DNA of 64,000 bases, from assembly GCF_035594765.1 (NCBI RefSeq), contig NW_026943819.1, forward strand, positions 17,720,703 to 17,784,702, read 5' to 3'. Every line of letters starts with the position of its first letter. Positions within the stretch are counted from its first letter, which is position 1. The notes under the pieces are model-generated. The model worked only from the letters and a program-made list of their open reading frames with translations. It did not search any database and was not told the DNA's origin. This stretch comes from Anolis carolinensis. Lineage: Eukaryota. Of this stretch, positions 1-64,000 are shown one piece after another. The position numbers were made by a program, and so were the translations under genes.

Positions 1-152
1 TCGGGTTGCTAGGTCAGCAACGAGCAGGGGCTATTTTTTATTTTTTATTGACGGCTGCTCACCCCACCACGGGCTGGCCTCGAACTCATGACCTCCTGGT
101 CAGAGTGATTTATTGCAGCAGGCTGCTTTACCAGCCTGCGCCACAGCCCGGC
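1..152 (-). mobile_element. 5' part of the tRNA/L2-tail SINE
   Basis: Reverse complement of ~14740-14890. Confidence 0.75.
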
Positions 153-789
153 CCCCATTACTTTGACGATCATGGCCATGCAGGGCATAAGACTGGAGTG
201 GACTCCTCTAAGGATGAAATATGCACAGCCATCCCTCCATAGTTGCCTTTTTGACTTCTGCAGATTTTATTAAAATGTTCTATGAATTGTCTAGGTCCTT
301 CAGTGTGAGTCTATGGTCAACTTCCTTCAGCCATGCTAGAAGATCTAGAAATCTCTACAAAGAACACCTCTCTGGGAATCTCTAGGTCCTCCAGTGCAAT
401 TCAATGTTCAGTTTCCTGCAGAAGTTGACCATAGAACAGTGTTTCCCAACCTTTGGCCCTCCAGATGTTTTGGACTTCAGTTCCCACAATTTCTAAGAGC
501 TTGTAAACTGGCTCAAAGGTTGGGAACCTTTCCCATAGAGCCATACTAGAGAGGTATTCTCTGAGATTAAAAAACATCGCAATTTCTTTATTTTCACTTT
601 TACTGGGTTTTGTGCCCATAACTCCAGTTAATATGAAAAGCTCCCTTTACAGTTCATTGAATGAGATGCAACTGTCATTGGAAGTCCTGTCTTGAGGTGG
701 AGACTTGCTCGACTACTTTTGCCATGCAAGACCACTTTCATACCAACAGACGGGAAAGTGTCCTGACCATGGAAGGTGGAAAGATAAGC

Positions 790-1010
790 CGGGCCGGGCT
801 GTGGCGCAGGCTGTTGAGCAACCAGCTGCAACAAATCACTCTGACCAAGAGGTCATGAGTTCGAGGCCAGCTCGGAGCCCCGTGTTTGTCTCTGTCTCTG
901 TTCTATGTCATGGCATTGAATGTTTGCCTTTATGTGTGCAATGTGATCCGCCCTGAATCCCCTTTGGGGTGAGAAGGGCAGAATATAAATACTGTAAATA
1001 ATAAAATAAT
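790..1010 (+). mobile_element. Internally deleted copy of the same tRNA/L2-tail SINE
   Basis: Head and tail shared with 14740-15400 and 6471-6700. Confidence 0.75.
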
Positions 1011-1527
1011 AAACAATAATAAGCCCTTCCTTTACTAATAGTATTTTCTTTTTTTTATTTCCTTTTCTAGAAAAATCACAAGAAGCCACGGAGAAGATCA
1101 GTCCCTTGCCCGGACATTTTGATTCTTGAACTTTGCTTTGCATTTCTTTAAACCCATCCATATGTCTCTGTGTGCTTTACAGATTGCCTTTCTTGTTCAC
1201 ATCTGATGCTGAAGTCTGCATTCCTATTCGCTATGGGTTCATTCAGGAAGAATTCCATTGTTTTTAACACTGTGTCATGAACTCATAAAAGTAATTGCTT
1301 CCACCTTAGAGTCATGTAACTCTACCTTTTTTTTTTTTCTTTTGGGCAAATAGGAGAAAATGAAGTTTAAATAGGGGTGCTTTGATTTTGCTTTTCCTCC
1401 ACGGCAAGGGGTTGGACTAGATGGCCCATGTGGTCTCTTCCAACTCTATTCCTCTATGATTCTATGAAGTTGAAGATCCAATTAATCCAGGACTGTTTTG
1501 CATATATATGCTTTTTCCAATGGACAG

Positions 1528-1529
<2 letters not shown>

Positions 1530-1573
<44 letters not shown>
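1530..1573. repeat. (TAA)n microsatellite (LINE tail)
   Basis: Direct reading; similar tracts at ~9296-9328, ~14953-14997 and ~25403-25423. Confidence 0.9.
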
Positions 1574-1577
<4 letters not shown>

Positions 1578-2296
1578 TATTTATATACCGCCCTATCTCC
1601 CGGATGGGACTCAGGACGGTTTCCAGTCATAAAAACAACACAAACATTACATAACAAACATAATAACACATAATTAAGCAAAGTAAAAATACAATTATAG
1701 AAATAAATAACACTTACATGACCTGATCAAGGGGACGGGAACCATAAACCCAATATATTAAAATGTATCATTTTAAGTTAGAGAAATCTTGTGCAATATA
1801 TTCAGGCCCAGAAATCGGCAGTATGCTTGCTTCCTATCTGTATAGAAGCTGGTCGTATTCATCAAGTATCTGTTGTAAAGTTAATTAAAACTTTTATGTT
1901 GATAATTCCTGCTTGCTTTATTGCTTTCTATTGGTCCTTCCATGGTATTAATGAGGATTACCTCTTTAAATAGCCTTTGTTGATTTTCCCAGTGTTTCTG
2001 AGTATATATTTGACTCGCTGATTCCAAAAATGGCACCAGTTTTTCCCTATCAGCTCTAATTTTTGAGATACAGAACATTTACAACATACCAGTCATCATC
2101 TGCTCACCCAGAGAAAAACATCATAACCATATCTAAGAAACGAGGACTGATGGGGTCAATCTGATGCGGTTTTCTGAATCAAGGCCCCAAATAACCCCAG
2201 GTACAGGACTAGGAAAAAATTGGTTGGGGTGTGTAATAAATATTTTATATTATGCCAAGATAAAGGAATCTTAATAGACTACAGATAGGAAAAATG

Positions 2297-2850
2297 TTGG
2301 GTTGCTGTGAGTTTTCCGGGCTGTCTGGCCATGTTCCAGAAGCATTCTCTCCTGACGTTTCACCCACATCTATGGTAGGCATCCTTTGAGGTTGTGAGGT
2401 GTTGGAAACTAGGCAAGTGGGGTTTATATATCTGTGGAATAATGTCTGGGGTGGGAGAAAGAACTCGTCTGTTCGAGGCAAGTGTGAATGTTGCAATTGG
2501 TCCGCTTGATTAGCACTGAAAAGCCTTGCAGCGTCAAAGCCTGGCTGCTTCCTGCCTGGGGGAATCCTTTGTTGGGCGGTGATAGCTGGCCCTGGTTGAT
2601 TCATGTCTGCAGTTCCCATTTTCTGAGTGTTGTTTTTTATTTACTGTCCTAATTTTAGAGTATTTTTTAATACTGGTAGCCAGATTTTGTTCATTTTCAT
2701 CGTTTCCTCCTTTCTGTTGAAATTGTCCACATCCTTGTAGATTTCAGTGGCTTCTAGGTAGTCTGACATGGTGCTTATCAGAGTGGTCCAGCATTTCAGT
2801 GTTTTCAAATAATATGCTGTGTCCAGATTTGTTCATCAAGTGCTCTGTTA
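2297..2850 (-). mobile_element. Degenerate Penelope 3' fragment
   Basis: Similar to 28751-29280; hammerhead core mutated. Confidence 0.85.
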
Positions 2851-3039
2851 TTCCTAACCGGTTGTTAGGAATTGTGGGAGTTGAAGTCCAAAACACCTGG
2901 AGGGCCGAAGTTTGCTCGTGCCTGCATCTAGTGGACGACTGAGGTGTTTTTGGACTTCAGCTCCCAGAAGCCCTGGTGATTAGCCAACGCAGCGGAGGCT
3001 TCTGGGAGTTGAAGTCCAAAACTCAAAGGAAGACAATCC

Positions 3040-3290
3040 TTGAGCCGGGGAGTGGGCGGGGCCGGCTAGGAGTAGGCGGAGCGCCTTGTGGCCAATGAGC
3101 GGCCGCAGGAGCGTGGCTAAAAGGGCCCAGCAGCAGCGGAAGGGGCGTGGCCAGCTGTGGTGCTCATTGAATTGGGTCCCTCCTTGCTGGCTTTTTGCCG
3201 CAGCCTCCGTCCAGATCCGTCGAGCTGGCTTTTCCCTGAGCCTTGGAGATGGGCCGGTGACCTCCTCCCCTAAGAGGTGAGTAAGAAGGT
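3040..3290 (+). promoter_or_regulatory. GC-rich promoter and probable non-coding first exon of FAM118B
   Basis: CpG-rich patch with GC boxes (GGGCGGG ~3054, GGGGCGTGGC ~3142), CCAAT ~3092, and strong donors GAG|GTGAGT (3276/3277) and AAG|GTGAGT (3288/3289). It is the only CpG-rich promoter-like region upstream of the first coding exon (acceptor at 15632). Confidence 0.7.
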
Positions 3291-3409
3291 GAGTGGTACG
3301 AACCTCCTCGGATTGAAGATGGAGCTTTCTTTTCTCCCTCCCACTCTCTTCCTTTCTTTCCCTCCTTTCTCTTTCTGTCTTTCCTTCCTCCCTTCCCCTC
3401 ATACACATG

Positions 3410-4616
3410 TCGCCTAGCAACAGCCAATCTGCTTCCCTCCCTTCCTTTTGTCAGTCATGTCACCCAAGGGCCACTTCACCCAGCCACAGCTAATCTGCTT
3501 CTCTCCCTTCCTTTTCCCAGTCATGTCACCCAGGAGACTCTTCATCTAGCAACAACCAATCTGCTCGTTTCCTATTCCTAGTCATGTCATCCAAGGGCCA
3601 CTTCACCTAGCAACAACCAATCTGCTTCTCTCCCTTATCCCAGTCATGTCACCCAAGGGCCACTTCACCTAGCTGCAAACAGTCTGTTTCTCTCCCTTCC
3701 TTATCCCACTCATGTCACCCAAGGGCCACTTCACCCAGCCACAGCTAATCTGCTTCTCTCCCTTCCTTTTCCCAGTCATGTCACCCAGGGGACTCTTCAT
3801 CTAGCAACAACCAATCTGCTCGTTTCCTATTCCTAGTCATGTCATCCAAGGGCCACTTCACCTAGCAACAACCAATCTGCTTCTCTCCCTTATCCCAGTC
3901 ATGTCACCCAAGGGCCACTTCACCTAGCTGCAAACAGTCTGTTTCTCTCCCTTCCTTATCCCACTCATGTCAGCCAAGGACCACTTCACCTAGCAACAGA
4001 CAATCTGTTTCTCTCCCTTCCTTATCCCACTCATGTCACCCACTTCACCTAGCAACAGACAATCTGTTTCTCGCACTTCCTTATCCTAGTCATGTCACCC
4101 AAGGGCCACTTCACCTAGCAACAGTGATCTGCTCCTTTCCTTATCCTAATCATGTCACCCAAGGGCCACTTCACCTAGCAACCGTGATCTGCTCCTTTCC
4201 TTATCCTAGTCATGTCACCTAAGGGCCACTTCACCTAGCAACAGTGATCTGCTCCTTTCCTTATCCTAATCATGTCACCCAAGGGCCACTTCACCTAGCA
4301 ACCGTGATCTGCTCCTTTCCTTATCCTAATCATGTCACCCAAGGGCCACTTCACCTAGCAACCGTGATCTGCTCCTTTCCTTATCCTAGTCATGTCACCT
4401 AAGGGCCACTTCACCTAGCAACAGTGATCTGCTCCTTTCCTTTTCCCAGTCATGTTACCCAAGGGCCACTTCACCTAGCAACAGTGATCTGCTCCTTTCC
4501 TTTTCCTAGTCATGTCACCCAAGGCCCACTTCACCCAGCCACAGCCAATCTGCTTCTCTCCCTTTTCCCAGTCACGTTACCCAAGGGCCACTTCACCTAG
4601 CCACAATCAATCTGTT
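3410..4616. repeat. Minisatellite, 60-66-bp unit, about 19-20 copies
   Basis: Unit AGTCATGTCACCCAAGGGCCACTTCACCTAGCAACAGTGATCTGCTCCTTTCCTTATCCT; exact 60-bp period at ~4080-4500; 255-bp higher-order repeat (3481 vs 3736). Confidence 0.95.
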
Positions 4617-5317
4617 TTGTCCCCCCCCTTCAATTCTGGATCCAAAAGGATTTCCTCACCGATTCTAGTTCGAACCCCTCAGTTATTTTAAGTTGAACCA
4701 TGTGCCTAGTTTGGTTGAGATCTATCAAGCCTTGCAGGAGCTTCTGTAGCACAAACAACCAACAACCACATACATATATACCTGGCCTGATAGATAGATA
4801 AATGTCTATTAAGTCTTCATTTGAATGCATGCTTGCCTTGCTGGAAGTCCCATCAAACTCCTTCTCCATTTCATAAAATTAGCCATGTTAGGGTCATCCC
4901 TCCCCCCGTCCCCCATCCCCAATCAAGATAATATAGTATTCTGGTTCCTTGAAGATTAAACAGATTTACTGTCATTATTGTATTAAAAGTAAGCAAGTAA
5001 GTAAAGTATTAAAAGGTTTCAGCCAATTTAGATCTGAATGCCAGGGCATTCAAACTAGCCCTATAGGCCATCTGGGAAATCAAGCTTTTTTGGATTCTGT
5101 AAAAATCCACAATATTATAGTTGGAAAAAATTGTGGCTGTCTTACTGTCCTGTACTGCATCGCCCATTGCGCTGCTGACTGGTGATGATGGAAGTTGCAA
5201 TCCAGCCACATCCAAAGTGCCAAAGGTTCTCCACCCCTAGTGTTGCGCTATGGGACACATTTATCTTCTGAGAACAACAGGTTGTATTGATGCTTCCCTT
5301 GGAAGTATGTGTATATA

Positions 5318-5394
5318 CAGGGTGTTTGAAAAAGAACTCCCTAGTTTTAAGTATAATTACATTAAAACCAGGGAGTTTTTTTTCAAACACCCTG
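5318..5394. mobile_element. ~77-bp hairpin mariner MITE (MADE-like)
   Basis: TA-CAGGGTGTTTGAAAAA...TTTTTCAAACACCCTG-TA. Confidence 0.75.
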
Positions 5395-5450
5395 TATAGA
5401 CTTTGAGATTTATTGGAATATATATATATATATTTACACACACACACATA

Positions 5451-5754
5451 CAGTAGAGTCTCAACTTATCCAACATAAACGGGCCGGCAGAACGTTGGAT
5501 AAGCGAATATGTTGGATAATAAGGAGGGATTAAGGAATAGCCTATTAAACATCAAATTAGATTAAGATTTTACAAATTAAGCACCAAAACCTCATGTTAT
5601 ACAACAAATATAGAAAAAAAGTAGTTCAATACGCAGTAATGTTATGTTGTAATTACTGTATTTACGAATTTAGCACCAAAATATGATGTATTGAAAACAT
5701 TGGCTACAAAATGCGTTGGATAATCCAGAACGTTGGATAAGTGAGACTCTACTG
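5451..5754. mobile_element. Tc1/mariner (Tigger/pogo-like) MITE
   Basis: TIR CAGTAGAGTCTCA..TTATCC / GGATAAGTGAGACTCTACTG with TA TSD; four copies in the window. Confidence 0.88.
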
Positions 5755-5838
5755 TATGTATATGTATATGGGATAAAATTACTTTTTCAAAGCATTTTTA
5801 TACCCGTTCCTTGTCAGACTGTATATATACTTCAATAA

Positions 5839-6286
5839 AAAGGTAAAGGTTAACGTCAGGGGAAACCTTTACCTTTTTTTGAAGTATTTATACAATCTGA
5901 CAAGGAACGGGTTTAAAAATGCTTTGAAAAAGTAATTTTATCCCAGATACATATATATATATATATAGTCCAATAAATCTCAAAGTCTATCTCAAAGTCC
6001 AGTCGTGTCCGACTCTGGGGGTTGGTGCTCATCTCCATTTCTAAGTCAAAGAGCCGGCGTTGTCCATATACACCTCCAAGGTCATGTGGCCGGCATGACT
6101 GCATGAACCGCCGTTACATTCCCGCCAGAGCGGTACCTATTGATCTACTCACATTTGCATGTTTTCAAATTGCTAGGTTGGCAGGAGCTGGGGCTAACAG
6201 CGGGCGCTCATTCCGCTTCTGGGATTTGAACCTGGGACCTTTCGGTCCGCAACTTCAGCAGCTCAGCGCTTTAACACACTGTGCCC
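5839..6286 (-). mobile_element. Sauria SINE with rearranged 3' end
   Basis: tRNA-like head, (ACCTTT)n tail, TSD TATATACTTCAATAA at 5824-5838 and 6287-6301. Confidence 0.85.
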
Positions 6287-6470
6287 TATATACTTCAATA
6301 ATGATAATAATAATACACTCGTATTAGAGTGGCTACCTCCTGATGTCCTCAGAGTCGTGTTCACCTATGTAGTATTCATGATTCATTTAAAGCTATTGAG
6401 ATAGATAGTACACATATCCCTTTGGATCAGAACTACTTTTTCATAGTATTTATCAACCCATTCTGTGCTA

Positions 6471-6700
6471 GGCCAGGGCTGTGGCGCAGGCTGGAGAGCA
6501 AGCCAGCTGCAACCAGCTGCAATGAATCACTCTGACCAGGAGGTCATGAGTTCGAGGCCCGCTCGGAGCCTGTGTTTGTCTTGTCTTTGTTCTATGTTAA
6601 AAGGCATTGAATGTTTGCCTATATATGTAATGTGATCCACCCTGAGTCCCCTTGAGAGAAGGGCGGAATATAAATGCTGTAAATAAATAAATAAATAAAT
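6471..6700 (+). mobile_element. Internally deleted copy of the tRNA/L2-tail SINE
   Basis: As for 790-1010. Confidence 0.75.
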
Positions 6701-8108
6701 AGATTGTTCATATACTTCCATTTAATGATAACAATACTCTTATTAGGGTGGCTACTCTCTGTATAGGCTCAAAGGCCTGTTCACCTATACACCACTAATG
6801 AGTCAGATGATGCTTTCTTGGAGGACACTTCCCAGTCTAGGAAATGAGAGGAAATAAAAGAAAAAGCTGGCCAATCCTTGACCGGAGCAGGAAATATACG
6901 GCTTGACTGGGACTCTGGGCACAATGAGAAATGAAAGGTGTGTTCACTTCCTCCTAAACATTGCAGGTCCAGCCTCGGTTAGATTCATAGTAAAAATGCA
7001 TGAGCATTGGATCCAGTGAGTGTCTGAAAGCGGGATTTCCTGTAATCACACCAAAGGTTATCAGTTCAATGGCACAGGAGCATTTCCACCTCCTTGTTTA
7101 TTAACCCAGCTGTGTTTTGGGGAGCAGGGACTTTGAGCAACAGGACACGCCGACAGCCTGCTTTGAGGAATTTATATGAGGGCACGCCATTTCCCTAGTG
7201 TGGCTTTGAAACTATTTACTGCAAAACCCCACCCAGCCACAGAAAAGCTCAGTCTTATTTTTTTCCCCCTCGACACGGTTATATATTCCAGTTTCTGAAT
7301 CCAGATTATCTGCTGTGAACTGGATTATATGACATCCAGTTCACATATCATCCAGTTCAAAACAGATAATCTGGATTCAGAAACTGGATTATAGGACAGT
7401 GTAGATCTAGCCTTGGAAATTCCAAAGGAAAAAGATGGCTCTGTGTCTGGGGAAAGTTCCTTTTTCTGGATTGCAGCACCCAGAATCCCACAAACAGCGT
7501 GATCACTGCAGGTTTTCTCCCATTATCTCTTTGCTTGACTACTCTTTGTGCAAATTTTGAAATGGGAAAAGAAGGTTCCAAAAATATATCCAGCTCTGGC
7601 TAACATGTCCATTTTAATAGGCAACTATAGTGTTTTTTTTCTAAAGAAGATAAATTGAAATGTGATAGAAGTAGGCTAGTAAATGAGTAAATCAACAATA
7701 GTGAGTAGGGATCACTTCTCAGTAATGAGAAATTAAGTCTCTAGAAGTAAATGATCAAATGAGATACTAGCTTTTTGTGAGATTGTGTCATAGGCAAGGA
7801 TAACTCAATCTATTCCCCTCTGTTTAGTCGAGGTACTTTGTAAAATGAATACCATAATTCACACTTTCCTATGGCCCCCAGTTTGGCAGGGAGTGCTACA
7901 GTTAAACCATCTGTTTTCCCACTTTTGGCCTGCTTTTAAGATATCTCAGTATTTCTTTCCACTTTCCCCTCTTTGTTCTCAGCTTACTTCAATAGCTACA
8001 AGTGAGTTGAAAGTGCAAAATAGTTTGTGCTCAGTTAGCTCCTCTTGTTCTTATGAGATTCCTGGGTATCGTGGAATACATAAATGTGGACTATGTGTTG
8101 CTCTACAC

Positions 8109-8442
8109 CAGTGGTTCTCAACCTTCCTATTGCCACAACCCCTTAATACATTTCCTCATGTTGTGATCCCCAGCTATAAAATTATTTTTGTCGCCACATC
8201 ATAACTGTAATTTTGCTACTATTATGAATTGTAATGCAAATATCTGATATGCAGGATGTATTTTCATTTACTGTACCAAATTTGGCACAAATACCTAATA
8301 TGCCCAAATTTGAATACTAATGGTGTTGTGGGGGGGATAGATATGGTCATTTGGGAGTTGTAGTTGCTGGGATTTATAGTTAACCTACAATCAAAGAGCA
8401 TTCTGAACTCCACCAATGATGGAGATGATGGTTGAGAAATTG
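8109..8442. mobile_element. SPIN/URR1-like hAT MITE
   Basis: TIR CAGTGGTTCTCAACC...GGTTGAGAAATTG; 8-bp TSD CTCTACAC; interior resembles URR1/SPIN non-autonomous elements as I recall them. Confidence 0.8.
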
Positions 8443-8450
8443 CTCTACAC

Positions 8451-9293
8451 CAGGGGTCCTCAAACTTTTAAAGCAGAGGGCCGGTCCACAATCCTTCAGA
8501 CTGTTGAGGGGCCGAATTATCATTTGAAAAAAAAAACCAAAAAACAAATTCCTATGCACACTGCACATATCTTATTTGTAGTGCAAAACAACAACAATAA
8601 ACAATGAAAGACCAATACAATATTTAAAAATGAAAATAATTTTAACCAATATAAATCTATCAGGATTTCAATAGGAAGTGTGGGCCTCCTTCTGGCCAAT
8701 GAGATAGTCAGGTTAATTAGGATTGTTGTTGTTGTGTGTCTTCAAGTTATTTCAGACTCTGGGCAAGCCTAAGTCCAAAATAATTTATTTATTCATTTAC
8801 TACATTTATTTATTACATTTATATCCCACCCTTCTCACCCCGAAGGGAATTCAGAGCAGCTGTATGTACATACAATATATTATATTATTAGCATAGCACA
8901 ATATTAGCATTATATATTACTATATTGAACTATACCGCTATACTATAATATTATATGTAATATATAACATCTAATTAATATTATTATATGGTATTATTAT
9001 TAGTATTCTATTGTATAAAATGATAATATTATTATCAATATCATATGTATATTAACTGTGAAATTACCTTTCTCCATTTTGGTACTTTCTGCACTTTGCC
9101 CGGGATCTATGAATTTAGTCTCCTGATTTTAACATTATATGATTCATGTTGATTTTAATGATTGTTTTTACTGATGTTGATGTTTTTATTGGGATAATTG
9201 TGTTATGGCTTTGTGATTGATATTTGATTGTTTTATCGGGCTAGGTCCCATGTAAGCCGCCCCGAGTCCCCGCGGGGTATAAAAATAAAGTAG

Positions 9294-9330
<37 letters not shown>

Positions 9331-9449
9331 CAATCTATTATATTATTAAAACTGATATAAAAATATTATATTATAAATGAGGGCAGCGGCCAGGTAAATG
9401 ACCTTGGAGGGCCACATCCGGCCCCTGGGCCTTAGTTTGAGGACCCCTG
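8451..9449. mobile_element. OC1/Charlie-like hAT MITE with nested L2 3' fragment
   Basis: TIR CAGGGGTCCTCAAACT...AGTTTGAGGACCCCTG; TSD CTCTACAC at 8443-8450 and 9450-9457. Confidence 0.85.
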
Positions 9450-11807
9450 CTCTACACAATCTGTCCCAGTATCCCCCACTCCACCAAATTAGCTTGCTTT
9501 CTCATTTATGTTGCAAAATACTGCTCATCCTTTGTAAAAGTCGGGATTTAACTTCTAGTTCAGGTAGCCTCTGTGTGGTGGAATAGATATAGTCACCATT
9601 TTTTGCTTCAGGCTATCTCTATACAGATAGCTGCAAGGAGGCTTTATTAGGTTTCCATTCTAAAGAATCAGATTAGTGAGCTGTTTTGCAATGAAGGAAG
9701 CGGAGATTATATAGTGAAAGTCTTAGTCAGCCTAAACTGAAGATAGTCTTCCCCTTCCTTTGTTGGAAATAAGTAGCATTGAGCAATTGTGAACCTTTCA
9801 GAACCAGAGAAAGAAGAAAGAAATATACACATCATATAGTGATTCAGAACATGAACTGTGAGTTTAAAGGTTCAAAGCGCCCTTTGGGCAAGGAGGCCAC
9901 TTTGGAATAAGGCTTTACTGGGCTTAGTGGGCCTTTGTTTTGAGCTGTCATACACAACATTATGCTTTGAGTGACGTATCAATCCCAGCACTGCATGTTG
10001 CAAGAATATCTTATTTTGTCCCAGGAGTTATGGTAAAGAATTGTCTTAATTTGAGCTTTGTATTTCTGGGAACAGAGTCTTTGCAGTTTTCTACTATTTA
10101 CTTCCAGATATAAGTCAATGGTAGAAAATAATTATAATTATAATTATTATTATTTCAATCTAGGGATGGATACCTGTCAGAAATGGACTCTGACAGCCTT
10201 TTCATTTCCTTTTGTGGTTAAGGTTTATGTACCTAGACATCATAACATCCCTGTAATTGTTTGCACAGTTTAGACTCTTCTCGGGCATGTTCACTCTTCC
10301 TTGTGTCTTCTCCAGACCTTAAATTCTATTTCCTTTTTGGTATCACCAGAAGGTCATTATACAAACTATCTGCTTGCATCATTGATTTTAGTATAACTTC
10401 CTTTATTTGATTTGTTTCATGAAAATTAAAGCTACAAATTATTTCACGTTTCCATATTGTTTACCAGTGAGTTCCTTTTTTTGCATCGATCCACCTGTGA
10501 TAGAGCAAAGAGCCTATCCTAGTGCCGATTTTTTTTTTTTTTTTGCATATATCCGCCTGTGATAGAGCAAAGAGCCTATCCTAGCAGCTCAAAAACCTGG
10601 GTTGGAAGAGAAAGATTTGATCTCCTGTTCAACCAGGTCATCCCATTGGGTCACTTAAGAGGAAAGCAATGACAAACCTTCTCTGAATGATTTTCACCAA
10701 CAAAACTCTAGAATAATGTCACCGTTAAACAGAATCAAGGATATAATAATCTGTTTTGTGCCCCTGGTTCCCAGTGGTTAACTTTGTGGGACATTAGAAT
10801 TTCAAGGGATGAACCAAATGTTGACATGTACTATAATGGGGGGGGGGGTGCCTTCATAAAAGAAAAGGAGTTACACATTTGTACGGTCTGGTGAACCGTA
10901 CAATATTGGGAAAGCATCTGAGAATCTTGCAAAAACTCCAGGAAAAGATTGTTGCTTGTCAAGACAACAGGTCAAGCAGACTTTCTAGCATTAACCCTGG
11001 CTTCCTGCCACGCAAGTCGGTTTCCACCCAAATACACTTCCATCCAAATACAATCAGACCATTACTTAACTTGCCAGACCATCTCCAAAGACCTAATTGT
11101 TCCTTGGCAACGTTATGAGGAAGGGAAACTGCTCTATCCACTTAATGCCAGCCTCCTTTTGGAAATACGTTTCAGCCTATGGTTACTTGCAGATAGAGGT
11201 ATTTAGATGCAGAGTTTGAAGTAGTTAATTTTAAAGTACAGCTTCCAGAATTCCAACCCAGATTTATAACCCTAAACTCTGTTTGATCTAGATGAGCAAA
11301 AGTATCAGAGCCCGGGGACATTGTCCCTTTGGGATCCCTCTCCCAGCAAGCCTAAATACTTGTTTTCTTCTGCTGTCCTTCTCAAAAGCTTTTCTAGGTT
11401 GCAGGAGGGCATTTCTTGCAGTGGTTTAGGTGGAAAATAAAAGAAGCCGCTGTACTGTTGGCACACTCATTCAACCATTCTCGGGGCATATTTAGGGCAT
11501 GGAAGGGCTTTGGATCCCATGCCCTCAGAATGCCCTCTCTTTGCTCTTATTATTGTCAGAGTATTAGTGCAGAGCATAGCAGGAGGTGGAGGATTCTTTG
11601 CCTGCAAAGGGAAAAGAGTACATTCTTCCCTTTCTACAAAACTACAATATTGCAGCCTTGAAAACGGCAATAACGATGTTGTGAATTTAAAAAATCAAAA
11701 GAAAATGGGTTAGAATAACAATGTGTTGCCGAAGGCTTTCATGGCCAGGATCACAGGGTTGTTGTATGTTTTCCGGGCTGTATGGCCATGTTCCAGAAGT
11801 ATTCTTT

Positions 11808-11848
11808 CCTGACGTTTCGCCCACATCTATGGCAGGCATCCTCAGAGG
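11808..11848 (-). ncRNA. Minimal hammerhead ribozyme motif in Penelope fragment
   Basis: Reverse complement contains intact CTGAGGA...GAAACGTC. Confidence 0.75.
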
Positions 11849-12282
11849 TTGTGAGGTATGGAGAAACTAAGCAAGGAAGGTTTATATATATCTGTGGAAA
11901 GTCCAGGGTGAGAGAAGAACACTTGTCAGTTGGAGACCAGTGTGAATGTTGTAGTTAATCACCTAAATTAGCATTGAATAGCTTCATCTCTTGGCTTCTT
12001 CCTGCCTGGGGGCATCCTTTGTTTAGAGTCGTTACCTGCCCCTGGTTGATTCATGTCTGGAACTCCTCTGTTTTCAGAGTGTTGCTTCCTATTTACTGTT
12101 CTGATTTTTGAATTTTTTTAATATTGGTAGCCAGATTTTGTTCATTTTCATGGTTTCCTCCTTTCTGTTGAAGTTGTCCACATTGAAATCCACAAGCATG
12201 TGGACAGCTTCAACAGAAAGGAGGAAACCATGAAAATGAACAAAATCTGGCTCCCTTGCTTAGTTTCTCCATACCTCACATA

Positions 12283-12323
12283 CTTCTGAGGATGCCTGCC
12301 ATAGATGTGGGTGAAACGTCAGG
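12283..12323 (+). ncRNA. Minimal hammerhead ribozyme motif (sense to FAM118B pre-mRNA)
   Basis: CTT-CTGAGGA...GAAACGTC-AGG with intact cores. Confidence 0.7.
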
Positions 12324-12343
12324 AGAAAATACTTCTGGAACAT

Positions 12344-12677
12344 GCGCCCCTGGTGGTGGCGCAGTGTGTTAAAGCACCGAGCTGCTGAACTTGCAGACTG
12401 AAAGGTCCCAGGTTCAAATCCCGGGAGCGGAATGAGCGCCTGCTGTTAGCCCCAGCTCCTGCCAACCTAGCAGTTCGAAAACATGCAAATGTGAGTAGAT
12501 CAATAGGTACCGCTCTGGCGGGAAGGTAACGGCACTCCATGCAGTCATGCCGGCCACATGACCTTGGAGGTGTCTACAGACAACGCTGGCTCTTTGGCTT
12601 AGAAATGGAGATGAGCACCAACCCCCAGAGTCGGTCACGACTGGACTTAACGTCAGGGGAAACCTTTACCTTTACCT
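12344..12677 (+). mobile_element. Sauria SINE (full length)
   Basis: GGTGGCGCAGTG A box, GGTTCAAATCCC B box, ACCTTTACCTTTACCT tail. Confidence 0.9.
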
Positions 12678-13369
12678 ATGGCCATACAGCCCGGAAAACA
12701 TACAACAACCCGGTTAGAATAACAACCAGTAAAAAAGGATTTAAAACTTTATTCCTGGAACAGAATGCTCACTTGAATAAAACTAACTTGACGGCCTTTG
12801 TACCAAGTCAGAAGGTTCACGTGAGAGAAGGACAATCCCCGTGGAGCAATTTTGTAAGCTTTTTGAACTATTGCAAGCTAAAGAATGTCTCTAGCTGGTT
12901 CGTCAAGTTATTACGGCAGAAGAACAGAGGAAACATTTTCCTCAAAGAGACTTTCTTCCTTCTATGTTTATTTTTGTTGTTGAATGGTCTACTGACTAGA
13001 AAACTTCCTCCCCCTTCCCTGCTCCCATCTGTTGAGTCAAGGAGTCGGCAAAGACTGTCTGGGAAGCGTCTTGTTCTCACGCAACCCATTTCCCGTTCAC
13101 CGCTTCCTTGGAGAGCAGCCCATTCTCCTCTACTGCACAAGTTGGAGACTTAACTCTCTTGACTTCAGAATTAAGAGTGTCTTAGCAGCAGTAATCCTTG
13201 GCCAATAATAGCCTGTCTGCTCAGTGGCCGGTTGTGAAGAGGGCAAGAGTCTTGTCCTTTGGGCAACTATTCAGAAGGGGAGGGAAGGGGATTTGGCCAT
13301 GTGCGACTTATTATAGTCTTGGGCTGTATGGGCAGCAGAGTCACAGGATGGAATAGCACTCTGGTCACT

Positions 13370-13490
13370 TCAGGATAGTACTTGGATGGGAGACCACCAA
13401 TGGATCCCAGGTGCTGCAGACTATTTTTCAGAGGAGGGAATTGGCAAAACCACCTTCTGAATAGTCCTTGCCTGAGAAAACCTTATGAGA
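13370..13490 (+). mobile_element. 5S rRNA-derived SINE remnant
   Basis: TAGTACTTGGATGGGAGACCACC...CCAGGTGCTG resembles the 3' half of 5S rRNA, followed by GGCAAAACCACC..GAAAACC tail. Confidence 0.6.
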
Positions 13491-13518
13491 TCTTTCAATT
13501 TGCTGGAAATGTCTAATT

Positions 13519-13836
13519 CAGGGGTCCCCAAACTAAGGCCCGGGGGCCACATGCGGCCCATCGAAGCCCTTTATCCGGCCCCCATGACAACGGCTCCCTC
13601 CTCCTCTGCCTTTCCTGTCTCCTCCCTCACCTGTTGCGTGCCTTCCAAAGCTTTGCTTGTTTATAATGATATTTTTATTATTATTTAATTAATAATTTAC
13701 TAAGGGGTGCTTTGCCAGTGCTTTTGGTACACAAAGGCAAAAGGGGGTTAGACTAAATGGCCCAAGGGATCTTTTCCAAACCTCTTTATTATTATTATTA
13801 TTATTGGCACAAAGACACAGTATAACACAGCAAACA

Positions 13837-13896
<60 letters not shown>

Positions 13897-13953
13897 GATT
13901 TCATCCCACAAAATCACAAGTTAGACACTTCCCCGGTGTTTAGGACTGTGTGA

Positions 13954-13989
<36 letters not shown>

Positions 13990-14307
13990 AACAACATTGA
14001 GGCTGGGTGACCATCTGTCAGGGGTGCTTTGCTTGTGCTTTTGGTACACAAATGTAGAAGGGGGTTGGACAAGATGGCCCAAGGTGTCTCTTCCAACCCT
14101 CTTTATTATTTTTATTATGATTATGATTATTAACAACATTGAGGCTGTATTTCTTCCCGTTTGGTTTTTTTAAACTTCAAAATAAGAGATGTGCAGTGTG
14201 TATAGGAATTTGTTTATAGGGGGGTTTTTTTTCAACTATAGTCCGACCCTCCAATGGTCTGAGGCACTGTGAACTGGCCCCCTGTTTAAAAAGTTTGGGG
14301 ACCCCTG
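13519..14307. mobile_element. OC1/Charlie-like hAT MITE containing microsatellites and CR1-like 3' pieces
   Basis: TIR CAGGGGTCCCCAAACT...AGTTTGGGGACCCCTG; TSD GTCTAATT at 13511-13518 and 14308-14315. Confidence 0.85.
13839..13988. repeat. (AT)n(AC)n and (GAT)n microsatellites
   Basis: Direct reading. Confidence 0.9.
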
Positions 14308-14739
14308 GTCTAATTGATAAATAGCAACAAGAAGGAGAATCAGTTCTGTGCGGGCTTTCAGTGATGAGTCTGTCTTTGGCAAAAATCAAGTAAAGTAGAC
14401 AGTATCAGTTTGTTTTTAGGGACAGTACGACTTTTAAAGCCCCGTACAGTTTGGGTCCAGGTTATCTGAAGAAACATGCTCTTCCATATGGTATTTTCAA
14501 CCTTTGTCTTTGTTTTGTTTTTCTGTAGGGGTGACTCTTTTAACTGCTATAAGCTACTTTGAGCCCCAGACTGGGGAAAGGCATGATATAAATAAATACA
14601 ATAATAGTAATGTCAGTACAGTGTGCCTTTGATATCCACTCAAGTTCCAGGACCTGCATAAATACCAAAATCCATGGTTGATCTAGTGTGATTATATACA
14701 ATGGTGTAGCAAAATGGAAAAATCAAGCTTTGCATTTTG

Positions 14740-14951
14740 GGGCCTGGCTGTGGCACAGACTGGTAAGCAGCCTGCTGCAATAAATCACTCTGACCATGAG
14801 GTCATGAGTTCGAGGCCAGCCCGTGGCGGGGTGAGCACCCGTCAATTAAAAATAAAAAATAGCCCCTGCTCATGCTGACCTAGCAACCAGAAAGATAGTT
14901 GCATCTATCAAGTAGGAAATAAGGTACCACTTATAAAGTGGGGAGGCAAAT

Positions 14952-14998
<47 letters not shown>

Positions 14999-15400
14999 TT
15001 TATTTTTATACCCCGCCTCATCTCCCTGAAGGGACTCAGGGCGGCTTACATGGGGCCAAGCCCGAACATCAACAATATAAAACAAAGCAAAAAATAAATG
15101 AATCAACAACAACAATAAAACAATAAAACTAATTTAACATTGTAAATTTAACTAATTTACAACGTTGGAATGAGGAAGTGCCGTCAGAGTGGATGATGAA
15201 GCAGCTCCTCTCCCCTGTGGCCAGAATCGAACATCCCCTCAGGAGAAGGTTAAATTGCCTCTGCGTCTGTCTGTCTCTGTCTCGGTTCTATGTATATATG
15301 GGCATTAAATGTTTGCCCTATATGTATATAATGTGATCCGCCCTGAGTCCCCTTCGGGGTGAGAAGGGCGGAATATAAATACTGTAAATAAATAAATAAA
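14740..15400 (+). mobile_element. tRNA-derived SINE with L2-type 3' tail, interrupted by an inverted L2 3' fragment (~14956-15143)
   Basis: GGCTGTGGC..GAGTTCGAGGCC head and CCGCCCTGAGTCCCCTTCGGGGTGAGAAGGGCGG..(TAAA)n tail; same family at 1-152, 790-1010 and 6471-6700. Confidence 0.75.
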
Positions 15401-15639
15401 TGCTCTATACACACACACACACATTTGTCATTAATACAGAAACCATTAATATGGAAGGCCAATGGTAGCAATAGTGTTCAGGTTTCCTAGACGAATTCCA
15501 GTCAATGGATGAGGTGATGAGGGAGTTAGTGACCTTCAATGTTTCTTCTTTTATGATAAACTTTGGGAATTTTATTTTGCTCAGGATGCACCGTTGTGTC
15601 AGCTTTCACCTGAGATCTTTTATTTTCTTTAGAAACTGG

Positions 15640-20702
<5,063 letters not shown>

Positions 20703-22126
20703 TGCTCAAAAGCCCCTAAGGTCAGCTGGAAAGACAAGTCTTGTTAAGCTGTAAGTTACCATTGACATGGACATTCATAATGGCTCAAGACTTAACAGGT
20801 TGTATCTTGGAAAACATGGAAGTTCCTTAAAAAGGACGTCATAGATGCCTCTTTTAAAAACACGTCACATTACAGGGGCCCATCTGATGCCAGCAGAAGT
20901 GAGCCGTGGTTGTAATTAGTTACTTCTTACTCCAGATTGACAAAGATGGATTTGAAGGGGAAGTTATTTTTAAAGGGAATATCTTTGTACTGCAATTTAA
21001 CTTGGCATGAGTAAAGGACTTGGTCAGGCATAAATGAAGAAAGTTGTTGGCAGCTAATGTCAGCTTAAACAGATATGATAAGGATATCCTTGCAGAGTGA
21101 TGCTTAGCAAGTTTGCATCCAATGGGACAGAAGAGATACTACTCCAGGCTAGTAACTCAGTTAACTGACCAACTGGGTTCAGAAACAGGAAGCACAAGTG
21201 ACTTTGGTGGCTCTTGTCCTCTGATGGCTGCAACATGTCCACCATAGAAAGGCCCCTAAGGCTTATTTGCATCAGAGGATGTGGTTTTTATCTGGGATGT
21301 AGCAAATAACCATGCAAAATAATTCAATAGAAATTGCATGTCCCTTCATGATGCTGTTTAGCCTTCCATCCATCACCCATCTGCATGATTGAATATCTGA
21401 AGTCTTTCTTAGAATATTGTTCCACAGATCCAACAATAAATGAAGGTTATTTTTGTTGAAGGTTGACGTGGAAATATAGAGTATGGTTAAGTCTCTGTGC
21501 AGTTAGCAAGGGGTTCTTCCATGAGCGAGTTTATGTGCCTTTTTCAAGCATCCCTTTTCCAAGACCTGCTTGTCTCCCTTTTAATCTGATGTTTTGATAT
21601 CAACCCTCCACCCAGAGGTCCACAGGTTTTGTTAGGATGTCTCCTATTGCCTTTGGATTTAAGGCCAGTGCCCTTAGATCACTTCTGAAGCTACTAACTC
21701 GGTTCAAGGCAAGATCACAAAGCACTTCATCTGCAGCTTTACTGGTTAGCTCGTGCCTGAAATGCAATGCAAGAAGTTGGCAGCTTCAAGCGAGACATAT
21801 CATTCTCGAGGCCACTCGGAGAACTAAAATCAAGCAAATATTTTCTTGGCACCTTGTTCTTGTGAGGGCCTATCTTGTTTTCTTGCTCTTCTGAAACAAA
21901 TGATTTGAAGAACTTGACCCTGCACTTCTTGGACCCTTCTAATGTTGGACATGAGGATTGTCTTATCAGTGTGATGTTTTCTATTTAAGGCTGTATGTAC
22001 AGAGAGATCCATCTTCTCCCTTTATGGAAGAGTTTGCTACTAGTGCTTTTTGTATTCTGCAAGACTGAAACATGAGTGTTTTAAAAATTACCTTTTTAAA
22101 ATCTTGTTTTATATGTTAGAAGCTGT

Positions 22127-22132
22127 AATAAA
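22127..22132 (+). terminator. Probable FAM118B polyadenylation signal AATAAA
   Basis: AATAAA about 1.4 kb after the stop, preceded by a U-rich 3'UTR-like tract; an alternative AATAAA lies near 21435. Confidence 0.5.
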
Positions 22133-23375
22133 ATAATGCTTTTAGACAGATTCATGACTGCACACCAGTGTATGTGAATGCAAGTATAGCTTAGATGTGA
22201 ATACCAGGAGCTGGTGATGGCTGCTAGCTGCATATTCTACACGTGGAAACAATGACACTCCATTAAGGGGAATCTAAGTCAACTTTAGCTGCAGGGTCCA
22301 TATTGAAAAGAAACGAAGCATTTTACTAAACTTCAAAACCCAGAAGTCTGTAGGAGAGAGCTGTGGCATAATGTAGATACTTGTGGAAAGTATTTTGTGG
22401 TAGGAATTATCAGAAACACACACTCATAGTATCTGTTTTTCATACATTTCTTCCCCTTCCTCTAGTGGAAAAAAACTAAACCCATTTCTGCTTCAGACCC
22501 TTCTTCGCTTTGAACTGTGGCTGACTGCAACCATGCTTAACTTGTTTAATTGTAACCAAGTAATGATGGTTTGATGTTGGCTTGTCTTACACCATCCACA
22601 GATCATGTTGTCCAGTTTGGTGGCTTAGATGATGCCAAGCCATGTTTAAAACAAAGGCTTAGGAGGAATCTCCTTTCCTGTAATTTCCAGAGTCCTAGTC
22701 TCCAGGGCAGCAGAAAGGAAGCCTGCTCCCTCTTCCTTATGGCACCTTTTCAGATATTTAAACATGGCTGTCATGTCTCCTCTGAAGGATAAACAGACCC
22801 AATTCTTTAAGCTGCTCCTCAGAGGAATTATTCATGGTTTCCAGACTTTTGCTCCTTCCTTCCTTTGTACAGATGCAGAGAATACTAGGAGAAAAGAAAG
22901 CTACCAGCCTGTTTTAGTGAGTGCTATATAGCCCAGCTTCTGTAAGCCACAGTGGACCCTGTGAATCTTCAGAAAAAACAAAACGGTAATTGATCTTTCA
23001 AACAAGGTCCATATGCTTTATGTGCCTTGTTTCAAAATGGCTTATGGCCACTAGAAACATTTTATTTCCAGCCAGAATACTTCGGTGAAGGTGAGAAGAA
23101 ACCATGTGGGTGCCACAAGGGGAAGGTTCCCATAGCCTATAGATCACCTGCTCCATTATTTTGTGAAGTTTGAGATACATTATATTTCAGTACAACTCCT
23201 CTGCAACTGTACATTGAAGGAAAGGTTAGCAGACAAACTGCATACTTAAAAACATTAGCTGTCATTAACGGTATTGTGGAAGAAATGAAAAGAATTCAGT
23301 AGCCTATTTCTTTCTAGTCCTCTGGCTTCTTACTGTTGCAAAGAGGAACTCGGTGGTTTTTTTTCTTAAATAAAT

Positions 23376-23381
23376 TTTATT
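23376..23381 (-). terminator. Probable SRPRA polyadenylation signal (AATAAA on minus strand)
   Basis: TTTATT on the + strand about 1.5 kb downstream of the SRPRA stop, in an AT-rich context. Confidence 0.5.
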
Positions 23382-24907
23382 ATATAAATTACTTTTTAGC
23401 AGACAGCATTCAACTTATTGCACTACAGCACATCTGCAATACCGAGCTACAAGACATCCTCGTAAGAGTTTTGTATTATTCAACATAGCACTTTATACCA
23501 GGATCAAGAGGCACTCTGAAGGGAGGGGGAAGTGGACAGCAGAAAAGCAGCAAGCGGCCACCAGCATTATTACTCCTACCAGAAAATCCCTTTCGCGTGC
23601 TGGTTTCATAGGGGAAAAGCCAGCACATTTACGCAAGTCAAGACTTCTGTGGGCTAGGCTTACTTTGACTTCTGTTGATTGGGTAGGAAAGGCTAAGAGG
23701 TGAGGCAGTGAGAGACTGAAACATATCCTCTGTCAATAAGGAAGGGAGGGTCATTTAAGCATTGCCCACTCTTTGATGTAATATGCTTATTGATAAGAGT
23801 CAAAATGAATTCACATAACTAGTTCTTTCTATATCCAGACTGGGTTTTTTCCTTGTTTGCATGAGGAGGGAGAAGGGTTAAGGGGGTTGTTTGCAGCATT
23901 GCGTACCCCATGCTTCAGCATTGCCGATGCAGCTTGGGTGTATATCATTGTGCAAAATTACAGCATGTGCACCAGCAGGGAAGTTCAACACAAACAGGGT
24001 CTGATATTTGTGCAATGATTTTCAAGCAGTGGTCTGTATATAGCACCTCAAAATGCAACAAAAGCAGCTTTTTCTCCGATGAACTGTAATTAGAAATCAG
24101 GAATGGCCTTGGTTTGCAACTCTGTGAAAAGGCCCCACAGTGCCCTGCAACCGTTGCATAACCAAGGGCCTGGGGCAACGCCTGGCAAGCCCTGCTGTGA
24201 AAAGTCCAGATAGGTGGGCTTCTTTAAGGCATCCTTAGCCTGCCCCTCTGGAAGCAGCAGGTCTCAGCTTTATTTTGGGGAAGAGTTGGAAAGCCTTTGA
24301 TCAAAGCAAGCTGCAAGGCCGAAGCTTGACTTGCTAAAGTATCACCAAAGCTGCATCTCTCCCATCCTACTAGAAAACAGCCTGTTTGTCATGGCAACAC
24401 CTAACCATGCTTTGCCACTAAAACATAATCTAGAATGGCTCCGTGAGCTCACTGAGTTTTAAACAATGCAGAGGTAGAGCAGCCCCCCTCCTCCCAAAGT
24501 CTGATGACACCCATTAACCTGGGATGAGCAATACAAAGCTGAGGGCTTGAACAGTGTGCCAAGGAGGCAGAATGAAGGAAGACAGGAAAGAGGGCCAACC
24601 GACCGGAGGACAATAGGGACAGCAAATTCTAAAGCTAGAAAAAGACTTTTCCTTCCTCAAAACCTTTCAGAGCATGAGGCTAATTTCAAAGAGGTGGAAC
24701 AGAATTAAACCTGCACATTACATAAGAGGAAGTTATGTGTATTGATGAAACCAAGACAAAGATGAAAAGACGGGTAAAACAGCCCCTTCTAGCATCCCTT
24801 CATTCTGTGTCACACTATGAGAAAATAGAAAAGTGCTAAGACAGTCACATTGGAAAAGCACATTCTGAGATATCTGCAGACAGGAATTTGGTGCAATAAC
24901 TGGTGGT

Positions 24908-27900
24908 TTAAGCTTTCATGAGAGCAGCAACCACAGCCTTGGCATTAAGGCTACGCAGGTCACAGTAGGTTTGTCCGGTACCCACAAACACAATGGGCTT
25001 ACTAGTGATGTACGTCATGGAGATGGCAGCACCAACCTAAGATGGAGAGAAGAGCACTCCTTAGGAACAAATGAAATGGCTTAGTTCACTAGGCATTAAT
25101 CTGTCCTTTAAAAAAATACTGATGTACTTTGTGGCTAATCAGATTACTATGAAAAATGTTTTAGTCACATATTTTATGTATACATTGCTTTTCACATCCT
25201 CTCAAAAAAAGCGAATACAATTGCACGTTTACCTTGTCATCAATCGTGTCAAATTTGGTGAGTACTATTCCATCAATGAGGCGCGGGGTCTGAGCCATAG
25301 AGTGATCAGCAAGGGCCTTGTTGAACTTGACCTGAGGTTGAAGAAGATAAAAAATACTCTCGGTGAAATATTCACCAACACTGTGCTGTGAAATATTCTA
25401 CAAATAATAATAATAATAATAATTTTATTTTTGTACCCCGCCACCATCTCCCCAGAGGGACTCGGGGCGGCTTACAGATATAAAACCAACATACAATAAT
25501 ATCAAATACAAAAACACACAAATAAATTTAAAAGGCATTAAAAATCACAATCATTATAAAACACTTGAGAAACACAGCAATAAAAACATAAAATGAGCTG
25601 GGCAAAGTGCACTGAGTGGAACTTGTAAACAAGAAGGAAGTTAAGGTGCTACAAGGTCATGGGAAGAGCCTTAGACTGGGGTGAACACTGAGGCTATGTC
25701 AAGGAGTTAACAAAGAGGTACAACTGGTCAGAAGAGACCGCTAGTACAAGGGTTTAGTATACAGTGGGCGGTACTTCTTCAAAGGCCTGTTTGAAGAGAC
25801 AGGTTTTCAGGCTCTTCCTGAACACTTCCAAGGTGGAAGGAACCCCAAACACAATCTAAAGCAGGTTTCTTCAACCTGTGGCACTCCAGATGTTTTGGAT
25901 TTCAATTCCCAGAATTCCTGACCACTTAACAAGCTGGAAAGGGCTTCTGGGAGTTGGAGGCCCAAACACCTGGAGGGCTGCAGGTTGAAGAGGCCTAATC
26001 TAAAGCAATGCCCTTCTAATGCAAGAATCCACAGCTAAAGCAATCAAACATCCAATTCCCTTCCCCTGTAACACAGATAACTACATTAATACGTAGATTT
26101 AAAATTATTGTTGGATTTTGCATTCCCAGAAAAAAATGCCTATGTCCCTATCTTTATCCCACCCCAACCTTCAAAAAGGACAAAAAATGTTTTTCATGAG
26201 CAAGGAGTTCTGACAAGCAAAACATGTCACTTCTGCTCAGTGGAATATGAATTCAGTGGTGAGCCTTTGGCAATCCACACCACTAACCCATGTACCCGGA
26301 GCGTGCATTTGTTACTCATTCTGGTTATATGAGAACTATGTGAATCAGTCCATATGGAAAGGGATGGTTTACCACCTCGTGTTTGCATTTCAAAAACTAG
26401 AAAGGCTGAGGAACTCACCAGCTGATCCACAGCTTCGTTTCCCACCAAGGCTTCTCCCACAAACAGGACAAGGTCAGGGGTGTTGACTGCAATGAGTTTG
26501 GCTAGAGCTGTCATCAAAGGGGCATTGTCCTGCATTCGGCCAGCTGTGTCCACCAAGACCACATCAAAACCTTGGTTTCGTGCTAAGAAACAGATGGATA
26601 AAGTAGCAATTTAACCAGGGATAATAAAAGACTTCTGGCAAGAATGGGAACATATTGAAATTTATAGCTGGCTTTCTCCTATGAAACAGCATCAACAAAG
26701 ACCCCAAAAGTGTTTCTTGCAAACATAGATTATCATCATGCGTTTTTCCAACAGAATCTAAATCCAGGGTATTTGGAGTTTCCACATAACATATTCACCT
26801 TGATGCATACTGTTTGCAGCACCAAGATCATAATAGTACTCAGCTTCTTATATTTTGCACAAAAGCAGTACTCACTAATGTAATTTCACAAAAAGCAAAA
26901 TTCTTCAATTGAAATTTGGCAGCTGAAATAGGACTGTAATTTATTAGTTCTGCTGACCACACATTATGCACAACATCTAAGCAGTGCTTACAACCTATCT
27001 GGAAGTCCCTTTCAGTTCCCTCTTATGGCTGGTCAGACACCGTTCCAAACCACAATAGAAGAACATGGAGGAATGAGACATAGGTGTGGGAAGGGATTCG
27101 CATCTCTCACGTCTATTCTGTTTCTTTAGCTTTTTGCAGCCTGGGAAAGGAGCGTATCCAACGCCAAGAGAGAGGCCTTACCATACAGAATGGCCTCCAT
27201 GGCAATGCCCGCAGCATCCTTTCCATATCCCTTCTCGTAGAGCTGGACCATGACGCGGCCGCTGTGATTCTCTGGAGGATGCAAAGCATTCAGGCGGCGG
27301 GTGTGAGTCCGCAGCTGCTCCACGGCTCCAGCTCGAAATGTATCACAGGCAGCAATCAGGACACTAAACCCGTTTTCAATGAGCCAAAATGAAATCTGAG
27401 GAAGAAGAGGAAGAATGTTTCCATAAAGAAATCCAACTGACCTATGGCCCTCTGCATATTGTCTCCCATTTCCTTTTAGTCACTGCAAGCATTGCCAAAG
27501 ATGAGGGATATAATTCATAAAGATATAAAAGGGAATTATTAAAAATAGATGCCAAAAGGAGTGATAACATCCAGTAGATTTTGGCTTGATTTTCAAATTG
27601 TAGTTACCTTTAAGGTCTGCTTATAATAATGTGATGTGGAAAAAAGACTCTGGATGTGGAAAAGAAACATGATTCTATTATTGAAAATAGGCCAAGATGT
27701 TTTAGTCTGGAAATGTTCTCATGAATAAGTGGGGAAAAAACATGCTGAGACAAAGAAAATATCTCAGGGGTGCCACCTATGTAATTATTGGAATACTGTA
27801 GAAGTTAAGATTTTAGTGAGAATCTATGGGTTGACTACTTTTTTTTCCTAAGATGAAAGTGGGCCACTAGCTGCCAAAGTTAAAATATGCAGTACTGAAG

Positions 27901-30900
27901 AACTCAAGAAACCTTGGAGACACTTTTGTTCATTTTCAATTGATAGGAGAAAAATAAAACACATAGTAACAAGAAAATAAATCTATTAATCCAGGGCTGG
28001 GGCTTCCTCTCACTATCTCCATGGAATGACCCATAACTAGATCATGGATTGTCCGAGTCCCATTAGATTCACACTATCTATATCACCCACATGTAGGCCC
28101 TGTAAATACCTTGGCCAGATTGGTCGATTTCCCCACTCCATTGACACCGCAAAATGTGATGACGTAGGGCCGGCGGTGGCGCTGGGCATCCATCACATCA
28201 CGCAGGACATCCACGCGACGTTGGGGCTGTAGGATTTGCACCAGAGACTCCTGGAGGGCCTGCTTGACCGTTGAAGTCACCGCTGGGAAATTGGAAGCAA
28301 ACTGTGATCAAAGAAGTCAAATCTCTTCCTGCCATTCCAACATTAACAAGTTCTTTGTAGAGAGGCAGCTTTGTCTAAGCAGAGCAAGATGAAACCTCTG
28401 TAGAATAGGATACGTCCTGTTTAGTGAATAGGAAACCTTCTTCCCCTCTAGATAAGGCCTGATCTTCCGAACATCTTCATCCAGTCTTTGGTCCTAATTG
28501 TCACTTTGAAAGACTCGGGGATTTTACTACACTATCATTAACAAGCAGGACACATGACCAGGGTAGATTTTCAGTGATTTTTAGAGCTTCCACTATAAGC
28601 CATCTCAATTCTGGATTAGCATTGCCTTTAGCAGTAGTAGCAGTAGTAGTAGTAATAATAATAATGATGATGATGATGATGATAATAATAATGCGGGGGA
28701 AATTTCTTTGTACTCCAGAACTGTTTTTAGTAAATAAGTAATTTATTTATAGGGTTGTTGTATGTCTTTCGGGCTGTGTGGCCATGTTCCAGAAGCATTC
28801 TCTCCTGACGTTTCGCCCACATCTATGGCAGGCATCCTCAGAGGTTGTGAGGTATGGAGAAAACTAAGCAAAGAGGTTAATATATATCTGTGGAAAGTCT
28901 AGGGTGAGAGAGGTCAGTGTGAATGTGTAGTTAATCACTTAAATTAGCATTGAAAAGCTTATCTGCTGTCTTCTTCCTGCCTCTGGGGCATCCTTTGTTT
29001 AGAGTCGTTAACTGCCCTTGGTTGATTCATGTCTGGAAACCCTCTGTTTTCAGAGTATTGCTTTTTATTTACTGTTCTGATTTTTGAGTTTTGTAATACT
29101 GGTAGCCAGATTTTGTTCATTTTCATGGTTTCTTCCTTTCTGTTGAAGTTGTCCACATGCTTGTGGATTTCAATGGCTTCTCTGTGTAGTCTGACATGAT
29201 AGTTGTTAGAATGGTCCAGCATTTTTGTGTTCTCAAATAGTATTCTGTGTCCAGGCTGGTTCATCAAATGCTCTGCTATGGCTGATTTCTCTGGTTGAAT
29301 TAGTCTGCAGTGCCTTTCATGTTCTTTGACTCTTGTTTGGGCGCTGCGTTTGGTGGTCCCTATGTAGACTTGTCCACAGCTGCATGGTATCCGGTAGACT
29401 CCTGCAGAAGAGAGAGGATCCCTCTTGTCCTTCGCTGACCGTAGCATTTGTTGGATTTTCTTCGTGGGTTTGTAGATAGTTTGTAGGTTGTGCTTCTTCA
29501 TCAGCTTCCCTATGCGGTCAGTAGTTCCCTTGATGTATGGTAAGTACACCTTTCCTCTGGGTGGATCTTTGTCTTGACTCTCATGGCTTGTTCTTGGCCT
29601 TGCAGCTCTTCTGATGTCTGTGGTGGAGTATCCATTGGCCTGTAGAGCCCAGTTTAGGTGGTTGAGTTCACCTTGGAGGAGGTGAGGTTCGCAGATTCTT
29701 TGTGCACGGTCTGTCAGGGCTTTGATTGTGCTCCTTTTTTGACTTGGGTGATGGTTGGAGTTTTTATGAAGGTATCTATCTGTGTGTGTAGGTTTTCTGT
29801 AAACTGTGTGGCCCAATTGTTGATTGGGTTTGCGGATGACCAGAACATCTAGAAATGGCAGTTTTCCTTCCTTTTCTTTTTCCATGGTGAATTGGATGTT
29901 TGGGTGGATGCTGTTAAGATGGTCCAGGAACTTGCTGAGTTCTTCCTCTCCATGGCTCCAAATCGTGAAGGTGTCATCTACGTATCTGAACCAAACAGTT
30001 GGCTTTTTTGGTGCTGTTTCTAGGGCCTGTTTTTCAAAGTATTCCATATAGAAATTTGCTACTACTGGGCTGAGAGGGCTCCCCATGGCCACTCCATCCT
30101 TCTGTTCATAGAATCCAGTGTCCCACTGAAAGTAGCTAGTGGTGAGGCAATGGTGAAACAGGGCTGTGATGTCTTCTGGGAAGTTTTGTTTGATTAGTGT
30201 GAGGGTGTCAGCTACTGGGACTTTGGTAAAAAGGGACACCACATCAAAGCTGATCAGGATGTCCTTGGTGCTTAGATTGAGGTTGCTGATCTTTTCTATA
30301 AAGTGTGTAGAGTCCTTGATATAATGTGCAGTGAGCCCAATGTGGGTTTGTAGCTGTGTAGCCAGAAATTTTGCCAGGTTGTAAGTCGGCGATCCAATGG
30401 CACTTACAATGGGTCTGAGTGGGATGGCGTCCTTGTGGATTTTGGGGAGTCCGTAGAGCCTGGGTGGGAGGGCTTCTGATTTGCACAGCTGTTGGCGTAT
30501 GTCAAAGTTAATGGAGGAGTTCTTGATTAGAGTGTTCGTTTTTCTGGTGATTTTGTTGGTGGGGTCTTGTTTCAGTTTCTTGTAAATTTACTTACCATAC
30601 ATCAAGGGAACTACTGACCGCATAGGGAAGCTGATGAAGAAGCACAACCTACAAACTATCTACAAACCCACGAAGAAAATCCAACAAATGCTACGGTCAG
30701 CGAAGGACAAGAGGGATCCTCTCTCTTCTGCAGGAGTCTACCGGATACCATGCAGCTGTGGACAAGTCTACATAGGGACCACCAAACGCAGCGCCCAAAC
30801 AAGAGTCAAAGAACATGAAAGGCACTGCAGACTAATTCAACCAGAGAAATCAGCCATAGCAGAGCATTTGATGAACCAGCCTGGACACAGAATACTATTT

Positions 30901-33900
30901 GAGAACACAAAAATGCTGGACCATTCTAACAACTATCATGTCAGACTACACAGAGAAGCCATTGAAATCCACAAGCATGTGGACAACTTCAACAGAAAGG
31001 AAGAAACCATGAAAATGAACAAAATCTGGCTACCAGTATTACAAAACTCAAAAATCAGAACAGTAAATAAAAAGCAATACTCTGAAAACAGAGGGTTTCC
31101 AGACATGAATCAACCAAGGGCAGTTAACGACTCTAAACAAAGGATGCCCCAGAGGCAGGAAGAAGACAGCAGATAAGCTTTTCAATGCTAATTTAAGTGA
31201 TTAACTACACATTCACACTGACCTCTCTCACCCTAGACTTTCCACAGATATATATTAACCTCTTTGCTTAGTTTTCTCCATACCTCACAACCTCTGAGGA
31301 TGCCTGCCATAGATGTGGGCGAAACGTCAGGAGAGAATGCTTCTGGAACATGGCCACACAGCCCGAAAGACATACAACAACCCTGTGATCCCGGCCATGA
31401 AAGCCTTCGACAACACAATTTATTTATACTTCAGATCATATGGCATTAAGAGCAGGTTTACAATGTAAGAACACCAAATCAGGAAATCGACTCCCTATAA
31501 CAAATGCCTCTGTGTCGTGCGTATAACAGGAGTATTCCAAGTGTGGCTTTTGGGTCAAGTTCAGTCCCATCCATGTTGTGCATTTCTATGCAAGGGTTCA
31601 GTGCAGTGTGGAATCCATGAGAGTTCTGCACTTATCTCTAAGGGAAGTAACACTGCCAACCTGGAAGTGACTAATCCGGATAGAGGTTCAGGTATTCAAA
31701 ATGAAATGACACTTACTAGTAAAAGTGCCCATCACTTTGCCTTCCAACTTCTTTGCAACGGATTCACACAGTTGAACAGCAATCTCAGCAGCTACATTCT
31801 TAGCTTGGGAAAGAGGAAACAAATCCCAGAACAATGAGTTAAGATTGCAAAGCCCATCATGTATCCATCTGAATAATTATTCTATGTGCACCAATATAAC
31901 TATCATGTTAATTCTAACATCTTATCCATCCTTCAACAAGGACAAATAGTATTTTAACCTCATAAGGACTGGTTTGGCACAGGTAGGGGAAAGGAAGATG
32001 CAAAGGGAGGTGCATTTATTTCAAAACATATATAATCTCATTATTCTGTAACAGGTTTTATGTTGCATAAAGTTCTAGTTTACAAATAAGTATATAACTT
32101 TTAAAAAACCTTATATGTACACATATATATGTACTCAACCATGAAAGCCTACTGGGAAACCTTGACTACGTCACACTTATCAAAAAAAAAAGAAAGAAAG
32201 AAAGAAAGAAATCTTACCAAGAATATCCTAAAGAGACTGTCATAAATTGGAGTGCACTTCAAGGTACATAACTTCAACAACAATAAAAGCCAGAACCAGC
32301 CTCAGTATGTATTTTTAGATAACTGATTAGCTAGAATATTACAGGGCATCCTGTGTTCCAAAAATAGGATAAGCAATTTCAAAGCTATTTCAAACAAGCT
32401 ATTAGGCACAATGTCAATCTTGCTGCTAGGCATAATCTACTATCTGCCCTTTTTATATTCCTCCAAAAACTTAGGAACTACGCTCACTAGAGGGTTTTCC
32501 CCTTGACCCTTTTTCATAAACTGTTAGAATCAATGGGAAACTCTTAGGATCAATTGCCACCCTATAAGGCCCCAGGACTAGCCAACATAAATCCTTACCA
32601 ATCAGGTGATCCTTCATCTTTTCCAGTACTGGGTCCATGTCCTCTTTGGCCAAGCTTTTAGAGCCCACGAGGCCCTTTAGCATCCCAAACATGCCCCCAA
32701 GACCACCTTTCTTGGCACTAGAAACAGGAAAAGACGGGTAGGTAGCACATTTTTTTCTGCACAGAACACCACATGCGTGTTTTAACAGAACAAGACCTGA
32801 ATTTCAAAGCATCTCTCATTAGTCCAAGATTCTTCTTGTTAGTTTCTTAACACTTAAAACCCATTTTTTAAACAATTTTCCAAATGTGCTTTCCAGCCCT
32901 ACACAAAGCATGAATCATTTTCTGCTTGTATACCTATACCTAACACAATACAACTGCTGAATGGCAAACAAAGAGGAGGGACTCAATACACTCCTTCCAT
33001 GGTTGCTGCTCCCTGACAACAAAACATGAGTCCTGGAAAATATAACTACTAATTTCTTTCTCACAAAAAGCAACTTACGCACAGGGATACAGAATGGAAG
33101 CTTCACCTTGTGCTTGAGGAGCTTTGAACCACCTTCTCTTCTTCCATCTCCTCTTCACTCTCACATTCAATTTCACGAAGAAGACCAGGCTCATGGTTGC
33201 GATCCCTGACAAGCTGAATTGGATAACAAGAAGACCAAGAAGCAGCACAAGTTACAGTCAGCTTCTTTATCATGAAAACAGTAAACAGTGTTGGGACATT
33301 TAAGAATGATGCCTTCATCAGGGAGCTTTCATGTGCTCCAGCCCACTTCATTCAACACCTGAGATATTATTCCCAGATCTACCCACACAAAGAAGGAAAA
33401 TAATGCCAAGTGTTATGAATACTTTACCATTTCTGCATCAAAATCCTCCATGGGGCAAGTGTCTGCATTTCCATTGGAAGTAGAGTTGCTATAATCAAGT
33501 ACTTTGGCATTTGAGTTCCCCAGATCCCATACTCTGGGTTTCTTCCCCTTATCCTTCTGAGCATCTGGCTTTGGGGACTTGCTAAGGAAGACAGAAGAGA
33601 AACTCCATTAAAACTCAGCTGCCGCGGGAAATAGCAGAAGTCATTTGTAGTGGTCAACCTGAAACTTTGCCGAGGCAAAGTTAACCACACAAATTTATGT
33701 TCTGGATTTTCATTTCCTTATCTTATCAACCCAATTATAAGATAGCTGAGCACCCTGGGCCTTCAAAGTCCTCCCCTCACGCTACAAATGCAGTGAGAAC
33801 CCAGCTATGTTTGAATCCATAACACTGCATTAAGGTTGGATCATAAGGAAAATTAAAATGTATCTACAGAGATGCAACCCCTTAGGCTCAGTATCTCTGG

Positions 33901-36900
33901 GTGGAAAGGCAAAGGTGCACCAACTCACCGTTACTGGCCTCACTTACTTAGACTTCTCTCCCACTTTCATGCGCTTCCTGAAGAATTCCTCTCGGTTCCT
34001 CTGCAGAATCTCATCCTTAGTCAGTTCCTCTCTGTCCCCTGCTGCAGCAGCAGGCTCCTGCTTGACACTGGGGACTGTTTTGGGGGTTGCAACTGCTTCA
34101 CCTCCAGGAGCTGGGGGGGAAAACAGCATGGCAGGTTTTTTTCCAGCTACAATTTTTGCTCAAAATTAGCAGAGTAGACCTTTGGCAAGTGGGATCAACG
34201 CCATTTTTGGTATCCTGATTAAAGGGCAGGAAATGAAGGGGGAAGGAAATGGCAGAAAAAGTGAGAATAAAGATGCATAATCCATTTACAGACATGCACT
34301 CTACAGTCCCATTGCAAACAACTGGGAATATTAAGGATGAGCCACTGGGAATACCTATGTGATCCCACATACATCACCAATTAGCTGCAACATTGACTCA
34401 CCTTCTTTTTTGGAACCTTTGTTTTTCTTATTCTTAGTTTTTTCTTTTGGTTTCTCTCCTCGATTTTCTATCATAGATTTCACTGTTTTTTGGGACTTTG
34501 CTGACTGTTCAAAAGTCTTCATGGCAGTGGGAGCTCGGACTTTACTGCTCTCCTCTGCATCCCTGGTTGCAAAGAAGAATACATTTCATAGGTTTGCTCC
34601 TTTATCACAATACCAAACATTCTTTTCTCCATGTAATTTGCTTCTGTTGCTTTCTTCAACTGCTCACTTTCAGATACTGCCTGGCATGTTGTTAATGACA
34701 TAAACAGGTGTACAGTGTTCCCTCACTACTTCGTGGTTCACTTTTCGCGGTTTTTCAATAAACTCTAAAAGACTATTATAAATCATAAAAAATTACAATT
34801 TACAGCCTAAGGAAGGGAGGAAGGAGAAGCCAAAGGGAGAGAAAAGGAGCCCAAGCAGCAACGGGAGGAGAAGGAGGTGATTTATCCACACACGATTGGT
34901 TGATAAAGACTCAAACTAGTGTATACCTACTAAAATAATGTATAAATATTAAAATAAATATAGATTTCGCGGATTTTCACTTATTGCGGGTGATCCTGGA
35001 ACCAAACCCCAGCAATAAGTGAGGGAACACTGTAATGAAAAATTAAATCTGCTGCTTTCCTTTAGCAGCCACTGCTGATGGAGATTTCTAGCATTTCCTC
35101 CTGCTCCTTCATGATTATTTAGTAAACAAAAAACAAGCCACAGTTTATTGTTATGCAAATGTGTTAAAGCAAGCTTTGAGCAAGTCTTTCCATGAGAGAG
35201 GAAGATTTTTAATTTATACCTGAAAATAAACTACAATTCCCCATTTCATTCACAACACAGCAAATTGCAGTTAGTAAAAAAAATGACAGAGCAGAATATA
35301 AAAACTCATTTATCCTAATCTGACAATCTTGTTTCTTAACAATTCTGTACACAAAACAATGTTTCTAATTGGTGCAATTAGGAACTGCCATTCATTCTTC
35401 ATGGCAAATAGAAATTTTAAATTTGGACCCTAGAGATAAGGTAACAACCCAAGGCTTCACATAACCCATTTGTATAACATTTTGTTTACTGATAAACCTG
35501 AATATGAAAAAGACAGCTTTACATTGGCAAGGAGACTTATTCTAGGAAGGTCGCTGTGAAGTCTTGACTCTGCCTTTCCTCTCCTTTGCTTCGGTTCTCT
35601 CTGTTTAGGTTCCCCAATAGTGTAGATTCCTCCAATTGTATTAGTTTTGGGGTGGAGCTTTAAAACACCCCTAGAGGCCAGTCTCAGTTGGTTCAGTCCA
35701 TTTGCTTCACAGAGTCTTTTTGCGAGGCCTTCCTTTTTTCTGTATTAGAGCTACAGAGTTTGAGGCCTGGATATTGTCTGAAATTTTAGGCCCCAACAAT
35801 TCAAACAGGCATTCTTAGCATGTACAGTACAAACTGCATATACCACCAGTCCCAGTGACACCAGAAGCTTGTGGCCAGCCCAAGTTTCACAAAGAGGAGA
35901 CCATATTCTTTGCATCAGAGACTTCCAGAGTCCCAAAAAGATGACAGCATTTAACACATTCTCCATTTGTAACATATTGTTTAGGGTTATCTTTCCATAG
36001 ACCTGGGTAGAGTTAGCCCTTTGATCTTTCTGTTTCCAGTAAACTTGTTTTGGTTAACTTTCATCCTGCCTAAAGTGCCTCTATGTTAAGGGACCTGATC
36101 TCAACAGAAGGTATACAGATAGCCCCTGAGTAAAGCCAGACACCATAGCTCTCCCAAAGGCTTGGGCATGCCATCAGTCACACCTCTTGAATATGGCCCA
36201 GAGAACTGAACACCGATAAAAATTCACTTGAAAAACACCCAGTTTGTTTTTATAAAAAAGATTTAGTTTTCAACAGATTGTTTCCCAGCATACACCGAGA
36301 TTTGCCTTCTCTAGCTATAAATACTGGGTATTTTCCCCCTAAAGGAAGAAACTGCCCACATGGGAGCATACTGTACTTAAAAAGACTCCACCATAGAAAA
36401 GCCTAGGGATTGTAACAAACATTGCTAAAGCCAGCAGAGAGTTATAAGTGTGCATACTGCAAAACAGTAATCATGATCAGATCCATCCAAAATTTTCAGG
36501 ATGCAGTAAATCAAACTTCGCTATAGTTGGGAAACCAATGCTTACTAAGCTTAATTAATTAGTTTCCTCCAAACTCATAAGAAATATGTAGCTTCACTAA
36601 TGAAATGATTTTCCTGTTACCGTAGGAGATGTAAAAAATCTTCTTTAAAATCAAAGGTGCCATTGAGAATCCCAAGAGTTCCCTTCTGTTGGAACTCATT
36701 TCGATATTTGTCTCGGAACTCCTTATGGACATCATCTATTAACTTATCCACGTAAGTTAGAGTCAGGATTTTCTGAAACCCAACCTACAAGAAGAACAGA
36801 TATTGTTACAAAGAGAATCACAAATCACAGATTGATAACGGTCACAAATAATAACCATTTCTAGTTCAGAAATTGACACCTCAAGCACACAATCCACTCT

Positions 36901-38599
36901 TTCCAGGTTCATTTTTCCACATCTCCATTAATAAATAAGGAAATGTTTCCTGCCATATCAAGATCTAATTTCAGTGAAATTGAACCAACAAGGATTCATA
37001 AACCAACAAAGCTTGGTTTAAATCTACTTTATAAACCTGGCTTGTTTGGATGCACTTAACAATAATCGCACAATCTTCCATCTTTGTTTATCCACTCATG
37101 TGGACAGAAGGTTACAAAAACCCAATTGCAATGTATTTAACCAAGACAGTTTTTTTAATTTATTGCTACATCCAAAGGTATTAAATTAGTAAAGAAGCCA
37201 GATCTTGATCAAAGCCTAGTTGTGTTTCTAAATAGGTAAATGATCCAAATACAAAATGTATTATGACAAAGTCTGGTGCAAAGATGACAAAGACGGTCAA
37301 TTATGTAGAATGTACTCCAAATCACAGGAAACAAAAAGAACATTCTGGAACCTTTAATAACAATACATCCATGATTAAAGGAAAGATCTTTATCCCAGTG
37401 ATGTTTATTTTCTTGCAGTATTTTGAAAATGAGCTTTTTTTTCTAACAGCTTTAAGTATACAAGAGTTCACTTACTACAAAGACAAGCTCAAATTGATTG
37501 TCCAGCTTGTACTTCAGCGTAAGGGCTTCATGGGTGAAAGAATTATTGCCACCTCGCTCCTGAGAAGAGAAGAAATATATTCATAAGGATTAAAACTCCC
37601 TTTTGAGTTTTAGAAAGAAAGTGAAGACCTGGCTATGCGAGCAAGCGTTCAAAGAATAAGTTTCGTTGGTTTCGACGCGGTCTGGACTAAGGTTTATGTA
37701 CAAGGTTTTGTGGATGAATGGCTCAAGTATTTTGTATTATTTTAAATCTGTTTTTAATTGCTTAAGTTTTATTCTTTTGTATTGTTGTATATTGGCATCG
37801 TATTCTGCCAGTTTTGTAAGCCGCCCTGAGTCCCTTCGGGTGAGAAGGGCGGGATAGAAGTGATGAAATAAATAAATAAATAAATATAAATAAATATAAA
37901 GGTCAATTCTCACATTGCAGGAGCTATAGAGATTAAGCTTCAACTTTCCTCCCAGTTCAGTAGAACCAGTGCTAATTCTTTGGGCTAAAAAAATATTTCA
38001 AAGTTGACAAAGCAGTGGCCAGTCTTTAGGTGCCAATTTTTTTCCAGACCTGTTTGCAAGCATTTAATGCTACTGTCAAGTGTTCTGCTGCAATTCAATC
38101 TATATAAACTTTGACCTCAATAATTTTTCTTAAATATATTTTCCTCCTTTCTCCTGAAAGTGGGACTTGTGGCACCTTGCAACAAAGTAGAGATATAAAC
38201 ACATACATATATTAATACATGGTTGAATTTAAATCAATTAAAGCACAACAAGGAAAGTATAGCAGAGATTCATCAAAAGATTATAAGATTTCAGGCATTT
38301 TGATGTCCGACCAAATAACCGAGATGTTATTGCAGGCTACAATTAAGAACATTTAGCTTAAGCGGCTGAGGGGGGAAAGGAAAGGGCCCCAGGCTGTTAG
38401 GAATGGTGGGACTTGGGAGTCCAAAACACCTGGAGGCAGGGCCCAAGTCTGCTCCAAAGCGTGAAGGCCTCACCTGGAGGAGGACGGAGCGGATGAGCGC
38501 GTTCACGGGGGCGGTGCAGGCCGCCGCGGGGCCGCGCACGCCCTGGAAGCACCACAGCACCAGGCCCCCTTTGCTGAAGATGGTGAAGAAGTCCAGCAT
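24908..38599 (-). CDS. SRPRA: Signal recognition particle receptor subunit alpha, 14 coding exons, ~647 aa
   Basis: Exons (minus) 38599-38474, 37559-37476, 36784-36621, 34562-34402, 34110-33948, 33581-33428, 33213-33107, 32717-32599, 31803-31717, 28282-28110, 27395-27182, 26582-26419, 25331-25233, 25036-24908, all GT-AG and in phase (1944 nt). N-terminus [20 protein letters not shown] (longin/SRX); GTPase motifs [18 protein letters not shown]; C-terminus ...VVAALMKA*. Confidence 0.97.
25403..25840 (-). mobile_element. L2-type LINE 3' fragment with (TAA)n tail
   Basis: CCGCCCCGAGTCCC...GGCGGGGTACAAAAATAAA stem-loop tail on minus strand; related tails at ~1530-1700, ~9060-9330, ~37630-37895, ~43978-44350. 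Confidence 0.65.
25862..25997. mobile_element. ~135-bp hAT-type hairpin MITE
   Basis: 8-bp TSD ATCTAAAG; inverted termini. Confidence 0.7.
28804..28844 (-). ncRNA. Minimal type I hammerhead ribozyme motif (sense to SRPRA pre-mRNA)
   Basis: Exact reverse complement of 31291-31331. Confidence 0.8.
28959..30584 (-). CDS. Penelope-like reverse transcriptase + GIY-YIG endonuclease ORF (5'-truncated, otherwise open, ~541 aa)
   Basis: The frame stays open upstream of the listed 427-aa ORF (YKKLKQDPT...[25 protein letters not shown]); [25 protein letters not shown]; [23 protein letters not shown] motif. Confidence 0.9.
   Translation of the reverse strand, partial: YKKLKQDPTNKITRKTNTLIKNSSINFDIRQQLCKSEALPPRLYGLPKIHKDAIPLRPIVSAIGSPTYNLAKFLATQLQTHIGLTAHYIKDSTHFIEKISNLNLSTKDILISFDVVSLFTKVPVADTLTLIKQNFPEDITALFHHCLTTSYFQWDTGFYEQKDGVAMGSPLSPVVANFYMEYFEKQALETAPKKPTVWFRYVDDTFTIWSHGEEELSKFLDHLNSIHPNIQFTMEKEKEGKLPFLDVLVIRKPNQQLGHTVYRKPTHTDRYLHKNSNHHPSQKRSTIKALTDRAQRICEPHLLQGELNHLNWALQANGYSTTDIRRAARPRTSHESQDKDPPRGKVYLPYIKGTTDRIGKLMKKHNLQTIYKPTKKIQQMLRSAKDKRDPLSSAGVYRIPCSCGQVYIGTTKRSAQTRVKEHERHCRLIQPEKSAIAEHLMNQPGHRILFENTKMLDHSNNYHVRLHREAIEIHKHVDNFNRKEETMKMNKIWLPVLQNSKIRTVNKKQYSENRGFPDMNQPRAVNDSKQRMPQRQEEDSR
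31291..31331 (+). ncRNA. Minimal type I hammerhead ribozyme motif (Penelope pLTR)
   Basis: CCT-CTGAGGA-[TGCCTGC CATAGA TGTGGGC stem II]-GAAA-CG-TC-AGG: intact CUGANGA and GAAA cores, GUC cleavage triplet, palindromic ACGT mini stem III. Confidence 0.8.
34713..35032. mobile_element. Second Tigger-like MITE family
   Basis: TIR CAGTGTTCCCTCACT...AGTGAGGGAACACTG, TA TSD. Confidence 0.8.
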
Positions 38600-39745
38600 G
38601 GTGGCGGAGGAGAGAGGGGCTCCGGGCCCCGCGGGAAAGGGCGAGAGCAGGCCGAGGCGCCGGGGAACCAGCCCGACTGCCTGACCCACGTCAGGTTAGG
38701 TCCTAAACTCGGCCTCACTTCCGCCGGAAGCGGCTTCCCTTTTTCAGTGGGCGGGGCTACGTCGAGCAGCGACATCCCGATTGGACCGGACACTTCAAAG
38801 GGCGGGGCGAGGTTGAGAAGAGAGAGCTCTGATTGGGCCTTGGACGTCCTGAGGAGAGAGAACGCGAAGTGGGTTTAGTGCTGACGTAAACACAGGCGGC
38901 ATAGCCACGTCAGAGGAGCCTCTAGTTCGTCTCACTTCCGCCGGAAACCAGGTTGAGTTTCCTTAGATATCAGGAACGATTTGTCGCTTAACTAATGGAC
39001 TTCATCTCCCAGAATCCCTTGTCATTGGCCAAGGCAGCTGAGGCTCCTGGGAATTGATGTCCAAATGCCTGTAAGACTAGAATTTGCGGGAGGAGTAATA
39101 CAGTAGAGTCTAACTTATCCAACGCATTTTTGTAGTCAATGTTTTCAATACATCATGATATTTTGGTGCTAAATTCGTAAATACAGTAATTACTACATAG
39201 CATTACTGCGTATTGAACTACTTTTTCTGTCAAATTTGTTGTATAACATGATGTTTTGGTGCTTAATTTGTAAAATCATAACCTAATTTGATGTTTAATA
39301 GGCTTTTCCTTAATCCCTCCTTATTATCCAACATATTCGCTTATCCAACGTTCTGCCGGCCCGTTTATGTTGGATAAGTGAGACTCTACTGTAATAGAAA
39401 GGCTTGAAAGTGGCAGTGCCCACCGCGCGTGCGCAGAGAGATAGAAGTTCAGTGAAGGGGAGGGAGGGCTACGCTCATTGGCTGTCTCCCCAAAGCATTG
39501 CGATATGATTGGAATTTTATTTCAGGGCTTACGGCGACGCTGATTGGTCCTCCGATAAGGCGCGTGCCGGAAAACGCGATGCCGGATTGGTCAACGGGAT
39601 TGAGAGCGGACCCGTCCAATGAAAACGCGGCAAGGATAGAGGGGAGGTCTCGAGGAGGATAAAATGGCCGCCCCGCGAGAGGGTGTGTATCTTCTGTCCG
39701 CGCGTGCGCTGTGTGGCTCGAGCCCGGGAAGAGGAAAGAGGCGGC
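38600..39745. promoter_or_regulatory. Divergent SRPRA/FOXRED1 promoter region (CpG-rich, split by a MITE)
   Basis: Head-to-head ATGs at 38599 (-) and 39746 (+). SRPRA side: CCACGTCA (UPRE/CRE-like) at 38686 and 38905, CTTCCGCCGGAA ETS pairs at ~38718 and ~38935, GC boxes, ATTGG. FOXRED1 side: NRF1-like GCGCGTGCGC at 39425 and 39700, several ATTGG/CCAAT boxes, YY1-like AAAATGGC at 39661. Confidence 0.8.
39101..39391. mobile_element. Tigger/pogo-like MITE in the SRPRA/FOXRED1 intergenic promoter
   Basis: Same TIRs, TA TSD, opposite orientation. Confidence 0.88.
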
Positions 39746-42700
39746 ATGTTCGGCGGGCGGACAGCGCTGCTATTGCGGGGGCTGCGGCCCTGGCTGAGGG
39801 TGGAACCCCGAAGGCACCGCGACTCCTTCAGAGGTGGGCCTGGCTGGCTGGCAGGGAGGGCGCCCTCCCGGAGATTAGTCGCTTTTATTATTCACTAGCT
39901 TGGGTACCCAGCGTTGCCCGGGTTATTTGAAAAAGGCAGTGTTTTAATCGTTCAAAATGCATAAACTTGTGGATTAACTGCAACTAACCTCATGCCAGGT
40001 TAACCTCGAGAAAATCCATCAGTACTTAAAGTTTGTTATGTTGGCAAGATTGCTCTGGAAACATCATCGGTAGGGTTCGGTGTGTGCTCTGGCTGAAGGG
40101 TAAACTACATCTCCCACTATGGTGAGTCAGTCCCCGCAAACCCCTCCAGTAGGTTGAGTGAGTCATGGGGGTTCTGTGTGCCAAGTTTGGTTCAGGTCCA
40201 TAGTTGGTGGAGGTCACAGTTTCCCTGGTTGTGGGTGAACTACAACTCCCAGAAAGGAAGGTCAATCCCACCCAAACCCCTCCAGTAATCAAATTTGAAC
40301 ATATTGGATATATGTTCCACATTTAATTCAGACCCATCGGTGTTTGGGTTCACAGTGCTTTCAGGATCTGCTTTGAACCAGGTTATTTGAGTCCACAGTG
40401 CCATATATTCCAGTTCAATGCAGGTAATGCATTTAACTGGAATATGGAATTCAGCTGTGTGGAAGGGGTCTCTGAAATTTATTCAGAGGTCTGTTGGCAA
40501 AAGTCCTCTGAGCAACCTCTGAGGAAGCTTGCCACAGATGCAGGCGTAACATTAGGCGAAAATGCAACTGGAACATAGCCATACAGCTCGAAAACCTCAA
40601 TGCAACTCAGTGATTCTGGCCATGAAAGCCTTTGACAACAGTATTAGAGAATGCGTACCAAGACAAATTCTACTATCACTTCTAGGCCTTTTGGGTAAGA
40701 TCAAGTGTAGTATCTATCATATCAATAGAGGTTAAAATGCAAGTAAGATAGTATGAAGCAATCAAAAACATGATCTTGTGTTCAAAGGTTTTGTTCTGAT
40801 GGAACTCGGCATGTTTAGACAGCAGAATGTTGTGCAATGAACCAGAGCATGAAATCCAAGGTGAATAATTACAAATAAATTCAATTAAAGAGCCCAGATT
40901 GTGGCAAAAGCTTTAGTCCTGTTGCCTGGAACTGTGGTGATAGGTCACACTTTGATGAGGTTCTTCCAAAGTTGCTCATATGTTGGTTGGGACAATTCAG
41001 ACCTCTGCTGAAAGGGCAAGTTGCACTGGCACTCAATCTCTTTTCTCCTTTATTTCTATCCTCCTATGTTCTCATAACTGGTACTCAATTTGTTTGGAAA
41101 ATATAAAGATCAAAGTGCATATTAGTAAAGCATAAAAGAGATTGCTAAAATATAAAGACATGACATAATCAAAAACAGTGAAATTATCTGTTGCAAATGC
41201 ATAAAGTGATGTTAACTTGATGTGTAAAATTGGAGTAGAAGGAAATCCAAGTGTAACAAATGTTCATAATTACTTCACCTTCTCAGATGGGTTTCTACCT
41301 ATAGATAAGTTCAAGCTAATGATTAATGTTGCTTGAATGTATTATTACAGGAGTGGGCAAAGAGTACCTCTTCCAAGACTGCTTTTGTTTCCATCTGACC
41401 CTTGGAACCACCCTTTTCTGACACGGTTAAAGGGTGAATTGCTGTCTTCTGAAAGCCTTCAGGAATGTATTGCATGTACTAATGAGACATAAAAATCTCC
41501 TTTCAAACCCTAGACCAGTGGTTCTCAACCTGTGGGTCCCCAGATGTTTTGGCTTTCAGCTCCCAGAAATCCTAACAGCTGGTAAATAGGCTGGACAGTT
41601 CGGGTCCAGGCTATTTGGCTGACTACATTCCCTTCTATGAACCTGCCCATGGCTTAAGATCTTCAGAAGAGGCCTTTCTCTCAGTCCTACCTCCATCTCA
41701 AGCTCAGTTGGTGGGAATGAGAGAGGGGACCTTTTTGGTGGCTGCCTCTCAATTCTGGAACTCTCTGCCCAGGGAAGCCAGAAAGGCCCCCTCTTTCAGT
41801 CTTTGGTCATCAAAACCAGGAGTGACTTTCCTGACTATTTAAAATTATTGTTTTTAAACTGGTTTTAAGAAGTTAGGTTAGTCTGTTTTTAGATGTTTGT
41901 CCAAATATTTTCTGTAAATGCATCACTGAAGACGTTTAAATGACTGTTAGTCTCTCTTTCCAGATTTCACTAAGGAATTTGACAAGTTCCGTCAGAAGGC
42001 GAAGGGGATCCTTCCTGGCAGTGACTGGACTCCTTTGCCTATATCAAGAGACCTGCCTCCTGAGCAGGCTGACGTGGTCATCGTTGGAGGAGGTGTAGTG
42101 GGATGGTCAGTTGCCTATTGGTTGAAGAGGAATGAGCCCCAGAGTGGTGCCGTTCGAGTAGTGGTGGTTGAACGGGACCTCAGTGTGAGTTGTCTGAGCT
42201 CTGCAAGGGTGCGTGTTGATTTAGGCCAATCTTTCAATCATTTAATTCTGGTGTAATCATTGAATTCGTCGTTTAATTTTAACCTTCGGATGTTAATTTC
42301 TTACTGTTGAATCTTAACACTTGATGGATCTCCCCCCCCCCCCAATAGGTGATGCTTTTGGGGGGTTTGCCAAGATTATGTGTTAGAGTCATGTGTTCAT
42401 CAGACTAGGCCATGAATACCTGTCTGGAAATGCCTGTTCACCTACTATATAATAAAGAGTCTTGGGACACCTGAAAATCTTAACAAATTATACATGTTTG
42501 TAAATAAAAACTTGTTAAGGCTTCAGGATATCACCAGAGTCCTTTCCCTAATGGCAGCAATTGAGCATATTCAATAAATATATTGAAACTTTTGGGTGAC
42601 TTGGAGCCATTTATTGTGATCCATCAAACATTAGGGAAGCATATTTAACTGTACGATAAGTGACACTCCTTTTTCTCTCTTTTTTATTACAGTATGCGAA

Positions 42701-45700
42701 AGCATCCACAGTACTCTCTGTTGGGGGGATACGGCAGCAGTATTCAATGCCAGAAAATATCCAGATGAGCCTGTTCTCAGCAAACTTCTTGCGTTTAATT
42801 GACGTATGTCATGCTAACTAGGTTTTCCTGGGATTGCTGGAGCTGAAGGACTTACAGTAGAGTCTCATTTATCCAACATAAACGGGCCGGCAGAATGTTG
42901 GATAAGTAAATATGTTGGATAATAAGGAGAAATTAAGAAAAAGCCTATTAAACATCAAAATAGGTTATGATTTTACAAATTAAGCACCAAAACATCATGT
43001 TATACAACAAATCTGACATAAAAAGTAGTTCATTAAACATTAATGCTATGTAGTAATTACTGTATTTATGAATTTAGCACCAAAATATCATGATATATTG
43101 AAAACATTGACTACAAAAATGCGTTGGATAATCCAGAACGTTGGATAAGTGAGTGTTGGATAAGTGAGACTCTACTGTATATTTTTGCTGTTTGCCTGCC
43201 TCTGTTGTTTCTGACTGTCCATGGAACAGCCAAATGGGCTGGCACATCACTTCAGAGAACATATAGCAGTGAATGCTTATAGATCCTTAGATGTCAAGAA
43301 TACAGTGGTGGCATACCCGAATATATGATTAATTTGTAATTCCTGAGCTGTACATGCTTTTATTTGCCATCAGGTAGATTTGTTGCTAAAGCTCTGCACT
43401 GTGAGAAGTTTTGCCATGTGCTCCATTGCATCTGTTTTAGACATTCAGATGTTCTGAGAGCTGCATGAATATAAAAGTTATGTTGAGAGGCATCCGAATA
43501 TCAAGTTTAGCATCATATCTATTAACGTGGTATCCTAGTTTCTTTTAAATTCAGTTTTAAGACTGTTGTAGGATTTACAAAAGTTCAAGTAGATAGCAAC
43601 TTTAGCCTGTATGTGTTTATGGTAAAAGTTAGAAATGTAGTTTTTGTATTTACTTACATGCTGTTGGGAATTTTATTCACACTTCAGGATCTCCAAAATT
43701 TTCTCCTTGTAGCCATAAGAATGGTTTCATTTGCTCATTGTCTTATATTAATTATCCAGTCCTTGTTACCCTTCTGTATTTATTTAATTTATGTCCTACC
43801 TTTTCCCCAAAATGAAATCCATGGTATAGTGGCCAAAGTGAGTATTGGTGAATGTCCACCTGTTCTAGAATTTTCCACTGAATACTGTGTTGTTTATTGA
43901 GTTAACAGGCCTAGATTGTTCACATAGTGATATATGAAGCAGGTTAGGTCTCGAGAAGTTACTGTTCTCTCAGTCTTGTAATAATATTATAATTATTTTT
44001 ATGCCCCGCCTCCATCTCCCCGAAGGGACTCGGAGCGGCTTACATGGGCTCAAGCCCAGATAAAAACAGTAACAATGTAAAACACATCAAATGACGAAAG
44101 ATGTGCAGTTATAAAATTTAAACATTAACATATACAGATAAAATAGCAAACGTTAATAAGACATGATTGAAACACAGAAAAGTTGTTAAAAACGGACTGG
44201 GTAAGGTGCACTGTATGAATTTTAAGCATGAGGTAGCTGAAAAAGTCCTGCAGATTCGTGAGAGGGCAACTTGGGATGGGAATAACCTTGTGGCTATATC
44301 AAATCTATAATATGGAGCTCTCAATAAAGGCTTATTAATACATTGGAAAGTTAAATGCACTACCTTTTGGTTCCAGGAGTATCTACATGTTATTGGTCAG
44401 CCACCGGTAGATGTTCAGTTTAATCCTTCTGGCTATCTTTTCCTGGCGTCAGATGAAACAGCTGCAATCCTGGAGGAGAATGTGAAAGTTCAAAGGTATG
44501 GAAACATTGGATACGAAGGACGTTGAGGAGAAAAGAAGGCAGTGCCCTAGGTGTTAGCATGCCTGAGATCATGGGCAATATCATTATTTTCCTTCTTATG
44601 TTTGACCTTAAATCAACTGTAGCTCTCTGCTTCCCCAGTAGAGAGTGCTTCCTGGTGTGCAAGATCCAAGTTCTGTTTCCATTTTCTTCCTAGGGGTGGG
44701 CTGCTTTGTAAAGCTAATAAGGTTGTTATGAAAATAACTTGGAAAGGAAAGCCATGAATGTATGGGCTGATTGGATGTATTAAAATATTTATTGTTGGGA
44801 ATCGGATTCCATTCTTGCTGATTTTAGTCCGTTTGCGTCATGCTTCCACTTTGGAAAAGTAATGTGATGGATCTCCTGCCCCACAGCTCCAATCCTTGAG
44901 CCACCTTCACTCACCTTCCCCCCCCCCCCCCCCGAAAATCCCTTTCTGGCCTCAGGGCAATTGCTGTATGGACCAGTAGATGTATTAACCAGTGGGTTCA
45001 TTGTGGTAAGCTTGACTAGTTTCTTAAAAAAATTAACAGGAAGAGCTGGGTGCAGTTGTAAAAAGAAACAGACAAGTAAGCAAATAGAGAAGTAGAAGTT
45101 TATTAATACAAAATTAAATTTTATATTAACCCCTGAACTATTTAATCTTTTACAGCTCCCCCCAAATCCTGTTTATATTTTTCCTCACAGCTAAGTATCC
45201 TATTTTAGGACATCTTTCGCCATCTCTGCAATCTTTCCCTTTTTCTTTGTCGTTTTCCCCCTGCCTTCTGTGAGAAACAAGCCATCATGAACGCAACATC
45301 CCTTCCCCATCTTCCTTAATTGGAGCAACTGTTTAGCTGATTGTTGTTTTGATTAACCAATTTTTTTGGTTTTACAAGATTCTAGCCAATTGCATTTTAA
45401 TAAGAATCCTTTAATGGTTTTTCAGGATGGAAGGAGCAAAGGTGTCTCTGCTTTCACCAGCAGAACTGAAAAAGAAATATCCATGGATGAATACAGATGG
45501 TGTGGTGTTGGCTTCCTGTGGTACTGGACTCTGTTTAATTTAACACGTAACATCAACATCTTGAGTAAAGAGTTAGAGGGGGAATGATAACATGTTTTTT
45601 CCCTATGCAAGTTAAAGTGAATAGCTATGAAAGTTTGAATATTAATAGTGATGTGTGTGAAGTTTAAACTGCACTCTTTCGTAGATATACAGTATTACAC

Positions 45701-48700
45701 CACTGCCTTTCCTGCTTTTTGCCCCATTTTATGTGATCGGATTGTTTCTGAGTACTACCACATTGCATTATGTGACTACGTGATAGCGTTTGAAAATGGC
45801 TGTTCACAGTAAGCTTGCTCCAAATTGCTTCAATAGATAGTTGGATGAGAAATGTGTAGCCCTGGAGGTGTGATGTTGAATGATGATTCCATTCACTCCT
45901 AGTCAGCATTGGATTATAGATTCAGTGGTAGGAACAACAGTTCAGCGGGAACTGGAGATTCACATGTTCTCCTTTCCTATTTTACATGAAACTGTAGCAT
46001 AAATAAAATATTGAGTTCTTTGTAATTTGCAGGTTATTTTGGTGCCAAATCTTTGTAAATCTAAACTGGAACTTCTTTCTTATATCCTATGGCATCTTGT
46101 CTTTTAGGGTTGGAAAATGAGGGCTGGTTTGACCCTTGGACTCTCCTGAATGCCTTACGAAGCAAAGCTATCTCAATGGGTGTTTACCAGAGCTGTGGTG
46201 AAGTGACATGTGAGTTTGTTCATTCTTGATATTACTGCCATGCCACCCTCATTACCATTAAAATCTGCCAAGCAGTTCAGTCTCTGACCTAGAGAGTGGC
46301 AAGCATTTGAGAATTTAATTGGTTCTGGCAGATAGCTGATTTATTGCTTTGCCGTGTTGGTTTTAACAAACCATCCTACTACCAGTCACTTGGAAGACCA
46401 GTATCATCTGACAAAGCTCTTTGAAGATTTATGGTCAGGATCACAATTTGTACCTTTCTATATCTTATTGTCCCAGTCCTACCACTGAGTAACTATGCTT
46501 AAAAACCTGTGGCTTTAATATCACACTGTAAGGGCATCTGAGCAAAGGGAGTGATATCAACATAGTAAAATAGACCAATTAGTCTTAATGAAGCTGCTAA
46601 ATTCTTCCCCCTTTCCCTTCGTTCCTTATAATACTTTTTCTGATACCTTTGCTTTGTATCAACATGCTTCTGAGATGAAAAGTGAATGTTTTACTTAAGG
46701 TTGAGTGTGGCATTGTGTGTGGCTCATATACAATAAACTCAGCAATAACCCGCATTGTACTTTAAAATGGAGGCCTGCCATCCATCTCTTGCCATGAAGC
46801 ACCAGAGGCACTCCAAGTGGCCAGCTACTGGTCAAAGGACATTTAGTATAATGCCAAGTTGTTGTTTTTTAAACTTTGCTTGTGTTTTCAAATACATTAC
46901 AACTTGTACCCTTGGTTCACTTCTGACATGATAAATAAATCTCCATCTCTTACTCTTAGGCTATTAATGTGAATTTTGGGGATGAAGGTTAAATTTGTGT
47001 TCCAGTTCCATAAATCTAGTGAACAGGTCTCATTTGTATAATTCTGTTAATACATCAATCCGGCTGTTTTAAGATCTGCCAAGTCCCTTTTCCATGTCCT
47101 TCTTCCATCAAAAGCATGGTGATTGCTCCAACTTAGACATCTAAGTTACAGCGTGGTCCCTCCAAACACAAAAATAATTATACAAATATTTTTATTTTCC
47201 CAGGCATTTAATTGATTTTGTTAATTTATTTGGACAGGTTTTATTATTAGTTAAACCATTACACACTTACCTTTTTATATTCTTTAATTTACAGTTTAAT
47301 TTGTAGCTATTTCTATGCTTCTCGACCCTGTTCAGCTTTCACTTCAGATACCACAGAAATGGTGACACAGGATGGAGAGCAGATTGATTTTTCCCGTATC
47401 AAATATGTTAATGTAAGTCATGTTTCTCACTATTTTAATTGAGGCTGAGTGGAAGCTTTATGCATGATACTGACACTCAAAAATCAGAGTCCTATCAACA
47501 TTTCTATTTTGAGATGCTTTTGTGGGCATTTTGAAGTGCTAGTAAGATGTCTCAGAAAAAGTATCCAAATATACCCTGCCTTTCACAGTTTAAAAACAGG
47601 TGAAAAGGTGGGCTGGAAAGATAATTTAGTGTTTATTGCGTACATCAGATGTTTAAGGCCAGCAGAAGAATAAGCTCAATTCTATTACCAATGCATTCCT
47701 GGTTATCTGTCTGCTTTATTGAGTTAGTAGATAAGAGGTTATGCTATCTCAGGCACAAGGAGCTACATCAATGCTCTTGTCTAGTGTTAGGGCCGCTGTC
47801 ATGTATGTTTGTGTCCTCCTTCCCATAGACCTAATTGCTCTTTCCCATTCACTGTGAACCAACATTGAGTTCAGTTTCAGGCTGCTATATATGTACACTG
47901 AACATATACTGGTGGCACAGCAGAGTTCCTTGTCTTTCAGACTAATTTCTTGGGGTATGCTTTTCCAGGCAGTATTGTTAATTGAAAAGGAGGATTAAGG
48001 TAAACAGGAGAGGGCTGACTTAAAAGTGGCAGTTTCACTTTCTTTTTGAGGAAAAATAAAAAATACATTGAGATGTCATCTGCCAGTTCCTTGAATTTGT
48101 TGAGGGATCTTAAGGGAGCCCTCTTTTTTGTTTTCCCTCTTTTTTCCTGAAGCCTGTCATCAGCTCTCAAGAAGCCTTCTGTGCATCCAGTAAAACGTTG
48201 TGAGCTCTTTCTTGCTGTATCACCCATCTAGGTCCATATGCCGAACAGTACTGAATATGCCTCAATACAGTGTTCCCTCGTGGTGAATGCAGCAGGAGCC
48301 TGGTCAAGCAAAGTGGCAGAGATGGCTGGCATTGGGACTGGGCCTCCAGATTCAATATCTGGGGTCAAGTTGCCAGTGGAACCTAAGAAAAGGTTTGATT
48401 AAACACAAACTTCGTAGTATCCTGTTTAATGTGCCTCTTCAGTTTCAGGAGAGAGAGAGAGAGAGATTCTGATGCTGAAATTTGGATGGAGAAGAAAACA
48501 TGTAATTCTTTTTGGGGTTGAGGACTGGAACATCCATTTCTCCCATTCCATTTTTCATTGCCTCACATAATGCGTCTGAGACCTTTATTCTTCTAAGTCA
48601 GACTGAGAAACGTTTTACACTCGAAATGTTGTTGGGTTACAATACCCATCTGTTCAAACCAGTCGTTTTTTAAAAAATTCATGTAGAATTCTTTCTTTCT

Positions 48701-51493
48701 CTCAATATGAAACTCAAGGTTGTTTACGAAGAAAGAGAATTAAATACAATTTTATAGAATTGCTTCCATTACTTTTCTGTGACACCAATGGCTATAACAT
48801 ACCAAACAGCTCTTTTTGTTTTGACTGGGGGAAAAATTATAAAGAGCACTTGTAAATGTCTTGTGAGCAAATCAGTGAACAGAGATCTTAGATGTTTTAT
48901 TAAATGTTGCTTCAAATATCTCCTTGTCCTTATGCCACTAGGTATGTTTACGTGTGGCACTGTCCAGATGGGCCCGGCTTGGGGTTTCCAATGCTAATAG
49001 ACACTACAGGAGCTTACTGCCGGAGGGAAGGCTTGGGTGGCAACTACCTTGGAGGCATAAGTCCCACAGAAGTGAGTTTATTGTGATTTCATTGGGAGCT
49101 GATCTAAGGGAAATCACCACAGCCCTTAGACCAATGGTTCCCAACCTGTGGGTCCCCAGGCATTTTGGCCTACAACTCCCAGAAATCCCAGCCAGTTTAC
49201 AAACTTAGGATTTTTGGGGGTTGAAGGCCAAAACACCACAGGTTGAGTACCACTGCCTTAGACAAAGAGGACTATGGCTATGCTGGCAACTGCATTCTTT
49301 TAGTGACACATAGGGAAGTGATCTTGCAAGAATACTGCAGGACTGAGCTAGTTTGTTAGGTTGTCAGGGGTGCTTCTCTAGAAACTAGGACTTGGAGCAA
49401 TAGCAATTCCACCGAAACATTTGGAAGAACTTACTGATGGTAAAAACTGTTCAAAAGTGGAATGTGCTTTTTTGGAGTGTAGCAGAGTGTCCTTATCTGG
49501 AGGTTTTTAATCAGTGGCTGGGTTGTCATCCGTCAGGGGTGCTTTGATTGTATTTTACTGAACAGAGGGGTTGGACTGAATGGACCCTGTGGTCTCTTCC
49601 AACTCAAGTATTCTATTTTCCTTCCAAAAAAAAATCCTGTCAAAGGGTTCAGGGTGAGACTGAGTATCCCTATTTGGAAATCTGAAATGCTACAAAATCT
49701 AAATTTATCTTCATTGGTTGAGATAGTGACTCCTTTGCTTTCTGATGGTTATATGTACACCAAATATTTTCATGCAAAATTGAAAATATTAAAAAAAAAG
49801 TGTCAGTGCACCTTCAATTACATGTATAACATAACATAAATGAATTCCATGTTTAGACTTGGGTCTCATACCAATATTATGACTATACAAATATTCCACA
49901 GTCTGAAAGCCAAAATACACCTAGTTTCAATTGTTTAAAATAAGGGATGCTCAACTACTAGTATGTGTGTGCTGGTGTACATTTATCTTCCAGATAAAGG
50001 ATTCAGGCCTAGGTTTTCTTGATTCATACCCATACAACTTTCTGTTTAGATTAGTGTTTGCTATCCCTTATCAGGAGGAAGAACCAGATATCCAGGACTT
50101 GGAAGTAGATCATGAATTTTTCCAAGAGAAGGTCTGGCCCAAACTGGCCCATCGGGTGCCTTGCTTTGAATCCTTAAAGGTACAGTGGTGATTGGTTATT
50201 TGATGGAAGGAGGTTGAGTTCTGTTGTTCTTAAATGTCCTTTTAAAGCACAGTGCAACACAGTCCAGTTATAGTAAAATAACAAGCAGCAACTTTCGGCC
50301 AAGGAGCCAGAATGGTGTAGTGAATTGAGCATGAGATGACACTCTGCAACATGATTTTTGTTCCTGGGTTATAAATGCCATTTTTATCATAAAAACATGG
50401 GAAAAGTTTATTAAACTGCTAAAACTTTCTTTTTGCAGTCTGCACAAAGATTTAAAAATGACATATTTTCATTAAGGAAAATTATAAGCAAAGTTCCTAG
50501 ACTGAAGGAAATAGTAATACTACCCTCAGCCACAAAAACAAAGTTTGGTGTATAATAACTAATTTCAAAGTAAGTACTGCACAATTAAACAGTAAATAAC
50601 ACTTTCAAACCAGGAACAGAATTCTTTTTCAAATTTTGTTACATAGTGTTAAGCTCAGCCATAGAAATCCAGTGGGTGACCTTGGCCAAAACAGAGAAAG
50701 GCAAGGGCAAATCTCTTCTGTACAAACCTTGACAAGAAAACCAGGGATAGCTTCACTTTAGAGTTACCATAAGTCAAACATGGCTTGAGGAGATAGAACA
50801 AAAATCTTTTCTTCTGGCTTTGCCTCTGCTGTGAAACGGTATGTAGCCATGGCTCTTCATGGGAGGGCTATGAGAAAGGACAAATCAGAAGAGTCATTTC
50901 TATATGCCTTCTTTCCCTGTATCGTTTTTGAGAATTCAGCACCATTAGGGTCTGTGTTTTTGTGCCATTTAAAATTCATCCACAAGTTCCTCTGTCAGTC
51001 TTGCCTGTGATAAATGCATCAATTTGTGCTTTTTAAAAATAATACTTATATTCCCATTCTCTATTTCTCCCTGTATGGAACTCAAAGTGCCTTACAGTGT
51101 GAGATAAAAAGTAATACAATTAAAGCAAGGAACAACAGAAAGTTTTAAAAACATTTTAATAAATTAACTAAAATCATGAATTAATTAATGCAATCTGGAA
51201 ATATTGGCTGAGTGAGCTTGATTTTTACCTTTTGACAGGTGAAGAGTTCTTGGGCTGGTTATTATGACTACAATACTTTTGACCAAAGTCCTGTAATTGG
51301 CTTGCACCCACTGGTGGACAACCTCTACTTTGCTACCGGCTTCAGTGGGCATGGTTTGCAGCAGGCCCCAGCCGTTGGCCAAGCAATCGCCGAGCTCATC
51401 CTGGACGGCAAATACAAGACAATCGACCTGGAGGCGTTTTCCTTCAACAGACTCATCAAGGGGGAAAAGGCTCTAGAGAGGAATGTCATCTGA
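39746..51493 (+). CDS. FOXRED1: FAD-dependent oxidoreductase domain-containing protein 1 (complex I assembly factor), 11 coding exons, ~487 aa
   Basis: Exons 39746-39833, 41964-42184, 42693-42803, 44377-44495, 45426-45520, 46108-46209, 47336-47412, 48232-48392, 48942-49071, 50075-50179, 51239-51493, all GT-AG and in phase (1464 nt). Arg/Leu-rich mitochondrial-type leader, [11 protein letters not shown] Rossmann motif, [51 protein letters not shown]. Confidence 0.95.
40512..40640 (+). mobile_element. Degenerate Penelope pLTR fragment
   Basis: CCTCTGAGGA...GGCCATGAAAGCCTTTGACAAC tail. Confidence 0.75.
40675..40715 (+). pseudogene. U2 snRNA 5' fragment (processed pseudogene)
   Basis: ATCACTTCTAGGCCTTTTGGGTAAGATCAAGTGTAGTATCT vs U2 ATCGCTTCTCGGCCTTTTGGCTAAGATCAAGTGTAGTATCT: 3 mismatches in 41 nt, then similarity stops. 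Confidence 0.85.
42855..43177. mobile_element. Tigger/pogo-like MITE (same family)
   Basis: Same TIRs, TA TSD. Confidence 0.88.
49132..49255. mobile_element. ~125-bp hAT-type hairpin MITE
   Basis: 8-bp TSD CCTTAGAC. Confidence 0.75.
50340..50648. mobile_element. Non-autonomous DNA transposon with CACT...AGTG ends; second partial copy at ~51665-51970
   Basis: Two similar copies (TTTTGTTCCTGGGTTATAAATG...TTTTGTTACATAGTG) with imperfect terminal inverted repeats. Confidence 0.6.
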
Positions 51494-53858
51494 GTGTTAT
51501 CATAGATCCAGGAATCCATTCTGAAGGTGAGTCCCACCTTTTTTTATCTTTTCCAATCTCAATTCCTTCCTTCCTCAGGAGTTAAGAGCCATCTGCCCCT
51601 ATTACTGTAGCACAGCCATGTTATTTCCACTCACAGTCTCTTCTCCTCCTCTGCCTTGTTTCAATTTTTGTTCCTGGGTTATAAATGTCATTTCCTAATT
51701 GGTTCTATCATAAAAAGGTTTATTAAACTGCAAAAAACATTGTTTTTGCAGTGGGGTCACCCTGCAGCACATTTTGCTATAGTTTTTCAATAAATACCTC
51801 ATTCAATAAATATCTCAGAGTCTCAACCAATTCAACATAGTTTAGTGGCAGTCACAAAAACCAAGTTTCTGGAGTATAATGACTACTTTCAAAGTAATGC
51901 CCAATTAAACGGGAAATATTACTTTCAAAACCAGGAACAGATTTTTTTTTCCAAATTTTGTTACATAGTGTAATGGATTGATTTGTTCCCTTGTAGGGAG
52001 AAGCTGCTCACTCTCCTTTCCATCTAACCACCAACATCGTCACGGATTGATTGCAGCCAGTGGCAGTCCTGGGTTTCTGTGATTCGGTACAAAGAGATGG
52101 GAGGTGGATTCACACTGAGTTCTGGTTAAAAGAGAACACCCACAATGTGATTGGTGAAGCTAATGAAGCACTGAATTAGTTTGAATCTTAGCAGTCATGA
52201 AAAGCTGCAGCACTTAAGTTTCAGCATGATAACATGCAGCATTTTTCGAAAAGAGGAAATCCAGTGCTGCTCTTCTAATATTGCACTTTGTTATAATGGA
52301 CTCCTTGGTCTTCTGTGCCATCTAATCATTTGATATTGTTAAAATTGATCGCTGCTTGAGATGCAACTGCTAATTGGACTGGTACCTTTACCAAGGATTT
52401 TTCCCTGAGCGTACCACAGAAACATCCCTTGAGGAAGAACTGACATTCATTTTTCTCCTTATCCCAGAAATCAGCTTGGCTTCTTACTTAGCTATTGGAT
52501 TTTTAATTTACAGCCATGTTAACAGTTGGAGGACAGAAAGCTAAGAAGCTCTTCCTTTAGAGTTCTGGCTTACATTCCTAAGATCTGCCTAACCTTGCAG
52601 GGGAGGAAACAGTTGTAGAGTCATAGAGTGGAAGGGACCCATAAGTGTCATGTGGATCATCTCTCTGATAGTGCACGAATCCTCTGATCAGTGAAATCAG
52701 GTGAAAGAAGCATCTGTGAGGGGTGGGGGTACTTGCACAAAGCTCTTGATTTTTCCCCTGTACAGCCCCTTTGATAAAATGTAGATGAAATGAATGAATG
52801 CTTGGTCACAACTTAGAGTTTGTTATACTCTGAAAAGTCAGTGGTATAGAAAACAGTCCTGAACACACTAGCTCTTTAAGGCTTTTGTGACCTTAATGCT
52901 GTGAACAGTAGCCCAAAACTCCAGTACGATTTGTTATCCTGCACTCTTATCATTTGGATCAGAAAGCAGATAAAAAATTAAATACTGTTTTTAAAAGGAT
53001 GGAAGATTTTTTATTTTGCAAATCCTAATACCCAGCTGCTCAAGAAGGCAATGGCAAAAGCTGTTTCAAGATAAAAAGCAGTTAAAGATTACTGATTTAG
53101 GTATGCATCCTTACCCTATTTTGATCAGAGATGACAGCATAGTGAACATAAGAAAAGTGTAAAAATTATGAATAGTCCCAGCTTTGAAAAAACAAAACTA
53201 TTGTCTGTCTCCAGCCTAAGTTGTAGTCACATGTTCAGAAAACAGGCGTATGTAAGAAAAAAACAGCAGAGCCCACTCTGAAATACAATGGTTTCTTGAA
53301 ATAAGTTAGGTTTGATTTTGGTATCTATCCACCTTGCATGGATATCAAAATCCGTGGATGCTCAAATAACATTCTATACAATAGCAAACCATTCAAATGT
53401 GAGAGAGCCTAAGGGTTTGTGAAATGGTGGCAGGCTACAGCAGGGTATGCCTATGCATCAACTAAGTGAAATGGCATGGCAAAAACAAGGTTTGCTTTTG
53501 GAATAAGTTTTCAAATATTTTTGAGTTGGTCAAATCAATGGATGCAGAATCTATGGATATGGAGGGCTCGCTTAATTTATAAAACAGCTACTAGAGTTCA
53601 AGAGAAGAAAGAGGACTTGTGGAATTTTCAGAGCAATAGAGCCATACGTTGTATTTCTCTGGGTTACTTTTCTTCTAGTTGCTTCCTTCTGAAAGCTGAG
53701 AAAGCCTTACCAGCTCTTGACCTGTATGTAGAAATTATTGTGTGTGTGTCGAAGTTAATAGTTATGCAGAAAGCTCAGGCAGAAAGATATGTTAAAAGAT
53801 ATCTGCTAATTTTTTAAATGGAGAAATAAGTCTATGGAAAATAATCATGTTAAACTGT

Positions 53859-53864
53859 TTTATT
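53859..53864 (-). terminator. Probable photolyase polyadenylation signal
   Basis: TTTATT on + about 150 nt past the stop; a second one at 53950-53955. Confidence 0.45.
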
Positions 53865-54013
53865 GTTTGGCCCAGTTCCCAGAAAGATTTCTATAGGCAG
53901 GAATGCTGACACAGAAATATTCAACTTGATTTCAGCTATTCCATTTACTTTTATTATGTATTTGCTGTAGTTGTTGATTATGTTTAAGCCGCCTGCTACA
54001 GCACACTCTGCTT

Positions 54014-57000
54014 TCAGCTGCTTTTTGTTTTCACTTTCTTCGCCTGAACCTTGGCTTTTGTGGGAGCTTCAGGCCGCTTCCGGTTGACACCTAAAAGGGA
54101 AGGAAAAAAACTTTCAAAACACTTGTTGGTGCAGGGTTGTTGTATGTTTTCCGGGCTGTATGGCCATGTTCCAGAAGTATTCTCTCCTGACGTTTTGGCC
54201 ACATCTATGGCAGGCATCCTCAGAGGTTGTGAGGTACTGAATGTACAGGCTGACTTATCATTACTGTCATTACCTTCTGAGAAAAGGGTAATTTTACAAA
54301 TTACATTTTACAAATTCAAACTGGAGACTGTTTTCTTTTATCACCTTCAGAGTTTGTGGCTTTATCCTGGTTGTGCAATTCCGATGCTTGAAAATTTAGT
54401 TCCAGAACTCTGAAAAATGGGATCACAGAGATTCCTTCAACTGTCTTTTATTTTAAAACATTTCTGAATTTTTCCAGGCTGTGCTTTGGACAAGCAGAAA
54501 CTGAGAACACAGTAATTCCCAGCACAGATTAGTTACACCTGTGCAACATGCAAGATCTCGGAGTAATAGAACTAATCTAATTTAAAGATTGAAGTCTGGC
54601 TGATGACATCACATTGCAATAGAGCAGTGATTCTCAACCTGTGGGTCCACAGATGCTTTAGCCTCAATGTCCAGAAATCCTACCCGTTGGTAAACTGGCT
54701 GGTGTTTCTGGGAGTTGTAGGCCAAAAATACCTGGGGACTCCAGGTTGAGAACTACTGCAATAGAGGCTGGTGCTATGTGTCTTACTCTTGGCCTGCCCC
54801 TTCCCCTTTGGCCTCTACAAGGAGCTGAACATTGTGCTGCACTTCTGGACTGAGTGTGGTTGTCTTCTGTCTCTTCCTTGGACAGAAATGAGCACAGGTG
54901 GCATTTTTATCTCTTTGTCACAAGACATTATTCAGCCTCTTCTATCAGTAGGACTGCTCTGCAGTGACTCACATTAACATGTGGAGCAGGACCTTTGGAA
55001 GATAACTAAATCATTTTTTTTCGTTTAAAGTATATATAGTATATAAAAATATACCTCCAGCTGATTTTAAAACAAGGGGTGAAAAGTATGATGCTTCTCA
55101 ACCTGAATCATCTGTGTTTTGTCTTCTATCAGCCAAATGTTGACAAAGCTGAACAGCAAAGCCAATCTATTCTACATGGTCAGTGCTGGCCCTAACTTTC
55201 ATTCCGGACATGAGCTGAGGGTCATAAGGGCATTGAAGTCTGAAAACTGCCTCTTAACCTTTTTTCTGGCTGACTTTATCCTTTGCTTGGATAACCAGGT
55301 TTGGTGACCGCCGTGCATATGCTGCTTTCATCCGTTCCAGATTCCTCTTGTAGACTTTTTCATGCTCAACAATGGGCTTAGGATAGTCTTGGCCAATGAT
55401 GCAGCCGGCACGTTCCTGCAGGCTCCTTGGCGCTTTCCACGGCTCATATATATAGTCATTGGGGAACTTCCGCAAGAAGGGGAGATACTTCCTGTGCAAA
55501 GGGAGAAATCAGAGGAAAGAGCTTGTGACTAAAGGAAATGCCACACTATCAGATCATCTGCACAGACCCAGCTGAATATTTCCCTTGTTATCTTAAATAC
55601 TAATAGTTGGCAATTTTGAGAGCATGCAATATCTGAGCTCCAGGGACAGAGCCTAAAATTCCACAAGATATAATACCTTGTTTGGAACCAACACAGGGAT
55701 TTTTGGTGTACAGCAATATAAAAAAATATTCTAATTAAAACAGTTTTATTTATTTCTCAGTACATCTCAGTTGGTTCTGCTCTGCTCATATGCCCCTCAA
55801 GACAGATAAAAAGTTGCATGTACCTGGCCCACTTTTACCCTCACTTTTATGTATTCTTACTTTATATACTCTCCATTTTTGTCAGTTTTTTTGCCAAAGG
55901 TGACTGGTGAGTAGACCCGGAAGAACTGGTGGAAAAAGGCACTTGCCGAAAGCCACTGCCAGTTGGCAGCATTCAAGGACCAATCTGCATCCAGCAACAG
56001 TTCTTCAAAGACCTAAAATAGGACAGTTTGGAAAACTTAATATCTCTGGGGATGGGTAGGATTGTACAAATGTTAATGGAGCATCAGTTTTCCCACCACT
56101 GAGCCACTTCGCCTCCCTCAAAAAAAATTTCAAAGCTGTTTTTGGGGCGACCTGATCCACACACTGCTCATTATTTTCCTGGCCAATTGCGTTGGCAATT
56201 AAAGCAGCTTTCCCATGCTCATAGATAGGATTCAGAGCTCTAGAGCTCACATGATGGTATCCAGCTTGCTTTTTACCTTTTGACCTTCCTCCCATGATAT
56301 CCAGAGGTCTCCCCGTGTCAGGAAACAAGCCACAGCGTGCCGTGCTAAATGATGGATCCAGCCTTCTGTGCGCAGCTGTGTCATGATGGCATCTATAAAA
56401 GGGTAGCCAGTCTGACCCTGCCAGCAAGAAGGGAGTTAAAGCTCAGGGATGTGAGTAGTGGTTTTAGGTTATACTTTCCAGTTCTTTAAGCAACATCTAG
56501 CAATTACTACATAGTAAAGAGTAATGTGTTTAGCCTGCTGGAAAAGAAGGGAATCAGCCACTCCATAAATGTTTATGCATGTTTTCTGTTATATCCATGT
56601 TACGAAGCATAACAAACCTCACGCCATGCTCTCAGGTACTCCTGGTTATTGTCCCAATCCACTTGCACACAAACCGGATTGTTCTCCATTCGGTCAAAGT
56701 TGGGGATCCCTGCTCCTGCCGTGTAGAAAAACTCTCGCCACAGAAGCTGCCCATGTAAAGAGACTGGGGGGTCTGAGTGTTTCCTCTAGAGAAGTGTAGC
56801 GGAGAAAGACTGGTTATTTTTGCTTCTGTTATTTCAGAGAGTTAAGGAAAAAGCACAATTGCACAGTATACTCGAGTTGTATAAAGTCATACAAGGTTGT
56901 GGCCCAGTCCAGGAAGACCATACGATTCTACTGGTCAGGTAACACAATTGTCAATTTGTATTTTTAAAATTAAGTACAGTTCCAAGGTTTAACCTGTTCA

Positions 57001-60000
57001 TGCCTCTGACTTTACTGGATAGCTTAAGCATGCAGTATCAGAAATTAGTTGCCTGCAACCTAAAAGTTTCTATAATAACCTTTTGCTGGCAACATTCCCT
57101 ATTTAAAGGGGATATACTATAGAATTGAAAAAATTCCCTTCTTACCCCCTGGTAGACTTCTGCCAGTTTCCACCAGAACATCCGCACAGAGAGGCACCCA
57201 AACTTGATGTAGGGGCTGAGCACTGTGGTGCTGGGAGTCAAGGAATTGGGGTGCGTTTCAGGCTTCTTAAAGTTGCATACCCATGACTGCCGATTTTAAA
57301 AAAGTGAAAGGAGTGTGACATTTACAATCCAACTTCTTCTCCATGACATAGTCCTACCTGAGGCATTCTGCCACTTTCTTAATGGGTAATGGATTTGTTG
57401 GCTTTCAAAATGTCCCGCTTTACTATCTGCAACTTTTGATTCTATGCTAATTTAGAGCTATTTCATGGTATCAAAAATGAACAAAGAACATATTAGAGAC
57501 ACAAAGGAGTTTCTCAGGGGAGTGCTTAGGTGGCGGTAGAAGTTGAATACAATCTCTAGGAAACAGTCATGCAGACATGAAGTGAAATCTGCACAAGAAG
57601 AGTAAAATCAAGTTTTATTCATTCAAAATACTATGAATTTTGTAGAATAAAAGGCCACAGAATTAGAGAGCGATGCACAAAGACGTACACAGCACACAAA
57701 TCCAGGATGCACTGCTGCATCTACTGAGTGCTGCAGTCCTCTGAGGAAGCCTTTATTGCTTGTGATGGTAATATAGCATTGAAGTGGGAGCCAATATTTG
57801 GGGTGTTGAGTTCAACATGCCCACCTTGACTTTAAGTCTGTAAATGCAAGAATCAATTTCTAAACAGAACCTCTGAATTCTTTTTTCCTGCTTCTCAGGT
57901 GGCAGAACGTAATACAAATATACCAAATAGTTTAGCTGTATATGCTATATTATTAAAATAGTGATGTGAAAATTAATAAAATATTTCAATAGCGTATTCA
58001 CCAAAAAGCCCATTCCCCCTTCCAAAACAAAAGCTGAGGAAAAGCTACCTCCCCCCCTTTCCCAATTTCTGGAAAGTTTGCATCACCAAATACATAAAAG
58101 ATTGACTGGTGAAACACAATAGATGTTTCCATCAATTGTACCGTTCTCTTCATATGTAGGTCAAGACGAGCAAGGGCCTCTGTTTCTCCTCCTGGATAAA
58201 GGTGAGGGCCAGCAGTTTTGGGGTCTTGTCCAAGTTCCTCATAAGAAGGGGTGCCATATTCCAGATCATGATCCTCTTTAACAGGTGTACAGCAATCTAA
58301 ACAGAAACTGGCTCTATTAACTTGAAAATCTATATTTTATAGCCTCTCTACTGGATTGCGTTCCCCTTAGCTGAGTTAACCTCCCTAGTCCATGATAGTT
58401 CAATATAAAAAAACATTAACAAAACTCTTTCCCCATAAGTAATAACTGGCACTTGCTTTCAAATGTCTTCACCGGAGACAAATCTGATAGGCTATATAGG
58501 ATTATATAGCTTAATGTGTGATCCCTGATTGACTTAGATCTCTTATCTTGAAAGGATAAGAAGTAGGGACAACGGAGAGAGTGATGAAATTGATATAATA
58601 ACAAGCAGTGAAAACGCAAGACTGGATAGAAATGATATTTCCACAATGAAAAACTGATTTGATAAATAGCATAAAAATATGCTGTTTTATCTCTAAAATA
58701 AGAACACAATTTTCATTGTAGTTCTAATAATCAGATTATTTTTTCCTTGTATCCTGTGCTATTTCAGCTTTATCTAATGCATTTATACCCACATTTTTCA
58801 TTTAGATACAAACTATGTTCATTAAGAATTATATCAATATGTTAACATTTCTATGAAATTAAGAATCCTTCAAATGAGGAGGAACTGGTTATTGGTCAAT
58901 AAAATAATTCAATTTGTACACCCAAGAAAATTTCCCACCATTTTTCGGATTATTTGCAATCATCTAGAAGAGGAATAGTGATATAATGATAAAGTAAGAC
59001 TGGCAAATACAAATTGCCAAAAGAAGGAGATTGAACAAAAAAATTAACTCCTTAATGTCCAAGCTGGTTAAAAGAGAGAATGATAACAAGTAGAGACAGC
59101 CATCCATATCCACAGGTTCTGCATTCATGGATTCAACAAGTCATGGCTCAATATTTGGAATTAAAACTCCCAGAAGCAAATCTTGATTTTCCCATTGGAC
59201 ATTCCTGCACTTACCCTTCATATCTTCCAGCTTGGGAGCTGGAACGGGTTGTTTTGGCGGACCGAGTGAAGCCACGAGTGTCTGTAGCCGTGTGTAAGTC
59301 AGAGGCGCTTTACCACTGTTTTCAACAATAATTCTGCAGAAGATAAAGACATTATGTCCAGTAATGTCCAACTGTGGAAGCCTCCTATGCGGCATGCACC
59401 TCTAAGGCTCCTTGCTCACCGTCACTCACCTTTCAGTGTCATACAAAGTGTGGGATACTTTCTGAATGACCTGGACCCCATGTTCAGCTGCCAGCCTCAC
59501 AACCTCTGCATCCCGTCGTCTTGCGTAGGGTTCTGTGTCGACTTCAAACGCAAGCCGGGTCACTTTCCATTTCGTAAACAGTTCCGGGAACACCTCTGCA
59601 GGGCGACCACGGACGACAAACAGCCTGAGGAGTCATGGCCACATTTGAATATCAAGATACACATCAGAAGAATGAGAAGGCATCAAAGACTATATCAGAC
59701 TCTCCGGTCAAACAATACTGAAAATATTCATGGTGGAAGGTTTTTCTTTCAGTGTGATGCGATTTCAATGTTGATCTAGAACTCCAGCAAACCAGGGCTT
59801 GAGTCCCTACTCAGACACAGAAATGCCATGTGTGATCTAGAACTCATCACACTCTCACAGCCTCAAAGGAAGGGGATGGGAAACTTAGGGTGATTCCCAT
59901 TATTCAGATTAAGTCAAAGCCAGCTTGAAATATATAGCAACAAAGCAGGTTTTACATCAATATTTGGCTCAAATATTTCCTAAAGTTGGGGTGATATGAA

Positions 60001-60646
60001 CACATTTTGTGTTGGTTATACAATGAGTAAAGAAAAGTGTGTTGTACAGACCATAGGCTGCGCCTCCTGAGAAAAGTTCAAACCCTCTTGACAGATGGCT
60101 ATCCAGCCTGTGCTTAAAAGCCTCCAGAGAAGACCACTCGTAACGACCTCCATGTCAGACTACACAGAGTCTACACTGCCATATAATCCAGTTCCAAGCA
60201 GATAATCTGGATTTTGAATCCATTACTCCATTGTGTCCTAGTCTCCAGAGCAGCTGAAAACAAACTTGCCCCCTCCTAGTGTTTGTTTTTGTAGGAACAG
60301 ACTTAGAACAGCTACCATCATGGGCAAACTACTTTTCATTATTGATAAGACGTTAATGCTTACGTAATGTTGCACTTGGGTGAAAGTGAATTGTCAGCCA
60401 TTTCCAGGGCAGATGAGTCTATGATACTTGCCTTGAATTCAGTTTCTTGAGGCTTTCATCCAAATCCTTCAGCGATTCAATCAAAAACCTCCAGCGATTG
60501 ATGCTGACCTGCATATTCTTGGGGAACCATGGATCGAGGATAAAGATAGGGTAGATCTCAGCAGAGTTCTTCATTGCCGCTAGCAAGGCAGGGTTATCAT
60601 GGAGGCGAAGTCCTTTGCGGAACCAGTGGATTGAAACGTGCGCCAT
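54014..60646 (-). CDS. (6-4) DNA photolyase (cryptochrome/photolyase family, cry5/6-4 phr type), 10 coding exons, ~531 aa
   Basis: Exons (minus) 60646-60432, 59624-59430, 59333-59215, 58296-58142, 57286-57146, 56785-56618, 56417-56277, 56012-55861, 55491-55259, 54090-54014 in phase (1596 nt; first coding intron GC-AG). Motifs [51 protein letters not shown] (His pair), [47 protein letters not shown]; short basic C-terminal tail rather than a long CRY1/2 tail. Confidence 0.92.
54133..54235 (-). mobile_element. Penelope pLTR fragment close to the last photolyase acceptor
   Basis: Matches 28751-28853; GAAA core changed to AAAA. Confidence 0.8.
54625..54758. mobile_element. ~135-bp hAT-type hairpin MITE
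   Basis: 8-bp TSD CAATAGAG; CAGTGATTCTCAACCT...AGGTTGAGAACTACTG. Confidence 0.75.
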
Positions 60647-60805
60647 CCTAAGACCAACTTAACTTCCCCTTTGTAATGGAAGATCTGCCTAGAAAAAGGG
60701 GAAAAAGTTGTAGACAGAAACGTTGTATGTACTGTAAACTCTCAGATGAGAACCCCCAGAAACCAGCAAAAAAGGCAAAGAAATAATACTTTCCTGGAGC
60801 CTCCA

Positions 60806-60973
60806 TAGATATATAAACCTCTTTTGCCTAGTTTCCAACAGACCTCACAACCTCTGAGGATGCCTGCCACAGATGTCGGCGAAAAATCAAGAGAGAATGC
60901 TTTTGGAACATGGCCACACAGCCAGGAAACACAGCAACCCAGTGTTTCCGGCCATGAAAGCCTTCGACAACAC
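60806..60973 (+). mobile_element. Penelope pLTR fragment in photolyase intron 1
   Basis: Matches 31245-31416 with substitutions. Confidence 0.8.
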
Positions 60974-61210
60974 AATATTACTTCATTGATTACTGCAGCC
61001 ATCATACTGTTTTTATAATGGAACAAATGCTATAGTCCTGGGGATTGTAGTTTGGCACCAGCAGGATTAGGCAGAGAAGAATAAGGACTATAACTACAAC
61101 TTTCACAATTCCATAGATTTGAGCCATGGTGTGAGCACAGCAGTTCAAGTGGTGTCAAACTGCAGTATATTTACAGTGTAGAATGTACATGAACCCCTAA
61201 AAGCCCTTAC

Positions 61211-61500
61211 CTGGGAGTGAGTCCTCTCGCAGAAAGTATCCCAGTTGCAAAGGCCCCAAAACCAGTTAAATTGTGGTTGTTGTTGTTCCTCCTTGTGTAA
61301 CAGAAGCATGCCCAGCCCTCCTCCTGCCCAAGTTACACAAGTCCCATGGCCACGCCTCTCTGCCTTCTCGCCCAATCAAGGAGAGGCGGAAACTTGGCAG
61401 CCACGCCCACGGGGGGGGGCAAGAAGCGGCGGCGCGTGATTGGTGAAGTGCGATTTGGGCCGTCCAATCGGAAGCGGGACTCCCAGCTCGGTCGCCTCTT
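61211..61500 (-). promoter_or_regulatory. Promoter and non-coding first exon of the (6-4) photolyase gene
   Basis: Minus-strand donor CAG|GTAAGG at 61211/61210 pairs with the acceptor at 60689/60688 upstream of the ATG. CpG patch with three CCAAT/ATTGG boxes (~61372, ~61439, ~61464), GCCACGCC KLF/SP sites, and an inverted pair of GTTACACAA D-box-like motifs (61293-61301, 61332-61340). Confidence 0.65.
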
Positions 61501-61940
61501 GTTAAGGGTGAACTGGTGTCAAAGCGGATTTATTCCACGGTGTAGATAGATGCGCCTCAGTCAGCCTCACTGGGGCGAATGGCTGGTGGCGCTGAACGTT
61601 TTCCTCTTCGACCTTCTGTTGTGCAATAACTTCAAGACAGGTTCGAGTTATTATTATCCCTTCTCCAAAAGGGAGCAGAAATTGTTTGGATGTCAGGTTT
61701 TGGAACGTTTGGACCTACCTTGGAAGGTGGGACCATGGCAACTTCTATACTGCCATATAAAATCCAGATTTGCTTGGAACTGGATTATATGGCAGTGTAG
61801 ACTCTGTGTAGTCGGACATGGTGGTTCTTAGAGTGGTCCGGCATTTCTGTGTTCTTAGATAACTCAACCAGAGAAGTCAGCCATAGCAGAGCCCTTGATG
61901 AACCAGCCTGGACACAGCATGTTATTGGAGAACACAGAAA

Positions 61941-62182
61941 TGTCTTGTCGAAGGCTTTCATGGCCGGGATCACAGGGTTGTTGTATGTCTTTCGGGCTGT
62001 GTGGCCATGTTCCAGAAGTATTCTCTCCTGACGTTTCGCCCACATCTATGACAGGCATCCTCAGAGGTTGTAAGGTATGGAATGATGGAGAGAGGATGCC
62101 TCCCATAGATGTGGGCGAAACGTCAGGAGAGAATACTTCTGGAACATGGCCACACAGCCCGAAAGACATACAACAACCCTCT
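61941..62182. mobile_element. Mini Penelope hairpin insertion nested in an older Penelope copy
   Basis: ~88-bp inverted arms; TSD GAACACAGAAA at 61930-61940 and 62183-62193. Confidence 0.8.
62027..62067 (-). ncRNA. Minimal hammerhead ribozyme motif in mini Penelope hairpin
   Basis: Reverse complement has intact cores; another intact-core copy lies at ~62583-62628 (+). Confidence 0.7.
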
Positions 62183-62739
62183 GAACACAGAAATGCTGGA
62201 CCACTCTAACAACCACCATGTCAGACTACACAGAGAAACCACTGAAATCCACAAGCTTATGGACAATTTCAACAGAAAGGAGGAAAACATGAAAATGAAC
62301 AAAATCTGTCTACAAGTATTAAAAACGCTAAAATCAGGACAGTAAATAAAGAACAACACTCAGAAAACAGGGGAATTCCAGACATGAATAAATCAGGCTC
62401 AGCTAACACCTCGCCACAAAGGATTCCCCCAGGCAAGAAGCAGACAGACCTTGAAGCTGCAAGGCTATTCAGTGCTAATCAAAGTGACCAACTGAAACGT
62501 TCACACCTGCCTCAAACAGGCAAGAGTTCTTTCTCCACAGATAAATAAACCCCACTTGCCTAGTTTCCAACAGACCTCACAACCTCTGAGGATGCCTGGC
62601 CTGCCACGGATTTGGGTGAAACGTCAGGAGAGAATGCTTCTGGAACATGGCGAGACAGCCTGGGAGTATTTTGGGTTTCAGGAGAAAGGATGCTTGTTAA
62701 CAGTTTAGGACACGAGCGGGTTACTTTTCAAAAAGTCTT

Positions 62740-62850
62740 TCGAAGGAGAGGGCGTCGCCGGGCAGCTTCCTTCCTCCGAGCCTGCAATCGCTGCTTCCTC
62801 CTCGCCAAACCCGGAAGGCTGCGAGGTCGGGTCCATCTCCAATGGTGAGC
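62740..62850 (+). other. Possible first exon/promoter of the next gene (TIRAP by synteny)
   Basis: Short CpG-rich patch with ETS-like CTTCC/CCGGAAG and donor ATG|GTGAGC at 62844/62845. Identity is inferred only from the mammalian order FAM118B-SRPRA-FOXRED1-TIRAP. Confidence 0.3.
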
Positions 62851-63200
62851 CCCCTCCCTGGCTGTCCCTTTCCAAAACTAGCTTCTACTCTGTTCCTCCA
62901 AAATGCCATCGCTTTGATTATATATATAGATTTTAAAAAATCCCCTTTGCTGCTTATATTTGCTTCCTTCCGCAAATAGGAGACCTGGAACAAGTAACTC
63001 AGGCTGGATCGACACTGCCCTGTAATGCAGTTTCTGCTCCTGTATAATCCAAGTCAAGAGAGTTAATCTGACTTCTGAAACTGCATTTTATGGCCGCCTA
63101 AATCCAGCCTCTGGTCCCTTCTACACTGCCATAGAATCTAGACCATCAAAGCAGAGAAACAATCCATATGATCTGCTTTGAATGGGATTATATGAGTCTA

Positions 63201-63522
63201 GGTAAAGGTAAAGGTTTCCCCTGACGTAAAGTCCAGTCGTGACCGACTCTGGGAGTTGGTGCTCATCTCCATTTCTAAGCCGAAGTGCCGGCGTTGTCCG
63301 TAGACATCTCCAAGGTCATGTGGCTGGCATGACTGAATGGAGCGCCGTTACCTTCCCGCCGGAGCGGTACCTATTGATCTACTCACATTTGCATGTTTTC
63401 AAACTGCTAGGTTGGCAGAAGCTGGAGCTAACACGGGCGCTCATTTCGGTCCCGGGATTTGAACCTGGGACCTTTTGGTCCGCAAGTTCAGCAGCTCAGC
63501 GCTGTAATACACTGTGCCACCA
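63201..63522 (-). mobile_element. Sauria SINE
   Basis: Reverse complement of the 12344-12677 family; TSD GAGTCTA at 63194-63200 and 63523-63529. Confidence 0.9.
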
Positions 63523-63554
63523 GAGTCTACACTGCCATATAAGGGGGACTCCTA

Positions 63555-64000
63555 GCTTGACAGCAGTACGTGTGAAAAAGATCTTGGAGTCCTCATGGAC
63601 AACATGTTAAATATGAGCCTACAATGTGATGTGGCTGCTAAAAAAGCCAAGGGGATTCTGCATAAATAGGGGTATAGCATCTAGATCCAGGGAAGTCATG
63701 CTGCCCCTCTATTCTGCCTTGGTCAGACCACACCTGGAATACTGTGTCCAATTCTGGGCACCACAATTGAAGGGAGATGTTGACAAGCTGGAAAGTGTCC
63801 AGAGGAGGGCAACTAAAATGATCAAGGGTCTGGAGAACAAGCCCTATGAGGAGTGGCTTAAAGAGCTGGGCATGTTTAGCCTGCAGAAGAGAAGGCTAAG
63901 AGGAGACATGATAGCCATGTACAAATATGTGAGGGGAAGTCATAGGGAGGAGGGAGGGAGCTTGTTTTCAGGAGGGAGCCCTGCAGACTAGGACACGGAA
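63555..64000 (+). mobile_element. CR1 LINE ORF2 (RT C-terminal) fragment
   Basis: [27 protein letters not shown]...[16 protein letters not shown]...RRLRGDMI is typical CR1. Confidence 0.9.

What the first reader, a model, noticed from the sequence alone, without database searches (positions are those of the whole stretch)
28740..31428. Very young Penelope/Poseidon insertion: open RT-GIY-YIG frame, 796-bp inverted repeat, 12-bp TSD, palindromic junction
Seen: no stops across ~541 codons; arms 28751-29546 and 30589-31384 look identical wherever I compared them (identical 180-aa translation); the junction is the palindrome GTAAATTTAC (30582-30591); only the right arm carries the ~32-nt tail GTGATCCCGGCCATGAAAGCCTTCGACAACAC; TSD AATTTATTTATA. 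Established: Penelope-like elements have telomerase-related RT, GIY-YIG endonuclease and sometimes inverted pLTRs. Inference: a recently or currently active family, and this copy records a two-ended priming mechanism.
Basis: partly seen in the sequence, partly recalled or inferred. Interest (0 to 1): 0.7.

Follow-up and report, generated by a model that had tools for sequence, protein, structure and literature searches.

The report
Young inverted Poseidon retrotransposon insertion
This is a recent, truncated copy of a known lizard jumping gene sitting in an intron; its mirror-image arms are the family's normal insertion form, and 81 of 81 scorable sister insertions start the two arms at two different fixed sites, which likely means both cut DNA ends are extended from one source RNA.

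Summary
In detail: arms identical at 796/796 nt, 12-bp TSD, 542-codon open frame, tail on the right arm only. The element is a 5'-truncated copy (codons 305-846 of 846) of Poseidon_Ac/PAc, the anole Penelope-like element already studied in vitro (PMC11167929). It lies in an intron of a likely SRPRA gene, is identical over 1,837 nt to an intact copy elsewhere, and is likely absent from at least one allele in 4 of 4 other samples. Inverted arms, a one-sided tail and TSDs are in print. The junction palindrome is likely chance: 1 of 40 other spaced junctions has one as long. Genome-wide sampling adds a strict rule. In 81 of 81 scorable tail-blind inverted insertions, one arm ends at +117 and the other at +84, which fits the two in-vitro RT start sites. 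Arms share source variants (66 of 67 sites), are truncated independently, and meet through microhomology or templated inserts. This supports two-ended priming from one source template over simple fold-back. Ordinary locus of a known family; modest, testable gain on an open mechanism.

The parts
28740..28751 (.). Left target-site duplication (12 bp, AT-rich)
28752..30588 (-). Long, untailed arm: element positions about -1752 to +84 (A of the pLTR ATG = +1); 5'-truncated Poseidon copy
28959..30587 (-). Open frame of 542 aa, equal to residues 305-846 of the intact ORF: RT core, then GIY-YIG endonuclease with CCHH; no start codon
28801..28845 (-). Hammerhead ribozyme motif of the left arm (mirror of 31290-31334), in the sense of the host pre-mRNA
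   Evidence: arm identity; motif by inspection against PMC11167929; no Rfam hit
29547..30588 (-). Spacer between the inverted repeats: the RT part present only in the long arm (1,042 nt)
30582..30591 (.). 10-nt palindrome beside the blunt arm-arm junction 30588|30589; likely coincidental; junction unique in the genome
30589..31416 (+). Short, tailed arm: element positions about -710 to +117; endonuclease fragment, pLTR and tail
31290..31334 (+). Hammerhead ribozyme motif spanning the pLTR ATG at 31300
   Evidence: stem II folds; sequence matches the PAc template of PMC11167929 by eye
31385..31416 (+). Tail (+86 to +117; +85 ambiguous), the stretch between the two RT start sites reported for PAc
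31417..31428 (.). Right target-site duplication
28283..31716 (-). Host intron of a likely SRPRA gene (SRP receptor alpha) holding the insertion; about 757 nt without it
   Evidence: exon translations and splice sites; Pfam SRP54 and weak SRP54_N hits in neighbouring exons; gene name from recalled motifs

Best explanation
This is a young, 5'-truncated copy of the anole Penelope-like retrotransposon Poseidon_Ac (PAc), likely made by two-ended target-primed reverse transcription. Shown: the two arms end at +84 and +117, are flanked by a 12-bp TSD, and meet at a junction found nowhere else in the genome. Inferred steps: the RT-endonuclease particle would nick both strands about 12 nt apart. Each 3' end would prime a cDNA on the same source template, one from the +84 start site and one from the +117 start site. 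The two cDNAs would stop independently, here after about 1,837 and 828 nt. Host end-joining would fuse their 3' ends, and fill-in would give the inverted arms and the TSD. The palindrome is likely incidental.
For: (1) Identity: window 31177-31416 matches the PAc template printed in PMC11167929 apart from one substitution and one 3-nt gap (by eye). (2) In vitro PAc nicks and extends both strands, starts RT at two sites that bound the tail, and is predicted to be a dimer. (3) One tail per inverted insertion in 38 of 38 scorable cases (40 found) and 43 of 43 (45 found) in two tail-blind samples. Single-arm insertions use either end about equally (18 tailed/20 untailed/1 other; 7/7), so independent choice would give half TT or NN; p about 8e-25. 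(4) Untailed single arms can carry their own TSD (L111, L171, L172), so +84 can be a primary start. (5) The untailed arm is the longer one in 29 of 48, the tailed in 16, within 20 nt in 3; lengths are uncorrelated (rho 0.16, p 0.27). A copy of an untailed arm cannot gain a tail, and a fold-back copy cannot outrun its template. (6) Arms share their source: 66 of 67 recurrent-variant sites concordant, 16 variants shared only within one insertion, 25 differences in 38,566 sites against 0.37% for permuted arms; 43 of 43 concordant at +40 in older copies. (7) Junctions look end-joined: 22 of 44 carry inserts, many copying adjacent sequence; 11 of 21 insert-free spaced junctions have 2 or more nt of microhomology against about 14% in random joins. 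(8) The one TT case (L115) has no TSD and about 36-40 nt of inverted host flank, as DNA fold-back would leave.
Against: No intermediate was observed; all mechanistic evidence is from end products. [quoted passage not shown] Arm identity could also come from fold-back or from gene conversion after insertion. Many short copies have both arms cut at nearly the same 5' point, which fold-back also predicts. A base matching the template follows the tailed end (A in 27 of 30) but not the untailed end (T in 12 of 30, background 0.39). Samples are the first hits on contigs C1 and C2, not random draws. A complex locus (L054) with possibly tail-less pairs and a split pair (L045) fell outside my filter.
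Confidence: 0.72

Rival explanations
1. Self-priming or fold-back: one cDNA folds back and copies itself (or an antisense template self-primes), the endonuclease trims one end to remove the tail, and an asymmetric central deletion later creates the spacer.
For: Proposed in PMC3846280 from junction palindromes, with endonuclease resolution of the tail suggested in PMC8557442. It explains arm identity, one tail per insertion, and short copies with coincident 5' ends.
Against: It needs a second deletion in at least 29 of 48 long insertions, where the untailed arm is the longer one. Near-symmetric long copies are not enriched (2 of 48 within 12 nt, 0.54 expected, p 0.098). Palindromes are rare at spaced junctions. 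Untailed single-arm insertions with TSDs exist. RT starts at both sites in vitro. The one fold-back-like case is TT without a TSD.
Confidence: 0.18
2. Two-ended priming from two separate RNA molecules (or two pLTRs of one tandem transcript) of the same source locus, with arm identity helped by later gene conversion.
For: It fits independent truncation and end-joined junctions. Tandem intact loci exist (L109, L113, L122, L123, L137/138). It is a sub-case of the best explanation and cannot be separated from it with genomic data.
Against: It does not by itself explain why the two ends never use the same start site (0 of 81). RNAs drawn from the family pool would mismatch at variant sites, seen at 1 of 67.
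Confidence: 0.25
3. The inverted structure was inherited from an already inverted source copy, or is an assembly artefact.
For: Perfect 796-bp inverted repeats are hard to assemble, and no read spanning the whole insertion was examined.
Against: The 28-nt junction occurs once in the genome with up to 1 mismatch. An exact 12-bp TSD and the family-typical +84/+117 ends are present. Other insertions have their own junctions.
Confidence: 0.03

Closest known systems
Poseidon_Ac / PAc of Anolis carolinensis (Frangieh et al. 2024, PMC11167929)
   Same: pLTR, hammerhead, ATG and tail match the printed template by eye (one substitution and one 3-nt gap in 240 nt). The tailed end at +117 lies in the reported 111-118 start window. 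The target is AT-rich.
   Different: This copy lacks the first 304 codons and is inverted. The paper's main text does not treat inverted copies, TSDs or pairing of the two start sites; its supplementary figures were readable only as labels and its GenBank file not at all.
Inverted-pLTR Penelope insertions (Adineta vaga Pen2a, PMC3846280; general scheme in PMC8557442 Fig. 2)
   Same: An inverted 5'-truncated copy beside the main copy, a 30-40 nt tail at one end only, a short TSD, and sometimes junction palindromes.
   Different: There the tail is called optional or 'often' one-sided and self-priming is favoured. Here one-sidedness holds in 81 of 81 scorable cases and palindromes are not a rule.
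L1 twin priming (recalled; seen here only as search listings)
   Same: Both target nicks prime cDNA, and the two cDNAs join through microhomology to give an inversion with a TSD.
   Different: In L1 the second primer anneals upstream on the RNA, so the two pieces do not overlap, and there is a poly(A) end. Here both arms copy the same 796 nt from two fixed starts 33 nt apart, and there is no poly(A).

Membership tests
Penelope/Poseidon PLE | RT domain in a single ORF | tested here: met
   Pfam RVT_1, E 1.2e-13, YVDD motif
Penelope/Poseidon PLE | C-terminal GIY-YIG endonuclease with the CCHH motif, two Cys between GIY and YIG (PMC8557442) | tested here: met
   [15 protein letters not shown] and a downstream H..H by inspection of the translation; Pfam gave no GIY-YIG hit
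Penelope/Poseidon PLE | No CX2-5CxxC linker finger (present in Neptune and Nematis) | tested here: met
   Only one Cys between the RT core and GVY (criterion)
Penelope/Poseidon PLE | DKG motif upstream of RT | tested here: met
   Present in intact sister copies L109 and L110; lost from the window copy by truncation
Penelope/Poseidon PLE | pLTR with a 30-40 nt tail; tandem or inverted arrangement | tested here: met
Penelope/Poseidon PLE | Hammerhead ribozyme in the pLTR | tested here: inconclusive
   Core motifs and stem II present and matching PAc by eye; Rfam found nothing at E up to 1
Penelope/Poseidon PLE | RT groups with telomerase RTs in a tree | not tested
   No tree built; taken from PMC8557442
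Poseidon_Ac (PAc) family | Near identity to the Repbase consensus | tested here: met
   By-eye match over 240 nt of the printed template; the full consensus file could not be read
Autonomous (source) copy | Full ORF with start codon and upstream pLTR | tested here: not met
   Residues 1-304 are missing
L1-type twin-priming inversion | Non-overlapping inverted segment and poly(A) end (recalled definition) | tested here: not met
   Arms overlap by 796 nt; no poly(A)
DNA transposon or MITE with terminal inverted repeats | Fixed symmetric TIRs, no RT | tested here: not met
   Ends differ (+84 and +117), arm lengths vary from copy to copy, RT is encoded

The most novel reading that the evidence does not exclude
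A PAc dimer copies one RNA molecule twice. Its two RT sites load 33 nt apart at +84 and +117, each primed by one of two staggered target nicks, and the trailing RT displaces the first cDNA. The tail then marks the spacing of the two subunits, and inverted pLTRs are the default product of Penelope integration.
Probability: 0.4. Interest if true: 0.65.

Novelty: already known. Interest (0 to 1): 0.36.

Why it matters
The locus is one of many: the young endonuclease-region 51-mer has 456 exact matches and the tail 5,157. How Penelope-like elements form inverted pLTRs and one-sided tails is stated as open in PMC8557442 and PMC11167929. The strict pairing of +84 and +117 ends, shared source variants and independent truncation turn that into a direct experiment in an existing in-vitro system. 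Locally, the insertion likely segregates, lengthens an intron of a likely SRPRA gene from about 757 to 3,434 nt, and would put a 796-bp perfect duplex in the pre-mRNA; no effect was tested.

Tried and rejected
Junction palindrome as a mechanistic mark: rejected. Of 41 spaced young junctions only the window's (10 nt) and L128 (14 nt, inside an insert) reach 10 nt. In the earlier set the two other long ones were (TA)n inserts. The chance for one junction is about 0.008, but it was picked after the fact. Leading/trailing rule (untailed arm always longer): rejected as a rule, 29 against 16, p 0.07. Excess of coincident 5' ends in long copies: not significant. Primer-template match at the untailed end: not seen. 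A DNA search of the genome with the pLTR found nothing because common words are skipped, so patterns were used. Laying contigs on the left flank was uninformative because repeats were skipped. Rfam: no hit. Pfam GIY-YIG: no hit. Earlier scan findings: none. PMC522041 was not held. Six junctions failed anchoring and 20 of 50 insertions lacked exact end motifs; they were left out of the counts.

Full report
Observation. The arms are complementary at 796 of 796 nt with a 1,042-nt spacer. The 12-bp TSD occurs only at the two ends within the window. The minus frame 28959-30587 is open for 542 codons and hits Pfam RVT_1 at E 1.2e-13; a GVY..CSC..YIG endonuclease motif follows, by inspection. The tail is on the right arm only and the 10-nt palindrome is exact.

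Identity. I read parts 1-3 of 4 of Frangieh et al. 2024 (PMC11167929). Its printed PAc template matches window 31177-31416 by eye apart from one substitution and one 3-nt gap. With the pLTR ATG (31300) as +1, the right arm ends at +117, inside the reported RT start window of 111-118. The left arm ends at +84, at the other edge of the tail, which the paper equates with the second start site. The exact position of that second site is in a figure I could not see; supplements 1 and 2 gave only labels, supplement 3 was not opened and the GenBank file is unreadable here. The host is therefore likely an Anolis lizard (inference; the genome is 1.85 Gb). The insertion lies in the intron 28283-31716 of a minus-strand gene whose exons hit SRP54 and weakly SRP54_N, likely SRPRA (name from recalled motifs).

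State and age. Seven exact matches exist for a 35-mer at the long arm's 5' end, one being the window. Three of the five other loci hold an intact 846-aa ORF in 2,664-nt tandem units, and the window frame is residues 305-846 of it. The long arm differs from these five loci by 0, 1, 1, 1 and 4 nt in 1,837. So this copy is dead on arrival, but the family is very young and has intact members. In 4 of 4 public runs from four studies, the contig covering the right flank fits from exactly 31417 and has 27-75 further letters that do not fit the tail (table 8). Seventy-five letters leftward of an empty site would end in the microsatellite near 28665. I infer an empty allele; I did not see those letters, the table is cut, one run is flagged as a possible source of the assembly, and the left-flank test was uninformative.

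Junction. The 28-nt junction occurs once in the genome with up to one mismatch, so it was likely made at insertion. Comparison with longer copies shows a blunt join at 30588|30589 with element sequence on both sides, and the palindrome is centred 2 nt away. Random blunt joins give a palindrome of 10 nt or more within 4 nt in 0.8% of cases. Among 41 spaced young junctions, only the window and L128 reach 10 nt. It is not a family trait. Instead 22 of 44 mapped junctions (6 of 50 failed anchoring) carry inserts, often copies of adjacent sequence, and 11 of 21 insert-free spaced junctions show 2-5 nt of microhomology against about 14% expected. That is the pattern of microhomology-mediated end joining (established knowledge; the enzyme was not tested).

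Family census. I fetched 70 regions around the first 100 of 11,820 matches of a pLTR 32-mer and 60 regions around the first 100 of 456 matches of an endonuclease-region 51-mer. Both motifs are blind to the tail. Inverted insertions had one tailed and one untailed end in 38 of 38 scorable cases (2 more unclear) and 43 of 43 (L137 and L138 are one insertion; 2 more unclear). Single-arm insertions were 18 tailed, 20 untailed and 1 other, and 7 and 7, so independent choice would give about half TT or NN. Among five insertions from regions picked by the tail, four were one-tailed and one (L115) two-tailed; L115 has no TSD and about 36-40 nt of inverted host flank. L054 (complex, possibly tail-less pairs) and L045 (split pair) were outside the filter. 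TSDs were found for 49 of 50 inverted insertions, 44 of them 12-14 nt as raw repeats, which can include 1-2 element bases.

Arms come from one source but stop independently. Over 48 insertions the arms differ at 25 of 38,566 shared sites (0.065%) against 0.37% when arms are permuted (0 of 300 permutations as low). Recurrent variants agree at 66 of 67 sites, and 16 variants are shared by both arms of one insertion only. Older short copies agree at +40 in 43 of 43, which may partly reflect age waves. The window copy itself carries no informative variant. The untailed arm is longer in 29, the tailed in 16, and they are within 20 nt in 3; lengths do not correlate.

Mechanism. Shown: end positions, TSD, unique junctions, variant sharing and independent lengths. 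From the paper: PAc nicks and extends both strands, has two start sites and is predicted to be a dimer. Inferred: staggered nicks about 12 nt apart leave two 3' ends, each primes a cDNA on one source template at a different start site, and the two cDNAs are end-joined. In the window copy neither arm can be a simple copy of the other, because the short arm has a tail that the long arm lacks and the long arm has 1,042 nt that the short arm lacks. Fold-back with later central deletion remains possible (0.18). One RNA copied twice cannot be told from two RNAs of one locus or from gene conversion. That PLE RTs lack RNase H, which would allow re-copying, is recalled and was not tested.

What is known. 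[quoted passage not shown] PMC8969392 lists these as curation features. PMC9977147 and the retrozyme preprint 10.64898/2026.07.22.740005 added nothing on this point (passages). Five literature searches showed no paper stating strict +84/+117 pairing or a two-ended model for PLE inversions. The library lacks most subscription papers, including the older Penelope work (Evgen'ev and Arkhipova 2005 and Arkhipova 2006 not read), so such a model may be in print.

Verdict. A real, ordinary insertion of a known and already reconstituted family. The palindrome is likely noise. The family-wide pairing rule is a modest new constraint that makes an open mechanistic question directly testable. Interest 0.36.

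Noticed in passing
L072:3098-3113: The insert between the two arms is vertebrate telomeric repeat (TTAGGG, about 2.3 units) continuing an arm end that reads GGTT; possibly telomerase addition to a cDNA end.
   Followed up: no
L115:2950-3260: The only two-tailed inverted insertion; it has no TSD and about 36-40 nt of host flank duplicated in inverted form, as a DNA fold-back would give.
   Followed up: partly
L039-L108, many short copies: Many short arms are cut at about -17 to -21 before the ATG (not counted), which may mark the RNA's 5' end or a pLTR transcription start.
   Followed up: no
30 young inverted insertions: The base after the tailed end is A in 27 of 30 (background 0.38): either the element ends at +118 or there is 1 nt of primer pairing or target preference. 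No such bias at the untailed end.
   Followed up: partly
L068, L124, L130, L167 junctions: Junction inserts are tandem copies of the adjacent arm end, suggesting RT slippage or templated end-joining.
   Followed up: partly
L122, L123, L137+L138, L144: Multi-unit loci with full 2,664-nt tandem units on one or both sides of the inversion; they still obey the one-tail rule. Their ORFs were not checked.
   Followed up: partly
window 2299-2851, 11723-12344, 40513-40640, 54132-54236, 60802-60973, 61802-62660: Six older, diverged Poseidon pieces in the same window, two with inverted arrangements.
   Followed up: partly
window 3372-4630: Tandem arrays of 60-nt and 59-66-nt units; not identified.
   Followed up: no
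window 5464-5688, 17155-17454, 39115-39394, 42852-43152; 5994-6285, 12358-12678, 63199-63433: Two further interspersed repeat families at 89-95% identity; not identified.
   Followed up: no
window 28617-28692: A compound trinucleotide microsatellite lies about 50 nt left of the insertion; short-read contigs break there.
   Followed up: partly
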